Source: an uncultured Alphaproteobacteria bacterium
GTDB lineage: Bacteria > Pseudomonadota > Alphaproteobacteria > HIMB59 > GCA-002718135
Assembly (NCBI GenBank): GCA_902577905.1
Contig: CACHAQ010000001.1
Location: 9,861 to 73,860, forward strand
Direction of reading: 5' to 3'
DNA length: 64,000 nucleotides
Numbering within the stretch: the stretch's first letter is position 1; every line of letters begins with the position of its first letter. A program made the translations under genes and the position numbers. This document shows, piece by piece, positions 1 to 64,000 of this stretch. A model generated the notes under the pieces. That model did not search any database. It was given only the letters and a program-made list of their open reading frames with translations, and was not told where the DNA came from.

Positions 1-366
1 GATCAATGGCATCATGGCTTATCAACTTTAGTAATGACCTGTAGATCATATGGCTTAAGAGCAATAGACGGACCCTTTGGAGACTTTAATGACAAACAAG
101 GATATCTTGATGCAGCAAAAAGAGCGGCAGCAATTGGTTTTGAGGGTAAATGGGCAATACATCCATCGCAAATAGATTTAGCTAATGAAGTTTTTTCTCC
201 ACCCAAAGAAGAAATAGATAAAGCAAAAAGAATATTATTAGAATTGGAAAAGGCAGCAGCTGAAGGAAAGGGTGCTGCTCAGCTTGATGGAAGAATGATC
301 GATGCTGCATCTGCTAGAATGGCTGAAAATGTTGTAAATATTAATAAGTTAATTGAAAGTAAGTAA
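1..366 (+). CDS. mcl: Malyl-CoA lyase (HpcH/HpaI aldolase/citrate lyase family), 5'-truncated by window edge
   Basis: Frame open from base 1 (DQWHHGLSTLVMTCR...); motifs AIDGPFGDF, GFEGKWAIHPSQI, GRMIDAAS; directly upstream of mtkAB. Confidence 0.85.
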   Translation, partial: DQWHHGLSTLVMTCRSYGLRAIDGPFGDFNDKQGYLDAAKRAAAIGFEGKWAIHPSQIDLANEVFSPPKEEIDKAKRILLELEKAAAEGKGAAQLDGRMIDAASARMAENVVNINKLIESK

Positions 367-1526
367 TGGACATACACGAATATCAAGCAAAAAAAATATT
401 GTCCGATTTTGGAGTTAAAATTCCCACTGGTGGTATTGTTTATAGTCCAGAAAATGCAGAAAATAAAGCGAGAGAAATTGGTGGTTCAAAATGGGTTGTA
501 AAAGCGCAAGTTCACTCTGGTGCTAGAGGTAAAGCGGGAGGAATTATAATATGTAATTCTCCGTTAGAAGTTGCTGATGCAACTGATAAATTGTTAGGTA
601 AAAAATTAATTACAAACCAAACTGGTCCAGAGGGTAAGATAATAAATAGAATTTATATTGAAGAAGCAACTGATATCAAACATGAATTATATTTAGGTTT
701 AGTGTTTGATAGATCTTCAGAAAGTATAATGGTTGTAGCCTCAACAGAAGGTGGAATGAGTGTCGAAGAAATTTCAAAAGAAAAACCTGAAACAATTATA
801 CGATCTAAAATTGAAGTAGCAGTTGGTATTCAACAATTTCAAGCAAGAGAAATAGCTTTTGGTTTAGGAATTGAATCCAAATTGATCTCAAGAGCAGCAA
901 ATACAATTATTGGTTGTTATAAAGCTTTTAGTGAGCTTGATGCAACAATGGTTGAAGTTAATCCATTAGTTGTATCACACCAAGATGAAATACTAGCATT
1001 AGATTGTAAAATGAGTTTTGATAATAATGCAATGTTTAGAAGAGATGAAATTGCAGAACTTAGAGATAAAACACAAGAAAATTCAAATGAAGTTTATGCT
1101 TCTGACAGAGGAATGAATTATGTAAGTCTAGATGGGAATATTGGTAATATTATTAATGGTGCAGGCTTAGCAATGGCTTCAATGGATATGATAAAACTTG
1201 CTGGTGGTGAACCTGCAAATTTTTTAGATGTTGGCGGAGGTGCAACACCTGAAAAAATAGTTAAAGCTTTTAAATTAATCTCTATGGACACAAAAGTTAA
1301 GGTGATATTAGTTAATATCTTTGCAGGGATTAACAGATGTGATTGGGTTGCAGAAGGAATTGTTCAAGCTTTATCAAAAATTGAAATTAAACATCCTTTA
1401 GTTATACGTTTAGCTGGAACTAACGTCGAAAAGGGAAATGAAATACTTAAAAAAAGCAATATAAATTACATTGAAGCATCAACTTTAGAAGATGCAGCAA
1501 ATAAAGCAGTGAAGGCTCTTGGATAA
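366..1526 (+). CDS. mtkA: Malate--CoA ligase (malate thiokinase) beta subunit, SucC family
   Basis: MDIHEYQAK, KAQVHSGARGKAGG, NGAGLAMA, NIFAGINRCDWVAEG (Mtk-type rather than SucC NIFGGIxRCD); TAATG coupling to mcl. Confidence 0.85.
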   Translation: MDIHEYQAKKILSDFGVKIPTGGIVYSPENAENKAREIGGSKWVVKAQVHSGARGKAGGIIICNSPLEVADATDKLLGKKLITNQTGPEGKIINRIYIEEATDIKHELYLGLVFDRSSESIMVVASTEGGMSVEEISKEKPETIIRSKIEVAVGIQQFQAREIAFGLGIESKLISRAANTIIGCYKAFSELDATMVEVNPLVVSHQDEILALDCKMSFDNNAMFRRDEIAELRDKTQENSNEVYASDRGMNYVSLDGNIGNIINGAGLAMASMDMIKLAGGEPANFLDVGGGATPEKIVKAFKLISMDTKVKVILVNIFAGINRCDWVAEGIVQALSKIEIKHPLVIRLAGTNVEKGNEILKKSNINYIEASTLEDAANKAVKALG

Positions 1527-1528
1527 TC

Positions 1529-2425
1529 ATGTCTATAATCATTCACAAAAATACAAAGATTTTAGTCCAAGGATTCACTGGAAAAATTGGAAGTTTTCAT
1601 GCTGAAGAAATGATTAAGTATGGTTCTAACGTTGTTGGCGGGGTAACACCTGGAAAGGGTGGCATGACTCATTTAAATCTTCCTGTTTTTAATACTGTTA
1701 AAGAAGCTGTAGATCAAACTGGAGCATCAACATCAATTTTATTTGTTCCACCAGCCTTCGCAGCTGACTCAGCAATGGAAGCTGCTGATGCAGGTATTAA
1801 GACCTGTGTGGCTATTACTGACGGTATTCCTTCACATGATATGGTTAAAATAAAAAGATACATGAGAAGATATCCAAAAGATAAAAAAATGGGATTAGTA
1901 GGTCCGAATTGTGCAGGAATAATTAGCCCTGGTAAATCTATGTTAGGTATTATGCCTGGTCATATCTACAAAGAAGGTAAAATAGGAATAGTTAGTAGAT
2001 CTGGCACTTTGGGATATGAAGCTGCACAACAACTTAAAGATTTGGAAATTGGTGTTTCAACAAGTGTAGGTATAGGAGGCGATCCAATAAATGGAAGTTC
2101 TTTTAGAGATATAATTGAAAAGTTTGAAAATGATGATGAAACTATTGCAGTTTTAATGATAGGTGAAATAGGTGGTCCACAAGAAGTTGAAGCTGGAAAA
2201 TTTGCTAAAGAAAATATGAGTAAACCGGTAATTGCGTATATAGCAGGACTAACTGCACCAAAAGGTCGTGTGATGGGGCATGCTGGCGCAATTGTTTCTG
2301 CTTATGGTGAAAGTGCAATAGAAAAAGTAGAACTTCTTAAAGAGTGTGGGGTTACAATTTCCAAAAACCCTTCTGTAATGGGTGAAACTGTTAAAAAAGT
2401 ATTAGTAGAAAATAATTTGAATTAA
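1529..2425 (+). CDS. mtkB: Malate--CoA ligase alpha subunit, SucD family
   Basis: QGFTGKIGSFH, GPNCAG, SRSGTLGYE, MGHAGA phospho-His motif; follows mtkA. Confidence 0.85.
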   Translation: MSIIIHKNTKILVQGFTGKIGSFHAEEMIKYGSNVVGGVTPGKGGMTHLNLPVFNTVKEAVDQTGASTSILFVPPAFAADSAMEAADAGIKTCVAITDGIPSHDMVKIKRYMRRYPKDKKMGLVGPNCAGIISPGKSMLGIMPGHIYKEGKIGIVSRSGTLGYEAAQQLKDLEIGVSTSVGIGGDPINGSSFRDIIEKFENDDETIAVLMIGEIGGPQEVEAGKFAKENMSKPVIAYIAGLTAPKGRVMGHAGAIVSAYGESAIEKVELLKECGVTISKNPSVMGETVKKVLVENNLN

Positions 2426-2440
2426 TATAATTAAAAAATA

Positions 2441-2578
2441 ATGAAATTTTTATATAAAAATGAATTCTGGATGTTAATATTTTCTCTAGGTGTTCTTTAT
2501 TGGTTATTTAATCCATCAGTCTTAACAACCTTAGTTATGATTGTACCATTGCTATTGGCCGTTTCCTCCCGTAAATAA
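2441..2578 (+). CDS. Putative 45-aa small membrane protein (not in ORF track)
   Basis: ATG..TAA, MKFLYKNEFWMLIFSLGVLYWLFNPSVLTTLVMIVPLLLAVSSRK; fills an otherwise empty gap after mtkB. Confidence 0.55.
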   Translation: MKFLYKNEFWMLIFSLGVLYWLFNPSVLTTLVMIVPLLLAVSSRK

Positions 2579-2632
2579 AGCTAAGTTTTATACTACTGAT
2601 GCTTGAATGTTTATCGTATTTATAGCTAAAAA

Positions 2633-3196
2633 ATGAAATTATATCTTATTAGACATGCAGAGTCAGAAGCTAATGCAGCATCAGATTTAGATAATCCAAC
2701 TTATTATTATGATGCAAGAATTACTCAAAGAGGAGTTCAGCAAGCAAAAAAATTAAATAATAGAATTAAAAATCTCAAATTTGATAATTATTTTTGTTCC
2801 CCCTTAACAAGAACATTGGAAACATTCTCTATTGTTTTTCCATCTAATAAACCGGTAATTGAACCATTAATAAGAGAACATTTGTATCACTCATGTGATG
2901 TAGGAAGACAACCAAAAAAATTAAAAAAAGAATTTAATGATTTTGATTTTAATAATTTAAATGATTTTTGGTGGAATAATAACAAACCTATTAATGAAAA
3001 AAAAATTATACAAGAGTCTCACAATGATATTAAAATTAGATTAAGGTCTTTTCTGCTATCTATTAAAAACCTTAATTTACAAAAAATTGTATTAGTCAGT
3101 CACGGTACATTCTTAAGTCAAATAACTGAATATATGCTGGATAACTGTGAGGTATATGATTGTGAGTACAATGAGGTATACGAAAAATTTTTTTAA
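2633..3196 (+). CDS. Histidine phosphatase (phosphoglycerate mutase-like) family protein
   Basis: LIRHAES, SPLTRTLET, LVSHG motifs. Confidence 0.85.
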   Translation: MKLYLIRHAESEANAASDLDNPTYYYDARITQRGVQQAKKLNNRIKNLKFDNYFCSPLTRTLETFSIVFPSNKPVIEPLIREHLYHSCDVGRQPKKLKKEFNDFDFNNLNDFWWNNNKPINEKKIIQESHNDIKIRLRSFLLSIKNLNLQKIVLVSHGTFLSQITEYMLDNCEVYDCEYNEVYEKFF

Positions 3197-3219
3197 TTTA
3201 ATTCTTGATAAATAAAAAT

Positions 3220-3972
3220 CTAAAACATTTCATTTATTATTTTATTTAATTTTTGTGTTACTCTATCAATTATTTTTTTTCCTATCTGTGCATTGGATTT
3301 TCTAGGATCTCCAATAATTCCACTTTTACTTAATTCTTTAGTTACCCAAGCTTTCTTAATATTTTTCTCATAAGAAATGGTTTTAGATGATAAATAATCG
3401 GAAGATAATCTATGTTTAGAAATTTTAGATAGCCTAACTAGGTTTGGAAATAAATATAACATAATAGATGTTTCAAATTCTCCACCGTGATAACCAAAGT
3501 CTTTTTCTTTACTTGATATAATTCCTTTAAATTGATCAAATAAAAAATATGTGCCTTTTACTATGTTTATCTTAAATTCTGATTTCAATTCTTTAGCAAT
3601 AATATCTATATGGCTAATTTGTCCACCATGACTATTTAAAAGTAATATGTTTTTAAATTTCAATTTACATACATTTTCTATAATTGACAAAGAGTGCGAT
3701 ATAAATTCCAATGAATCAATACTTATTGTTCCATCAAAATCTGTATGTTCAGCAGCTGAACCAAAATATATTTCAGGCATAATTAAATATTTATTTGAAT
3801 TATATTTTTTATTGAATTCTAATAATATTCCTTCAAGAATTTTTTTATCAGTATTTAATGGAAGATGCGGACCGTGTTGTTCTATTGATGAAAATGGGAA
3901 AATTAAAACTGTTTTTCTATTTATTTTTTTAATTTCATATGTTGTTAATTCTTCCCAAAAGTTTGTTAGCAT
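3220..3972 (-). CDS. Creatininase-family amidohydrolase (formamidopyrimidine deformylase-like)
   Basis: SIEQHGPHLPLNTD, EH, NSHGGQ, HGGEFETS, SGIIGDP; likely start MLTNFWEE at 3972 (track start 3987). Confidence 0.85.
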   Translation of the reverse strand: MLTNFWEELTTYEIKKINRKTVLIFPFSSIEQHGPHLPLNTDKKILEGILLEFNKKYNSNKYLIMPEIYFGSAAEHTDFDGTISIDSLEFISHSLSIIENVCKLKFKNILLLNSHGGQISHIDIIAKELKSEFKINIVKGTYFLFDQFKGIISSKEKDFGYHGGEFETSIMLYLFPNLVRLSKISKHRLSSDYLSSKTISYEKNIKKAWVTKELSKSGIIGDPRKSNAQIGKKIIDRVTQKLNKIINEMF

Positions 3973-4000
3973 TTTTTTATTATACATTTATAAGTAAATT

Positions 4001-4960
4001 ATGAAATCTTATTCTTTATGGATTGATAAAAAAAAACAAGCTAAAATTTATCAAAAAAAACTTGTTTACAATAAAAATAACAAAACAGTTTTAGTTAAAA
4101 CTATTTACTCAGGTATTAGCAAGGGAACTGAAAAATTAGTTTCATCTAAAAGCGTAAGTAAGGATCAATTTGAATTAATGAAAGCCCCTTTTCAAGAGGG
4201 TTCTTTTAATTTACCTATAAAATACGGTTATATAAATGTTGGGAATATTGTCGATGGCCCAAGGAAATATATAAATAAAAAAATATTTAGTCTTTATCCT
4301 CATCAAGATTTATATGAAATTTCTATTCAAAATTTAATTTTTTTACCAAAAGGAAATTTGAGAAAATATGTTCTAACTGCAAATATGGAAACAGCAATTA
4401 ATATCTTTTGGGACGCACAATCTAAAAGTAATAACAAAATTCTAATTGTAGGACTTGGCTCTGTAGGATTATTAACTGCATTTTTTTTTAAAATTAATGG
4501 ATATAAAAATGTCTATGTTTTTGATAATAATAAAAATAAAAGAAAAATTGCCAACTATTTAGGATTAAATTTTATTGATATAATAAAGATTGAGAAAATA
4601 GATGTAGCAATAAACACTACAGCTAATTATAAAGTTCTAAATTCTTTAATGGAAAAATTATCTATCGAAGGAAAAATAGTAGAAGCTAGTTGGTATGGTA
4701 AAAATAAAGGAGAAGTTGCCTTAGGTGGGTATTTTCATTCTAAAAGATTAAAAATTATTAGCTCACAGGTATCTAAAATACCAAAATACATGAAAAATAA
4801 ATATGATTTTGAGGGGAGATTAAAATTAGCAATTAAATCTTTAAAAAATTCAAAATTAGAAAAATTAATTACTAGTGAAAGTAATTTTTTTGATTTAGAA
4901 AAAGATTACTATAAAATCCTTCAAAATAAAGATACAATAATGCATCTAGTTAAATATTAA
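4001..4960 (+). CDS. MDR-superfamily (alcohol dehydrogenase-like) oxidoreductase lacking catalytic Zn ligands
   Basis: YSGISKGTE, PIKYGY in place of GHE, GLGSVG Rossmann motif, EASWYG, FHSKRLKIISSQV. Confidence 0.8.
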   Translation: MKSYSLWIDKKKQAKIYQKKLVYNKNNKTVLVKTIYSGISKGTEKLVSSKSVSKDQFELMKAPFQEGSFNLPIKYGYINVGNIVDGPRKYINKKIFSLYPHQDLYEISIQNLIFLPKGNLRKYVLTANMETAINIFWDAQSKSNNKILIVGLGSVGLLTAFFFKINGYKNVYVFDNNKNKRKIANYLGLNFIDIIKIEKIDVAINTTANYKVLNSLMEKLSIEGKIVEASWYGKNKGEVALGGYFHSKRLKIISSQVSKIPKYMKNKYDFEGRLKLAIKSLKNSKLEKLITSESNFFDLEKDYYKILQNKDTIMHLVKY

Positions 4961-4962
4961 TT

Positions 4963-5361
4963 ATGTATTCGATAAAAGTAAGAGAAAATATTCTAATAGC
5001 TCATTCTTTACCTGGAGAAGTATTTGGACCAGCCCAAAATATGCATGGAGCTACATATTTAGTAGATGCAGAATTTTTCACTGATAAACTTAATAAATAC
5101 AATATAATTATGGATTTAGGAATAGTGTCCACGACTTTAAAAGATATTCTTAAAATATATAATTATCAAAATTTAGATGAGATTGATGAATTTAAGGGAA
5201 AAATTACCTCAACAGAGTTTTTAGCAGAGGATATTTGCAATAAGATCTTGAATAGACTAAGAAATGAATTCTCTGAAGATTACAAATCTTTAAAAAAAAT
5301 TAAAATAACTTTGCAAGAATCAAATGTTGCATGGGCATCATATGAAAAAGAGGTTATCTAA
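4963..5361 (+). CDS. 6-pyruvoyl-tetrahydropterin synthase/QueD family T-fold protein (PTPS-IV type)
   Basis: AHSL...FGPAQNMHGATY, NLDE, TSTEFLA, LQES; no catalytic Cys before HG. Confidence 0.85.
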   Translation: MYSIKVRENILIAHSLPGEVFGPAQNMHGATYLVDAEFFTDKLNKYNIIMDLGIVSTTLKDILKIYNYQNLDEIDEFKGKITSTEFLAEDICNKILNRLRNEFSEDYKSLKKIKITLQESNVAWASYEKEVI

Positions 5362-6388
5362 AAATAAATCTTATATTTATTTTGTTTATCCAGGAAATAT
5401 TAATGCAAAAACTGGAGGATATATTTATGAAAAAAATATCCTAGAATATGCAAAGATAAGGGATATAAATATTAGACCAATTGCGCTAAGTGAAAATTAT
5501 CCTTTTCCTAGAAATAACGATATAAAATATTTTCTAAAAATTTTAGATAAAATTGATCCTGACTCTAAAATTATAATCGATGGATTAGCTTTAGAAGGAA
5601 TGTATTCCATTTTTAAAAAAATACTTACTTATAATGTTATCGCGCTAATACATCATCCTTTATATCTTGAATTTAAAGGTCAAAGGTCAAAAAAATTCTT
5701 GAGATTAGAAAAAGAAAATTTCAAAAAAATAAATAAATTTATTGTTACATCTAAAAATACAAAAAATTTATTAATAAATGAATTTAAGGTTCTAAATAAT
5801 AAAATATCTGTAGTTGAACCTGGGATAGAAAGACTAGCAAATTATAATTTTAAAAATAATAGTAAAATTCATCTTTTAACATGTGGAAGTATAATAAATA
5901 GAAAAAATTATCTTTTTTTATTAAAAGTTTTAAAGCCTTTAGATAATTTTATTTTAGAAATTGTTGGTGATACCACAAGAGATATAGGTTATTACAAAAA
6001 ACTCAAAAAATTTATTTCTAAAAATTCAATGAACAGAAAAATAATATTCCACGGTACTATTTCAGATACAAAATTAGCAAAATTATATTCTAAAACAGAT
6101 TGTTACATTTCGGTAAGTAAATATGAAGGTTTTGGAATGTCTTTAGCAAATGCATTAATAATTAAAAAGCCAATTATAACCTTTTTTACAAATACTATCT
6201 TAAATACACTAGGAAAAAAGGGTGTTATTTATTTCAAAAAATTTGAAGTAAATGATCTTAGAAATATAATTATTAAAAATATATTAAATAAAAAAAATTT
6301 TAATAAACTAAATATTGATATTAAAAAAAATAAAAGATATCTTCTTACTCCTCTAGAGTCAGCTAAGAAATTTTTTAATTTAATTTAA
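5342..6388 (+). CDS. Glycosyltransferase family 4 (GT-B)
   Basis: TGGYIYE, IIDGLA, IHHPL, RKNY, YEGFGMSLANA; start 5342 or 5324. Confidence 0.85.
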   Translation: MKKRLSKNKSYIYFVYPGNINAKTGGYIYEKNILEYAKIRDINIRPIALSENYPFPRNNDIKYFLKILDKIDPDSKIIIDGLALEGMYSIFKKILTYNVIALIHHPLYLEFKGQRSKKFLRLEKENFKKINKFIVTSKNTKNLLINEFKVLNNKISVVEPGIERLANYNFKNNSKIHLLTCGSIINRKNYLFLLKVLKPLDNFILEIVGDTTRDIGYYKKLKKFISKNSMNRKIIFHGTISDTKLAKLYSKTDCYISVSKYEGFGMSLANALIIKKPIITFFTNTILNTLGKKGVIYFKKFEVNDLRNIIIKNILNKKNFNKLNIDIKKNKRYLLTPLESAKKFFNLI

Positions 6389-6389
6389 T

Positions 6390-7178
6390 ATGCATGAATT
6401 TCAAAATAAATGGTTAAATCTTAGAGAAACTGTCGATAGAAATTCAAGAAACAAAAGCATACTATATTTAATTAATAAATTTTTTAAAAATAAAAAAAAT
6501 ATTAGAATAATTGATTTGGGTTCAGGCGCTGGATCCAATTATAGATTTCTTAAGTCACGATTATTAAATAATCAATATTGGTCTTTTGTAGACATATCAC
6601 ATCAATCAACAAATTATTTTAAAGAAAATATAAAATTATCTTCTAAAATAAAAAAAACTAATTTTAAAATTGTTGATGTAATTAATAATTTAGAAAAAAT
6701 AAATTTTAATGATTATAATTTAGTTACAGGATCTGCTTTTTTAGATATTCTTCCAAAAATATGGTTCAAAAATTTTCATAAATTAAATCTTGATACGGAA
6801 ATTGTCTATTTTGCTTTAAATTATAACGGTAATTTTAAATTTTTTCCAAAACACAATGATGATAAAAAAATTCTTAATATATTTAATAAAGATCAAAAAT
6901 CTGACAAAGGAATAGGGGAATTGGCCGTTGGACCAGATTGTACTGAATTAATAAATAAATTATTTAAAAGAACTCACAAAACATATGTTTTAGACTCTAC
7001 ATGGGATGTTAGTAAAAATTATGAATTTCAAATTTATTTTTTAAATTTTTGTAGAGAAATTATTCAAAAAAATAAACTTAACTTTGATGATTGGTTACAA
7101 TTTCGTTTAAAAAGTATTAAAGAAAAAAATTCTAGATTTATTTTAAATAATACAGATTTTTTAGCTATTAAGAAATAA
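6390..7178 (+). CDS. Class I SAM-dependent methyltransferase-like protein
   Basis: WLNLRETVD N-terminus, IIDLGSGAGSN motif I, VTGSAFLDIL. Confidence 0.75.
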   Translation: MHEFQNKWLNLRETVDRNSRNKSILYLINKFFKNKKNIRIIDLGSGAGSNYRFLKSRLLNNQYWSFVDISHQSTNYFKENIKLSSKIKKTNFKIVDVINNLEKINFNDYNLVTGSAFLDILPKIWFKNFHKLNLDTEIVYFALNYNGNFKFFPKHNDDKKILNIFNKDQKSDKGIGELAVGPDCTELINKLFKRTHKTYVLDSTWDVSKNYEFQIYFLNFCREIIQKNKLNFDDWLQFRLKSIKEKNSRFILNNTDFLAIKK

Positions 7179-7994
7179 ATTAACAATAATTTCATTTTCT
7201 AATTCATTAAAATTATGTTTGGGTCTGATAGCTTTATTGAGATTTGAAATTTCTTTTAAATTTAATGAATTAATTCCAGAGCCTATTAATATTGGGGCAA
7301 TCATAAATTGAAGAATATCAATATATTTATTATTTATTAATTCTGAAATAGTTTTTGATCCTCCCTCTACTAAAATATTATTATATTTAAGTTTTTTTAT
7401 TTGCGTAATAAAGTTTTTAGTAAAATTTTTTTCTTTTAATCTTATTATTGTTGAATTATTCAATCTAATATTTTTATTACTTTTTGTAAAAATTATATTT
7501 TCATTACCGTCATTAAATATTTTATATTTGTTATTTAGCGAAAGACTGCCATCGATAATAATTCTTTTTGGATTTGTGCCCTTTATTTTTCTTGTTGTTA
7601 ATAGAGGATCGTCTTTTTTAATGGTATTTGAGCCTACAATAATTCCATCACTGATACTTCGTAAACAATGTAGATAAATAATACTCTTAGGATTATTTAT
7701 GTAATGTGAATTACCATTATTTAATGCAATTCTACCATCAATACTTTGTCCTATCTGAGCTAGAACTAATTTTTTGTTTTTTCTTAATATTGGGAGAAGG
7801 ATATTTAAGATTGATTGATAAAATTTACTTATATTAACTTTAGATACCAGATTATTATTTTTTATGTAAAAATTACTTTTTCTTTTTGATGACAAAGAAA
7901 TACTATTTTTTTTAACCAATAAATATAAATCACTATTCTTTTTAGAATTTTTTATAAAATCTAGTAAAATTCCTATATTTTTAGATGTAATCAT
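7161..7994 (-). CDS. RibD C-terminal-domain (pyrimidine reductase/DHFR-fold) protein without deaminase domain
   Basis: QIGQSIDGRIA, HCLRSISDGIIVG, DDPLLTTR, LVEGG, APILIGSG; no HAE/PCxxC deaminase motif. Confidence 0.85.
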   Translation of the reverse strand: MITSKNIGILLDFIKNSKKNSDLYLLVKKNSISLSSKRKSNFYIKNNNLVSKVNISKFYQSILNILLPILRKNKKLVLAQIGQSIDGRIALNNGNSHYINNPKSIIYLHCLRSISDGIIVGSNTIKKDDPLLTTRKIKGTNPKRIIIDGSLSLNNKYKIFNDGNENIIFTKSNKNIRLNNSTIIRLKEKNFTKNFITQIKKLKYNNILVEGGSKTISELINNKYIDILQFMIAPILIGSGINSLNLKEISNLNKAIRPKHNFNELENEIIVNLFLNS

Positions 7995-8030
7995 TTGTTT
8001 TTATTTCAATTATATCTATATAAAGTTTTC

Positions 8031-9152
8031 ATGAGTTTCAAATCTAATACAGGAACTATAATTGATAGGGCAATTAACGAACTCAGGACCGGAAGACCCT
8101 TAATAATACAAAATAACAAGGAATATTGGATGTTCTTTAATATAGAGCATTCCCAAAGTAAAATTTTTAATCAATTCAATAAGCACTTAATTGATGAAAA
8201 ATATCTACTTATTACTAAACAAAAAGCTCAATCAATTTTTAATAAGAATATTAAAAGTAATATTTATTTTGAGATAAATCCCAAAACAGATGTAAATCAA
8301 ATAATAAATTTATTTGTCAATCCTCTTAGCAATAATAAAGTAATTAAATTTACCAATATTAAAAAATTCAAATCTACAAATTTTCATAATGTTTGTATCG
8401 ATCTATCCAAAAATGCTAAAATGATACCATCGCTAGTTTTTAAAAAAATTAATAAAAAATATTACAAAAATATAAATGAATTTGGATTTAAGAATGGAAT
8501 TTTAATATTTGATTACAAAGATTTATTGAAGCAAAATGAATTAATTTGTGAAAGTATTAAATTAGTTTCTAGTGCAAAAGTTCCACTACCAAAAAATGAA
8601 AATTCTAATTTTAAAATATTCAAATCATATATTGGATCTGATAAACATGTAGCGATAATTGTTAATCCAAAAAAAATAAATAAAAAATCTGTTAATTTAA
8701 GAATACATTCAGCTTGTTTTACAGGTGATATTTTTCATTCTTTAAAATGTGATTGTGGTGAACAATTAAATCAATCAATCAATTACATGGTTAGAAATAA
8801 TGGTGGAATTATATTATATTTAGAACAAGAAGGTAGGGGAATAGGATTAGCTAATAAAATGAGAGCTTATTCTCTTCAAGCAAGGGGTATGGATACAATA
8901 GACGCCGATCATAATATTGGTTTTTTAGATGATGAAAGAGATTTTAATATTGCAGCTAGAATACTGAAATTATTAAAAATAAATAAAGTTAATCTTATTA
9001 CAAACAACAAAAATAAAATTAATTCTATTAAGAAAGCTGGAATTAAAGTCGAAAATCAAATAAATACAAAGCCAACATTAAATAAATTTAATAAAAATTA
9101 TTTTAAAACAAGAGTTAAAAAAGCTGGTTACGGTCTTAAACTAGTAGTATAA
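8031..9152 (+). CDS. ribA: GTP cyclohydrolase II with degenerate RibB-like N-terminal domain
   Basis: RIHSACFTGDIFHSLKCDCGEQL (three Zn Cys), QEGRGIGLANKMRAY, DERDF, LITNN; N-terminus RAINELRTGRP lacks the DHBP-synthase RENEGD motif; ATG at 8031. Confidence 0.9.
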   Translation: MSFKSNTGTIIDRAINELRTGRPLIIQNNKEYWMFFNIEHSQSKIFNQFNKHLIDEKYLLITKQKAQSIFNKNIKSNIYFEINPKTDVNQIINLFVNPLSNNKVIKFTNIKKFKSTNFHNVCIDLSKNAKMIPSLVFKKINKKYYKNINEFGFKNGILIFDYKDLLKQNELICESIKLVSSAKVPLPKNENSNFKIFKSYIGSDKHVAIIVNPKKINKKSVNLRIHSACFTGDIFHSLKCDCGEQLNQSINYMVRNNGGIILYLEQEGRGIGLANKMRAYSLQARGMDTIDADHNIGFLDDERDFNIAARILKLLKINKVNLITNNKNKINSIKKAGIKVENQINTKPTLNKFNKNYFKTRVKKAGYGLKLVV

Positions 9153-9154
9153 TT

Positions 9155-9598
9155 ATGAAAAAAATTCCCAAGATAAAACTTCAATTAACAAACGATAATG
9201 AGTTTGATTCATCTAATTTAAAGAATAAAACAGTTTTATTCTTTTACCCTAAGGCGTTAACTGGTGGATGCTCAGTAGAAGTTGCAGATTTTCAAAAATA
9301 TTTAACAAAATTTAATAAAATTGGCTTTGATGTAATTGGAGCTTCTAAAGATCCTGTTGATCGGAATAAAAAATTTTCAGATAAGTATAAATTGAAATAC
9401 CCACTTGGTTCGGATGAAGGAAAAAATTGTGATAAACTTGGTATTTGGATAGAAAAATCTATGTATGGTAGGAAATATTTTGGGATAGATAGATCTACAT
9501 TTGTAATCGATAAAAATGGAAAAATTCTAAATTCTTGGAATAAAGTTAAAGTTAAAGGTCATGTTGAAGAAGTTTATAATTTTTGTAAGGATCAGTGA
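9155..9598 (+). CDS. bcp: Peroxiredoxin (BCP/PrxQ)
   Basis: FFYPKALTGGCSVE, EKSMYGRKYFGIDRSTF, VKVKGH. Confidence 0.9.
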   Translation: MKKIPKIKLQLTNDNEFDSSNLKNKTVLFFYPKALTGGCSVEVADFQKYLTKFNKIGFDVIGASKDPVDRNKKFSDKYKLKYPLGSDEGKNCDKLGIWIEKSMYGRKYFGIDRSTFVIDKNGKILNSWNKVKVKGHVEEVYNFCKDQ

Positions 9599-9602
9599 AT
9601 TT

Positions 9603-10496
9603 TTACTTAATCTTACCTATTTCTTTTTCTCTTTTTATTACAAATAAACCACTTAACGTAATAATTATTGCACCAATAATCATATTATAAGTTGGAGTTT
9701 CACCTAGTATTAAATATCCAAAAATCATACCAAATATAATAACACTGTATCTTGCAGAGGCGGTTAATGAGAGTGGTGCATAAAAAACTGTTAATACTGA
9801 AAATAAATATCCGAATAAAACAAATATACTAGAAGCAAGAATATAATTTACATCTTCACCGCTTACTTGATAACCAAAAATAATTGAACCCAACCCTGCA
9901 AACCCAGTAATTAACAATGCTGTCACAAATGTAATTTCAACACTATTTGATTTAGTTGCTAAACTTTTTGTAGCAATATCTCTAATAGTTAAAAAAATAG
10001 CAGCTAAAATTGGTAACACTAAAAGATAATTAAATTGAAAATTTTGTGGATTTACAACTACTAACACACCTAAAAACCCAATAATAACTGCACACCATCT
10101 TCTAATTCCAACTTTCTCTCCCAAAAAAAGAAAAGCAAATATTGTAACAAAGAAAGGATTAGTCATTAAAAGTGTATAAACCTCAGATATTGGAAGTAAT
10201 ATTAATCCAACCAAAAAAAATAATGCCGTTAAAACTTCATACAAACCTCTTATATGAAAACTTTTGATTGATAGTATTTTAATTAAATTCTTTTTTTCGA
10301 AAAAAACTAAATATAAACCTAATAAACTTGATGTAACTAAACCTCTTAAAAAAATTACAGAATATAATGAATTGTCATCACCTATATTTTTTACAACAAG
10401 TTTGACATAACTATCATTTATAGAGAATGATAATTGGCCAGCCATCATAAAAAATACACCTATCGTCCCAACTGAAAATAAAATCTTGCTTTTCAT
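9603..10496 (-). CDS. DMT/EamA family transporter
   Basis: About 10 TM segments, LGEKVGIRRW motif. Confidence 0.85.
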   Translation of the reverse strand: MKSKILFSVGTIGVFFMMAGQLSFSINDSYVKLVVKNIGDDNSLYSVIFLRGLVTSSLLGLYLVFFEKKNLIKILSIKSFHIRGLYEVLTALFFLVGLILLPISEVYTLLMTNPFFVTIFAFLFLGEKVGIRRWCAVIIGFLGVLVVVNPQNFQFNYLLVLPILAAIFLTIRDIATKSLATKSNSVEITFVTALLITGFAGLGSIIFGYQVSGEDVNYILASSIFVLFGYLFSVLTVFYAPLSLTASARYSVIIFGMIFGYLILGETPTYNMIIGAIIITLSGLFVIKREKEIGKIK

Positions 10497-10520
10497 AATA
10501 AAAAAAAATATTTAACTGAT

Positions 10521-11855
10521 ATGTTACAAAGAAATACTTCCAGCCATTTATATGGATTTACTGACTTGAAGTCATTAAATGAAAGAGGCCCTTTAGTTAT
10601 TTCTTATGGAAAAGGAATATATGTTTACGATACTAAAGGTAATAAATATCTAGATGGGAATTCTGGTCTATGGAATCAGTGTGCTGGTTTTGACCATCCT
10701 GGATTAGTTGAAGTTGCAAAAAAACAGTATGAAAAATTTGCTGGTTATCATTCTTTATTTGGAAGATTGTCTGAAGAAACTTTACAGCTATCTGAAAAAA
10801 TTATTGAAGTATCACCTTTTGATCAAGGTCGTGTATTCTTTTGTAATTCAGGATCTGAAGCAAATGACACTATGGTCAAAATGTTATGGATGTTAAATGC
10901 AAGAATTGGAAAGCCAAATAGACGAAAAATTATAACAAGAATTAATGGATATCATGGCGTTACTTTAGGAGCTTCTTCAATGACTGCCAAACCATACAAT
11001 AAAGAGTTTGGTTTACCATCTGAAGAATTTATTCACATTGAATGTCCTCATTATTGGAAATATGGATTAGAGAATGAAACGGAAGAACAATTTTCACTTA
11101 GGATGGCCAAAAATTTAGAAGAAAAAATCATCAAAGAGGATCCAGAAACTATTGCAGGTTTTGTTGCAGAACCTGTTCAAGGTGCAGGAGGTTGTATACC
11201 TCCTTCAAAATCGTATTTTGATTTAGTTCAACCTATATTAAAAAAATTTAATATTCCTTTTATCGCAGATGAAGTAATTTGTGGATTTGGTAGAACGGGA
11301 AATTTATGGGGCTGCGAAACCTACAATATCAAACCGGATATAATTATCTCATCTAAATGTTTAACAGCTGGGTACTTTCCTATGGGTGCAGTTATAGTTA
11401 ATAAAGAATTTTCAGATAAATTTGTTGAAGTATCAGAAGAAGCAGAAGAATTTCCACATGGTTTTACAGCTGGTGGTCATCCTGTTGGATGTGCAATTGC
11501 TTTGAAAGCAATAGATGTAATTATGAATGAGGGTTTATTAGATAATGTAAAATTGATGGAACCCTATTTTTTTGAAAGATTAAATGAATTTAATGATTAT
11601 GAACACATTGGAGAAACTAGAGGTATAGGTCTAATGGCTGCTTTAGAGATGGTAAAAAATAAAGATACAAAAGAACCATTTGAAGGTCATCTTAACATGG
11701 GAGATAAAGTTGCTAATTTATCAATTGATAATGGATTAATTTGCAGACCTTTAGGTCCAGCAATTGTTTTGTGTCCTCAATTCATAATTACTAAAAATCA
11801 AATTGATGAAATATTTGATTCTCTTCATAAAACTATACAGCAAATTTTTAATTAA
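10521..11855 (+). CDS. Class III PLP aminotransferase (omega-amine:pyruvate transaminase type)
   Basis: LYGFTD, DGNSGLWN, NSGSEAND, DEVICGFGRTG, SSKCLTAG (PLP Lys), FPHGFT. Confidence 0.9.
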   Translation: MLQRNTSSHLYGFTDLKSLNERGPLVISYGKGIYVYDTKGNKYLDGNSGLWNQCAGFDHPGLVEVAKKQYEKFAGYHSLFGRLSEETLQLSEKIIEVSPFDQGRVFFCNSGSEANDTMVKMLWMLNARIGKPNRRKIITRINGYHGVTLGASSMTAKPYNKEFGLPSEEFIHIECPHYWKYGLENETEEQFSLRMAKNLEEKIIKEDPETIAGFVAEPVQGAGGCIPPSKSYFDLVQPILKKFNIPFIADEVICGFGRTGNLWGCETYNIKPDIIISSKCLTAGYFPMGAVIVNKEFSDKFVEVSEEAEEFPHGFTAGGHPVGCAIALKAIDVIMNEGLLDNVKLMEPYFFERLNEFNDYEHIGETRGIGLMAALEMVKNKDTKEPFEGHLNMGDKVANLSIDNGLICRPLGPAIVLCPQFIITKNQIDEIFDSLHKTIQQIFN

Positions 11856-12148
11856 GTTTCGTATTTAACTATAAAACCTGAATACTTAACATTACTAATG
11901 ATACTATTTGGAATAACTCCTTCAACTAGAGCTAGCGATGGCCCATCTTTAGATTTTTCAGTAATAGATAGTATACTTTGCATATCTCCTTGAATTATGG
12001 CCTCTACCTCATCTTTACTTTCTTTATTTTGAATATATCCATTTAATCCCAAAGATATTGCTAAATCACTAAACCAATGCCTAAAGCCCACTCCCTGAAC
12101 TTTTCCTTTAATGATAAGTCGATAAGTTTTTATTTCATTTGTATTCAT
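11852..12148 (-). CDS. acyP: Acylphosphatase
   Basis: GKVQGVGFR and GYIQN motifs; likely start MNTNEIK at 12148. Confidence 0.85.
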   Translation of the reverse strand: MNTNEIKTYRLIIKGKVQGVGFRHWFSDLAISLGLNGYIQNKESKDEVEAIIQGDMQSILSITEKSKDGPSLALVEGVIPNSIISNVKYSGFIVKYET

Positions 12149-12201
12149 TGAAGTATCAATATAAGTACTTTTTTTTATCATACAATCCTTCAATTCATTA
12201 T

Positions 12202-13080
12202 ATGAAAAAAAGTATAATCTATTCTTCAATTCTTTTATTTTTTGCTGGAATTTTTTTTGTAACAAATGATGCAATAATAAACTATCTATCCCAAACAGAT
12301 GTAAAATTTTATCATTTCATCTTTTATGGAATACCCATATTTTTATGTTTCCCTTTATATTTATTAATTAATGGAACTTTAAAAAAAAATATAAAATGTA
12401 CTAATTATCTTCCACCTATTTTCAGAGGTTTTTTAAATATTCCATTGCCTTTTATTGCTTTTATAACTCTCGAACAAATTAAACTTCCAGAATTCACAAC
12501 ATTGAATATGACTGCACCATTAATGGGAACAATATTTGCTATTTTTTTACTAAATGAAAAATTAAATATTTTGACTTATCTTTCTTTATTTATTGGTTTC
12601 TTAGGAGTTTTGTTTGTTATTCAGCCAGGTTTTGAAAGCTTTAATATCTATTATTTAATTGTCCTTATTGGAGTTTTTTTAATTACCGTAACAACATTTA
12701 TAGTAAATAAATATAGTCATGTAACAACAAATATTGGTTATTTTTTGTATGGTGGTTTTTTTGTTCATTTAATTTCAATACCTTTATTTTTAATGAATCC
12801 ATTAAAAGTGACTTTTTTAGATTTTTTATTAATTTTAACTGCTGCATTATTTATTAACTCAGCTATGTTTTTTGCAACAACTGCATTTAAAATTGCACAA
12901 CAACATTATGCATCAGTATTTAGCTTAGTTTACCTTCAGGTATTGTGGTCATCACTAGTTGGAATATTTATATTTAATGAATATATGAATTTATATGCTT
13001 ATATTGGAGCAATATTTATTGTTTTAAGTGGAATTGTTTCATTACCTTCACAAATAAAACAATTAAAAGAAGCTGAATAA
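12202..13080 (+). CDS. DMT/EamA family transporter
   Basis: About 10 TM, LLNEKL, IQPG; likely start MKKSII at 12202. Confidence 0.8.
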   Translation: MKKSIIYSSILLFFAGIFFVTNDAIINYLSQTDVKFYHFIFYGIPIFLCFPLYLLINGTLKKNIKCTNYLPPIFRGFLNIPLPFIAFITLEQIKLPEFTTLNMTAPLMGTIFAIFLLNEKLNILTYLSLFIGFLGVLFVIQPGFESFNIYYLIVLIGVFLITVTTFIVNKYSHVTTNIGYFLYGGFFVHLISIPLFLMNPLKVTFLDFLLILTAALFINSAMFFATTAFKIAQQHYASVFSLVYLQVLWSSLVGIFIFNEYMNLYAYIGAIFIVLSGIVSLPSQIKQLKEAE

Positions 13081-13802
13081 TGATCAAAATTTTATTATTT
13101 TTATTTGTTTGTATTTTTAGTTACAAATCGTTTTCTACTGAAGTTCAAATCGTAAACGAAATTATAGGAAATGGTTTAGAGGTAAAAAATCACTCAAAAG
13201 TATCTGTTCATTACATTGGTAAATTAGAAGATAATACTGTTTTTGATAGTTCCTACGATAGAGGACAATTGTTTGATTTTCAAATAGGCGTAAGACAAGT
13301 AATCTTAGGTTGGGAAACTGGGTTACTTGGAATGAAAGAAGGAGGCAAAAGAACAATTTTTATTCCGTATGAGTTAGCATATGGAGAAAGAGGCGCAGGC
13401 AGTTTAATTCCACCAAAATCAAATCTTATTTTTGAAATTGAAGTCATAAACGTAATTCCTCCAGGATATAAAGAAATAGATGGTTATCAACTTAAATTAG
13501 CAATGACTGGCGATTTTAAAATTATAGATATTAGAACTAATGATGAAATCATTAATTCAAATAAAATACCTGGTGCTATTCAAATAACTGCATTTGACAA
13601 AAATGGAAATTTTTTCCCAAATTTTTTTGATAAATATAAAGAGAATGTAGAAATCGGAGAAAAAGTTATCTTTGTAAGCCAGAACGGAGATATATCATCA
13701 ATTTTAGCTAATGGATTTGTTGAGCAACTAAAGCAGAATAATATATATCATTTAAAAGATGGTGTTTCTGGTCTTGAAAATATAAATTTTGATTTTGAAT
13801 AA
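13080..13802 (+). CDS. Exported FKBP-type peptidyl-prolyl isomerase with C-terminal rhodanese-like domain
   Basis: Signal peptide; VHYIGKL, FDSSYDRG, VILGW, LAYG, IPPKSNLIFEIE; C-terminal IIDIR...YHLKDG. Confidence 0.85.
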   Translation: MIKILLFLFVCIFSYKSFSTEVQIVNEIIGNGLEVKNHSKVSVHYIGKLEDNTVFDSSYDRGQLFDFQIGVRQVILGWETGLLGMKEGGKRTIFIPYELAYGERGAGSLIPPKSNLIFEIEVINVIPPGYKEIDGYQLKLAMTGDFKIIDIRTNDEIINSNKIPGAIQITAFDKNGNFFPNFFDKYKENVEIGEKVIFVSQNGDISSILANGFVEQLKQNNIYHLKDGVSGLENINFDFE

Positions 13803-13803
13803 A

Positions 13804-14607
13804 TTAAAAATCTATTTTCTTATTTTTTTCAGCTGCATAATTAACTACAAATTGCCACGCTGACCTACCTGTTCTATTACCTCTTTGCAAACTCCATTTA
13901 ATTGCTTCTTTTTCTGTATCTTTATTAAATGACATATTAAACTTCTCACAATATTTACTAATGATATTAATAAAATCATTTTGAGAAATATTATGAAAAC
14001 CAATCCATAAACCAAATCGATCACTTAGACTTATTTTTTCTTCAACACTTTCATCTGTATGAATCGCAGAAGATCTTTCATTTTCTATCATATCCCTAGG
14101 CATTAAATGTCTCCTATTTGAGGTAACATATAAAATAATATTTTTAGGTTGATTTTGTATACTTCCATCTAAAGTAGATTTAATTATTTTGTAATCACTA
14201 TCTATTTTTTCAAATGATAAATCATCAATAAAAATTATAAAATTAAAATTTTTTAAATTTGCATATTTTTCGTAAATTATTTCAATATCAAAAATATTGT
14301 TCTTATTTAATTGTATTAATTTTAAGTTTTTATTTTTTTTGTTTACTTCATTAAAAACAGATTTAATTAGAGAACTTTTACCATTACCTCTAGATCCCCA
14401 TAGTAAAGCATTATTTGTAAAATTACCTTCTGAAAAATTTACTGTATTATTTAATATAGTTTTTTTCTGCCTTTCTACTCCAACCAGAAGATCTAAATCC
14501 AAACATCTAAAATTCGATATTATTTTGAGATTTTTTATTTTACCATCCCAAATAAAAGCACTTCCTCTTGAGACAGTAAGATTTGATAAAAAATTGCTTA
14601 AAAACAT
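13804..14607 (-). CDS. DUF815 family AAA+ ATPase
   Basis: WGSRGNGKSS Walker A, FIDDLSF, TSNRRHL, EEKISLSDRFGL; typical alphaproteobacterial position divergent from yajC. Confidence 0.9.
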   Translation of the reverse strand: MFLSNFLSNLTVSRGSAFIWDGKIKNLKIISNFRCLDLDLLVGVERQKKTILNNTVNFSEGNFTNNALLWGSRGNGKSSLIKSVFNEVNKKNKNLKLIQLNKNNIFDIEIIYEKYANLKNFNFIIFIDDLSFEKIDSDYKIIKSTLDGSIQNQPKNIILYVTSNRRHLMPRDMIENERSSAIHTDESVEEKISLSDRFGLWIGFHNISQNDFINIISKYCEKFNMSFNKDTEKEAIKWSLQRGNRTGRSAWQFVVNYAAEKNKKIDF

Positions 14608-14682
14608 AATAAATACTTTATTTGATTTTTCTTATTACACAGTATAATAAATCACTCAAATTAAATCATCATAGGTACTATT

Positions 14683-15024
14683 ATGGAAGCTTTTGGAACA
14701 TTTTTACCACTTATTTTAATATTTGTAGTTTTTTATTTTTTATTAATTAGACCTCAACAAAGAAAAGTTAAACAGCATAAAGAAATGCTTTCTAATTTAA
14801 AAAGAGGGGATAAAATAGTAACTTCAGGTGGAATTATTGGAACTATAAATAAGGTTGCAGATAATAGAGAATTAACTTTAGAAGTTGCAGATAATGTTGA
14901 AATTAAAATTGCATCAGGAATGGTTGCAGATTTATACGCAATGCCAGAAGTTCAAAAAAAAGAACCGACAAAAGAAGAGAATAAAAGTAAATCTGGCTTC
15001 TCTTTATTTTCTAGAAAAAAATAA
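14683..15024 (+). CDS. yajC: Preprotein translocase subunit YajC
   Basis: FYFLLIRPQQ, GDKIVTSGGIIG. Confidence 0.95.
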   Translation: MEAFGTFLPLILIFVVFYFLLIRPQQRKVKQHKEMLSNLKRGDKIVTSGGIIGTINKVADNRELTLEVADNVEIKIASGMVADLYAMPEVQKKEPTKEENKSKSGFSLFSRKK

Positions 15025-15036
15025 TTTTTTTTATTA

Positions 15037-16587
15037 ATGAAAAATTATCCTATCTGGAAATCATTTACCGTAATATCGTTAGTTCTATTAGGAATAATTT
15101 TTGCAATTCCTTCAATTATTTACGATGAAAATTCAGAAAATTGGTTTTTAAAAAATAAGATTAATTTAGGTTTAGACTTACAAGGTGGATCATATTTATT
15201 ATTAGAGGTTCAGCTAGATGTTTTATATAAAGAAGAATTAGATAATTTTGTCGATAGCGCTCGTTTGATTTCAAGAGATAAAACTGCAAAAATTGAAAAA
15301 ATTGATATTCAAGAAAATTCAGTTGTTATTTTTTTTGCTAATAATGAAAAGATAAAAGAAATTAGAGATAGTTTTTTTCAAATGTACAGAGGAGTTACTT
15401 TACAAATTAATAACAATACACTCATTATAAAGTTAAATGATGAATATAGAAAAATTATTCAGGACTCAGCAATTAAGCAATCACTTGAAATTGTTAGAAA
15501 AAGAATTGATGAATCTGGAACTAAAGAACCTCTAATCCAAAGATCTGGTAAAAAGAGAATACTTTTACAATTACCAGGAGTAAAAGATCCAGAAAGAATT
15601 AAAGATTTATTAGGTAAAACAGCCAAACTTACTTTTCACATTGTTGATAATGATAATATTTCTGCTCTTCAAAATAACCTTGCTCCTTTTGGAAAAATTA
15701 TTGTTCCAGACATGTATGATGAAAATACAAAATACTTGTTAGACAAAAGAGCAGTTGTTGGTGGAGAAAATTTAGTAGATGCAAAAGGTTCTTTTGATCA
15801 AACAGAAGGTCATGCAGTATCATTCCGTTTTGATACAGAAGGTGCACAAAAATTTGGTAAAGTCACAACAAATAATATTGGGAAAAATCTTGCAGTTGTA
15901 TTAGATGGTGTAGTGATCACAGCCCCTAGAATTAGTAGTGCTATTACAGGAGGCTCAGGTATTATAACTGGTAATTTTAATGCTCAAGAAGCATCTGATT
16001 TAGCAGTTTTATTAAGAGCTGGTGCTTTACCTGCACCTTTAGAAATAGTTGAAGAAAGATCAGTAGGCGCTGGTTTAGGAGCAGACTCTATAGCTGCAGG
16101 TCAAATAGCTGCTATCATTGGTATGGTCTTAGTTTGTGTATTTATGATACTAATCTATGGAACATTTGGCGCTCTTGCTAACGTTTCGTTAATAGTAAAT
16201 TTATTTATAATTATTTCATTATTAGGCACAATTGGAGCAACATTGACGTTACCTGGTATAGCCGGAATAGTATTAACAATTGGAATGGCAGTAGACGCAA
16301 ATGTTCTAATTTTTGAAAGAATTAAAGAAGAAAGTCTAAAACAAACAAAAGTTTTTCAGATTGTAAAAAATGGCTTCGACAGAGCCATGTCTACTATACT
16401 TGATGCCAATATTACAACTCTTATTGCTGCCGTGTTACTATTTGCATTTGGCTCTGGTCCAATAAGAGGTTTTTCAATTACACTATCTTTAGGTGTGATA
16501 GCATCAATGTTCACAGCTTTAATGCTTACAAATTTTTTAGTATATATGTACTTATCATTTGCAAATAAAAAGGAATTAAAACTGTAA
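15037..16587 (+). CDS. secD: Protein translocase subunit SecD
   Basis: LGLDLQGG, LRAGALPAPL, GMAVDANVLIFERIKEE. Confidence 0.97.
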   Translation: MKNYPIWKSFTVISLVLLGIIFAIPSIIYDENSENWFLKNKINLGLDLQGGSYLLLEVQLDVLYKEELDNFVDSARLISRDKTAKIEKIDIQENSVVIFFANNEKIKEIRDSFFQMYRGVTLQINNNTLIIKLNDEYRKIIQDSAIKQSLEIVRKRIDESGTKEPLIQRSGKKRILLQLPGVKDPERIKDLLGKTAKLTFHIVDNDNISALQNNLAPFGKIIVPDMYDENTKYLLDKRAVVGGENLVDAKGSFDQTEGHAVSFRFDTEGAQKFGKVTTNNIGKNLAVVLDGVVITAPRISSAITGGSGIITGNFNAQEASDLAVLLRAGALPAPLEIVEERSVGAGLGADSIAAGQIAAIIGMVLVCVFMILIYGTFGALANVSLIVNLFIIISLLGTIGATLTLPGIAGIVLTIGMAVDANVLIFERIKEESLKQTKVFQIVKNGFDRAMSTILDANITTLIAAVLLFAFGSGPIRGFSITLSLGVIASMFTALMLTNFLVYMYLSFANKKELKL

Positions 16588-17486
16588 TGTTTGGTTTAAA
16601 TAAAATTATTCCTGTTGAGCCTAATATTAATTTTTTAGGTTTAAGAAGAAATTTTTTAATTTTTTCTATTTTAGCAATTCTAATTTCAATTGTTTTATTA
16701 AGTATAAAAGGTTTAAATCTAGGTATTGATTTTAAAGGGGGTACTTTAATAGAGGTTAGTACAAAAAATACTTCAATTGGAGAATTAAGAGAAATTTTAT
16801 CGACTTCTTATAGTGATGTATCTTTACAAGAATTTGGTAATGAAAATATTATTTTGATTAGACTTCAAAATAAAAGTAATCAAGAAAGTATTGAAACTAT
16901 TAATTCTGTTAAAAATTTAATTCAAGATAAAGTTGTTGAATTTAGGAGATCTGAATTCGTAGGACCCACAATTAGTTCTGAGCTATTGTTTCGAGGTTTT
17001 CAAGCAGTCTCTTTTGCATTAATTGCTATTTTAATTTACATTTGGTTGCGTTTTGAATGGCAATTTGGTTTTGGGGCAGTTGTAGCATTAACTCATGATG
17101 TATTATTTACTCTTGGATTGCTCTCTATTTTAAATATAGAATTTTCTCTAGCAACAATAGCTGCAATTCTAACAATTGCTGGTTATTCCATTAATGATAC
17201 AGTTGTAATATTTGATAGAGTACGTGAAAATTTGAGAAAATATAAAAAGTTAGAGTTAGTAGATCTATTTAATTTATCAGTTAATAATACTTTATCCAGA
17301 ACTATAATGACAAGTTTAACTACACTTCTTGCTTTAGTATCTTTATTTATTTTTGGAGGAGAGGTTATTAGACCCTTCGCTTTAACAATGATTATAGGTG
17401 TAATAATTGGAACATATTCATCTGTTTTTATTGCGGTCCCAACTTTATTAATCTTTAAGTTTAGACCGCAAGATGAAGATGATTAA
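16587..17486 (+). CDS. secF: Protein translocase subunit SecF
   Basis: LGIDFKGG, GYSINDTVVIFDRVRE, GTYSS. Confidence 0.97.
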   Translation: MFGLNKIIPVEPNINFLGLRRNFLIFSILAILISIVLLSIKGLNLGIDFKGGTLIEVSTKNTSIGELREILSTSYSDVSLQEFGNENIILIRLQNKSNQESIETINSVKNLIQDKVVEFRRSEFVGPTISSELLFRGFQAVSFALIAILIYIWLRFEWQFGFGAVVALTHDVLFTLGLLSILNIEFSLATIAAILTIAGYSINDTVVIFDRVRENLRKYKKLELVDLFNLSVNNTLSRTIMTSLTTLLALVSLFIFGGEVIRPFALTMIIGVIIGTYSSVFIAVPTLLIFKFRPQDEDD

Positions 17487-18079
17487 TCGTTATTTAAGTT
17501 TTCTGTAACTTTTTCCCAATTAACTAAATTATCAATAAAAGCTTTTAAATAATCAGGTCTTCTGTTTCTATAATCAACATAGTATGAGTGTTCCCATACA
17601 TCACATCCAAGTAGAGGAGTATGACCATGTACGATTGGGTTTTCTCCATTTGGTGTTTTAGTAATTTCTAATTTTCCATTATTTAGAACTAACCAACACC
17701 AACCTGATCCAAATTGACCAATACCTGCATTTATAAAATCTTCTTTCATCTTTTCAACTGAACCAATGTCTGAATTTATTTTATTTTCGAGCTCAGAGGG
17801 AATTTTACCATTTGGATTATTTTTCATTACTTCCCAAAAATGAACATGATTTATATGTTGTGCCACATTGTTGAATACTGGAGCATTTTTTTGATAAGAG
17901 TTGATTACAATATCATTAACATTGTCATCTTCTATATTTTGTTCTTTAATAAACTTATTTCCATTAGTAATGTAAGCCATATGATGCTTATCATGATGCA
18001 ACTCTAAAGTTTCAGCCGACATATACGGCATTAGAGCATCTTTACTGTAGGGTAGATCTGGTAACTCTAGATTTATCAT
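17483..18079 (-). CDS. sodB: Fe(/Mn) superoxide dismutase
   Basis: HHDKHH, NNVAQHINH, FGSGW, DVWEHSYY. Confidence 0.92.
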   Translation of the reverse strand: MINLELPDLPYSKDALMPYMSAETLELHHDKHHMAYITNGNKFIKEQNIEDDNVNDIVINSYQKNAPVFNNVAQHINHVHFWEVMKNNPNGKIPSELENKINSDIGSVEKMKEDFINAGIGQFGSGWCWLVLNNGKLEITKTPNGENPIVHGHTPLLGCDVWEHSYYVDYRNRRPDYLKAFIDNLVNWEKVTENLNND

Positions 18080-18094
18080 TTTATTTCCTTTGAT

Positions 18095-20899
18095 TTACAA
18101 AATTTTCTTTAAAAATTCACCTGTATAGCTTTTTTTATTATTTGCAATATCTTCAGGTGTTCCTGTTCCAACAATTTGACCACCATTAACACCTCCCAGT
18201 GGACCTAGATCAATGATATGATCAGCTGTTTTAATTACATCAAGGTTGTGCTCAATAACAATTACAGTGTTTCCTTCATCAACAAGCGTATGAAGAATTT
18301 TAAGTAATTTTTTAACATCATCAAAATGAAGACCAGTTGTTGGCTCATCAAGAATATATAATGTTTTTCCTGTAGATCTTTTTGATAATTCTTTTGATAA
18401 TTTTATTCTTTGAGCTTCGCCACCAGATAAAGTAGTAGCTGATTGACCTATTTTTATATAATCTAATCCAACATCCATTAGGGTTTGTAATTTTTGCTTT
18501 ATTGCAGGAATTTTATCGAAAAATTTATAACCCTCCTCAACAGTCATTTCTAAAACATCTGAAATGGATTTATCTTTATATTTTACTTCTAAAGTTTCTC
18601 TATTATATCTTTTTCCTTTGCAAATATCACACTCAACATAAACATCAGCTAAAAAATGCATTTCTATTTTTTTTACTCCATCGCCTTCGCATGATTCACA
18701 TCTTCCGCCCTTAACGTTAAATGAAAAACGACCTGGTTTATAACCTCTAGCACTAGATTCATTTAAGTTTGCAAACCAATCTCTAATAGGAGTAAAACAT
18801 CCTGTATATGTTGCTGGGTTTGATCTTGGTGTTCTTCCAATTGGAGATTGATCAATATCAATTACTTTATCGATATGATTGATACCTTTAAAGTTAAAAC
18901 GACTTTCATCTTTATTTAAAGATTTATTGAAATAGTCATCTAACCTTTGATACAATGTATCAATAATTAATGAAGATTTACCACTTCCAGATACACCTGT
19001 CACAGTAATAAAATTCCCTAAAGGTAATGTGATATTAAGATTATCTAAGTTGTTTGTTTTAATTTTATTAAGTTTAAAAACTTTATTTTTATTAAATTTT
19101 CTTCTATTTTTTGGAACTTCTATTTCTAAGGATTTATTCAAATATTTTGCTGTCAAACTTTTATTGTTTTTTAGTATTTTTTTAAGTCCTCCCTCAGCAA
19201 TTATGTGACCTCCATTAACGCCAGCCTTAACACCTATATCAATTATATGATCAGATTGTCTAATTGCATCCTCATCATGCTCAACAACAATTACTGTATT
19301 ACCTAAATCTCTTAATCTAAATAAAGTTTCAATTAGTTGTTGATTATCTTTTTGATGTAACCCAATAGAGGGTTCGTCTAAAACATACAAAACTCCTGTT
19401 AACCCAGAACCAATTTGACTTGCCAATCTAATTCTTTGACTTTCACCTCCAGATAAAGTTTTACTAGCCCTTGCCAATGATAAATAATCTAGGCCAACTC
19501 TATTTAAAAAAACTAATCTATCTTTTATTTCTTTAATTACTCCCTCAGCAATTTTTTTATTATTTTTATCAAGTTTACTATCAAGTGATGAAAACCAGTC
19601 TAGGCACTCACTAATTGATTTTTTAGTAATATTACCAATATGATTTTCATCAATCCTTACGGCTAAAGCTTTTTCGTTAAGACGGTAACCATTGCAAACT
19701 TCACAGTCTCTTTCAGATAAATATTTTTCTAATTCATACTGAAGCCACCATCTCTCAGTTTCTTCATATTTTCGATCAATAAAGTTAATTATTCCTTCAA
19801 AATCATATAAAAAATTTAGTTCACTATTCTCATCTCCATAAAGAATTATATTTTTAACTTTTTTTGGAATTGCACTCCATGGAGCATTTTTCTTTACCTT
19901 AAATTGTTTTAAAATTTTATCTATTGTTTCAACAAAATATTTTTTTTGGTAACCAAATACTTTCGTTTCCCATGGTTTAATAGCTCCATCAGAAATAGAT
20001 CTAGTTTCATCAGGTACAATTTTGTATTCATCAAAAAATTTTTCAACTCCTAGTCCATCGCATTCAGAGCAAGCACCCTGTGGAGCATTAAAACTAAATA
20101 ATCTAGGTTCAATTTCTTCAATACTAAATCCAGATACAGGACATGCAAATTTTGATGAGAATATCGATATTTTATTTGTATCTAGATTTTCTAAATATAA
20201 TAAACCATCGGATAATGTTAACGCAACTTCTATACTTTCACTCAATCTTTGTTGGATATTTTTTTTTACAACAAGTCGATCAATAACAACATCAATATTG
20301 TGTTTAAAATTTTTTTTAAGTGAAGGCACTTCATCTATATCATAAACTACATTATCTACTTTAAGACGTTGGTAGCCCCTTTTTTTTAAATCTTCGATTT
20401 CTTTTCGATATTCACCTTTTCTGTCTCTAACTATTGGAGATAAAATATAAATTCTCTTATCAATATTATTTTTAATTATAAGATCAGTCATTTCACTTAC
20501 TGATTGTGATTTAATTGGCTTACCTGTTGTGGGAGAGTAGGGAACTCCGACTCTAGCATAAAGAACTCTTAAGTAGTCATAAATTTCAGTAACAGTTCCA
20601 ACTGTGCTACGAGGATTTTTTTGTGTTGTTTTTTGTTCAATAGAAATAGCAGGTGATAAACCGTCAATACTATCTACATCCGGCTTATTCATCATTTGGA
20701 GAAATTGTCTTGCATACGCTGAAAGACTTTCAACATATTTTCTTTGCCCCTCAGAATAAATTGTGTCAAATGCTAATGTCGATTTTCCTGAGCCACTTAC
20801 ACCAGTTATTACTACGAGTTTATTTTTTGGTATTTCTAAGTTTATATTTTTAAGATTGTGCTCTCTTGCACCTTTTATAACAATTTTATCTAAATTCAT
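18095..20899 (-). CDS. uvrA: Excinuclease ABC subunit A
   Basis: GAREHNLKN, two GVSGSGKS Walker A, LSGGE signatures, Zn fingers. Confidence 0.98.
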
Positions 20900-20956
20900 G
20901 AATATTAGTGTTATCTAATAACGTTAATATGTTATATGGATATATATAGAAATCTT

Positions 20957-21430
20957 ATGGTTGGTAGTGTTAATAAAACAATTTTATTAGGAAACTTGGG
21001 AAGAGATCCTGAAATTAGGTCTATGCAATCTGGAGCAAAAATGGCTTCATTTTCAATTGCAACATCAAAAAGATGGAAAGACAGAAATACTCAAGAACAA
21101 AAAGAAAAAACATCGTGGCATAACATTGTTGTTTTTGGAGATGGTCTTGTCGATATTGTAGAAAAATATGTAAAAAAAGGATCTAAAATTTATGTTGAAG
21201 GAGAACTACAAACAAGGAAATGGCAAGATAAAGATGGGAATGATAGATACACAACAGAGGTCATTTTACAGGGATATAATTGTAATTTAACTCTCTTAGA
21301 CAGCAGAAATAGCAATTCTCAGGTATCAGATAATTCTCAAGAAATGGATCAATCTAAGCCAACTGAAGACAATTCTTTCGGAAATCAATCTGGTGATTCT
21401 GAAGATTTAGATGAAGATATCCCTTTTTAA
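20957..21430 (+). CDS. ssb: Single-stranded DNA-binding protein
   Basis: MVGSVNKTILLGNLGRDPE ... C-terminal DEDIPF; start 20957. Confidence 0.97.
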   Translation: MVGSVNKTILLGNLGRDPEIRSMQSGAKMASFSIATSKRWKDRNTQEQKEKTSWHNIVVFGDGLVDIVEKYVKKGSKIYVEGELQTRKWQDKDGNDRYTTEVILQGYNCNLTLLDSRNSNSQVSDNSQEMDQSKPTEDNSFGNQSGDSEDLDEDIPF

Positions 21431-21572
21431 TTTTATACATTAGATATTATAGTTTATTTACTGAAAAATATAGTTTTTTTAATATAATTTAATTATCTAT
21501 TTATATTGGTTTAAATTATGCTTTTTGATATAAAAAATATTTAATTTTTCTTAGAAAACTTGGATTTTTTTA

Positions 21573-24251
21573 GTGCCTGACGATATAGATACATCAAATA
21601 ACAACGATCAACAACCTGCTAATATACCTTCAGTAAGTTTAGAGCAAGAAATGCAAAAATCTTACCTGGATTATGCAATGTCTGTAATAGTTAGTAGGGC
21701 ACTTCCAGACTGCAGAGATGGCTTAAAGCCAGTACACAGAAGAATATTGTATTCTATGAGTGAATCAGGGTACAATTTTAATAAACCATATAAAAAATCA
21801 GCAAGAATAGTGGGTGATGTAATGGGTAAATATCATCCTCACGGAGACTCAGCTATTTATAATTCTATGGTTAGGATGGCTCAAGATTTTTCAATGCGAT
21901 TAGAGTTAGTCGATGGTCAAGGGAATTTTGGATCTTTAGATGGAGACCCTCCTGCAGCAATGAGATACACTGAAGCACGACTTGCTAAAGTATCCGAGAA
22001 GCTTGTTGAAGATATCGATAAAAACACTGTTTCTTTTCAGCCTAATTATGATGACACAACAAAAGAACCCTCAGTTTTGCCATCCCAATTTCCAAATCTT
22101 TTAGTTAATGGTGCATCAGGAATTGCTGTTGGTATGGCAACCAATATTGCCCCACATAATTTAGGTGAAGTAATTGATGCATCTTTGTATCTAATTAAAA
22201 ATCCAGAATGTAATATTTCTGAACTTCAAAAATATATTTTTGGTCCTGATTTTCCAACAGGAGGTCAAATAATTGGTAAAAAAGGCATAACTGAAGCTTT
22301 TGAAACTGGAAAAGGAGGGTGTGTAGTTAGATCGAAAACAAGTATTGAAAATTTTAAAAAGGATCGAGAGGCAATTATTCTCCATGAAATACCTTACCAG
22401 GTTAATAAATCAAAATTATTAGAAAGGATTGCAGAAATTGTAAAAAATGGAATTGTTGAAGGAATTTCAGATTTAAGAGATGAGTCAGATAGAAACGGTG
22501 TTAGGGTTGTGATAGAATTAAAAAAAGATGTAGACTCAAATATTATTCTCAATCAATTATATAAACATACTTTAATTCAAACGACATTCAATTCTAATAT
22601 GCTTGCTTTAAACAAAGGTAAGCCAGAACAAATGAATTTAAAAGAAATTTTATCTTCATTTTTAGATTTCAGAGAAGAAGTAATAATAAAAAGAACATTA
22701 TTTGATCTAAATAAAGCAAGAGAAAAAGCTCATATTTTAGTTGGATTGGTTGTTACAAACGAACATATTGATGAAATTATAGAATTAATAAAAAGTTCAA
22801 AAGATACAAAAGAAGCAAAAGAAAAATTAATTAAAAAGAAATGGAAAGTATCTAAACAAAATCTTAATTTTATTAAATTAGTTGAGGACGATACTGTAGA
22901 GTTAAAAAGCAACACTTTTAATTTTTCTGATGCACAGGCTAAAGCAATTTTAGAATTAAGATTGCAAAAATTAACTGCTTTAGAAAGAGAAGATATACAA
23001 AAAGATTTAGAAAGTTTAATTTTAGAAATTAAAAATTATCTATCTATACTTAATTCTAGGGATATTCTTTTAAAAGAAATAGAAAATGAATTAACTGAAA
23101 TAAAAAAAGAATTTGCAACTGAAAGACGTAGTGAGATTATTGATCAAGAATATGAGCAAGTAGATGATTTAAGATATATTCAACAAGAAGATATAGTTTT
23201 AACTATTTCTAATAATGGATACATAAAAAGATCACTATTATCTAATTATCGTTCTCAAAATAGAGGAGGTAAAGGTAAAACTGGTATGTCAACAAGAGAA
23301 GAAGATTTTGTTAAAGAAATTCACTTTGCAGATACTCACACTAAACTTTTAGTTTTTTCTTCATTAGGAAAAGTTTATTCTCTAAAATCTCATGATGTTC
23401 CTGAAGCTAGTTTAAAGGCAAGAGGAAAGCCTATAGTAAATTTATTGCCATTTAAAAATTCTGAAAAAATATCAACTTTTCTACCATTACCCCTCGATGA
23501 AAATCAGTGGGAAAAATTTTATGTTATTTTTACGACTAAAAATGGAATGGTTAGAAAAAATAAATTAATTGATGTTGCTAAGAGTGGAAAAAGAGAATTG
23601 AGGGACTCAGGCAAAGTATCTATTAAGCTTGATGAAAAAGATGAATTAATTGGTGTTAAGCTTTGTACTTTAGATGATGATATTTTACTTTCTTCATCAA
23701 ATGGAAAATGTTTACGTTTTCCAGTTGAAAAATTAAGATTATTTTCTGGTTTAAATTCTTCAGGTGTAAAGGGTATAAAATTAGATAAGGGCAATACAAT
23801 CATTTCTTTAGCAATTTTAAAACATTCAGTGATTGATATGAGCATTCGTCAAGAATACTTAAGGGCAGCATCCGAAAGTAGAAAAGATACTTCATCACTC
23901 AAAAATGGATTTGAAGAATTAAATAATAATGAGGAATTTCTTTTAGCTATAACTTCAAAGGGTTTTGGAAAAAGATCATCCGCTTATGAATATAGAATTT
24001 CAAATAGAGGAGGGAAAGGTATAACTGGTATAATTACATCAGAAAAAAATGGTGAAGTTGTTGATTGTTTTGTTGTTAAGGACAACGATGAAATTATCCT
24101 TGTTAGTGACAAGGGTCAAATAATTAGAGTTAATGTAAACCAAATTAGAATAGCTGGAAGATCAACAAAAGGTGTAAGTATTTTTAAGATTCCTGAAAGT
24201 GATAGAATTGTTTCTGTTTCTAGAATACAAGAATTCGAAAATGATGAATAA
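21573..24251 (+). CDS. gyrA: DNA gyrase subunit A
   Basis: [22 protein letters not shown], GyrA-box QNRGGKG. Confidence 0.98.
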
Positions 24252-24735
24252 AATTGGAATATATCCGGGTACTTTTGATCCTATGACTGCAGGTCATATG
24301 GATATAATTAAAAGATCATTAAGAATAGTAGATAATTTAGTGATAGCTGTCGCTAATAATATTAATAAAAATTCATTATTTAGTGTTCAAGAAAGAATTA
24401 ATATTATCAAAAGTGATATTAGTTCTGTAAATGAGCTAAATTCAAAAATTAATGTTACTGAATTATCAGGATTACTTACAACTTTTGCTAATGATCAAAA
24501 TGCCACATGTATAATACGTGGTTTAAGAGCAGTATCTGATTTTGAGTATGAATTCCAAATGACAGGTATGAACTACCAACTTAACCCCGATATCGAGACA
24601 ATATTTCTTATGACTTCAGAAAAAAACTCATTCATTTCATCTAATTTTGTTAAAGAAGTCCACAAACTAGGTGGTGATGTTTCAAATTTTGTTTCTAAAA
24701 ATACTTTAGAGCAGCTTAATAAAAAAAACTCTTAG
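24241..24735 (+). CDS. coaD: Phosphopantetheine adenylyltransferase
   Basis: [24 protein letters not shown]; start 24241 or 24244. Confidence 0.96.
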
Positions 24736-24785
24736 TTAATCACTTGCGCTTACAATATTTGAACTATATAGAATACAAATTCGAT

Positions 24786-24861
<76 letters not shown>

Positions 24862-24867
24862 TCCAAA

Positions 24868-25050
24868 ATGAAAAAAGCAAAGATTAAAAATATTGCATCA
24901 GGTATTGAGAAAAATTGTGATATTTTAAAAAAAAATGATAACATACTTGAAGTAGTTCTTGAAGGAACAACAATAAAGATATTGCTTAAAAAAAAGACTA
25001 ATAAATATATTGGATATTTTAAAGAAATGGAATTTGAGTCTGATGGTTAA
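24868..25050 (+). CDS. Small hypothetical protein (60 aa)
   Basis: ATG 6 nt after tRNA CCA, protein-like composition, 4-nt overlap with the convergent gene. Confidence 0.65.
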   Translation: MKKAKIKNIASGIEKNCDILKKNDNILEVVLEGTTIKILLKKKTNKYIGYFKEMEFESDG

Positions 25051-25484
25051 TTTTTATTTCTAATATTTAATTCGTTTTCATAATCAATTTGTACCTGCTT
25101 TAAAATTTCTTTCTTTGTTTTTAATTTACCTTTACCTACACCAGGGCAATTTTTAGCAATATCGTTATTCCAAGTTTTTGTATTCATATTTTCAGGCCAA
25201 AAAGGCCAAGTTCTACATTGTATAGGTCTTGATTTATAAACAGTGCATTTGTTATCTTTCAAAAATATGCAATTTCCATTATTTTTTTTTAGTTCCTTTA
25301 AGTGAATGAAACCATCAGTTTTTTGACAATAGTTTTTTACAAAGTTTTGTTCTGTTATTTTAAATCCATCTGACAATTTTTTAATATCTTTCTTACTTAA
25401 ATAAACAAAACCATAGGTACCTCTTGAAACACAACAATTTCCAGAACCCTGGCATTCAAATCTAATCCCTTTTTCTATATCCAT
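25047..25484 (-). CDS. YkgJ family cysteine-cluster (Zn/Fe-chelating) protein
   Basis: FECQGSGNCC, CIFL..CTVYKSRPIQCRTWPFW, CPG. Confidence 0.88.
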   Translation of the reverse strand: MDIEKGIRFECQGSGNCCVSRGTYGFVYLSKKDIKKLSDGFKITEQNFVKNYCQKTDGFIHLKELKKNNGNCIFLKDNKCTVYKSRPIQCRTWPFWPENMNTKTWNNDIAKNCPGVGKGKLKTKKEILKQVQIDYENELNIRNKN

Positions 25485-25489
25485 TACTA

Positions 25490-27571
25490 TTATCCAGCAG
25501 TAAGTGTTAAAATTGCTGCATCTCTTTCTTGCAGATACAATAAGTTTCGAAGATTTTCTCCTTCTATGTTTTCCAATTTTGGATTTTTGGATAATATATC
25601 TTCTACCATATTTTTAGCATCTTCTAATAGATCGTAATCAAAACTAAGATCAGCTACATAAAAAGATGGACTGCCAGATTGTTTTTTTCCTAAAATTTCT
25701 CCTGGACCTCTTATTTTTAAATCCTCTTCAGCGATTTTAAAACCGTCATTTGTTTGCTTCATTATATCAATTCTTTGTTTTGAAATTTCCCCAATATTAT
25801 CTTTATGTAAAAGTATACAATATGATTGAATGTCATTTCTACCGACACGACCTCTCAATTGATGAAGTTGAGCTAAACCAAATCTTTCTGAATGTTCAAT
25901 TACAATTGTTGTTGCAGAAGGAATATCTACACCAACTTCAATAACAGTTGTTGAAACTAAAATTTTATAATCCTCATTTTTAAACTTTGTCATTATTTCT
26001 TCTTTTTCTATTTCACTTAAACGTCCATGCATCAAAAGAACTTTATTTTTGAAATATTTTTTTAAAATTTTGTATCTTTCCTCTGCGGCTTTTAGATCCA
26101 ATTCCTCAGATTCTTCTATTAAAGGGCATACCCAGTAAAATTTAGAAGATGAATTTTTAATTTTTTCTTTTATTCTATCAATAAGTTGATTTTCTTTTTT
26201 TAATGACAAAGAACTAGTTATAATTGGTTTGCGACCTAAAGGTTTTTCAATTAATTTACTCTCTTTCATATCTCCATATGCTGCTAAAGTTAATGTTCTT
26301 GGAATGGGAGTCGCACTCATTACTAAAATATTTGGTTTATGATTTTTATGATTAAATACCATTCTTTGATAAACTCCAAATTTATGCTGTTCATCAATAA
26401 CTGCTAAACCTAAATTATTAAATTTTACAGTATTTTGTATTAAAGCATGTGTCCCAATTATAATATCTGCTTTTCCCTTTGCAATATCATCTAATTTTTC
26501 TTTCCTTTCATTGCCCTTATCTTTTCCTGTAAGAACAATCACATTGATTTTTGAATCTTTTAATAATTTTAAAATATTTTCATAATGCTGAAATGCAAGA
26601 ATTGTAGTAGGCACCATTAAAGCAGATTGAAAATTGCTTTCAAATACTTTTATCATTGATATTAAAGCTACAATAGTTTTTCCAGACCCAACATCTCCTT
26701 GCAACAATCTGATCATTTGATTAGAACTTGCTAGATCCTGAAGTATTTCTTTGATTACATTATTTTGTGAATTTGTAAGTTGAAAATCTAAATTACTATA
26801 AAATTTATTTAATGTTTTATTTTCACTATTAATTTTAAGACCTTTTTTCTTTTGATTAAAATTTCTCGTAATGCCTATAGCTAATTGATGAGATAATAAT
26901 TCATCAAATGCTAGTCTTCTTCTGAGCAAATTTTTATTTTTTATATTATTATCACTTGGATTATGAAGATTTTTAACCGCTTCATTCCATCCTTTAAATT
27001 TATATTTATTTAATATTGAAGTTTCGATCCATTCATTAAAATTTGGTAAATTATTTAATATTTGATCCGTTAATTTATTCATTATTTTTTGATTGAGGCC
27101 ACTAGTTAAACTGTAAACTGCCTCTTTACTTTTGATTATTTTATTATTGTTTAAAGCACTTACATGACTAGGGTGCGTTATTTGAAATGTGTTTCTAAAA
27201 TATTCTAATTTTCCAGATATTAATCTATTTTCATTAGTTGGAAGCATTTGTCTCAACATTGGATGTCTTGCATTAAAATATACTAATTCAATATTTGTAT
27301 CTCCACAGATGCATTTAATTTTATAGGGTTGTCTTTTAAACCTTGAAGGCTCATGTTTAATAATTTTTAAATTTAATGTTACTAAAGAATTAATTTCAGC
27401 ATCATGAATATTTTCATAGAATTTTCTTTCAAGAATATTATTTGGTATGTTCCAAACAAAATGAATATTCTTATATATACCTAATTTATTAATAATTTGT
27501 TCTAACTTTGGACCAACTCCTTTGAGAGTAGATATTGAAGATAATATGTAATTTAATTTTTCTGGTCTCAT
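25490..27571 (-). CDS. recG: ATP-dependent DNA helicase RecG
   Basis: QGDVGSGKT, DEQHKFG, MSATPIPR, QLHQLRGRVGR. Confidence 0.97.
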   Translation of the reverse strand: MRPEKLNYILSSISTLKGVGPKLEQIINKLGIYKNIHFVWNIPNNILERKFYENIHDAEINSLVTLNLKIIKHEPSRFKRQPYKIKCICGDTNIELVYFNARHPMLRQMLPTNENRLISGKLEYFRNTFQITHPSHVSALNNNKIIKSKEAVYSLTSGLNQKIMNKLTDQILNNLPNFNEWIETSILNKYKFKGWNEAVKNLHNPSDNNIKNKNLLRRRLAFDELLSHQLAIGITRNFNQKKKGLKINSENKTLNKFYSNLDFQLTNSQNNVIKEILQDLASSNQMIRLLQGDVGSGKTIVALISMIKVFESNFQSALMVPTTILAFQHYENILKLLKDSKINVIVLTGKDKGNERKEKLDDIAKGKADIIIGTHALIQNTVKFNNLGLAVIDEQHKFGVYQRMVFNHKNHKPNILVMSATPIPRTLTLAAYGDMKESKLIEKPLGRKPIITSSLSLKKENQLIDRIKEKIKNSSSKFYWVCPLIEESEELDLKAAEERYKILKKYFKNKVLLMHGRLSEIEKEEIMTKFKNEDYKILVSTTVIEVGVDIPSATTIVIEHSERFGLAQLHQLRGRVGRNDIQSYCILLHKDNIGEISKQRIDIMKQTNDGFKIAEEDLKIRGPGEILGKKQSGSPSFYVADLSFDYDLLEDAKNMVEDILSKNPKLENIEGENLRNLLYLQERDAAILTLTAG

Positions 27572-27614
27572 AGATTTTTACATAATTATAAACTATATTC
27601 TATATTCAATTTTT

Positions 27615-27863
27615 ATGTCATTCAATTCACTTAAAAAAACCATAAAATATAGGGTTTCTTACTCTGGAACAAAAGAAACAGATATTTTATACAAAAGATA
27701 TTTTATAAATCAGTTAGATAATTTTAGTGAAAAAGATCTTGAGGATATTAAATCGATATTTAATCATTTCTCCGATAATGAGATTTATGATTTTCTCACT
27801 TTTAAGGTAGCTATTCCATTAGAATTTAAGGGAATATTTAATAAAATACTTAATGAAGAATAA
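27615..27863 (+). CDS. sdhE: Succinate dehydrogenase assembly factor SdhE/SDHAF2
   Basis: KYRVSYSGTKETD, DNEIYD; conserved recG-sdhE-mfd synteny. Confidence 0.8.
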   Translation: MSFNSLKKTIKYRVSYSGTKETDILYKRYFINQLDNFSEKDLEDIKSIFNHFSDNEIYDFLTFKVAIPLEFKGIFNKILNEE

Positions 27864-30800
27864 AAATACAATTGGTCCATCAATTCATAATGTTGAACCC
27901 TTTTTCATTTCGCAGTTTTATCAAAATTCCAATAAATCAATTTTATACATTGGAAAAGATGAGAGAGAAATATCCTCTATGGAAGAAAAAATTAAATGGT
28001 TATTACCTGATGTTGAGATTTTATTATTTAAATCTTGGGATCAAATACCCTACGATAATGTTTCTCCTTCAAAAGAAGTACAAATAGAAAGATTAAAAAC
28101 ACTTAAAATTTTATCAAATTCAAATGCAAAAAGAATAATACTTACAACAATTAATTCAATAACACAAAAAATAATTCCTAAATCAATTATTAATTCACAT
28201 TTTTTTAAAATTTCAAAAAATCAAAAATTTAAATTTGAGGATCTTATTAATAACCTTGTCCTCTTAGGCTTCCAAAGAACTTCTTTAGTGCGTGATAAAT
28301 CAGAATTTTCTGTAAGAGGATCAATTCTGGATATTTTTCCAAATGATAGATCTAAGCCAATAAGAATAGATTTTTTTGATGAAGAAGTAGAGACGATTTT
28401 TGAATTTGATCCAATTACTCAAAAAAGATTAAAAGAAATAAATTGTGATTTAGAGTTTAATATTATTAATGAATTAATTCTTAATGAAAATAATCTTAAC
28501 TTATTTAGAAAAAATTTTAGGGAAATATTTCCAGAGTATAGAAATAGTCAAGTTTATAATCTTTTTTCTGAAAATATTATTCCATCTGGTGGTGAACAGT
28601 TTTTGCCTTTATTCTATGATAATATCGAAACTTTGTTTGATTATGTTAAAGACTATAAAATACTATTAAATGACGAATTTAAAAATATATTTGAAAATAG
28701 ATTAGAAAATATAAATGATTTTTATTTAGCCAGAAAAAATAATAAAGAAAATTTTTTTTTATCTCCTGAATTTTTTTACTTAAATAAAGAAGTTTTCCAA
28801 AAATATTTAGATAACAATGAGCATTTTTACTTTAATACATTTGATAAAAATAATCATATCAACATTGATGTAAATATTATTCATAATTTATCATCAATTA
28901 AAAAAGAAATTGATTTTAGTTTTATAAATCAATTTTTTACAACTAATTCTAAAGAAAATTTTATATATATATGTTGCCGTAGTAAAGGGAGTTTAGAAAG
29001 AGTATCTAAAATATTACAGAATAATTTAAGTTTAAATTTAAATAATGTAACAAACTTTAATCATTCACTTTCAGATAATATTCTTTTAACTATTCTGGAT
29101 ATTGAAGACTCATTTAAATTTAATAAATATATTTTTATTAATGAAAAATCCTTGTTTGGTTATTTTTTTAATACGCAAATATCTAAATCACGTAAACAAA
29201 CTATTTTTTTTGAAGAATTAAATAAATTATCTATTGATTCTATTCTGGTTCATTCTGAGTACGGTCTTTGTAAGTTTAATAATATTAGAAAAATTGAATT
29301 AAATGACTCAATTCATGAGTGTTTAGAATTAGAATTTTTTGAAAATCAAAAACTTTTTTTACCAGTTGAAAATTTAAGTTATGTATCAAAATACAGTGAT
29401 GATGCTGATGGAAATATTATTTTAGATAAACTCGGTGCTTCTCATTGGCAAAAAAGAAAAACAGATGCAAAAAAGAAAATTAGAGATGCTGCAAAAAAAC
29501 TTATTTCAATAGCTTCTAAGAGACTTCAATCTCAATCTTATGAAATCAATACAAATATTCCTGAATATGATAAATTTGTTAGCACTTTCCCATATGTTGA
29601 AACCGATGATCAATTAAATGCAATTCAAGATGTAATTAACGATTTTTCTAAGATGATACCATCTGATAGGCTAATTGTAGGCGATGTTGCATTTGGAAAA
29701 ACAGAAGTAATTTTAAGAGCTATTTTTCTAGCTGCAAAATCAAATTTACAATCTGTAGTTTTAGTGCCAACTACAATTTTATCTAGGCAGCATTTTATTA
29801 ATTTTAAAAAAAGGTTATCTATTTTTGGAATTAATATTGCAGAAATTTCTAGATTAGTATCATTAAAAGATAAAAAAGAAATTTTTGAAAAATGTAATAA
29901 TGGTAACATAGATGTTTTAGTTGGAACTCATGCTTTATTAAACGATAAATTAAAATTTAACAGGCTCGGTCTAATAGTTTACGATGAAGAGCAAAAATTA
30001 GGAACAATTCAAAAAGAAAAATTTAAAGATCTAGCTCCAAAAGCGCATTGTATCTCACTTAGTGCAACACCTATTCCAAGAACTTTAAGTATGTCTCTCT
30101 CAGGAATTCGAGATCTAAGCCTAATTCTTACAGCGCCATTTGAAAGAATGGCAGTTAGAACTTACGTTTCACCTTTTGATTCTTTGACTATCAAAGAAGC
30201 TATAAAAAGAGAAATATATGGAAGAAAAAATGGTGTTTATTTTGTTGTGCCAAGAAAAAAAGATTTACCTTTTGTCGAACAATTTTTAAATGATAATTTA
30301 CCAGAAATAAAATATGTAATCACTCATGGTCAACTTAGTCCTAAATTATTAGAAAGTAGAATATCAAAATTTTATAATCAAGAAGTCCCTTTAATGCTAA
30401 GTACAAATATTATTGAAAATGGTTTGGATTTACCTCATGTAAATACAATTATAGTTTACCGATCAAACATTTTCTCTTTGGCAGCTTTATATCAATTGAA
30501 AGGAAGGGTAGGTAGATCTTCTAAACGTGGATACGCTTACATTACATATAAGGAAAATGAGTTAAAAGATAATGGGAGAAAAAGATTATCTATAATAAAC
30601 TCTTCTGATCATCTTGGGGCAGGTTTTAACATTGCATCACAAGATTTAGATCTTCGAGGTGGCGGTTCTATAATTGGAGAAGAACAGAGTGGTTTTATCA
30701 AAGAAATTGGAACAGAGCTTTATCATCAGATGCTCGAAGAAGAGATAAATATACAAAAAAGTAAAATTAATTCTGATTTTGTAAAAAAAGAAAGTTTTCA

Positions 30801-31230
30801 ACCAATTATTAAAATCCCTGTTGAAATTTATATACCTGAAGATTTTATAAATGATGTTGATTTAAGATTGTCCATTTATAAAAGAATCTCAAATATCAAC
30901 AATAATAAAGAAATTGAAGAGATTAAAATAGAATTAATAGACAGATTTGGAAAATTACCTATTCAACTAATTAATTTATTAAAATTAGTAGAAATTAAAA
31001 TCATTTGTTTAAAAAATAATATTGAAAAATTTGAGTTTAGTAGAAAAGGCATATTAATTAGTTTTTTTCAAAATAAACCAAAAAATCCAGAAAAATTATT
31101 ACAACTTTCATTATCTAATAAAAATTCTCTAATATTAAGACCGGATCAAAAAATATTTTATGATTTTGGCGGTAATTTAATTGATGATAGATTTGAATTA
31201 TCAAAAAAAATTATTAATTTAATAAAATGA
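27853..31230 (+). CDS. mfd: Transcription-repair coupling factor
   Basis: FSVRGSILDIF, GDVAFGKT, DEEQ, SATPIPRTL, YQLKGRVGR, C-terminal TRCF domain. Confidence 0.97.
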   Translation: MKNKNTIGPSIHNVEPFFISQFYQNSNKSILYIGKDEREISSMEEKIKWLLPDVEILLFKSWDQIPYDNVSPSKEVQIERLKTLKILSNSNAKRIILTTINSITQKIIPKSIINSHFFKISKNQKFKFEDLINNLVLLGFQRTSLVRDKSEFSVRGSILDIFPNDRSKPIRIDFFDEEVETIFEFDPITQKRLKEINCDLEFNIINELILNENNLNLFRKNFREIFPEYRNSQVYNLFSENIIPSGGEQFLPLFYDNIETLFDYVKDYKILLNDEFKNIFENRLENINDFYLARKNNKENFFLSPEFFYLNKEVFQKYLDNNEHFYFNTFDKNNHINIDVNIIHNLSSIKKEIDFSFINQFFTTNSKENFIYICCRSKGSLERVSKILQNNLSLNLNNVTNFNHSLSDNILLTILDIEDSFKFNKYIFINEKSLFGYFFNTQISKSRKQTIFFEELNKLSIDSILVHSEYGLCKFNNIRKIELNDSIHECLELEFFENQKLFLPVENLSYVSKYSDDADGNIILDKLGASHWQKRKTDAKKKIRDAAKKLISIASKRLQSQSYEINTNIPEYDKFVSTFPYVETDDQLNAIQDVINDFSKMIPSDRLIVGDVAFGKTEVILRAIFLAAKSNLQSVVLVPTTILSRQHFINFKKRLSIFGINIAEISRLVSLKDKKEIFEKCNNGNIDVLVGTHALLNDKLKFNRLGLIVYDEEQKLGTIQKEKFKDLAPKAHCISLSATPIPRTLSMSLSGIRDLSLILTAPFERMAVRTYVSPFDSLTIKEAIKREIYGRKNGVYFVVPRKKDLPFVEQFLNDNLPEIKYVITHGQLSPKLLESRISKFYNQEVPLMLSTNIIENGLDLPHVNTIIVYRSNIFSLAALYQLKGRVGRSSKRGYAYITYKENELKDNGRKRLSIINSSDHLGAGFNIASQDLDLRGGGSIIGEEQSGFIKEIGTELYHQMLEEEINIQKSKINSDFVKKESFQPIIKIPVEIYIPEDFINDVDLRLSIYKRISNINNNKEIEEIKIELIDRFGKLPIQLINLLKLVEIKIICLKNNIEKFEFSRKGILISFFQNKPKNPEKLLQLSLSNKNSLILRPDQKIFYDFGGNLIDDRFELSKKIINLIK

Positions 31231-32324
31231 GATTATTTGTATCTTCATCTATTTTAATTATTTTCTTAATCTTAAATAAAAATGCTTTTTCTTTAAGCAA
31301 TGATTATAAATTATCAATATTAAAAAAAGGTCTAGATCAACCTTGGAGTATTTCATTTATTAATAAAAATGAAATATTGATTAGTGAGAAAACAGGTAAA
31401 ATAAAATTATTTAATCAAACTAATGGAAGTATTATTGAGATAAAACATGATTTAAGTTTTATTGAGGATATAAACTCCCAAGGTGGTTTACTGGAAATAT
31501 TATATCATGATGATCATGTTTATATTAGCTACTCTGAGAAAAGAGGTGAATTTAAATTATATGGACCATCATCTACGTCAATTGCAAAAGCAAAATTCAA
31601 TAGAGAAAAACTAAATTTTAATAATATATTTAGATCTGAGCCCCCAATAAGATCACCTTATCATTTTGGTTCTAGAATAGTAATTAAAGATAATTATTTA
31701 TTTGCATCTTTAGGTGAAAGAGGTAAAGGAATGATTGCTCAAGAAGCAGATAAGCATCCAGGTAGTATTATTAGAATTAATTTAGATGGTTCAGTGCCAA
31801 AAGATAATCCACATTTTACAGACCAACCTTTATGGCTGCCTGAAATTTTTCAAATTGGTGTCAGAAACCCTCAAGGAATGGCAATCTCTTCTTTTGATAA
31901 TAAATTATACATTAGTAATCACGGTGCTAAAGGTGGTGATTGGATTGGTGAAGTAAAGAAAGGTGAAAACTATGGATGGAAAATACTTGGTTGGGGTGGG
32001 ACAAATTATAATAATTCAAAGATAGGACCTAAATGGTTACCAGGTTATACAAAAGCAATTCATTACTGGGTACCTTCAATTGCTGTTAGTGCAATAACAA
32101 TATATGATGGAGAAGAATTTCCAGAATTTAAAGGACTAGCACTTGTAACATCATTAAAAGACCAATCTTTACGTTCAATAGATTTTTCTAATTTAGATAA
32201 TGTAAAAGAAGATATTATTTTTAAGAATGAAATAGGAAGAATAAGAGATATTAAAATTCATCCAGAAAGTGGTAAAATTTACTTTTTAGCTCAAGATAAA
32301 TTATGGAAATTTGAAAAAAAATAA
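31227..32324 (+). CDS. PQQ-dependent sugar (aldose) dehydrogenase, YliI-like, exported
   Basis: Signal peptide, QPW, QGGLL, HFGSRI, GVRNPQG, NYGW, GRIRD. Confidence 0.88.
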   Translation: MRLFVSSSILIIFLILNKNAFSLSNDYKLSILKKGLDQPWSISFINKNEILISEKTGKIKLFNQTNGSIIEIKHDLSFIEDINSQGGLLEILYHDDHVYISYSEKRGEFKLYGPSSTSIAKAKFNREKLNFNNIFRSEPPIRSPYHFGSRIVIKDNYLFASLGERGKGMIAQEADKHPGSIIRINLDGSVPKDNPHFTDQPLWLPEIFQIGVRNPQGMAISSFDNKLYISNHGAKGGDWIGEVKKGENYGWKILGWGGTNYNNSKIGPKWLPGYTKAIHYWVPSIAVSAITIYDGEEFPEFKGLALVTSLKDQSLRSIDFSNLDNVKEDIIFKNEIGRIRDIKIHPESGKIYFLAQDKLWKFEKK

Positions 32325-32371
32325 TATCTTCATTTATTTGAGAAATATTCTTTTTGATTTATAATAATGAT

Positions 32372-32488
32372 ATGTTTGAATTTTTAGCTTTTTTAATTGG
32401 TGTTATGATTATGGGGCCAATAGTTTATATTTATTTTTTAGTTCAAGATTTAAAAAAAAGAGTTGATAAACTAGAAGATAAAAATTAA
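32372..32488 (+). CDS. Putative 38-aa single-TM small protein (not in ORF track)
   Basis: MFEFLAFLIGVMIMGPIVYIYFLVQDLKKRVDKLEDKN: TM helix plus coiled-coil-like tail; TATAAT 7 nt upstream of the ATG. Confidence 0.65.
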   Translation: MFEFLAFLIGVMIMGPIVYIYFLVQDLKKRVDKLEDKN

Positions 32489-32511
32489 TTTTTATTATTT
32501 TAAACAAATGT

Positions 32512-32601
32512 TGGCGGAGAGAGTGAGATTCGAACTCACGAACGAGTTGCCCCGTTGCCGGTTTTCAAGACCGGTGCTTTCAACCGCTCAGCCATCTCTC
32601 C
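32512..32601 (-). tRNA. tRNA-Ser(TGA)
   Basis: Reverse complement GGAGAGATGGCTGAGCGG...CCGGT-CTTGAAA-ACCGG, long variable arm, GTTCGAATC, GCCA; 90 nt. Confidence 0.97.
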
Positions 32602-32694
32602 GTTAAAGTGCTTACTATAGTTTCAACATAAAAAAGTCAAAATATTAAGTATATATCGTTTCCTAATTAACGATAGTTTTGGTAATTTTATATA

Positions 32695-33732
32695 ATGATT
32701 TTTAGATTTGTATTAATATTTTTATTTATATCATTTAATGCTCACACAACTGATTGTGAACAACCAAAAATGCCAACTGATGATGAATGGAATAATTGGC
32801 TTTCTAATATTAAAAAAGAAGCTTTAGAAATAGGCATAAGTCAAAATACTATCTCAAAACAATTAAATAATGTTAAGCCACAAAGTAAAATTATTATGCG
32901 TGATCGATGCCAGCCAGCATCAACAATGACTCTAGATGAGTATTTATTTTATACAATTACAAAAGATAAAATTTTTGCAGGAAAAAATTTTTTAAAAAAA
33001 CACGAAAATTTACTAAAAGAAATTGGAGAGTATTTTAAAATACAACCCAGATTTATAGTAGCTGTATTAGGTATGGAAAGTTATTATGGAAGAAATCAAG
33101 GAAAAATAAATTCAATAATCGCAATCACAACTCTTGCATTTGATAGAAGAAGAAGTGATTTTTATAAAAAACAATTATTTGCAGCTCTTGAAATTTTAGA
33201 TAAAAATCTTGTTCCTAGTGGAGAATTAAAAGGAAGTTGGGGTGGTGCAGTTGGTATGACCCAAATGATACCAACAACCTTTTTAGAAACAGCATATGAC
33301 TGGGACGGTGAAGGAATTGATATATGGAATAGTTATGCAGATGCTTTTGCAAGTACTGCAAATTATTTAACTTCTTTAGATAAAAATCCATGGTCTAATG
33401 ATAGTACTTGGGGAAGAGAAGTACTCCCTCCAAAAAATATTTCTTCATCATTTTTTGATACTATAAAGCAAATTAACCCGAAAGGTTGTGGAGCGGTTAA
33501 ACGTAGATCAATTCCTAAAACTCTTTCTGAATGGTCGAAATTAGGATTTACAAAAATTAATGGAGACCCTTTACCTATAAGAGATGATTTAGAAGCTAGA
33601 TTAATAATGCCAGATGGGATAGATGGTAGAATGTTCATAGTATATCCTAATTATAAAAATATTCTTTATTATAATTGTTCATCATATTATGCTGTATCAG
33701 TGGGTCTTCTAAGTGATAAAATATCTAATTAG
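32695..33732 (+). CDS. mltB: Lytic murein transglycosylase (MltB/SltB family)
   Basis: GMESYYG catalytic Glu, GSWGGAVGMTQMIP, ASTANYL, YNCSSYYA. Confidence 0.88.
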   Translation: MIFRFVLIFLFISFNAHTTDCEQPKMPTDDEWNNWLSNIKKEALEIGISQNTISKQLNNVKPQSKIIMRDRCQPASTMTLDEYLFYTITKDKIFAGKNFLKKHENLLKEIGEYFKIQPRFIVAVLGMESYYGRNQGKINSIIAITTLAFDRRRSDFYKKQLFAALEILDKNLVPSGELKGSWGGAVGMTQMIPTTFLETAYDWDGEGIDIWNSYADAFASTANYLTSLDKNPWSNDSTWGREVLPPKNISSSFFDTIKQINPKGCGAVKRRSIPKTLSEWSKLGFTKINGDPLPIRDDLEARLIMPDGIDGRMFIVYPNYKNILYYNCSSYYAVSVGLLSDKISN

Positions 33733-34648
33733 TTTAATTGTTCTATTATTTATATTTTCTTGTAATGAATTAAATCTTAATAATGTTTCTGATGTTTTAG
33801 AAAATAGCACAAATAAAATAGAAGAAATAATTGATAATAAAAAAGAGGATAAAAAAGAAAAAAAAGAATTAAATAATAAACAAACAAAAAATAATATTTT
33901 TTATTATGTTGGTGAACCATATTTTATTGAAGGGGTTAGATATATTCCAGAGGAAGATTATAATTATTCAGAAATTGGACTTTCTTCTTTTTATGGTAAG
34001 GAATTACACAATATTAAAACTGTAAATAATGATTTAAATAAAGTTACAGAATTACTTGGTAGACATAAAACCCTACCTATTCCAAGTATGGTCAAGATCA
34101 CTAACTTGGATAATGGACTTTCTATAAATGTAAAAATAATAGATAGACATGATGATAATGCAGTTATTATTCAGGTTTCAAGAAAAGTAGCACAACTTCT
34201 TGGATTTTATAAATCTAAAATAGCCACTGTTAAAGTAGAGATACTTTCTGATGCTAGTAAACAATGGAAGAGTGTTGCAAATTCTTTAAATGAAGAAAAT
34301 TTTGATGAAACTATCTCATCTGCACCAACAGATACTGTGTCTATAGAAGAAATTGATGAAATTATAGAAACTAATGATGATAACAATTCTAGTGTTGAGG
34401 AACCAATTGAGCTAATTTCTGAAAAAATAACTGATTTTAAATTATATTTAAAAGTTACAGGATTTGAAAATTATGAGAGTATTGGATCAATATTAGATAA
34501 TTATGATATCAATTTAAAATATACTTCTGAAAAAAATAATTCTAAATATGACGTAATTATTGGTCCTCTTGAAAATACAGAAGCAAATAATTTGGTTTCA
34601 TACTTTATCTCAAAAGGTTATAAGGATACTGAAATTCTTATTGAATAA
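33713..34648 (+). CDS. rlpA: RlpA-family septal lipoprotein (DPBB plus SPOR-like domain)
   Basis: Lipobox IFSC, GEPYFIEG, GLSSFYG, HKTLPIPSMVKITNLDNG; synteny. Confidence 0.85.
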   Translation: MIKYLISLIVLLFIFSCNELNLNNVSDVLENSTNKIEEIIDNKKEDKKEKKELNNKQTKNNIFYYVGEPYFIEGVRYIPEEDYNYSEIGLSSFYGKELHNIKTVNNDLNKVTELLGRHKTLPIPSMVKITNLDNGLSINVKIIDRHDDNAVIIQVSRKVAQLLGFYKSKIATVKVEILSDASKQWKSVANSLNEENFDETISSAPTDTVSIEEIDEIIETNDDNNSSVEEPIELISEKITDFKLYLKVTGFENYESIGSILDNYDINLKYTSEKNNSKYDVIIGPLENTEANNLVSYFISKGYKDTEILIE

Positions 34649-34683
34649 CAAATAAAGGTCATAATTAAGAATTATTAATATTT

Positions 34684-35817
34684 ATGGTAAAAATTTTTAG
34701 CTTTTTTTTATTTTTTATTATTTCTTTAAAACTTTACGCCATTGATACAAAAGCAGAGCAAGCAGTTGTCATTGATTTTGATACAAATGAAGTTCTTTTT
34801 GAAAAAAATTCTAATGCAAAAGTAATACCAGCTTCAATGACTAAGATCATGACCGTTTATGTTGCATTTGATAGAATAAAGAATACCAATTTTGCAATTT
34901 CTAATGAATGTAGAGTTTCCCCTAAAGCTTATAAAAAGGGAGGTTCCAGAACATTTTTAGAGATAGATGATAATGTAACAGTTGATGATTTATTAAAAGG
35001 TATAATTGTTCAATCTGGTAATGATGCTTCTATAGCTTTAGCAGAATGTTTAGGTGGTACTGAAGAAGATTTTGCTAAACTTATGAACGTTTATGCAGAA
35101 CGTTTAGGAATGATAAATACAAATTTTGTTAATTCATCTGGCTGGCCTGATGATAATCACTATTCCACTGTTTATGATCTTGGAATTCTTTCAAATGCAA
35201 TAATTAGAGATTTTCCTAATCTATATACATATTTTAAAATGGAAGAGTTTACTTACAATGATATTACTCAGCCAAATAGAAATAAACTTTTATATCAAGT
35301 TCAAGGAGCAGATGGATTAAAAACAGGTTTTACAAGAGAATCTGGGTGGGGAATAGCTGCTACAGCATTAAGAAATGATAGAAGGATTACAGTTGTTATC
35401 AATGGTACCAATAGCTCTAGATCAAGATTAAATGAATCTTCTAATTTAATAAATTGGGCATTTAATCAAACTTCGCAACAAACATTAGTTGAAAAAGATC
35501 AATTTATTAAAGAAGTTGATGTATGGCTGGGTAGTGAGAGTAGTATTAATTTAATTAGTGCACAAAAATTAGTATCAACATTATCATTTGATCAAATTCA
35601 ATTAATGAATTCTTCTATTACATATACAAAACCAATATCTGCTCCAATTAAAAAAGGTGATGAATTAGGAAAATTAAATATAAATATAGAAGGAAAGCCA
35701 AAAATAGAAGTACCGCTTATTGCTGAAAAAGATGTATCTGAAATTAACCCTTTATTTAAAATATTTGCTGCTGCAAAATACTTAATTTTTGGAAGAAGTT
35801 TGGATGAAATCAAATAA
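34684..35817 (+). CDS. dacA: D-alanyl-D-alanine carboxypeptidase (PBP5/6)
   Basis: SMTK, SGN, KTG motifs. Confidence 0.93.
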   Translation: MVKIFSFFLFFIISLKLYAIDTKAEQAVVIDFDTNEVLFEKNSNAKVIPASMTKIMTVYVAFDRIKNTNFAISNECRVSPKAYKKGGSRTFLEIDDNVTVDDLLKGIIVQSGNDASIALAECLGGTEEDFAKLMNVYAERLGMINTNFVNSSGWPDDNHYSTVYDLGILSNAIIRDFPNLYTYFKMEEFTYNDITQPNRNKLLYQVQGADGLKTGFTRESGWGIAATALRNDRRITVVINGTNSSRSRLNESSNLINWAFNQTSQQTLVEKDQFIKEVDVWLGSESSINLISAQKLVSTLSFDQIQLMNSSITYTKPISAPIKKGDELGKLNINIEGKPKIEVPLIAEKDVSEINPLFKIFAAAKYLIFGRSLDEIK

Positions 35818-36415
35818 AGGTTTATTCATTACTTTTGAAGGACCTGAAGCTAGCGGAAAGTCATCTCAAATATTACTTTTATCAAAATATTTAAAAAAAA
35901 ATAAAATTCCTTTTATTGTATCCAGGGAACCTGGGGGAACTAATTTTGCAGAAAAGTTAAGAAAATTAATTTTGGATAATAGATCTACAATTAATAATTT
36001 AGAAGAATTGCTTCTTCTTATGGCAGCTAGATCAAATCATATAAATAAAGTAATTATTCCTAATCTTAAAAAAGGAAAGATTGTCATTTCAGATCGATAT
36101 GCAGATTCATCCTTTGTTTATCAAGGATATGTAAATAAATTTGGAATTAAAAGAACTCAAAAACTTCACAAAGAACTTCTAAACAATTTTTTTCCTGACT
36201 ATACTTTTATTTTTAAAATCAATCCAAAAGAAATTATTAAAAGATTAAAAGAGAGGAAGTTTAAAAACAAGTACGATAAATCTAACTTATTATTTCATCA
36301 AAAAGTAATTCAAGGATATAAAAAAATATCAAACCCAAAAAGATATATAATGGTTGATGCTTCTTTATCTAAAGATATAATTCACAAAAATATTATTAAA
36401 AAATTAAAGTTATAA
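35804..36415 (+). CDS. tmk: Thymidylate kinase
   Basis: FITFEGPEASGKS, REPGG, DRYADSS; start 35804. Confidence 0.95.
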   Translation: MKSNKGLFITFEGPEASGKSSQILLLSKYLKKNKIPFIVSREPGGTNFAEKLRKLILDNRSTINNLEELLLLMAARSNHINKVIIPNLKKGKIVISDRYADSSFVYQGYVNKFGIKRTQKLHKELLNNFFPDYTFIFKINPKEIIKRLKERKFKNKYDKSNLLFHQKVIQGYKKISNPKRYIMVDASLSKDIIHKNIIKKLKL

Positions 36416-36418
36416 TTA

Positions 36419-37402
36419 ATGATTGATTTAATAGGTTTTGAAAAAGAGTATAGCAATCTCCTTAAAAGATATAAATCAAATAATCTTCCAAATTCAATTT
36501 TAATTCATGGATTGAGCGGTATAGGTAAAAGAACTTTTCTCAACAAATTAGTAAAAAATATTATAAATATAGAATTTAAAGATAGTAATTTGGACCATCA
36601 TTTAAATTTATTTAAAAATAATACACATCCAAATATAAAAATAATTGAAAAAGAGATTGATAGCAAAACTGGAAAAATTAAATCTAATATTACAATTGAA
36701 CAAATTAGAAGATTAAAAATATTTTTAAATTCAACAACAACAATTCAAAATTCTTCTAAAATAGTTATTGTTGATTCTGCTGATTATTTAAACATTAGTT
36801 CTGCAAATAGTATGCTCAAGATCTTAGAAGAACCCAAAAAAAATACCTATATTTTTTTAATATCAAACCAGATTTCATTACTCTTGCCAACAATTAGATC
36901 AAGATGTTTAAAAATTAAATTTAATAATCATAATTTAACTAATTTTATTAAAATTATTAAAGATAATATTGATGAAATATCTGATGAAGAAATAAATTTT
37001 TACTTTGAATTAACGTATGGATCACCAGGAATAACTATTCTTTATTACAATAATGATTTTTTGGATATTTTCCAATTATCAATTAAATGTCTTTTATCCA
37101 ATGATCTAGATGATGATAAAATAAATTTATCAAATATATTATCAAAACTTACTAATGATGAATTTAATAATTATTTATCAATGCTTAAATTTATTCTAAT
37201 TGTCGCTAATAAGCTAAAAGTAAACAGAGATGATAAAAGCTTGGTTAATATGCCAAATTATCTAGAGTTAGAGTCTTTATCTACAAATCTTACCCAAAAA
37301 AATTTTATTGATAGATTTGATTATTTAACTAAAAACCAAAAAGAATTATTTAGTTTAAATCTTGATAAGAAAATATTTATATTAAATTTTTTAACTCAAT
37401 AA
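36419..37402 (+). CDS. holB: DNA polymerase III subunit delta-prime
   Basis: GLSGIGK, HPN, NSMLKILEEP, LLPTIRSRC. Confidence 0.9.
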   Translation: MIDLIGFEKEYSNLLKRYKSNNLPNSILIHGLSGIGKRTFLNKLVKNIINIEFKDSNLDHHLNLFKNNTHPNIKIIEKEIDSKTGKIKSNITIEQIRRLKIFLNSTTTIQNSSKIVIVDSADYLNISSANSMLKILEEPKKNTYIFLISNQISLLLPTIRSRCLKIKFNNHNLTNFIKIIKDNIDEISDEEINFYFELTYGSPGITILYYNNDFLDIFQLSIKCLLSNDLDDDKINLSNILSKLTNDEFNNYLSMLKFILIVANKLKVNRDDKSLVNMPNYLELESLSTNLTQKNFIDRFDYLTKNQKELFSLNLDKKIFILNFLTQ

Positions 37403-37403
37403 A

Positions 37404-38924
37404 ATGAATTTTTATATCACTACACCAATTTACTACACTAATGATATTCCTCATATTGGTCATGCTTATACCAGTATAGCTTGTGATATAATTGCTCGAT
37501 ATAATAAATTATTAGGAAACAATGTATTCTTTTTAACAGGTACAGATGAGCATGGGCAAAAAGTAGAAAAAGCTGCTATTAATTCAAACTTAAAACCTAA
37601 AGAATTCGTCGATAAACTTTCAGTTAATTTTATTAATTTAATACCTTTTTTAGGCTGTGAAATAGATAATTTTATAAGAACTACTGAAGAAAGGCACATT
37701 AAAGCATCACAAGAACTTTGGAAGCAATTAGAAAAAAATAATCAAATCTATCTTTCAAATTATGAAGGTTGGTACTCAGTTAGAGATGAAGCATTTTATT
37801 TAGAAAATGAATTAAAAAAGATTGATGGTAAATATGTTACGGATAATGGATCACCAGTAGAGTGGGTTAAGGAGGAGAGTTATTTTTTTAAACTTTCAGA
37901 ATGGCAAGATAAGTTGATCAATTATTATGAAAAAAATCCAGAATCAATTTTACCAAAAACACGATATAATGAAGTATTAAGTTTTATTAAAGGTGGATTA
38001 AAAGATCTGTCTATTTCAAGAACAACTTTTAACTGGGGAGTGCCAGTTCCAAATAATTCGAAGCATGTTATGTACGTTTGGATTGATGCTTTATGTAACT
38101 ATTTAACTGCATTAGGTTATCCAGATACAAATAATAAAAACTATAAGCAATTTTGGCCTGCAACACATATTGTGGGAAAAGATATATTAAGATTCCACGC
38201 AGTATATTGGCCAGCTTTTTTAATGGCCGCAGGTATAGAGCCACCTAAAAGAATCTTTGCACATGGTTGGTGGACCAATGAAGGGCAAAAAATTTCTAAA
38301 TCACTCGGTAATGTCATTGATCCTTACGAAATTATTAATGAATATGGGTTAGATCAAATTAGGTTTTTTTTATTTAGAGAAGTACCATTTGGAAATGATG
38401 GAGATTTTTCAAAAAAAGCAATCGCAAATAGAATTAATGCAGATCTATCGAATAATTTTGGTAATTTAGTACAAAGAATTTCATCATTTGCTGTAAAAAA
38501 TAATGATTCTTTATTAAAGCCAGCAGAAAATTTAACTAATGACGATCAGGATTTAATTAATATCCTTCAAAATAAATTTGATGAATATTGTCAATTTATG
38601 AATAATCAACAAATTGATAGAGCAATTAAATCTGTCTTGGAATTAATATCTGCTGGTAACGCATATGTTGATACTCAAGCACCATGGATATTGAAAAAAA
38701 TAAATAAAATTAGAATGGAAGAAGTTCTATATATTGTTACAAATATAATTATTAAATCAGCTATAATGCTCTATCCAATAATACCAACTAGCTCAAAAAA
38801 AATTCTTAATATTTTTAATTATAATATGGACAAAAATAAATTTGAGAATTTTACTAAACTAATAAATCAAAATATAAAAATAAATAACCCAGAACCAATA
38901 TTTCCAAGAATATTGAATGATTGA
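37404..38924 (+). CDS. metG: Methionine--tRNA ligase
   Basis: HIGH, GTDEHG, KISKS. Confidence 0.97.
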   Translation: MNFYITTPIYYTNDIPHIGHAYTSIACDIIARYNKLLGNNVFFLTGTDEHGQKVEKAAINSNLKPKEFVDKLSVNFINLIPFLGCEIDNFIRTTEERHIKASQELWKQLEKNNQIYLSNYEGWYSVRDEAFYLENELKKIDGKYVTDNGSPVEWVKEESYFFKLSEWQDKLINYYEKNPESILPKTRYNEVLSFIKGGLKDLSISRTTFNWGVPVPNNSKHVMYVWIDALCNYLTALGYPDTNNKNYKQFWPATHIVGKDILRFHAVYWPAFLMAAGIEPPKRIFAHGWWTNEGQKISKSLGNVIDPYEIINEYGLDQIRFFLFREVPFGNDGDFSKKAIANRINADLSNNFGNLVQRISSFAVKNNDSLLKPAENLTNDDQDLINILQNKFDEYCQFMNNQQIDRAIKSVLELISAGNAYVDTQAPWILKKINKIRMEEVLYIVTNIIIKSAIMLYPIIPTSSKKILNIFNYNMDKNKFENFTKLINQNIKINNPEPIFPRILND

Positions 38925-39699
38925 CTCACATTGTCATTTAAATTTTAAAAAATTATCAGAAAATTTTGAGAATATAATTAATAATTCCAAAAAAAATAAT
39001 ATTAGTTCAATATTATCAATCAATACCAAGCCTGAAGATTTCCAGGATCATTTAAATTTAATAAAAAATTATAATTCTATTTATCTCTCATATGGACTTC
39101 ATCCAAGTGATGTTCAATTAATGAACCAAATTGAATTACACAACTTTGATCAATACTGTAATAACGAAAAAGTAATAGGAATAGGCGAAACAGGTATTGA
39201 TTTGTATCACAGTGATCAATTTCTCAAAGAACAAACACAAATCTTTGAAACTCATATTGAAGCTTCAATAAAGCATTCATTACCAATTATTATTCATCAA
39301 AGAAACTCTGAAAAAGAAATTGTAGATATTTTAAAAAATTATAAATCAAATAATTTAAAACTAATTTTTCACTGTTTTACTGGTTCAAATCGACTATTAA
39401 ATTTTTGTTTAGAGAATAACTACTACATTTCAATTTCTGGAATAATAACATTTAAAAATGCATCAAATTTAAGAGATATAATTAAGAATGCTCCTTTAGA
39501 TTCTATACTTATTGAAACTGATAGTCCTTTTTTAGCACCTGAGCCAATGAGAGGTAAAGTTAATGAGCCATCTTTTGTAAAATATACAGCTGAATATTTG
39601 GCAAAATTTTTTAAATTATCCTTAGAAGAATTCGAAAAAATCACTGATAATAATTTTTTTAATTTGTTTACGAAAGCTAAAAGAGATAATTATCTGTAA
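38917..39699 (+). CDS. tatD: TatD family DNase
   Basis: IDSHCHL, GETGID, FHCF, ETDSPFLAP. Confidence 0.93.
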   Translation: MIDSHCHLNFKKLSENFENIINNSKKNNISSILSINTKPEDFQDHLNLIKNYNSIYLSYGLHPSDVQLMNQIELHNFDQYCNNEKVIGIGETGIDLYHSDQFLKEQTQIFETHIEASIKHSLPIIIHQRNSEKEIVDILKNYKSNNLKLIFHCFTGSNRLLNFCLENNYYISISGIITFKNASNLRDIIKNAPLDSILIETDSPFLAPEPMRGKVNEPSFVKYTAEYLAKFFKLSLEEFEKITDNNFFNLFTKAKRDNYL

Positions 39700-40451
39700 T
39701 GAAAATAACAATTTTAGGTTGCGGAGGATCTTTTGGTTCACCTTTAGCATGGAATAGACATGGTAATATTGATCTAAAAAATAAAAGAAATTTTAGAACA
39801 AGATCATCGATACTTATTGAATATAAAAATACAAATATTTTAATTGATACTAGTCCAGATCTTAGACAGCAACTTTATAATGCTAAATGTACAAATATTG
39901 ATGCAGTGCTTTATACGCATATTCATTCTGATCATACATCAGGAGTACCAGATATGAGGGCAATGTCTTTAATAAATAAAAAAATTATACCTGCATATAT
40001 GCCTAAAGAAATGATTTCCGAGATGGAGACAAATTATAAATATATTTTTAAAGGAGAAAAAGATTATTTGCCATTTATGGAAATTAAAGAATTAAATTCT
40101 AGTATAAATTTTCAAAATATAAATATTGAAACATTTAAACATAATCATGGTTCAATTGACGTTCAAACATACAAGATTGGAAATTTTGCTTATTCTACAG
40201 ATTTAAAAAAATTTTATAATCAAGATATTGATAAATTAAAAAATCTAGATTTATGGATTGTTGGTTTGTTAAGAGAAGATACTCATCCAGCTCATGCTGG
40301 ATTTGATCAAATAATGGATTTCATTTCATATATTAAGCCAAAACAAACTATTTTTACTCATATGACAGCTTTACTAGATGAAAAAGAATTAATAACAAAG
40401 TGCCCAGCAAATGTAAAACCTGGATATGATGGTATGATTATTGATTTATGA
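39699..40451 (+). CDS. MBL-fold metallo-hydrolase (PhnP-like)
   Basis: LGCGGSFG, DTSPDLR, THIHSDH, THM; conserved position after tatD. Confidence 0.9.
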   Translation: MKITILGCGGSFGSPLAWNRHGNIDLKNKRNFRTRSSILIEYKNTNILIDTSPDLRQQLYNAKCTNIDAVLYTHIHSDHTSGVPDMRAMSLINKKIIPAYMPKEMISEMETNYKYIFKGEKDYLPFMEIKELNSSINFQNINIETFKHNHGSIDVQTYKIGNFAYSTDLKKFYNQDIDKLKNLDLWIVGLLREDTHPAHAGFDQIMDFISYIKPKQTIFTHMTALLDEKELITKCPANVKPGYDGMIIDL

Positions 40452-41383
40452 AGCCGGTAGAGATTGGTTTCATAGGAATTGGAAATGTTGGATCAAATCT
40501 TACAAATAATTTATTAAAATCAAATAACAATATATTTGTGTATGATAAAAATAATAAATCCTATTCAAAATTAAAAAATTTAAAAAACAAGCCTTGTAAA
40601 ACATTAAAAGAATTAACTGAAAAGAGTGAAATTATAATAACGTGTCTACCTTCACCAAAAGCGGTAAGTAAAGTTTTAAAAACTATTTTAAGATATCTAA
40701 CTAAAAAACACATCTGGATTGAGATGAGTACTACAGATAAAAATGACATGATTAGTTTATCTAATAAAGTAATTTCTAAAGGTGGGAGAGTTTTAGAATG
40801 TCCCATTACTGGAGGGGAGCATAGAGCTAAATCAGGAAATATATCCATTTTAGCTGGCGGCAAAAAATCTACTTTCAACAAATGTTTCCCAATTTTATCA
40901 TTACTTGGACATGAAATTTTATACTGTGGAAAAATTGGAAATGCTTCAATATTAAAAGTAATTACAAATTATTTAGCATCATTACATTTAGTAGGTATAG
41001 GTGAGGCACTTAGTGTTGCAAAAAAAAATAAAATTGACTTAGGTTTAACGTATAAAGCTATAAAAATAAGCTCAGGAAATAGTTTTGTTAATGAAACTGA
41101 AACACAAGTCATACTTGGAGGTAGTTATGATGTAGGATTCACAATGGATCTAGTCAATAAAGATATAAATCTTTTTAATAAACTAGGAAAAAATATAAAA
41201 TTAGAACTAGGAAATTATTTAAGTAAAAAATTTAAACTTGGTTTGAAAATTTTAGGGGAAAGGTCATTTAGTACTAGTATTATTAAATTAATTGAAAAAG
41301 ATGCTAAAATTAAATTAAGAGCAAAAAAATTCCCAAAACAATTAATTGATAAACAAAAAAAACAAAAAGGTGTAGAAGTATAA
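40448..41383 (+). CDS. Beta-hydroxyacid (3-hydroxyisobutyrate-type) dehydrogenase family
   Basis: GFIGIGNVG, EMST, ECPITGG, catalytic K in LKVITNY. Confidence 0.85.
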   Translation: MKPVEIGFIGIGNVGSNLTNNLLKSNNNIFVYDKNNKSYSKLKNLKNKPCKTLKELTEKSEIIITCLPSPKAVSKVLKTILRYLTKKHIWIEMSTTDKNDMISLSNKVISKGGRVLECPITGGEHRAKSGNISILAGGKKSTFNKCFPILSLLGHEILYCGKIGNASILKVITNYLASLHLVGIGEALSVAKKNKIDLGLTYKAIKISSGNSFVNETETQVILGGSYDVGFTMDLVNKDINLFNKLGKNIKLELGNYLSKKFKLGLKILGERSFSTSIIKLIEKDAKIKLRAKKFPKQLIDKQKKQKGVEV

Positions 41384-41384
41384 T

Positions 41385-42338
41385 ATGTCTAAAAAAAATT
41401 TGTTACCTGCTGATTTAGATCCAAGAAATCCAAGTTATGCTTATAAAAATAAATATAATGATCATGTAGATAATACTGATCAATTTAATAATTATCTAAA
41501 GTCTACTGAAGTTAAAAAAATTTTTTCTGGTATGTTATGGGGCGAAGGACCAGCATATATTCCTCATTTAGAAACATTGGTCTGGAGCGATATACCAAAT
41601 AACAGAATGTTAAAGTTATCAAATGGTTCTGTTGCTGAATACAAAAATCCTTCAAATTATTGTAATGGAAATACTATTGATAAAGAAGAAAATGTAATTT
41701 CTTGTTCACATGGAGGTAGATGTATTTATAAAACTAATGATAATTTAGAAGTGGAAGTATTAGTTGATAGTTATAATGGTAAGAAACTTAACTCACCAAA
41801 CGACCTATTTGTTAAATCGGATGATACAATTTGGTTTACAGATCCACCTTACGGTATTTTATCAGATTATGAGGGGTATCCTGGCGAACAAGAATACGGT
41901 GGCTGTAATGTGTTTTCTTTTGACCCTAAATCAAAAACTTTAAAAGTTATGATAGACGACCTTATTAGACCTAATGGTATTGCGATATCTCCAGATGAAA
42001 AAAAATTATATGTAGCTGATACTGGAGAAAATATCAAACATTTGTATGTCTATGATATGATTGATGGAATGCCTATGAATAGAAAATTAATTTATGATTT
42101 TAAACCTTTTTTTTCTGATGGTTTTAGATGCGATAAAGATGGTAATGTTTGGACAAGTGCCGGAAAGGCAATTAAATGTTTTAATCCTCAAAACGAATTA
42201 ATTGGGCAATTTATTGTTCCAGAACTAGTATCAAATTTAGAATTTGGAGGAGTGGAAGGAAATATTTTATACATAACAGCCACAACTAGTTTATATTCTA
42301 TAGAATTAAATCAACAAGGTGCCAGATTTTATGAATAA
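41385..42338 (+). CDS. SMP-30/gluconolactonase family lactonase
   Basis: WGEGP, WSDIPNNR, LNSPND, WFTDPPYG, PNGIA, DG. Confidence 0.9.
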   Translation: MSKKNLLPADLDPRNPSYAYKNKYNDHVDNTDQFNNYLKSTEVKKIFSGMLWGEGPAYIPHLETLVWSDIPNNRMLKLSNGSVAEYKNPSNYCNGNTIDKEENVISCSHGGRCIYKTNDNLEVEVLVDSYNGKKLNSPNDLFVKSDDTIWFTDPPYGILSDYEGYPGEQEYGGCNVFSFDPKSKTLKVMIDDLIRPNGIAISPDEKKLYVADTGENIKHLYVYDMIDGMPMNRKLIYDFKPFFSDGFRCDKDGNVWTSAGKAIKCFNPQNELIGQFIVPELVSNLEFGGVEGNILYITATTSLYSIELNQQGARFYE

Positions 42339-42666
42339 ACCTTTATCTTCAGGAAAGTGCGAACCATGCAGTGGGAACACCCCTAAATTAGATTATCAAG
42401 AAATTAGCAAATTTTTGTCTGAACTCAATGAATGGTCAGTTAATGATAATCAAGAAATGATTTTCAAAAAATTTAAATTTACTAATTTTAAAAAAGCAAT
42501 TTCATTTGCAAATGAAGTTGGAGAAATAGCAGAAAAAGAGGGTCATCATCCTGATATATCAATAGGATGGGGTTATTGTTTAGTAATGGTCCATACTCAC
42601 GCAATAGAGGGGTTATCAGTTAATGATTTTATATTAGCTTCCAAAATTGATTTAATTAAAAGTTAA
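42331..42666 (+). CDS. Pterin-4a-carbinolamine dehydratase
   Basis: AEKEGHHPDI, THAIEGLSVNDFILASKID; start 42331. Confidence 0.9.
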   Translation: MNKPLSSGKCEPCSGNTPKLDYQEISKFLSELNEWSVNDNQEMIFKKFKFTNFKKAISFANEVGEIAEKEGHHPDISIGWGYCLVMVHTHAIEGLSVNDFILASKIDLIKS

Positions 42667-42670
42667 ATTA

Positions 42671-44047
42671 ATGAAAAAAAAAATTTTTATTTGCGGTATT
42701 AGTACTGAATGTTGTTCTTATTCAACATTAATACAAAATAAAAAAGATTTTGAAGTTTTAAGTAGCAAAAAACTTTTAAAATATATAAATTTCCCTTACT
42801 CCAGTCATGATAATGTAACGTTTATACCAAATAAATTTTATCGAAGTTTGCCTGGAGGGCCTGTAGATAAAAAATTTTTTATAAAAACGATTAATAATAT
42901 CACAAATGATTTAATAAAATTAAAATCTATTGATGGTATTTTGCTAATCATGCATGGCGCGATGTATGTCAAAGGTATTAGTGATCCCGAGGGTTTTTTT
43001 ATTAAAAAAATTCGCTCTAAAGTATCTAAAGGCTGTAAAATATCATTATCTTATGATCTTCACGGACAGATGACTGATACAATTATAAAAAATATTAATT
43101 ATTTTGCAGCTTATAAAACCGCCCCACACATTGATGTTAAGCAAACTTATTCTAGGGCATTGAAAATGTTAATAGATGGAATATTAAAAAATAAGAAAAA
43201 TCATATAATTTGGACTAAAATACCAGTTTTAGTTTCAGGTGAAATGTCATCTACAATAGTTGAACCATGTAAAAAAATTTATAAAAATCTGAATATATTT
43301 AATAAAATGAAAGGGGTTAATGATTGTAATTTACTTATTGGATATGTTTGGGCTGATACTAAGAGGGCAACAGCATCAGCAATTGTAAATTGTACAGATA
43401 CTAATATTGGTAAAAGAATATGTAAGAAAATAGCACTAAGTTATTGGAATAATAGGTTTAAATTGGTTTATGATATGCAATCTTATAAGTTAAATAGGAT
43501 TTTTCATGTAATTAATAAAAAAAGATTTACAATTTTAGCCGATAGCGGGGATAATCCAACAGCTGGAGGAGTAGGAAGTAGAATTGATGTATTAGAGTAC
43601 GTATTTAAAAATAAAATACAAAATACATTATTTGCAGGAATTTTTAATGAAGAAATTTTTAGAGAGCTAAAAAATAAAAAAAACAAAATCGTTATAAAAG
43701 ATACTTTCTCAAAAAAGAAAATTTCTATTTCGATTGATAAATTTTATCTAAAAAATGATAATGTGATTGTAACCTCAAATAATAATACCATAATTTTTAC
43801 AAGGTACAGAAAACCTTTTCATTATCTGAGTGATTTTAAGAAATTAAATATAAATTTAAAAAAATATAAAATATTGATTGTAAAATCAGGATATCTTTCA
43901 CCGGAACTTAAAAAACTAAAGGCGGATAATTTTATGATTTTAACAGATGGATTTGTTACTCAAGATTTTAAAAGAATTAAAAATTTATTTAGAGAAAAGC
44001 CAATTTATCCTTTCCAAAAAAATTTTAGATATAATATAGCTATTTAA
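42671..44047 (+). CDS. M81/MlrC family metallopeptidase
   Basis: MHGAM, DPEG, YDLHG, YKTAPHID, DSGDNPTAGG, VKSGYL. Confidence 0.88.
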   Translation: MKKKIFICGISTECCSYSTLIQNKKDFEVLSSKKLLKYINFPYSSHDNVTFIPNKFYRSLPGGPVDKKFFIKTINNITNDLIKLKSIDGILLIMHGAMYVKGISDPEGFFIKKIRSKVSKGCKISLSYDLHGQMTDTIIKNINYFAAYKTAPHIDVKQTYSRALKMLIDGILKNKKNHIIWTKIPVLVSGEMSSTIVEPCKKIYKNLNIFNKMKGVNDCNLLIGYVWADTKRATASAIVNCTDTNIGKRICKKIALSYWNNRFKLVYDMQSYKLNRIFHVINKKRFTILADSGDNPTAGGVGSRIDVLEYVFKNKIQNTLFAGIFNEEIFRELKNKKNKIVIKDTFSKKKISISIDKFYLKNDNVIVTSNNNTIIFTRYRKPFHYLSDFKKLNINLKKYKILIVKSGYLSPELKKLKADNFMILTDGFVTQDFKRIKNLFREKPIYPFQKNFRYNIAI

Positions 44048-45436
44048 TTAAGTACCACAAAAAGTTTCAAAAACTTTTTCACTTTCTAAAGGTGGGGTAA
44101 TATACTTTTTATTTTCTATTTTCTCGTAAGGATTTTTCAGTATTTTATCGAAATCATATAATTGATCATAATTATTGCTGTACACTTCATTAATTATTTC
44201 TTCTATAATATGATTCCTAGGTATAATTTGAGGATTAACATTTTTAAATTTTCTTAATTTATTATTTTTATATTTTTCTTCCCAATTTTTAAAAATCTTT
44301 TTATCAAGAGTATTATTTTCTAAATCTAAAAATGTATTTGTATAATCAAGTTTATAAATATGCATCAAATCTAAAAATTCTTTAACAATTTCTTCGTTAT
44401 TATTATTAGTATTTAAATTTAATTTCATAGACATCATTGTTAACCAAGATTGATCAAACAATTTTTTATATTTATTTAATATATCTTCGATTTTTTTAAT
44501 TGCTGTTTTTTCATTTGAATCAATTAAATGAAGAAAAGTTTCGGCAAATCTTGCTAAATTCCATAATGTTATTTTTGATTGATTTTCAAATGAATATCTT
44601 CCCATTTTATCAATTGAGCTAAAAACTTTTTTTGGATTATATTCATCCAAATATGCTGCTGGACCATAATCTATTGTTTCACCTGATAAAGACATGTTAT
44701 CGGTATTCATAACACCATGAATAAAACCAACTCTCATCCAATCTATGACCAACTTAATTTGCAAATCACAAATTGTTTCATAAAATTTTAAATACTTATC
44801 ATTACTATTATCTATTTCAGGATACAGCCTTGAAATTGTATAAGATATAAAGTTTTGAAATTCATCTCTATTTTTTAAAAGACTTCCAAACTGAAAAGTC
44901 CCAACTCTAATATGTGATTTTGCTACTCTAATTAAAATTGCACCTGGCTCTAATCTATCACGCAATACATTTTCCCCTGTAGTAATAACTGCAAGTGCTC
45001 TGGTTGATGATATACCAAGATTATGCATAGCCTCACTTAATATATATTCCCTTATCATTGGACCTAAGGCAGCTTTTCCATCTCCATTTCTAGAGTAGGG
45101 TGTTTGACCTGACCCTTTTAACTGTATATCTACTCTTTGTTTATTATTAGTAATATGTTCACCAATAATTACAGCTCTGCCATCACCTAAAATTGTAAAA
45201 TTTCCAAATTGATGTCCAGCATAAGCTTGTGAAAAGTAATTTTTATCTAATTTATTTTTTCCCAAAAGAATATTACACTTTTCATCATCATCATATTTAC
45301 TAAAATCTAAATTTAAGTCACTTGCAAGATCACTATTAAACAAAACTAATTTTTTATTACTAAAATTTTCTGGATTAACTTTACTATAAAAAATACTAGG
45401 TAATTTCGTGTAACTATCTTGAAAATTCCAAACCAT
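44048..45436 (-). CDS. selO: Protein adenylyltransferase SelO/YdiU
   Basis: YAGHQFG, LGDGR, QLKGSG, HGVMNTDN, IDYGP, C-terminal TFCGT. Confidence 0.93.
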   Translation of the reverse strand: MVWNFQDSYTKLPSIFYSKVNPENFSNKKLVLFNSDLASDLNLDFSKYDDDEKCNILLGKNKLDKNYFSQAYAGHQFGNFTILGDGRAVIIGEHITNNKQRVDIQLKGSGQTPYSRNGDGKAALGPMIREYILSEAMHNLGISSTRALAVITTGENVLRDRLEPGAILIRVAKSHIRVGTFQFGSLLKNRDEFQNFISYTISRLYPEIDNSNDKYLKFYETICDLQIKLVIDWMRVGFIHGVMNTDNMSLSGETIDYGPAAYLDEYNPKKVFSSIDKMGRYSFENQSKITLWNLARFAETFLHLIDSNEKTAIKKIEDILNKYKKLFDQSWLTMMSMKLNLNTNNNNEEIVKEFLDLMHIYKLDYTNTFLDLENNTLDKKIFKNWEEKYKNNKLRKFKNVNPQIIPRNHIIEEIINEVYSNNYDQLYDFDKILKNPYEKIENKKYITPPLESEKVFETFCGT

Positions 45437-45506
45437 TTTGAATAAATATATATAAATTTTTTAAATTTAACATCTACAACTTTAGTATATAAGTATTAAG
45501 TCAGCA

Positions 45507-46289
45507 ATGAATACCATAATTGATATAGTTAATCATTCAAAACATCCAATAGATAGCGATGAATATATTCAATATTGCAATGATGAAATTAAAAAAAATT
45601 CTATACTAATATTAAATAATTTTTTAACAGATGACTGCTTAAGTGAATTAATTACTGAAGCTCATGAATTACAAGATCAAGCTTTCTATTGTTCTCAAAA
45701 TCATACTATCTTACTTAATAAACAAAATAAATTAAGTGATTTGAATGATCCATTAAATATAGAGGTAGTAAGTGATAAAGGTTGTGTTCCTCATGATTTG
45801 TTAAATCAGCAATCTAAATTAAATATTTTATATCAATCAAACATTTTTAAAAATTTTTTAAAAGGTGTCTTAAATTTAAAAGATATTTATCCATACAGTG
45901 ATACCTTATCTTCCATAAATTATAATTATTATCAAAAATCACAACAGTTAGGGTGGCATTTTGATAATGCGTCATTCGCTATTACTTTAATGATACAATC
46001 ATCAGATGAAGGTGGTGAATTTGAATATGTTAGTAAAGGAAGAAATTTTTCAGAAAACTATATCGATAAATCATATATTAAAAATATTTTACATAGAAAA
46101 ACTTTACCACAAAAACTAGATGTTGATGCCGGCACTCTTATATTGTTTTACGGTAGAAACTATTTGCATCGTGTAACACCAGTAGAGTCAGAAAAACCAA
46201 GAATATTAGTAACGCTAAATTATAATGAAGAAGAGGGTACAATGCTCTCAGAAAATGCAAGATTAACTTTTTTTGGTAGAATTAACTAA
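45507..46289 (+). CDS. Fe(II)/2OG oxygenase, BesD/HalD-like fold, hydroxylase-type
   Basis: LGWHFD (HxD), GGEFEY, LHRVTPV...R. Confidence 0.75.
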   Translation: MNTIIDIVNHSKHPIDSDEYIQYCNDEIKKNSILILNNFLTDDCLSELITEAHELQDQAFYCSQNHTILLNKQNKLSDLNDPLNIEVVSDKGCVPHDLLNQQSKLNILYQSNIFKNFLKGVLNLKDIYPYSDTLSSINYNYYQKSQQLGWHFDNASFAITLMIQSSDEGGEFEYVSKGRNFSENYIDKSYIKNILHRKTLPQKLDVDAGTLILFYGRNYLHRVTPVESEKPRILVTLNYNEEEGTMLSENARLTFFGRIN

Positions 46290-47077
46290 TTATGATTAAA
46301 GAAAAATAATTGTTTTCCATTTACTCGATAGTTATTAATCAATTTTTTTGCTTCTTCCGATGTAATCCAATCAATATATTTTTTTGCTTCTTCAATATTT
46401 AAATTACTATTTATCTTTTTGTTTACTAAAATTATTCCATATTGATTAAATAATGGCGGTAAATTTTCACAGACAATTTGTAGATTTTCTTTTTTATTGA
46501 AAGCTATCCAAGTACTTCGATCACTAAGTGTGTAAGCATTCTTTTGATTAGTTATTAGTAATGTTGATCCCATTCCCTGACCTACACTAAGATACCAATT
46601 TTCTTCTAATGGTATATTTATGTTTGATAATTTCCAAAGTTCTTTTTCTTTTTTATGTGTTCCACTTTCATCACCTCTAGATACAAATAATAATTTTGAT
46701 TCTTTTATTTCAATCATTTTATTTTCAATAGAAGAACATTTCTTTTTATCTTTTTTTGGTCCAATCAAGACAAAATCATTGTACATTAAATCATACCTTA
46801 GGATACCATAACCATTATTCATAAAATCTAACTCTGATTTTTTATGATGGACTAATAAAATTTCTACATTACCATCCATTGCAACCTTAATTGCCTGACC
46901 TGTTCCAAGAGATAGAGCTCTAACTTTTATATTATATTTATTTTCAAATTCATTGTTAATATATTCTAATAAACCTGTATCGTGTGTAGAAGTTGTACTA
47001 GCTATGGTTATATACTTATTTGCTAGAGCGTTCTTAATTAAAAATATCAATATAAATATAAGTAAAATCCTAATCAT
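46286..47077 (-). CDS. tupA: Tungstate ABC transporter substrate-binding protein
   Basis: Signal peptide, ASTTSTHDTGLL, GTGQA, MYNDFVLIGP, FVSRGDESGTH, GQGMG. Confidence 0.88.
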   Translation of the reverse strand: MIRILLIFILIFLIKNALANKYITIASTTSTHDTGLLEYINNEFENKYNIKVRALSLGTGQAIKVAMDGNVEILLVHHKKSELDFMNNGYGILRYDLMYNDFVLIGPKKDKKKCSSIENKMIEIKESKLLFVSRGDESGTHKKEKELWKLSNINIPLEENWYLSVGQGMGSTLLITNQKNAYTLSDRSTWIAFNKKENLQIVCENLPPLFNQYGIILVNKKINSNLNIEEAKKYIDWITSEEAKKLINNYRVNGKQLFFFNHN

Positions 47078-47137
47078 AAAACTTGATACATCTTATAGTA
47101 CTTACTAAATATATTTATATATTTTGAAAGGAAAGTT

Positions 47138-47323
47138 ATGAAAATTATTAAAGTATTAGAAAAAACTGAATTGGTAATAGTCGATTTAGAGGTAAATTTA
47201 GGTAAAGAAAAAAAAAATGGTTTAACATTATGTGTTAAATATAATGGTGAATATTATCCATTAAATACAGCACACGATGGAAGACCAATTTTAATGAATA
47301 AAGAGAATGTAATTAAAAATTAA
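47138..47323 (+). CDS. Small hypothetical protein (61 aa)
   Basis: AAAGGA RBS upstream; protein-like sequence (PLNTAHDGRPILMN). Confidence 0.7.
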   Translation: MKIIKVLEKTELVIVDLEVNLGKEKKNGLTLCVKYNGEYYPLNTAHDGRPILMNKENVIKN

Positions 47324-47660
47324 GATTAAATTTTTTAATTATAAACATGAAAATAGCATAAGCTATTGCAGTACTAATTATTGAAATAATTAGAGAGAAA
47401 ATAAAGTTTTGTTTAAATTTTAAAAGTATTGGTAAAACAATAAAAAATACTATTGAAGGTATAGTCATAACAATTGTACTATATGAGAGATCTATAATTT
47501 TTTGATAATCTTTTGTATCCCAATATAACCAAACAAATGCTAATAATGATGTAAGTGGCAAAGAAACAATAATTGCTGCTGTCCAAGTATATTTTTTTGC
47601 AATTTCTGATACTGCAACAATAATTAACGCTGAAATAATTGTTTTTAAAAAAATATACAT
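47313..47660 (-). CDS. DUF3147-like 4-TM membrane protein
   Basis: KTIISALIIVAVSEIAK...SLPLTSLLAFVWLY pattern. Confidence 0.75.
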   Translation of the reverse strand: MYIFLKTIISALIIVAVSEIAKKYTWTAAIIVSLPLTSLLAFVWLYWDTKDYQKIIDLSYSTIVMTIPSIVFFIVLPILLKFKQNFIFSLIISIISTAIAYAIFMFIIKKFNLNF

Positions 47661-47773
47661 CTTTTCACTTCATATATGTCAAATCAATAAAAATAATAGT
47701 ACTCTTATTAATTTTTACAATTAAAATTATATGTTGAATTTATTTTTATTTATATTTTAAATTAGGTAAAATT

Positions 47774-49294
47774 ATGAGGACTGTTTTTTTACTTTTTGAT
47801 TCTTTAAATAGAAGAATGCTTAACTCTTATGGGGGTAATTTTTTAGATACACCAAATTTTAAAAGACTTGCAGAAAAATCAATAACTTTTGATAATCATT
47901 TTATAGGCAGCATGCCTTGCATGCCGGCAAGAAGAGATTTGCAAAGTGGTAGATTAAGTTTTTTACATAGAAGCTGGGGGCCATTAGAACCATTTGATAA
48001 TTCTTTCCCTGAAATACTAAGATTTAATAATATTTATACCCATTTAGTAACTGATCATAATCATTATTTTGAAGATGGAGGTGCCACTTATCATAATAGA
48101 TATAATTCTTTTGATTTTATAAGAGGTCAGGAGCGAGATCCTTGGAAAGCAATGGTAGATCCTCCAATTGAAAGGTTTAAAAAAATGTATCATAAAAGTC
48201 AATCTGAGTTTAAAAATAGGGAATCTAAATATTATTTTTACCCAATTAATAGTGAATACATCAAACAAGAAAAAGACTTTCCTTCTGTAAAATGTTTTTC
48301 ATCTGGTTTAGAATTTCTTGAGACAAATAAAACTGCAAAGGATTGGTTTTTACAGATTGAAACATTTGATCCTCATGAACCTTTTTTTGCTCCAAAAAGA
48401 TTTAGAGAAAAATTTAAGACTAATTATGTAGGCCCAAGGTTAGATTGGCCTCAATATGATAAAGTAAAAGAGTCTTCAGATGAAGTTGCAGAATTAAAAG
48501 CTAACTATTTAGCTTTGATCAGTTTATGTGATTTTCTACTTGGTTCTATCTTAGATTATTTCGATCAAAATAATTTATGGGATGACACAACACTTGTACT
48601 CACAACTGATCATGGCTTCATGCTTGGTGAACATAATTGGTGGGCAAAAAATAGAATGCCATTATATAATGAGATTTCACATATACCTCTATTTATATAT
48701 CATCCTGATTATAAAAAAAATATTGGTCAAAGAAGATCTGTTGTCACACAAAATATTGACTTAATGCCAACATTTCTGGAAAATCATAAAATTAAAATTC
48801 CAAAAGAAGTTCAAGGAAAATCCTTATTGAATTTTTTAGAAAAAGAAGAAAAAACTAATTATTCTGCTTTATTTGGATATTGGGGTGGTGGAGTAAATAT
48901 AACAGATGGAAGTTATACTTATTTCAATTATCCTAAATATATGAACAGAGCTGATTCTTATCAGTATACGTTAATGCCTACACATTTAAGACAATTTTTT
49001 ACTCTTAATGAATTAAAAACAGCTAAAATGGAAAAACCTTTTAGTTTTACTAAAGGAGTTCCTGTTATGAAAATACAAAATGATGATATAGGTCCATCGA
49101 TTGGAAATGATGATGGTCTTGAAAAAGGTTTCGTTGATACAGATTCAGCTTTATATGATATCAAAAATGATCCAGGCCAAATAAATAAAATAGAAGATAG
49201 AGATATTATAAAAAAAATGAACAACTTAATTTTTGATAAAATGACAGAAAATGATGCACCAAAAGAAGTGATTAGTCGTTTTTTTAAAAATTGA
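47774..49294 (+). CDS. Cys-type (formylglycine) sulfatase, cytoplasmic
   Basis: FDSL, CMPAR (CxPxR), FDPHEPF, TTDHGF, HIPL; no signal peptide. Confidence 0.92.
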   Translation: MRTVFLLFDSLNRRMLNSYGGNFLDTPNFKRLAEKSITFDNHFIGSMPCMPARRDLQSGRLSFLHRSWGPLEPFDNSFPEILRFNNIYTHLVTDHNHYFEDGGATYHNRYNSFDFIRGQERDPWKAMVDPPIERFKKMYHKSQSEFKNRESKYYFYPINSEYIKQEKDFPSVKCFSSGLEFLETNKTAKDWFLQIETFDPHEPFFAPKRFREKFKTNYVGPRLDWPQYDKVKESSDEVAELKANYLALISLCDFLLGSILDYFDQNNLWDDTTLVLTTDHGFMLGEHNWWAKNRMPLYNEISHIPLFIYHPDYKKNIGQRRSVVTQNIDLMPTFLENHKIKIPKEVQGKSLLNFLEKEEKTNYSALFGYWGGGVNITDGSYTYFNYPKYMNRADSYQYTLMPTHLRQFFTLNELKTAKMEKPFSFTKGVPVMKIQNDDIGPSIGNDDGLEKGFVDTDSALYDIKNDPGQINKIEDRDIIKKMNNLIFDKMTENDAPKEVISRFFKN

Positions 49295-49295
49295 C

Positions 49296-50144
49296 TTACT
49301 TTCTTGTAGCTATATATACTCCGAAAGTACAAATAAATAATCCTATTATATCAATCAAATATAGATTTTCTCCTAGCACTAAATAAGCCATTACAGCTGT
49401 TGTGGGGGGTATTAAAAAAAATAGATTTGATGTTTTACTTGCTGTCCCAGTCTTAATTAAATACATTAGAATTGCATATGCACCAAAAGATACCATAATT
49501 ATTTGCCACCCCATTGATAAAATAAATCTTTTATCAAAATTTATAAATGAAACTTCAAATAGAAAGGATGCAATGATTAAAAAAAATGTTGCAGCAATTG
49601 CTTGATAAAAATTATTTACTGATAATGTAATTTCACTTGTAAATTTCTTTTGCCATATTGTTGCAGTAGTTGTGCCAAGTAGAGCTACTATTGAAGCGAT
49701 TACTCCTAAAAATGGAATGGTTTTACCAATATCGTAACCAATGACTAATACTGTTCCAATAAATCCAAGTGTTATTCCTATCCATTGAACTAGTGTTACT
49801 CTCTCTTTTAGTATCGGTCCGCTAAAAATATTTGTTAGAATAGGTTGTAAACCAACTATTAAAGCAGATAATGTAGCTGATAAACCAATTGAATATGAAA
49901 AAAACACACCACCGAGATAAAAACCATGAAAAAGAACCCCTGTTATTGATGCCTGTAAAATTAATTTATAATTAACTAAAATTTTTTCTCTGAAGAAAAA
50001 AGAAAATAATAAAAAAAAAATAGAAACGATTAAAAATCTAAATGATAATGCAGCAAATGGACTTGCTGACTGAACTATAAATTGACCACTGATAAATGCT
50101 GAACTCCAGAAAAAAACAAAAAGATAAGGAAAATATAAATTCAT
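49296..50144 (-). CDS. DMT/EamA family transporter
   Basis: FVFFWSSAF, LQPILT, LGE; about 10 TM. Confidence 0.85.
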   Translation of the reverse strand: MNLYFPYLFVFFWSSAFISGQFIVQSASPFAALSFRFLIVSIFFLLFSFFFREKILVNYKLILQASITGVLFHGFYLGGVFFSYSIGLSATLSALIVGLQPILTNIFSGPILKERVTLVQWIGITLGFIGTVLVIGYDIGKTIPFLGVIASIVALLGTTTATIWQKKFTSEITLSVNNFYQAIAATFFLIIASFLFEVSFINFDKRFILSMGWQIIMVSFGAYAILMYLIKTGTASKTSNLFFLIPPTTAVMAYLVLGENLYLIDIIGLFICTFGVYIATRK

Positions 50145-50202
50145 AACAAAAGTATATTATTATACATCTATAAGTGATAAGAAAATTTCTCTATAGTTTT
50201 TT

Positions 50203-50598
50203 ATGCAAAAAGATATAAATTTTCATTGCCCAAACTGTAAATCCAATAAATATAAATCTAAAACAACAATGGGGAAAAAATATAATGAAGGACCATATAA
50301 AGATGTTGTTGCAGAAATACAATGTTCTACATGCTTTATGGATATTCCAACAAATATATCTGAAAATATTAATATAAAAAATTTAGATAAATTTCACAAA
50401 TTATGGATTAATATTTATAAACCAGCTCATAAGTTAGATGCTCCAAAATGCTCAAGATGTTATCGTTTTTATTGGGAAATTGAAAAATATTTGTATGAAA
50501 AAAATATTCAATCAAAAGATATTTTTTATCAAACATATAATCCTCAAAAAGGAGTAGGTAACTTAGTTTGCAAAATTTGTGATCCTGATGCCTTTTAA
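50203..50598 (+). CDS. Hypothetical protein with four CxxC motifs (double zinc ribbon-like)
   Basis: CPNC, CSTC, CSRC, CKIC. Confidence 0.75.
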   Translation: MQKDINFHCPNCKSNKYKSKTTMGKKYNEGPYKDVVAEIQCSTCFMDIPTNISENINIKNLDKFHKLWINIYKPAHKLDAPKCSRCYRFYWEIEKYLYEKNIQSKDIFYQTYNPQKGVGNLVCKICDPDAF

Positions 50599-50606
50599 TT
50601 AAATTA

Positions 50607-51449
50607 ATGCTAGCTTATATCCTTAATATATCCGGTTGGCTTTTATTACCTTTTATGGACGGTATAGCTAAATACCTATCTTCTGAAATGCATTTTATTC
50701 AAATTATTTGGGGTAGATATTTTTTTATGATTTTAGTAAGTTTTCCTTTAGCTTTAATTTTTTTTAGAAAAGAAATTAAGTTTCCTAAAAATATTTCAGT
50801 ACAGCTATTTAGGGGATTTTTTTTATTCCTCTCAACTGTTTTTTTCTTTTATGCAATTTCAATTATATCTTTGGCTCAAGCTTTAACTCTTGCTTTTGTT
50901 TCTCCAATAATAGTAACAATTTTATCAATATTTTATTTAAAAGAAAAAGTAGGTATTCATCGTTGGTCTGCAGTTATCATTGGTTTTATTGGTGTTTTAA
51001 TAATCATAAGACCAGGATATTTAGAAATCAATTTTGCTTCTATTTCAGCTATTGGTGCAGGAACAGCTTATGCATTTTATATAATATACACACGTAAGTT
51101 ATCATTTATTGATAGTCCTGTAGTTACATTGCTTTTTACCGGTGTTGTAGGCTGTATATTAATTTCATTAATTTTACCTTATTATTGGACAAATATAGAT
51201 TTGAGACAATTACTATTATTAATTTTGCTAGCTTCTATTGGAGCTCTAGCACATTTTTTAATTATTTTATCTTTAAGGCTTGGTGAGGCTTCTAAATTAG
51301 CACCTTTGGGTTATTTTGAAATATCTACAAATATATTAGTTGGTTATATTTTTTTTGGTGATCTGCCAGATATTTGGATTTATTTAGGCTTATCATTAAT
51401 AGTATTTAGCGGTATTTATATTTTCATTAGAGAGAATAAAAAAACTTAA
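50607..51449 (+). CDS. DMT/EamA family transporter
   Basis: DGIAKYL, LKEKVGIHRW, IIRPG, LAPLGY. Confidence 0.88.
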   Translation: MLAYILNISGWLLLPFMDGIAKYLSSEMHFIQIIWGRYFFMILVSFPLALIFFRKEIKFPKNISVQLFRGFFLFLSTVFFFYAISIISLAQALTLAFVSPIIVTILSIFYLKEKVGIHRWSAVIIGFIGVLIIIRPGYLEINFASISAIGAGTAYAFYIIYTRKLSFIDSPVVTLLFTGVVGCILISLILPYYWTNIDLRQLLLLILLASIGALAHFLIILSLRLGEASKLAPLGYFEISTNILVGYIFFGDLPDIWIYLGLSLIVFSGIYIFIRENKKT

Positions 51450-51450
51450 A

Positions 51451-52305
51451 TTAATTTGATTTTCTAGTTGTTTGATAAATAAATATAGCAACTGATCCTA
51501 GTAACAAAATACCACCAATTATTGTATTCAATGGAGGAACTTCTTTAATAACAAACCAAACCCATGTTGTTCCTAAAACACTTTCAAGTAAAAAAATTAA
51601 AGCTACTTCATGTGCAGGAGCAAATTTAGGAGAAATCGTCATAATCATAAATGGTATTGGCAAAATTATTAAGCACATAATTATAATTAAAATAAATTGA
51701 TCATTATTTAAATTAAAATTGATACCAAATGGAAGAGCATAAATTGCTGAAATTAAGCATCCCAATAAACAAGCTGGTACTAAATCTTTATTTTTAAATA
51801 ACCTTACAAGAACCATACTAAAACCCATACCTATGGCTACAACAAGAGCCATTAAATCTCCGTATAAACCAGTAGTTGTAAAGCTTCCTACACCAATTAT
51901 TATCATCGCTAACATTGCTATTAAGATTACTATCCACGTAAAAAGACTAGGTATTTCTTTAAGTATGAAAACTGAAAATAAAGCTGCAAAAATTGGTGCG
52001 GAAGCAATTAATACTAGTGTATTTGCTACAGCAGTATTCTGAATTGAATATACAAAACAAATATGAGTTATAGCATAAAGAATAGCATATATTATTCCTG
52101 GTACACCAATCAGATAAAATGATTTAACAAATGCTTCTTGGTATGTATAAATAAGAAAAATAAATATTGTTACAATTGGTAAAGCGCTTCTATAAAATAT
52201 TAAACTAAAATCATCTAAATCTACTAATCTAATTAATAAACTGTCAGGGCTAAGAATTAAAACTCCAATAAATGATAATATAAGACCTTTATTTCTAGTT
52301 TTCAT
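51451..52305 (-). CDS. DMT/EamA family transporter
   Basis: LSPDSLLIR, SAPIFAA, LLESVLG. Confidence 0.85.
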   Translation of the reverse strand: MKTRNKGLILSFIGVLILSPDSLLIRLVDLDDFSLIFYRSALPIVTIFIFLIYTYQEAFVKSFYLIGVPGIIYAILYAITHICFVYSIQNTAVANTLVLIASAPIFAALFSVFILKEIPSLFTWIVILIAMLAMIIIGVGSFTTTGLYGDLMALVVAIGMGFSMVLVRLFKNKDLVPACLLGCLISAIYALPFGINFNLNNDQFILIIIMCLIILPIPFMIMTISPKFAPAHEVALIFLLESVLGTTWVWFVIKEVPPLNTIIGGILLLGSVAIFIYQTTRKSN

Positions 52306-52373
52306 AAATATTTGAAAATAAATAGATAAATAATATATCTATCAGTATCATACTTTAAATCACACTTGTTTTT

Positions 52374-52781
52374 ATGAAAAAACTACTTTTTTTATGTTTA
52401 ATTTTTGTATCATTAAATACTAAAGCCATAGATTCTAATAAATTAATAAATCTTAATGATTTAAATATCCTTTTTGAATTTCAAAAAAATGATTGGAATG
52501 AAAATGTTCTTTTTCTTATAAAAAAAAATTCATTTGCTAAAGTGGATAATGAATCTGATACGTTTAAGTTAAAAGTAATATTTAAAGATGGTGAAATAAT
52601 TACAATGCCAATATTTTCTAATAACATCGTTAAAAAAATTAGGTTTGAATATATTTATTTTGATCATAAAAAAGAAAATTTAAAAATTATAAAGGATCAT
52701 TTTAATTCGTTTAAAAATTATTGCTTTGAATATCTCTATAATGATAAGTCTATACAAGCAGTTATTTCTAAATGTAATTAG
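52374..52781 (+). CDS. Hypothetical exported protein
   Basis: MKK plus hydrophobic signal ending TKA; no recognised domain. Confidence 0.6.
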   Translation: MKKLLFLCLIFVSLNTKAIDSNKLINLNDLNILFEFQKNDWNENVLFLIKKNSFAKVDNESDTFKLKVIFKDGEIITMPIFSNNIVKKIRFEYIYFDHKKENLKIIKDHFNSFKNYCFEYLYNDKSIQAVISKCN

Positions 52782-53685
52782 TAAAAACTATTGATGTAGC
52801 TTTAAAAATTAAACTGTGTCTTTTAGCTAACTCTAATTTATCATTTGAATATCCGCCACCTATTACTGTTGCAATGGGAATTGACTTATTCTTAAAAAAT
52901 TCTAGTACTGTAATATCTCTTTTTAATAATCCTGCAGTTGTTATTTTTAAATTTCCTAATTTATCATTCTCATGAATATCAACTCCAGTATCAAATATTA
53001 CCAAATCTGGATTAAAATTTTTTATACAACTATTAAGAGTTTGATTTAATATTTTCAAATACTCATCATCTTCTAAATTATCATCTAATTCAACATCCAT
53101 GTCACTTATTGATTTTCTAAACGGAAAATTATTTTTACAATGAATAGAACATGTAAAAATTTCATTATTATCTTTAAGGATTGATGCTGTACCATCTCCT
53201 TGATGTACATCGGTATCAAAAATTAATATTTTTTTAACTAGTTGTTCTCTTATCAAGTGTAATGAAGCATAAGCCATATCATTAAAAACGCAATATCCTG
53301 ATCCAAAATCTCTATGACTATGATGTGTGCCACCAGCTAAATGATTTGCTATCCCATTCTTAATTGCTTCTTTGCATGTTAATAAAGTTCCATTAACTGC
53401 TAAAAATGAACGATTAGAAAGTGTTTCTGACCATTTAAAACCCAATCTTCTTATTTCTTTATCGGATAAACCACCATTTTTAATTTTTAATATGTAATCC
53501 AAATCATGGCATATAGAAAGCTCATCAACACTTGCTTTTTGAGGACTGAGAATGTTTGCACGATGATAAAAATCTAAATTTTTTAACTCATTATACAAAT
53601 CTGAAAACTTACTGGCAGTAAATTTATGATTTTCTGGCAGAGAAATGTCATAATCTTCATGTGTTACCCAACTGATTTTTTTCAT
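52768..53685 (-). CDS. Histone deacetylase-family Zn amidohydrolase (class IV-like)
   Basis: HKF, GGTHH, GYCVFND, DTDVHQGDGT, GVD, GGGY; AAGAGG RBS. Confidence 0.92.
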   Translation of the reverse strand: MKKISWVTHEDYDISLPENHKFTASKFSDLYNELKNLDFYHRANILSPQKASVDELSICHDLDYILKIKNGGLSDKEIRRLGFKWSETLSNRSFLAVNGTLLTCKEAIKNGIANHLAGGTHHSHRDFGSGYCVFNDMAYASLHLIREQLVKKILIFDTDVHQGDGTASILKDNNEIFTCSIHCKNNFPFRKSISDMDVELDDNLEDDEYLKILNQTLNSCIKNFNPDLVIFDTGVDIHENDKLGNLKITTAGLLKRDITVLEFFKNKSIPIATVIGGGYSNDKLELAKRHSLIFKATSIVFTNYI

Positions 53686-53728
53686 AAATTTGCCTCTTTT
53701 TAACTCAATTTATGCCTAAATTAATATG

Positions 53729-53816
53729 TACATAGGTTATGTGGCACTAATCTACCAATATATATTTAGTGAGTAAATGTATTCTATCCATAAAGTATTA
53801 GTGTCACAACCATATG
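53729..53816 (+). ncRNA. Candidate structured RNA/element, copy 1
   Basis: GGTT..TGTGGCACTAAT pairs with ATTAGTGTCACA.AACC; inner hairpin ATATTTA-GTGAG-TAAATGT; mismatches are G-U compatible on the + strand. Confidence 0.45.
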
Positions 53817-53885
53817 GAATTTATTTTAATATTTGATTTATTAATTATTTGTTTAGTTGGTTTTTTAATTGTTAATTTTTATTGA
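53814..53885 (+). CDS. Putative 23-aa hydrophobic peptide
   Basis: MEFILIFDLLIICLVGFLIVNFY; ATG lies at the base of the upstream hairpin; no SD. Confidence 0.3.
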   Translation: MEFILIFDLLIICLVGFLIVNFY

Positions 53886-53916
53886 ATAAATAACCAATTT
53901 TAATAATATTTAAATA

Positions 53917-54696
53917 ATGAAAGATTTTTATGAACGTAATGGTTATTTCTCACCATTGAAAATTTATAACGCAAAAGAAGCAAATTTTTTTAGAAGCAAA
54001 TTAGAAGACACAGAAAAAAAACTAGGTAAACTTCATTATATTGTAAAAACTTATACAATAATGAAATGGGTATATGAAATAGCTATTAATAAAATTTTGC
54101 TTGATTTTGTTGAAGAAATAATTGGTAAAAATATATTATTATATAATGCAACTTTTATAATAAAAGAACCAAATACAAAAACACATGTAAGTTGGCATCA
54201 AGATCTTACCTATTGGGGTTTTGATAATAATGAAAAACAAGTTAGTGCATGGCTTGCTTTATCAAAAACTAATGATCAAAGTGGGTGTATGCAGATGATA
54301 CCAGGTTCTCATAAAAATGGTTTTTTTGAACATCATTCAACTGAAGATAAAAATAATGTTTTATTAAGAGGTCAAACTGTAAAAGATATTGATATTAATA
54401 ATGCAGTTTCATGCCCCCTAGAACCTGGTGAAGTTTCCTTTCATCATGGTTTAACATTACACGCATCTCAACCCAATTCTAGTAATGATCGAAGAATAGG
54501 ATTAAATTTCCAATTTATTTCTACAGATATGAAACAATTAAAAAGCAAAAATGATAGTGCTATTTGTGTAAGAGGTGAGGATCAATATAAATATTTTAAA
54601 ACAGATAAAATAGCTAAGGATGATTTTGACCATGATGCTTATCAACATCTTCTCGAACTTAATAATCATTATAATAAAATAATTAGAAAAAATTAA
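53917..54696 (+). CDS. Phytanoyl-CoA dioxygenase (PhyH) family Fe/2OG oxygenase
   Basis: WHQD, IPGSH, HASQPN, RRIG. Confidence 0.9.
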   Translation: MKDFYERNGYFSPLKIYNAKEANFFRSKLEDTEKKLGKLHYIVKTYTIMKWVYEIAINKILLDFVEEIIGKNILLYNATFIIKEPNTKTHVSWHQDLTYWGFDNNEKQVSAWLALSKTNDQSGCMQMIPGSHKNGFFEHHSTEDKNNVLLRGQTVKDIDINNAVSCPLEPGEVSFHHGLTLHASQPNSSNDRRIGLNFQFISTDMKQLKSKNDSAICVRGEDQYKYFKTDKIAKDDFDHDAYQHLLELNNHYNKIIRKN

Positions 54697-54742
54697 ATTA
54701 TATTCACAGAAAATTAAAGATAATATATTTATAAAAATTTAG

Positions 54743-54770
54743 GTGATTGGTTTATTAACAAACCAATCAC
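54743..54770. terminator. Intrinsic terminator hairpin between convergent phyH-like and cupin genes
   Basis: Perfect 11-bp stem GTGATTGGTTT/AAACCAATCAC, 6-nt loop; T-run follows shortly on the minus strand. Confidence 0.75.
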
Positions 54771-54778
54771 TTATAATA

Positions 54779-55141
54779 TTATTTTTTCCAAGGACCAAAA
54801 TCTTTTTGATCTGATGTAAACTCATAAGATATAAATTCATCATCGCTTACAATCCAACCATCATGACCAGGAGCTAAATAGTAAGCATCACCTGCCTTAA
54901 AATAATCTTCTGAACCATCATCATGTTTTACTTTCATCTCACCTTGTACCACAACACCAACATGCCCAGCTTGACAACTATCTGTTCCTACAATTGGTTT
55001 GATACATGAGCTCCAACTCCAACCAGGCTGTAAAGTTGTTTTGCTTAATGTTACATTACCTAAAGTTACTGTGGATGAATGAGCTTTATCTGGAGTTTTA
55101 ATTTCTCCTTCAGAAAATGATTTTCTCATTACATTAGACAT
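54779..55141 (-). CDS. Cupin-domain protein
   Basis: LQPGWSWS, CQAGHVG, GDAYYLAPGHDGW; AGGAG RBS. Confidence 0.85.
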   Translation of the reverse strand: MSNVMRKSFSEGEIKTPDKAHSSTVTLGNVTLSKTTLQPGWSWSSCIKPIVGTDSCQAGHVGVVVQGEMKVKHDDGSEDYFKAGDAYYLAPGHDGWIVSDDEFISYEFTSDQKDFGPWKK

Positions 55142-55296
55142 TATACATCTCCTATTATTTGTTACTATTAAGATTATATTAACATTATTTTTATAAAAAT
55201 ACCTATATGTAATAAAATAACATAATAATATTAATTGCTATTTATAATTAAGTATAAAATTTATTTATAAATTAATTTTTTTTGATGAGATAGTAA

Positions 55297-56451
55297 ATGA
55301 AAGAATATTTTATTAATATTTACTTAAGAGGTTTTTTAAGTGCATGTATAGCAATTTATATGCCTTTGTTTATGTGGGGTAATACAATTGCTCATCTTCC
55401 ATATTTTATGAATAAAATAGGGATGCCTAGTACATCTTTAGGTTTCTTTTTTATGATCTTATCTGGTATTCAAATAATATTTAGTCAATTTGCAGGAAGA
55501 TTAATCATCCCAAAAATTGGTTCTAAAAACACACTATCAATAGGCATTTTAATTTTTTCATTGTTTCCAATAATTTTGATTAATTCTCAAAATTCTTTTC
55601 ATTTCTTACTTGCTTCTGTGCCTTGTGGTTTTGGTGTCGGTCTTTTTTTTACTACATGTACAGCAATTACAGGAATCGCTGAAAGAGCAACAAATAAAAT
55701 TTTACAACCTCTTTGGGGAGCATTTTTAAGTTTTGGTTTTCTGTGCGGTGCAATTTTCTCATCGCTATGGCAATTTATGAATTTCTCTACATATAATTTA
55801 TTTATTTTATTATCTTTTTTGGGATTGATTGGTTTTTTTCTAATTCGTCAATATGGATTTCCTAGAGAGAAAGATAGTATTGATAAATCTGAAAAATTTA
55901 AATTACCAGAATTAAAAATATTAATTTTTGGTATTTACTTATTTATATTTTATGCCTCTGTTGGAATTGTTGGCGATTGGTCTGCAGTTTGGTTTGAGAA
56001 AGAATTAAAAACAACATTATTTCTTGCAAGTTTAGCTGTTGTTGCCTGGGGGTCGGGAGAGTCAATTGGAAGATTTTTAGGATCTTATTTGATAAAATTA
56101 GTAAATGAAAAATTTGTTGGAGCTTATTTAGGTTTAATTGGTTGTTTTTTATTTTTTCTTTCAATATTAACTATGAACCCTTATATAATATTATCTGGTA
56201 TATTTTTGATAGGATTATGCTCTTCTAATTTTTATCCAGTTGTAATAAGATTTGCCCTCAGACAATCAACTCAAAACATAAACACTACAGCAGCTAATTT
56301 AAGTACTTTAGCAATGGGCGGTTTTTTGATAGGTCCTGCTTTAGTTGGTTTTTCTGCTGATTATTTTGGATTAACTTTTAATGTTCAAGTTTTATGCTTT
56401 ATTTGGTTTGTTAATACAAGTTTGTTTCTTTATAGTGTAAGAAAAAAATAA
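55297..56451 (+). CDS. MFS transporter
   Basis: About 12 TM, GDWSAVW, GRFLG, GFLIGPALVG. Confidence 0.85.
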   Translation: MKEYFINIYLRGFLSACIAIYMPLFMWGNTIAHLPYFMNKIGMPSTSLGFFFMILSGIQIIFSQFAGRLIIPKIGSKNTLSIGILIFSLFPIILINSQNSFHFLLASVPCGFGVGLFFTTCTAITGIAERATNKILQPLWGAFLSFGFLCGAIFSSLWQFMNFSTYNLFILLSFLGLIGFFLIRQYGFPREKDSIDKSEKFKLPELKILIFGIYLFIFYASVGIVGDWSAVWFEKELKTTLFLASLAVVAWGSGESIGRFLGSYLIKLVNEKFVGAYLGLIGCFLFFLSILTMNPYIILSGIFLIGLCSSNFYPVVIRFALRQSTQNINTTAANLSTLAMGGFLIGPALVGFSADYFGLTFNVQVLCFIWFVNTSLFLYSVRKK

Positions 56452-56453
56452 TT

Positions 56454-56873
56454 TTAAATCCCTACAAAACTTATAATTAAATTTCTTTTAAAACTGTTGT
56501 ACCTATGTTCAATAAGATAAATTCCTTGCCAAGTTCCTAGTAGGAGATTTTTATTTTGTATAGGTATTGTAAGTGACGTTTGTGTTAACATACTCTTTAT
56601 ATGTGATGGCATATCATCATCTCCTTCATAACCATGTTTGTATAATGATGCGTCTTCAGGTACAATTTTCTTAAAAAAAGAATTTATATCTTCTAGAACA
56701 TCAGAACTTGCATTTTCCATTATTGTTAGTGAAGCCGATGTATGTTGTATAAATAAATTTAATTGCCCTTTATTGATTGTGTTCTTTGTAATCCAATTAT
56801 TTATTGTATTTGTTATTTCATACATTCCTTGACCTTTTGTATGAATAATCAATTCATCTTGTAAATTTATCAT
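56454..56873 (-). CDS. yjbQ: YjbQ (UPF0047) family protein
   Basis: HTSASL, ENA, DDMPSHIK, LGTWQGIYLIEH. Confidence 0.92.
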   Translation of the reverse strand: MINLQDELIIHTKGQGMYEITNTINNWITKNTINKGQLNLFIQHTSASLTIMENASSDVLEDINSFFKKIVPEDASLYKHGYEGDDDMPSHIKSMLTQTSLTIPIQNKNLLLGTWQGIYLIEHRYNSFKRNLIISFVGI

Positions 56874-56893
56874 TATATAATTTTAAAATGAAC

Positions 56894-56981
56894 TTGTGGC
56901 ACCTACAAGGAGAATTATTATTAATAATAATGAAATGAAAAAAAGAACTATTCTATAAATAAGTGCCACATTTATTATGTA
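56894..56981 (-). ncRNA. Candidate structured RNA/element, copy 2 (also reads as 28-aa hydrophobic ORF 56883-56969)
   Basis: Minus strand TGTGGCACTTAT pairs with GTAGGTGCCACA (G-U compatible on the minus strand); 5' end matches copy 1 at 20 of 26 positions. Confidence 0.4.
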
Positions 56982-57066
56982 TTTCTGAATATTGTTTTAA
57001 TATTGATATAAATAAGGAATAAATGTGTTATCTTATATATAAATTCTTGTTTATTTTGGGTTTCTT

Positions 57067-57957
57067 TTGTTAAATAAAAATCAATTTGCAATTCTTCTAA
57101 TAATTATATCAATAATTTTTGGAACATTAATGGGAACTTTTATTAAACTAGCTCAAGAAGAATTAAACGTTTTTACCACTGGTTTTTTAAGATTTTTTTT
57201 TGGTTTTTTAATTATAATACCATACATTCTTAAAACTAAGTTTAAGGTTTTCAATACTTCAAACTTAAAAATACATATCTTAAGATCAGCATTAAATTTA
57301 CCTGCGATGCTTTTGGGATTTGCAGCATTAGCTATTCTGCCTTTAGAAAAAATAACAGCTATACATTTTGTAGTACCTTTATTGGTTACAATTCTTGCAG
57401 TAATATTTTTAAAAGAAAAAATATATTTATATAGATCTTTAGCATTAATTATTGGATTTTTAGGTGTTTTAATCATTTTAAGACCAGGTATCGTAGATAT
57501 TTCTATTGGCATATATATGGCGCTAACGTCTTCATTAATATGGTCTGTAGTAATTATTTTAACAAAAAAAGTATCTAAGGATGACAGTGCTATAACAATA
57601 TTATCACACCAATATCTTTACATGAGCTTATTTTCATTGCCATTAGTTATTTATTTTTGGGATCAGCCAAATTTAAAAACTATCATTTTCATTTTGTGTG
57701 CAGCAATGTCTGGTACAATCTTGCATATAGCTTTAAATCATGCCTATAAATTAGTTGATGTCTCAATGACTCAACCTTATTCATTTTTGGGTTTAGTTGT
57801 GTCTTCAGTAATTGGTTATTTCGTTTTTAGTGATAAACCAAATTTATATACCTGGTTAGGTGCATCGGTTATATTTTGCAGTGTTATCTTAATTTCTTAT
57901 AGAGAGCTTCAATTAAATAAAGAAATTACAAGAAAGAGATTAGATATTAATTCATAA
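57067..57957 (+). CDS. DMT/EamA family transporter
   Basis: FLKEKI, ILRPG, QPYSF; about 10 TM; TTG start. Confidence 0.85.
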   Translation: MLNKNQFAILLIIISIIFGTLMGTFIKLAQEELNVFTTGFLRFFFGFLIIIPYILKTKFKVFNTSNLKIHILRSALNLPAMLLGFAALAILPLEKITAIHFVVPLLVTILAVIFLKEKIYLYRSLALIIGFLGVLIILRPGIVDISIGIYMALTSSLIWSVVIILTKKVSKDDSAITILSHQYLYMSLFSLPLVIYFWDQPNLKTIIFILCAAMSGTILHIALNHAYKLVDVSMTQPYSFLGLVVSSVIGYFVFSDKPNLYTWLGASVIFCSVILISYRELQLNKEITRKRLDINS

Positions 57958-57999
57958 TATAAATATTTAACATAAATAAATTATATGTATTATTAATTT

Positions 58000-59247
58000 G
58001 TGCAAAATAATTATTTTTATAAATGGATAGATAGTAAAAAAGATGATGAGATAAATAGTTTTAAAGAATGTATTGATTCATATATTTATTTTAAAAAAGA
58101 TGCTTTTCACAAAACAAACAAATTAATTGTAAAAAATCCAGAATTTAATGCTCCAAAATTACTAAAAATAGTTTTATTGCTTTTCTCTAGAGATATACAA
58201 AAAATTTCATTAGCTAGAAAAACTTTAAAATCAATTTCTACCGATAAAGTGAATAATTATTTTCACCAATATTTAGAGATAGTAAATCTGTGGATTAAAA
58301 ATGATTTAAAAAAATTATTAAAAAAATTAGAATTAATTATAAAAGATAATCCCAAAGATATTTTTGCAATCAGATTATTTCATTTTAATAATATTTTCTT
58401 AGGTATTGATGGTAAATTTTTAGATAAACACGAAGAAATACTGAGTAAGTGGTCAAAAAATGATCAACATTACAATTTACTGCTAGGGATGACTAGTTAT
58501 GCTTATGAAGAAAATAATTTAATCGATAAAGCTAAATTTCTAGCCTTAAATTCTCTTGAAAAATCAACTAATGATTTATGGAGTTGGCACGCTCTTTTGC
58601 ATGTACATGATAATGAAAATAACAATTCTATTAATACAAATGATAAATTTAATAAGATTGATTGGTCAATTTATGGGCCAATTAAAAGACATATATGGTG
58701 GCATCAATCATTAATATTATTTTATAATCAAGAATATGAGGAAAGCTTAAAATTATTTGATAAATATTTCTCGTCTTCAGAAATTTTTTATTTAGATTTT
58801 TGTAATGCTTGTTCTTTTTTATTAAGACTCCATTACAAGGGGATAGATGTTAAAGATAGAATGGATAAATTAAAAGATTATGCTGAATATTTTAAAAATC
58901 AACACATACTTCCTTTTATAGATTATCATCTTATTTTTTATTATTCATATTATAATGATCTAGATTATTTTCTGCAACTTGAAGAAAGAATGGAAGAAAA
59001 TTATTTAGAAAATTCTTTTAAAGAAAATTATATTAATTTCTTAAAACCAATTATTCTTAGCATGAAAAAAAATAAACTATTAGATAAAAATATAATTAAA
59101 TCACAATTTAAATACCTTGGGGGTAGTTTTGCTCAAAGAGAACTTATTTTTTTAAGTTTAATCCAAAATACAAAATATGAAAAAAATAAACTTAATTTAA
59201 TATCAGAATATTATAATTATAAATCAGTTTCGAAATTATATGTATAA
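58000..59247 (+). CDS. Tetratricopeptide repeat protein, TTC38-like
   Basis: PKDIFA, GMTSYAYEE, DLWSWHALLHV, HIWWH, GGSFAQRE motifs of the TTC38 family. Confidence 0.75.
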   Translation: MQNNYFYKWIDSKKDDEINSFKECIDSYIYFKKDAFHKTNKLIVKNPEFNAPKLLKIVLLLFSRDIQKISLARKTLKSISTDKVNNYFHQYLEIVNLWIKNDLKKLLKKLELIIKDNPKDIFAIRLFHFNNIFLGIDGKFLDKHEEILSKWSKNDQHYNLLLGMTSYAYEENNLIDKAKFLALNSLEKSTNDLWSWHALLHVHDNENNNSINTNDKFNKIDWSIYGPIKRHIWWHQSLILFYNQEYEESLKLFDKYFSSSEIFYLDFCNACSFLLRLHYKGIDVKDRMDKLKDYAEYFKNQHILPFIDYHLIFYYSYYNDLDYFLQLEERMEENYLENSFKENYINFLKPIILSMKKNKLLDKNIIKSQFKYLGGSFAQRELIFLSLIQNTKYEKNKLNLISEYYNYKSVSKLYV

Positions 59248-61054
59248 CTCTAAATTATTAGAAGAAAAATTTATAAAAAAATCAAATAATAATTTTACCT
59301 TATTAAAAGATAATCTTTTTTTTCGAAATATAACTTTTCAAAATTTCCAAATATTAAAATTGATATCATTCTTGGTAAGAGACAAAAATTGGAATAACTA
59401 TGATCCTAAAATTATAAATTATGAAGAGAATTTTGATACATCATTAGAATATATATTCGATTTAGAATATGGTATAAAAGAAATTCTTAAAACAACAAAT
59501 ACTATATTATTTTCTGAAAATTCTATAACTTTATCTTCTGCAGGAGAATTTTTAACTGATTTTTGGACTAATAGAATAGGTTTTAATTTATTAATTCCAT
59601 TACAAAATCATGTCGGTTCAAACATTATTGTAACAAAAGAGACTGATGTAAAAGAGGAAAAAAAATTTCCAGAATTTATAAAACCTGACCAACCATTTTT
59701 TAAATTTAAAAACCTTTCTTATACTTTAGATGATAGTTTGTTGGTAAATATTAATTTTGAGGGTATTTTATTTGAAATGGAGGATCAAAGAAACTGGGGT
59801 GATGCTTCTTACAAAATATATAGTGGTTCTTTACTAGATCCTTTTCCATACGTTGAAAAGGAGGGGGGTAATTTCTCTCAAACTGTTAAAATAGATGTGG
59901 AAAATAAAAAACAAAGATCATTTCCATCTAAGAATATCATAAAAATTGATGATAGTGTCTCTTATAAATTTCCCAAAATTGGTATAAAAATTGATTCTCC
60001 AGCACTTCCTGATGATAATTTAATAGATAATTTTGATTATTATTACTATCTTATTGATTTTACTGAAGATTTTAAAAGTGTAGCTTCAAAATCTCTAAAC
60101 AAGGTTTTTCTTGTAGCCTTGGTTGACCATATTAAAGATCCTGAAAAAGAGTTAACTAAAATTCATAATTTTATAACTGAAAATACTATTAACTTAGATA
60201 AAATTTTAATTTGTCCAAAAATATATTTGAATAGTTTTCAACCTGCTGGTGAATGGCCTAAAGTTCCAGAATTAAATGCATACTATAAAATTGCGAAAAA
60301 GATGTTTTCTGATAGTCAAATTGTTTCAGGAATGGTCACTAATTTTACAGAATTAAATAGAAAGAGACCAAAAATGTTTTATGACTTGGTTAGTTTTTCC
60401 TTCACTCCAATTGTGCACGATTCTAGTGATTTTGGTGTGTTGAATACACCTGAAACTATACCTTATATCCTTAAAACTCTAAAAAATTTTTCTAATAGCT
60501 CAGATGTTCATATTGGCCCAATTTCTATTGGAATGCATTTCAATCCTTATGGTGAAAGTCTTGTAGATAATAAAAAGAAGATAAGATTAGAAATGGCTGA
60601 TAGCGATCCAAGACATGATCAATTATTTTCACTGACTTGGACACTGGCAATTTTTATTCAATCAATAAATAAAGAGTCAAAATTTTTTACTTTTAATTCT
60701 ATTTATGGGCATCATGGAATATTAAATAAAGATAATACCAAAAGACCATTGTATCATTTAAATAATTTTCTTATTTCATTATCAAATTCAAAAATTTTTA
60801 AATTTAATTCAATTAATGAAGTGTATGGATTAAAAATTGTATTAAATGATAAAAAATATTATTTATTTGTAAATTCTTCAAAACAAAAAAAGGAAATTGA
60901 TATTTCTGAGTTAAATTTTAGTTATCAATATAAACTTAATTTAAAAAATTTTACTGATATTTTTAAGAATGATTTCTCTTTTTTTAATTTTAAAAAAGAT
61001 ATAAATCCATATACGTTTGAACCATTAGAAATTAAATTTATAGAAGATAAATGA
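59240..61054 (+). CDS. D-apionate lactonase-like protein
   Basis: FLVRDKNW, TNRIGFNLLIP, FEMEDQRNWGDASYKIY, NFTELNRKRP, PIVH. Confidence 0.7.
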   Translation: MYNSKLLEEKFIKKSNNNFTLLKDNLFFRNITFQNFQILKLISFLVRDKNWNNYDPKIINYEENFDTSLEYIFDLEYGIKEILKTTNTILFSENSITLSSAGEFLTDFWTNRIGFNLLIPLQNHVGSNIIVTKETDVKEEKKFPEFIKPDQPFFKFKNLSYTLDDSLLVNINFEGILFEMEDQRNWGDASYKIYSGSLLDPFPYVEKEGGNFSQTVKIDVENKKQRSFPSKNIIKIDDSVSYKFPKIGIKIDSPALPDDNLIDNFDYYYYLIDFTEDFKSVASKSLNKVFLVALVDHIKDPEKELTKIHNFITENTINLDKILICPKIYLNSFQPAGEWPKVPELNAYYKIAKKMFSDSQIVSGMVTNFTELNRKRPKMFYDLVSFSFTPIVHDSSDFGVLNTPETIPYILKTLKNFSNSSDVHIGPISIGMHFNPYGESLVDNKKKIRLEMADSDPRHDQLFSLTWTLAIFIQSINKESKFFTFNSIYGHHGILNKDNTKRPLYHLNNFLISLSNSKIFKFNSINEVYGLKIVLNDKKYYLFVNSSKQKKEIDISELNFSYQYKLNLKNFTDIFKNDFSFFNFKKDINPYTFEPLEIKFIEDK

Positions 61055-62073
61055 AAAAATTAAAAGGAGCATTAATCGGTTGTGGTTTCTTTGCAGAAAA
61101 TCATATTTTAGCTTGGAAAGAATTAACAAATATAGAAATAATATGTGTTTGTGATTTAGATATAAAAAAAGCTAATAAATTTAAATCTAAATTTAATATT
61201 TTACATTCTTATTCATCAATAGATTTAATGTTAAAAAAACATAAAATTGACTTTGTTGATGTTGTAACAACAATGGAGACACACTTAGATATTTGTAAAA
61301 TTTTATCTAAATATAAAATTCCAACTTCTATACAAAAGCCATTTGCTGAAAATTTATTGAATGCGAAAAAAATTGTTTCTTTATATAAAAAAAACAAAAC
61401 TCCACTTATGGTTCATGAAAATTTTAGATGGCAAAGTCCTCTATTAAAATTAAAAGAAATTATAAATAAAGAGAAATTAACTAAACCACATTATGCCAAG
61501 ATATCTTTTAGACATGCAAATCCTGTTGGATATACCAATCAAACATATTTATATGATTTAAAAGAGTATTTAACCTTAGACGTAGGAATTCATTTATTTG
61601 ATTTAAGCAGATTTTTTATGGGAGAAGCTAAAAGTATTTATACCGTAAATCAAAATACAAATAGTAAATTTAAAGGTGAAACTGATTTTATATCACTTAT
61701 ACGAAATAAAAATAAAAGTATTACTATTGTTGATGCTTCTATTTCTTCAATAAAAAAACCTGATAGATTTGCTCAAACATTAGTTAATTTAGAATTCTCT
61801 AATGGCTCAATAGATTTAGACTATAATTATAAAATTACATTACACAAAAATAAAAAGAAGAAGATTTATGATGGAAAACCAAAGAAATATAATTGGATTT
61901 CAAAACCTTGGGATCAAATTCAAGAAAGTGTAATTAATACACACAAGCATTTCATTGATTCATTAATTAATAGAGTTGAACATGACACCAGTGGTGAAGA
62001 TAACATAAAGAGTTTATCATTAGTCTTCAATTCATACAAATCTAATAAACTAAGAAAAGAAATTAAAATTTAA
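61051..62073 (+). CDS. Gfo/Idh/MocA oxidoreductase, D-apiose dehydrogenase-like
   Basis: IGCGFFAENH, QKPFA, MVHENFRWQSP, DVGIHLFDLSRF; ATAA/ATGA-type overlap with the lactonase. Confidence 0.75.
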   Translation: MKKLKGALIGCGFFAENHILAWKELTNIEIICVCDLDIKKANKFKSKFNILHSYSSIDLMLKKHKIDFVDVVTTMETHLDICKILSKYKIPTSIQKPFAENLLNAKKIVSLYKKNKTPLMVHENFRWQSPLLKLKEIINKEKLTKPHYAKISFRHANPVGYTNQTYLYDLKEYLTLDVGIHLFDLSRFFMGEAKSIYTVNQNTNSKFKGETDFISLIRNKNKSITIVDASISSIKKPDRFAQTLVNLEFSNGSIDLDYNYKITLHKNKKKKIYDGKPKKYNWISKPWDQIQESVINTHKHFIDSLINRVEHDTSGEDNIKSLSLVFNSYKSNKLRKEIKI

Positions 62074-62086
62074 TTTTATTTAAAGT

Positions 62087-64000
62087 TTAAATTATAAATT
62101 TTGATATTTCATCTCTTATTAACTTACTTAAGAGACTGTAACCAAGTACATTCATGTGTAAAGGATCTTCTGAATAAAATTTTTCAAATCCAGCATCAAG
62201 CATAGGAGAACAAAGATCAATATAGCGCCATTGACTAAAATTTTCAATTTTATTTTTAATCCGTTCATTTGCTTCTAGAATTGTATTTAAATAATTATTC
62301 CTGAATACACTTGGTTTAATAGATACAAAAAAACATAATGTATGCGGTAACTTTTCATTAACCTCAGAAGCAAATAATAAAAATTCATTTTCTAAATCTT
62401 CAGCACTCATTCCACTACCTATATCATTATCCCCAGCGTAAAAAATCATCTTATCAGGGTTGTTAGGGACTACTATTCTGTTAAAATATGTACGGCATGA
62501 TACTAATGTGGAACCTCCAAATCCTAAATTTAATAAACTATCAAATGACAAATCAGTTTTTGCATTTTCCCAATCTTTAAAAGTTGAGCTTCCAAATAGA
62601 ACTATTTTGTTATTTTTATATTGATCTGAATATAATTTAATTTCTAATTCTCTCACGTCTGCTTCAAATTCTTCTTCAATAGGGCTAACTAAATTTAAGT
62701 TACTTACTACATCCTCATTATTAATTTTATTTTTTGATGCTGATTTTGCTAATTCAACTGCTTCTTCAACATAGGATCTAAATGTTTTTCTATATTTAGA
62801 TAGGAAATTTTCTAACTCTTTTTTATTTTTCATATCATTTACAAAATCTTTTATTTTGATTGGTTTTTTAATAACTGCAGAATAAATAGTATTAGAAATT
62901 GAATAATCAAAATTAGCTAATGCTATTGGAACAAGTAATGGTTCAGGCTTTAATTGATCTGCTAATAAAAATGCCCCTGGTTTTAATGAGCCTGGAGAAT
63001 TTGGAGTTAAATTATCTTCAGTTTCTGATGTCCCCTCTGGCGCAATAACTAAAGGCCTGTTTTGATCAAAAATATTTTGAGTTTCGATAAATAATTTATT
63101 TTTTCTTTTCTTTTTTTGTTCTTGAGTTTCATTTAAATAGTCTGACTCTGGTGTATGAACGAAAATATAATCTAAATTCTCATAATAATTATATCTCCAA
63201 AATTCAGTATTTCTAGAATATCGAGCTATTCTTTGACCGCCATCACCATATTTTGGAAACAAAATTTTTGCACTAATAAAATGACTATCTATACTAAATT
63301 GATGTCCATTAGCTAAACCATTTTCTTCAATACTTGCTAGATGATTATAAAAAAATATGTTTGTAGGCTCATCAGGTAAATTCTCCATACCTTTAATAAC
63401 ATAAGGTACTTGATCAAATGCTTTTATAAAATCTGAATTTGTTAATTTTTGTAAAGCTTGTTTATTTATTGAATCATACGAAGTTGCTACTCTGTTGTAT
63501 ATTTTATTTAGTTGTTTGAAAAATCTATTTTTTCTTTCTATACCACTCAATGTATCAATCATTAAACTAGCTATAGATTTTTCATCATCGTTACCTGTAA
63601 TTATTAAATCATAAATTGTATCGAATGCTAAAGAATGAGTTAAATGATTTTCTAATAAATGAGGTATTGTATAAAGTTTTGAATTACTAGGTATTGTTGC
63701 AGAATTATCATCTAATAAATATTGAAAAAACTCCTTTTCATTTTTAGCTGGATACGTTGTTAAGCCTGTTGAGCTTTGAATATATCGACCTAACTGCCAT
63801 AATTGTCTTTTAAAAAATTTGATTGCCAATTCTGAATTTGTTTTAATTAAATTGTCAATAAACTCATTTGAAAATTTTAAAATTGTTGTATCTCTTGTTG
63901 ATCTCAATGAATAAGGCGACTCAATATCATGCAAACCTGCGGATAAGGATAATGCTACTCCCGGTCTAGCTATTGATCTTGAGTTATTTTCTATCTGATC
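62087..64000 (-). CDS. Multidomain cNMP-binding-like / PlsC-type acyltransferase / SGNH (GDSL) hydrolase fusion, 5'-truncated by window edge
   Basis: Frame open to 64000; YSLRSTRDTTIL (cNMP-like); YNHL, HQFSID, APEGTS, KPGAF...LVPIA; FGSST, GFGGS, YAGDND, DPLH. Confidence 0.75.
   Translation of the reverse strand, partial: DQIENNSRSIARPGVALSLSAGLHDIESPYSLRSTRDTTILKFSNEFIDNLIKTNSELAIKFFKRQLWQLGRYIQSSTGLTTYPAKNEKEFFQYLLDDNSATIPSNSKLYTIPHLLENHLTHSLAFDTIYDLIITGNDDEKSIASLMIDTLSGIERKNRFFKQLNKIYNRVATSYDSINKQALQKLTNSDFIKAFDQVPYVIKGMENLPDEPTNIFFYNHLASIEENGLANGHQFSIDSHFISAKILFPKYGDGGQRIARYSRNTEFWRYNYYENLDYIFVHTPESDYLNETQEQKKKRKNKLFIETQNIFDQNRPLVIAPEGTSETEDNLTPNSPGSLKPGAFLLADQLKPEPLLVPIALANFDYSISNTIYSAVIKKPIKIKDFVNDMKNKKELENFLSKYRKTFRSYVEEAVELAKSASKNKINNEDVVSNLNLVSPIEEEFEADVRELEIKLYSDQYKNNKIVLFGSSTFKDWENAKTDLSFDSLLNLGFGGSTLVSCRTYFNRIVVPNNPDKMIFYAGDNDIGSGMSAEDLENEFLLFASEVNEKLPHTLCFFVSIKPSVFRNNYLNTILEANERIKNKIENFSQWRYIDLCSPMLDAGFEKFYSEDPLHMNVLGYSLLSKLIRDEISKFII

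Follow-up and report, generated by a model that had tools for sequence, protein, structure and literature searches.

The conserved unit of seven genes at positions 3220 to 9152 of the window, a 64,000-nt stretch of DNA from an uncultured SAR11 alphaproteobacterium, is best explained as a single module that would convert GTP into a glycosylated and methylated pterin or ring-open ribitylaminopyrimidine (a probability of about 0.6). The product is most likely a sugar-bearing, methylated compound of the pterin or pyrimidine type; searches found no paper naming it. The arrangement is more than chance, as it recurs in two SAR11 contexts and in several phyla and exhibits low dN/dS values. This compact module, common to many bacteria, is carried here by an ocean bacterium.

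Conservation of the gene arrangement

The unit encodes a creatininase-family metal hydrolase, a Zn-less MDR-fold protein (MDR), a PTPS homologue, a GT4 glycosyltransferase, a methyltransferase-like protein (MT), a RibD_C-type reductase and GTP cyclohydrolase II (GCH II, ribA). An ORF check and profile searches re-found these genes and an adjacent His-phosphatase gene, eight ORFs in all, at the positions and with the family membership given in the initial annotation. Intergenic spacings from the His-phosphatase gene through bcp were 23, 13, 2, −38, 1, −18, 0 and 2 nt, confirming that the genes abut or overlap (−38 to 23 nt) and that bcp starts 2 nt downstream of ribA. Comparison with two close relatives detected a purifying signal in all eight genes (dN/dS, 0.03 to 0.26).

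Co-occurrence was assessed in 80 PTPS-IV loci, 51 of them with full flanks. Among the full-flank loci, MDR, GT4 and MT were each present beside the PTPS homologue in 49, GCH II in 34, the creatininase in 32 and RibD_C in 22, while 17 had the core genes without GCH II. The core genes were found together in Pseudomonadota, Actinomycetota and Gemmatimonadota, indicating that the co-occurrence called for as a check of the initial annotation extends across phyla; in Bacteroidota, represented by short contigs only, PTPS-IV was accompanied by GT4 and/or MT and by nothing more of the module. A second SAR11 genus had the same seven-gene order and orientation within a different flanking neighbourhood. 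RibD_C (−) and GCH II (+) were located directly 3′ of MT in SAR11 and in one gammaproteobacterial MAG, RibD_C alone occupied this position in Rhizobium, and GCH II was ∼4 kb further on from MT in a Longimicrobiales locus. Within the order, PTPS-IV was detected in 2/8 genera and 32/51 genomes searched but not in a closed, 99% complete genome (G025); hence, retention in a streamlined oligotroph is weaker than had been proposed. Neither fusion proteins joining module domains nor a riboswitch hinting at a ligand was found.

The flanking genes were less constant. The His-phosphatase gene (branch 1; 2633 to 3196, +; Pfam His_Phos_1, E = 2.3e-22) was beside the module in 5/80 loci, all from close SAR11 relatives, and was absent from the module context in the other SAR11 genus. 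The gene for a Bcp-type thiol peroxidase (9155 to 9598, +; AhpC-TSA, E = 1.5e-26) was beside it in only 3/80 loci by tblastn, with a CMD/AhpD-like gene in its place in the other SAR11 genus. Both are local neighbours only, outside the conserved module. An EamA-family transporter (9603 to 10496, −; EamA, E = 3e-20), encoded in only 3/51 full-flank loci, is a possible but weakly linked exporter for the module. Separately, an EamA gene was observed to adjoin the MDR gene in a Granulosicoccus locus (L047).

Two membrane protein genes were frequent in the loci of other bacteria: a CDP-alcohol phosphatidyltransferase (CDP-OH_P_transf) in 40/51 and a flippase-like protein (LPG_synthase_TM) in 33/51 full-flank loci. 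The transferases weakly resembled PgsA, archaetidylinositol-phosphate synthase and PIP synthase, with scores far below the family cut-offs. Neither gene was present in nine SAR11 loci (three among the 51 and six shorter ones), and a search of this genome (87% complete) gave no PF03706 match. In the non-SAR11 clusters with these genes, which are the majority, the product is probably attached to a lipid and not a free cofactor; as the SAR11 loci have neither membrane gene, the product here would be the free head group.

Properties of the encoded proteins

Proteins with a T-fold bind rings that resemble purines or pterins. The T-fold protein encoded at 4963 to 5361 (+; PTPS, E = 9e-21) is, on sequence grounds, a PTPS-IV protein and an orthologue of SCO6650, its sole significant solved relative (PDB 3d7j; E = 7.9e-34, residues 1 to 129). 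Its FGPAQNMHGA motif retains FGPAQ, the signature named for PTPS-IV (PMC5445326), with HGH reduced to HGA. These matches bore out the earlier assignment to an SCO6650/SCO6655-type gene set (PTPS-IV, COG0720). The protein lacks one Zn His and the catalytic Cys that would precede the HG motif, so it may be non-catalytic; its description as "Cys-less" holds for the catalytic residue but not for the whole protein, which has one Cys at residue 92.

The MDR protein (4001 to 4960, +), a putative NAD(P) dehydrogenase/reductase, was recognized from weak Pfam and BchC hits and from its AF2 fold. ADH_zinc_N scored 24.7 bits, below the cut-off, and the best PDB sequence match had an E value of only 0.018; the protein belongs to a family without a solved structure. 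The AF2 model (pLDDT 90.6) gave polyol/sugar MDR dehydrogenases, including TarJ, as the top Foldseek hits, suggesting a fold like that of polyol and polyol-phosphate dehydrogenases. The Zn ligands of these look-alikes are missing and the protein has no Cys whatsoever, in agreement with its annotation as a Zn-less MDR dehydrogenase, and it may instead be some other type of reductase. The GT4 glycosyltransferase (5324 to 6388, +; Glycos_transf_1, E = 4.4e-18) has a Rhizobium orthologue with weak likeness to EpsE, MshA and BshA. The class I SAM methyltransferase-like MT (6390 to 7178, +) had a weak Pfam match (E = 4e-4) together with a DLGSGAGS motif and Atlas features at 0.99 to methyltransferase clusters. 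The stand-alone RibD_C-type pyrimidine reductase (7161 to 7994, −; RibD_C only, E = 1.7e-29) has no deaminase domain, aligns to the reductase domains of RibD 2hxv and 2azn, and keeps the VEGGSKT (NADPH) motif.

GCH II (7995 to 9152, +; GTP_cyclohydro2, E = 1.6e-48, residues 193 to 356) matched E. coli RibA 2bz0 (E = 9.9e-42) and keeps the Zn cysteines of HSxC...CDC. The N-terminal ∼187 residues form a RibB remnant: they can be aligned to the RibB motifs in the RibBA of this genome, but the acidic DRENEGD loop is missing, in line with the annotated absence of an active RibB. The probable conserved start is the ATG at 8031, not 7995. Loss of one GCH II Tyr leads to FAPy release. This residue, aligned to E. 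coli Y105, is kept in the SAR11 module copy, while the position is Met in 29 and His in 4 actinobacterial copies, indicating that a deformylase may be unnecessary in SAR11.

The creatininase-family protein (3220 to 3987, −; Pfam Creatininase, E = 1.4e-54) has E36, H38, D47, H120 and the His of HGGxFETS aligned to creatininase residues that we take to be metal ligands. Its gene never occurred without GCH II, both being present in 32/51 full-flank loci and the creatininase alone in 0. With the ArfB model, for which the cut-off is 180 bits, the score was just 30.4. The protein fell in a clade (support, 96/94) with a copy from Rhizobium terrae that has CobW and MarR as neighbours, a context described for BrbF, the AFRPP formamidase (PMC9478397); this copy is a probable BrbF orthologue. 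Sequence and context make the SAR11 protein a probable BrbF-type formamidase acting on AFRPP (FAPy). The "deformylase" label is, therefore, favoured by the strict coupling to GCH II and by the BrbF clade but weakened by the Tyr of the SAR11 GCH II.

Proposed pathway and alternatives

Elsewhere, the genome has an nrdR-ribD-ribE-ribBA-ribH operon and also a canonical ribA that stands alone, such that the module GCH II is a third GCH II homologue and the module RibD_C a second copy, the other being the bifunctional ribD of contig C6. The search for a separate operon, suggested previously, thus showed that the module genes are not the sole ribA and ribD copies. The module itself encodes neither a deaminase nor a lumazine or riboflavin synthase, and its reading as a GTP-derived route distinct from riboflavin and queuosine synthesis survived every computable test. 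Together with the co-occurrence data and the PTPS-IV identity, the separate rib genes support the earlier proposal of an orphan GTP-derived pathway with glycosylation and methylation, of which the product would be as outlined above.

In the favoured pathway, the module would branch off from riboflavin synthesis at the first intermediate made from GTP. The RibB-remnant/GCH II protein, with its family assignment and intact active-site residues, is predicted to open GTP to 2,5-diamino-6-ribosylamino-4(3H)-pyrimidinone 5′-phosphate (DARoPP), and the BrbF-like hydrolase would strip any formyl group left on N5. RibD_C may then reduce the ribosyl to a ribityl chain, in the archaeal/fungal order, without prior deamination since the deaminase is missing from the module. 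The 2-amino-4-oxopyrimidine ring would be kept, pointing to a neopterin-type pterin or its ring-open ribitylaminopyrimidine precursor. The Zn-less MDR would oxidise a secondary hydroxyl of the polyol-phosphate chain, and the PTPS-IV protein might bind the aminopyrimidine and help closure or rearrangement. GT4 would add a sugar and MT a methyl group, and the phosphate is possibly removed by the adjacent His-phosphatase in this genus only. In most other bacteria, the CDP-alcohol phosphatidyltransferase and the flippase-like protein would probably link the product with a phospholipid and carry it to the other side of the membrane. Counting against this pathway, reduction followed by oxidation at C2′ merely equals an Amadori rearrangement and is uneconomical; the lack of domain fusions and of a riboswitch and the detection of PTPS-IV in only 2/8 genera are further points against it. 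As RibD_C is missing from 29/51 loci, including the typical Streptomyces locus, the reduction may not be universal or may be supplied elsewhere.

GCH II-derived pyrimidine glucosides occur in plants, namely, vicine and convicine of faba bean. With this precedent, with a glycosyltransferase and a hydrolase both present, and with a PTPS-IV protein devoid of the PTPS catalytic residues, a vicine-like, non-cyclised pyrimidine glycoside whose ribityl chain has been lost or modified, rather than a pterin, is a possible though unlikely product. RibD_C and the polyol-type dehydrogenase suggest that the side chain is acted upon rather than removed, and CDP-alcohol transferases of the PgsA and PIP synthase classes take polyol phosphates. 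This alternative overlaps the favoured pathway, in which the ring state stays open.

It is somewhat more doubtful that the locus combines two unrelated units, with GCH II, the formamidase and RibD_C forming a second early-riboflavin branch, akin to the BrbF one in Sinorhizobium, and MDR-PTPS-GT4-MT making an unrelated glycoconjugate. Such a split would fit the degenerate GCH II domain of the operon RibBA (43.6 bits against the ribA model and no alignable Tyr region), the 17 loci without GCH II and the clade shared with the probable BrbF orthologue. It is countered by the stand-alone canonical ribA, the missing deaminase, the ring-binding nature of T-fold proteins, the joint movement of the seven genes between two SAR11 contexts, and the placement of RibD_C/GCH II (or RibD_C alone in Rhizobium) 3′ of MT. 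S. meliloti requires BrbF for riboflavin with an unknown partner cyclohydrolase (PMC9478397), but published neighbourhoods link PTPS-IV to PF00925 (PMC5445326).

Use of the module as the folate pterin source of SAR11 is improbable. FolE (PF01227) and FolE2 (PF02649) were not found in any of 41 genomes of the order (10 with ≥90% completeness), while pabBAC-folP-folB-folK is present, and a reductase with a polyol-type dehydrogenase could yield dihydroneopterin phosphate. However, the closed genome and six other genera in which PTPS-IV was not found also have no FolE or FolE2, 5/5 non-SAR11 cluster-bearing genomes checked have FolE, and folate synthesis has no use for GT4 or MT. A divergent TrpF-like gene beside folK in 5/6 SAR11 genomes examined (three genera), but not found in the closed genome, offers a Chlamydia-type bypass instead.

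Fo synthase uses a 2,4-dioxo pyrimidine. A role in deazaflavin (F420/Fo) synthesis, evoked by unpublished work cited for archaeal PTPS-IV (PMC5041015) and by the cyclohydrolase, deformylase and reductase order of the archaeal riboflavin/F420 route, is very improbable, as the module has no deaminase for such a pyrimidine, CofH (TIGR03551) had no match in this 87% complete genome, and this route would leave GT4, MT and the lipid-linking genes without a function.

Comparison with known systems

The closest system is the SCO6650-SCO6655 locus of Streptomyces coelicolor, for which no paper on the product was found. The T-fold proteins share FGPAQ, and MDR, PTPS-IV, GT4, MT, creatininase and GCH II have the same relative order in Streptomyces loci. 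SAR11 differs in having neither the CDP-alcohol phosphatidyltransferase nor the flippase-like gene, in a GCH II that keeps the Tyr replaced in actinobacterial copies and carries the RibB remnant, and in the presence of RibD_C, which is missing from 23/30 actinobacterial full loci.

Pterin glycosides made by cyanobacteria and by green sulfur bacteria (biopterin glucoside, cyanopterin and tepidopterin) resemble the proposed product in combining a pterin-type ring with a glycosyltransferase step and, for cyanopterin, a methylated sugar. Their routes start with GTP cyclohydrolase I and a catalytic PTPS, whereas this genome has no FolE, and in its PTPS homologue one Zn His is missing along with the Cys. 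An analogy for the lipid-linked form in other bacteria is phosphatidylinositol-type head-group assembly (PIP synthase, a GT4 of the PimA/MshA kind and a phosphatase), given the CDP-alcohol phosphatidyltransferase beside a GT4 weakly like MshA plus a flippase-like protein. The differences are that the scores are far below cut-offs, an inositol-phosphate synthase is missing, the alcohol would come from GTP, and the SAR11 loci are without both membrane genes.

The early archaeal/fungal riboflavin/F420 route shares with the module a cyclohydrolase, a hydrolase (there the ArfB/BrbF formamidase) and a reductase (there Rib7/ArfC) acting without prior deamination (step order, PMC8256712). Genes for a deaminase, lumazine synthase and riboflavin synthase are missing from the module; the low ArfB score and the complete bacterial rib operon elsewhere in the genome are further differences, and module intermediates would go to the MDR, T-fold, GT4 and MT proteins. 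In Chlamydia, RibA and TrpF produce dihydroneopterin phosphate, a precedent for pterin formation that starts from the GCH II product and bypasses GTP cyclohydrolase I (PMC4161248). SAR11 likewise has no FolE or FolE2, but the module has no TrpF-type isomerase; a 2′-keto intermediate, if formed at all, would come from reduction with subsequent re-oxidation, or be made with the help of the T-fold protein. The Chlamydia bypass serves folate, whereas the module has tailoring enzymes.

Gene content and housekeeping riboflavin copies

An open reading frame, Pfam and NCBIfam check recovered every gene described in the initial annotation, abutting or overlapping as had been claimed. The seven genes of the module encode a creatininase family protein (3220-3987, minus strand; Pfam E = 1.4e-54), an MDR-like dehydrogenase with weak matches only (4001-4960, plus strand), a PTPS homologue (4963-5361, plus strand) and a GT4 glycosyltransferase (5324-6388, plus strand), both recognised by Pfam/NCBIfam, a weakly recognised class I methyltransferase, here MT (6390-7178, plus strand), a RibD_C protein from which the deaminase domain is absent (7161-7994, minus strand; RibD_C E = 1.7e-29) and a GTP cyclohydrolase II (GCH II; 7995-9152, plus strand), a 385-residue protein with the domain in its C-terminal half. 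A His-phosphatase gene (His_Phos_1 by Pfam/NCBIfam; 2633-3196, plus strand) precedes the module and bcp (9155-9598) follows the GCH II gene by 2 nt, with sucCD further upstream and an EamA transporter gene and then a class III aminotransferase gene downstream. All eight proteins encoded between 2633 and 9152 could be placed in families, with key residues intact. The window is AT-rich and the source genome has a mean G+C content of 28.8%; region 2633-9152, at 22.5%, falls within the lowest 0.8% of 1185 genome windows of 6.5 kb.

The genome of the window (1.45 Mb in 49 contigs, 87% complete) contains three homologues of GCH II and two of RibD_C. On its contig C6, nrdR, a bifunctional ribD, ribE, ribBA, ribH and nusB stand in a row, and a stand-alone ribA, accepted by the RibA models, lies on its contig C3; the module genes are, therefore, not the sole ribA and ribD copies, as the initial annotation had allowed that they might be. 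The GCH II half of the canonical RibBA (C6:24299-25402) is degenerate, scoring 43.6 bits on the ribA domain model versus a cut-off of 205.85, and hence the C3 ribA is probably the housekeeping cyclohydrolase; the Tyr region of this half could not be aligned. The rib-type genes of the module are paralogues of the housekeeping rib genes. A RibD deaminase domain, an active RibB, lumazine synthase and riboflavin synthase were all missing from the module, in agreement with the earlier statement that it is not a riboflavin operon.

Peroxide-defence genes lie beside GCH II genes three times, which may be chance. These are bcp (9155-9598) after the module, glutathione S-transferase and CMD/AhpD-like genes around the module of another SAR11 genus (L019:7455-8153 and 14598-15005) and katG two genes from the stand-alone ribA of C3 (L094:3710-5845).

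Conserved clustering across bacteria and within SAR11

Related loci were collected in a scan of one genome per species, built on a 10-sequence alignment, in which at least 600 stretches matched and at least 597 were confirmed. The best 80 loci were analysed, deriving from SAR11, other Alpha-, Gamma- and Betaproteobacteria, Actinomycetota, Bacteroidota and Gemmatimonadota; many were short, and all of their stop-to-stop open reading frames were searched by phmmer with seeds from four taxa. Among these best 80 loci, GT4 was present in 74, MDR in 71, MT in 68, a CDP-alcohol phosphatidyltransferase in 48, creatininase in 44, GCH II in 43, a flippase-like LPG_synthase_TM protein in 41, RibD_C in 30, a sulfatase/LtaS-like protein in 18, FkbM in 12, the His-phosphatase in 5 and EamA in 4. 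Restriction to the 51 of these loci of at least 19 kb, with taxon labels assigned by hand, gave 49 loci each for MDR, GT4 and MT, 40 for the CDP-alcohol transferase, 34 for GCH II (within 10 kb of PTPS-IV in all 34), 33 for the flippase-like protein, 32 for creatininase and 22 for RibD_C. One Bacteroidota locus among the best 80 contained PTPS-IV without any other cluster gene. Clustering of the module genes is thus conserved, and the co-occurrence on which the initial annotation had staked its reading holds for MDR, GT4 and MT, each found with PTPS-IV in 49/51 loci among the best 80. The GCH II gene of the window lies 2.6 kb downstream of the PTPS gene; the available part of PMC5445326 likewise places PF00925 (GTP cyclohydrolase II) in the PTPS-IV neighbourhood, with the family mislabelled FolE2 there.

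Many of these loci carry additional genes. In Rhizobium terrae and Streptomyces, a CDP-alcohol phosphatidyltransferase gene precedes the MDR gene and an LPG_synthase_TM gene is present in the cluster, and the Rhizobium locus additionally has sulfatase/LtaS-like and FkbM methyltransferase genes. The CDP-alcohol transferase gave no equivalog match, its best weak matches being PgsA, archaetidylinositol-phosphate synthase and PIP synthase, while the cluster GT4 was weakly like EpsE, MshA and BshA. CDP-alcohol transferase, flippase-like, sulfatase/LtaS-like and FkbM genes were found in none of the nine SAR11 loci among the best 80. PF03706 was not found in the window's own genome (87% complete), whose only PF01066 match (contig C1, position 81367) is about 62 kb downstream of the module.

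The named relatives of the locus are SAR11/Pelagibacterales genomes of single-cell and metagenome origin. In close relatives, the stretch from sucD to EamA is syntenic throughout. Another SAR11 genus has the seven genes in identical order, with the creatininase and RibD_C genes on the minus strand and the MDR, PTPS, GT4, MT and GCH II genes on the plus strand, flanked by a glutathione S-transferase gene with a tRNA on one side and by a CMD/AhpD-like gene with an MFS transporter gene on the other. The same order and orientation between different flanks indicated that the seven genes move together as one module. The His-phosphatase gene, which the initial annotation had listed as adjacent, and bcp form part of the local surroundings in this genus only. 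Purifying selection acts on all eight genes, with dN/dS values of 0.03 to 0.26 in comparisons with two relatives (0.004 to 0.011 for sucD). Their dS values (0.06 to 0.33) were below those of sucD (0.33 to 0.40), the exception being the His-phosphatase gene compared with relative locus L015 (0.33). The low dS and the 22.5% G+C of 2633-9152 are compatible with recent spread by recombination.

PTPS-IV was detected in 29 of 41 relatives of the order. With completeness thresholds of 85% and 90%, it was present in 32 of 51 and 10 of 22 genomes, respectively. It occurred in two of eight genera (15/20 and 16/24 genomes) and in none of the six single-genome genera. In the other SAR11 genus the module is accessory, as PTPS-IV had no match in one closed genome with 99% completeness. 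Five genomes of the window's own genus were without PTPS-IV; sucD was located beside the expected site in three of them, with a contig end at most 2.6 kb from sucD in all three. The contig of G054 runs through sucD, His-phosphatase, creatininase and MDR genes and ends 43 bases past the last of these, that of G046 ends inside the creatininase gene and that of G049 ends 331 bases past sucD. The apparent absence of PTPS-IV from G054 and G046 is, accordingly, an assembly break. The site (4960-5400 of the window; G054, G046 and G049) looks like a place where strains differ, so that assemblies fragment and PTPS-IV seems absent more often than it is.

Sampled words of 2633-9600 were found at a fraction of 0.27 to 0.35 in 14 metatranscriptome runs from 12 studies, a word-level match and not a measure of transcription. 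An Rfam search of window positions 1-13000 and seven related loci detected no relevant riboswitch or other RNA, the only matches being a tRNA and a Streptomyces sRNA.

Subfamilies and conserved residues

The PTPS homologue carries the motif FGPAQNMHGA. FGPAQ is the PTPS-IV signature according to the available part of PMC5445326, and the motifs of other PTPS proteins are CxxxHGH, CxxxxxHGH and ExxHGH (PMC5041015). In an alignment of 38 diverse PTPS-IV family members, F21, G22 and A24 were invariant and P23 nearly invariant; further invariant residues include S15, H28, T31, D51, L71 and D72, and H14, E85 and E119 were nearly invariant. The sole significant PDB match was 3d7j, the structure of SCO6650 (E = 7.9e-34, residues 1-129 to chain 21-150), and the protein is classed on sequence as an SCO6650 orthologue in the PTPS-IV subfamily of COG0720. 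Catalytic PTPS/QueD proteins (PTPS-I, -II and -III) have three zinc-binding His, those of HGH included, and a catalytic Cys or Glu ahead of HGH; this set was not present here, with HGA in place of HGH and neither Cys nor Glu found at the motif position, and the QueD model scored 37.3 bits versus a cut-off of 89.25. The description of this protein as Cys-less is correct for the stretch before HGA but not for the whole chain, which has one Cys at residue 92. E119 is presumably the Glu that anchors the ring in T-fold enzymes.

Matches to PTPS-IV at E <= 0.001 numbered 1059 representatives at 50% identity, 415 of them at E <= 1e-10. No second Pfam domain was found in 23 long PTPS-IV-containing proteins and no fusion among the longer proteins searched with MDR, the latter being a weak test. 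Six chains of 373 to 855 residues (P0123, P0124, P0144, P0146, P0149 and P0159) have three matched PTPS-IV stretches, in which Pfam sees two or three PTPS domains and nothing else. Two classes of PTPS-IV allele, about 98-100% and about 70% identical, were present within one genus.

Zinc-dependent MDR enzymes are expected to have Cys and GHE motifs (Cys, the His of GHE and Glu as ligands, with further cysteines for a structural zinc). The MDR protein contains no Cys, the family consensus reads SGVSRGTE and KYGY at the places of the Cys and GHE motifs, and it would not be a zinc-dependent member by its ligands. Its best solved sequence relative reached an E value of 0.018 only. An AlphaFold model based on 28 orthologues (pLDDT 90.6) was matched by Foldseek (best E = 5.8e-17, TM 0.64-0.75, identity 10-18%) to polyol and sugar dehydrogenases of the MDR type, namely to threonine, butanediol, glucose, xylitol, idonate and sorbitol dehydrogenases and, further, to arabinitol and galactitol-1-phosphate dehydrogenases and the ribulose-5-phosphate reductase TarJ. 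The earlier label of a Zn-less MDR is therefore apt, the zinc ligands being missing and the fold retained, with Foldseek values of E = 5.8e-17 and TM 0.73-0.75. For both MDR and MT, Atlas look-ups gave nothing but generic names.

The GCH II domain aligned over its full length to E. coli RibA (2bz0; E = 9.9e-42), kept the aligned Zn-binding cysteines (HSAC...CDCG for HSxC...CDC) and scored 217.9 bits on the RibA subfamily model NF001591, versus a cut-off of 148. By these cysteines and the full-length catalytic domain it is predicted to be of the canonical RibA type. Two motifs in the N-terminal ~187 residues could be aligned with the RibB half of RibBA from the same genome; this remnant lacks both the acidic DRENEGD loop and the central region. 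BLASTP against that RibBA gave nothing significant, and the relation was visible only in a multiple alignment. Conservation suggests a start at the ATG at 8031. A change from Tyr to Met at the equivalent of E. coli RibA Y105, as in SCO6655, reportedly leads to FAPy release, in work said to be that of Spoonamore et al. in 2006. The aligned Tyr is kept in the window protein, which, judged by this residue, would not be of the SCO6655 type. The Tyr was likewise kept in 10/10 non-actinobacterial cluster copies and was replaced by Met (29) or His (4) in the 33 actinobacterial copies; a creatininase gene accompanies 8 of the former and 32 of the latter.

The module RibD_C protein aligned to the reductase domains of Thermotoga RibD (2hxv) and Methanocaldococcus MJ0671, with the NADPH-binding GG motif kept (VEGGSKT, aligned to 2hxv). 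It scored 114 bits on the bacterial ribD_Cterm model and 87.6 bits on the archaeal reductase model; the genome's own bifunctional RibD gave a similar ratio (138 and 95.5 bits), and such scores do not discriminate between the 2-amino substrate DARoPP and a 2-oxo substrate.

In the creatininase-like protein, E36, H38, D47, H120 and the His of HGGxFETS are conserved and align to E34, H36, D45, H120 and H178 of Pseudomonas creatininase, in keeping with a creatininase fold that has its metal ligands. At the position of creatininase E122 the protein has Gly, as does 3lub, and the ArfB model scored 30.4 bits versus a cut-off of 180. According to the available part of PMC9478397, the creatininase family protein SMc02977 (BrbF), encoded between MarR and CobW genes, removes the formyl group of AFRPP (FAPy) to give DARoPP, and Sinorhizobium cannot make riboflavin without it. 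A search of three Rhizobiales genomes with the PTPS-IV cluster gave eight creatininase-family genes; L106, a copy from Rhizobium terrae, is probably a BrbF orthologue, as it is flanked by CobW and MarR genes. Rhizobium terrae (G072) has five such genes (L103, L106 and L108-L110), one alone in the CobW/MarR context and none adjoining its PTPS-IV cluster.

A small, midpoint-rooted maximum likelihood tree of 19 creatininase sequences, in which the SAR11 rows have a deviant composition and BrbF itself is not included, placed 9 sequences in one clade (96/94): the SAR11, gammaproteobacterial MAG and two Gemmatimonadota cluster copies with L106 and three other Rhizobiales copies. Six actinobacterial cluster creatininases formed a separate clade (99/100). 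Among the 51 loci of at least 19 kb within the best 80, 32 had both creatininase and GCH II, two had GCH II alone and none had creatininase alone. Placement in the clade of the probable BrbF orthologue and this strict coupling to GCH II support the label of deformylase, while retention of the Y105-equivalent Tyr in the window and in all ten non-actinobacterial copies counts against the need for one.

Proposed chemistry and comparison with known systems

The reading that we favour, with a probability of roughly 0.6, is that the module diverts GTP into a glycosylated, methylated product of the pterin or pyrimidine type. Retention of the 2-amino-4-oxopyrimidine ring is argued from the lack of a deaminase and the presence of a T-fold protein with a nearly invariant Glu 119. 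In the chemistry that we infer, GCH II with a BrbF-type formamidase would supply the opened ring, the RibD-type reductase would convert this to the ribityl 5'-phosphate form and MDR, as a polyol-phosphate-type dehydrogenase, would act at C2'. The ketone formed there would condense with the 5-amino group, giving a 7,8-dihydropterin for GT4 and MT to decorate. The same dihydropterin product is reached in Chlamydia through TrpF, according to the available part of PMC4161248. Weak points of this scheme are the absence of RibD_C from 29/51 loci of at least 19 kb among the best 80, an MDR without zinc ligands, the uneconomical combination of a reduction and an oxidation, and a PTPS-IV protein that might bind or isomerise its ligand instead of cyclising it.

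An unlikely elaboration is a FolE-independent pterin, with the RibD-type reductase and Zn-less MDR replacing the Amadori step and the T-fold protein, though stripped of catalytic residues, closing the pyrazine. The resulting neopterin-like phosphate would be glycosylated and methylated and, in most bacteria, would form the head group of a new phospholipid, made by the CDP-alcohol phosphatidyltransferase and flipped outward, with SAR11 keeping the soluble head group only.

Supply of the folate pterin, with the module replacing FolE, is a tempting alternative to a dedicated product, as FolE (PF01227) and FolE2 (PF02649) were found in 0/41 genomes of the order. This role was, however, rejected on the distribution of PTPS-IV, which was not found in many of the same 41 genomes, and on the presence of FolE in 5/5 other cluster-bearing genomes; a better candidate for a bypass also exists, in a TrpF-like gene adjacent to folK. 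Contig C3 carries pabB-pabA-pabC-folP-folB-folK (L094:12139-16880, outside the window) and, convergent with folK, this very divergent gene of 216 residues, scoring about 40 bits on PRAI models (cut-offs 172-216) and 18.6 bits on Pfam PRAI; the canonical trpF, on contig C4, scored 153 bits. Four further genomes, drawn from three genera, share the folP-folB-folK-TrpF-like arrangement, with identity of the TrpF-like protein falling to 37%, in step with FolK (38%), and the stand-alone ribA lies 9 kb from this site. The lack of FolE and FolE2 in 41 genomes, the presence of folate genes, the TrpF-like gene beside folK and the nearby ribA suggest, by analogy, a Chlamydia-type RibA (GCH II) and TrpF route to the folate pterin in SAR11. 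A literature search found no paper linking SAR11 to such a route, and a 2007 folate survey did not mention Pelagibacter.

A role in F420/Fo synthesis, which PTPS-IV is stated to serve with reference to unpublished work (PMC5041015), had no support and was rejected, since CofH (TIGR03551) had no match in the window's own genome (87% complete). A plain second riboflavin operon was rejected in view of the rib operon on C6 and the stand-alone ribA on C3, and a second riboflavin branch merely adjoining glycan genes is contradicted by movement of the module as a block between SAR11 contexts and by a gene order shared across phyla.

Identification of the product would give functions to four enzyme families that are as yet uncharacterised and show the role of a T-fold protein without a metal site. 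Were the lipid reading true, a new class of membrane lipids would come to light, and the known chemistry of SAR11, which ranks among the most abundant bacteria of the ocean, would gain a GTP-derived metabolite in any case. Orphan status of the PTPS-IV/GCH II cluster reportedly dates back to the studies of SCO6655 and SCO6650. The cluster is also an orphan in neighbourhood analyses (PMC5041015 and the available part of PMC5445326), and no published product was found in a literature search. Compared with the clusters of other bacteria, the SAR11 form is a trimmed variant, with no lipid genes, a Tyr-type GCH II bearing a RibB remnant, and RibD_C present. With seven genes and zero membrane enzymes it is the smallest form among the best 80 loci compared and, hence, a convenient one for heterologous expression and in vitro reconstitution.
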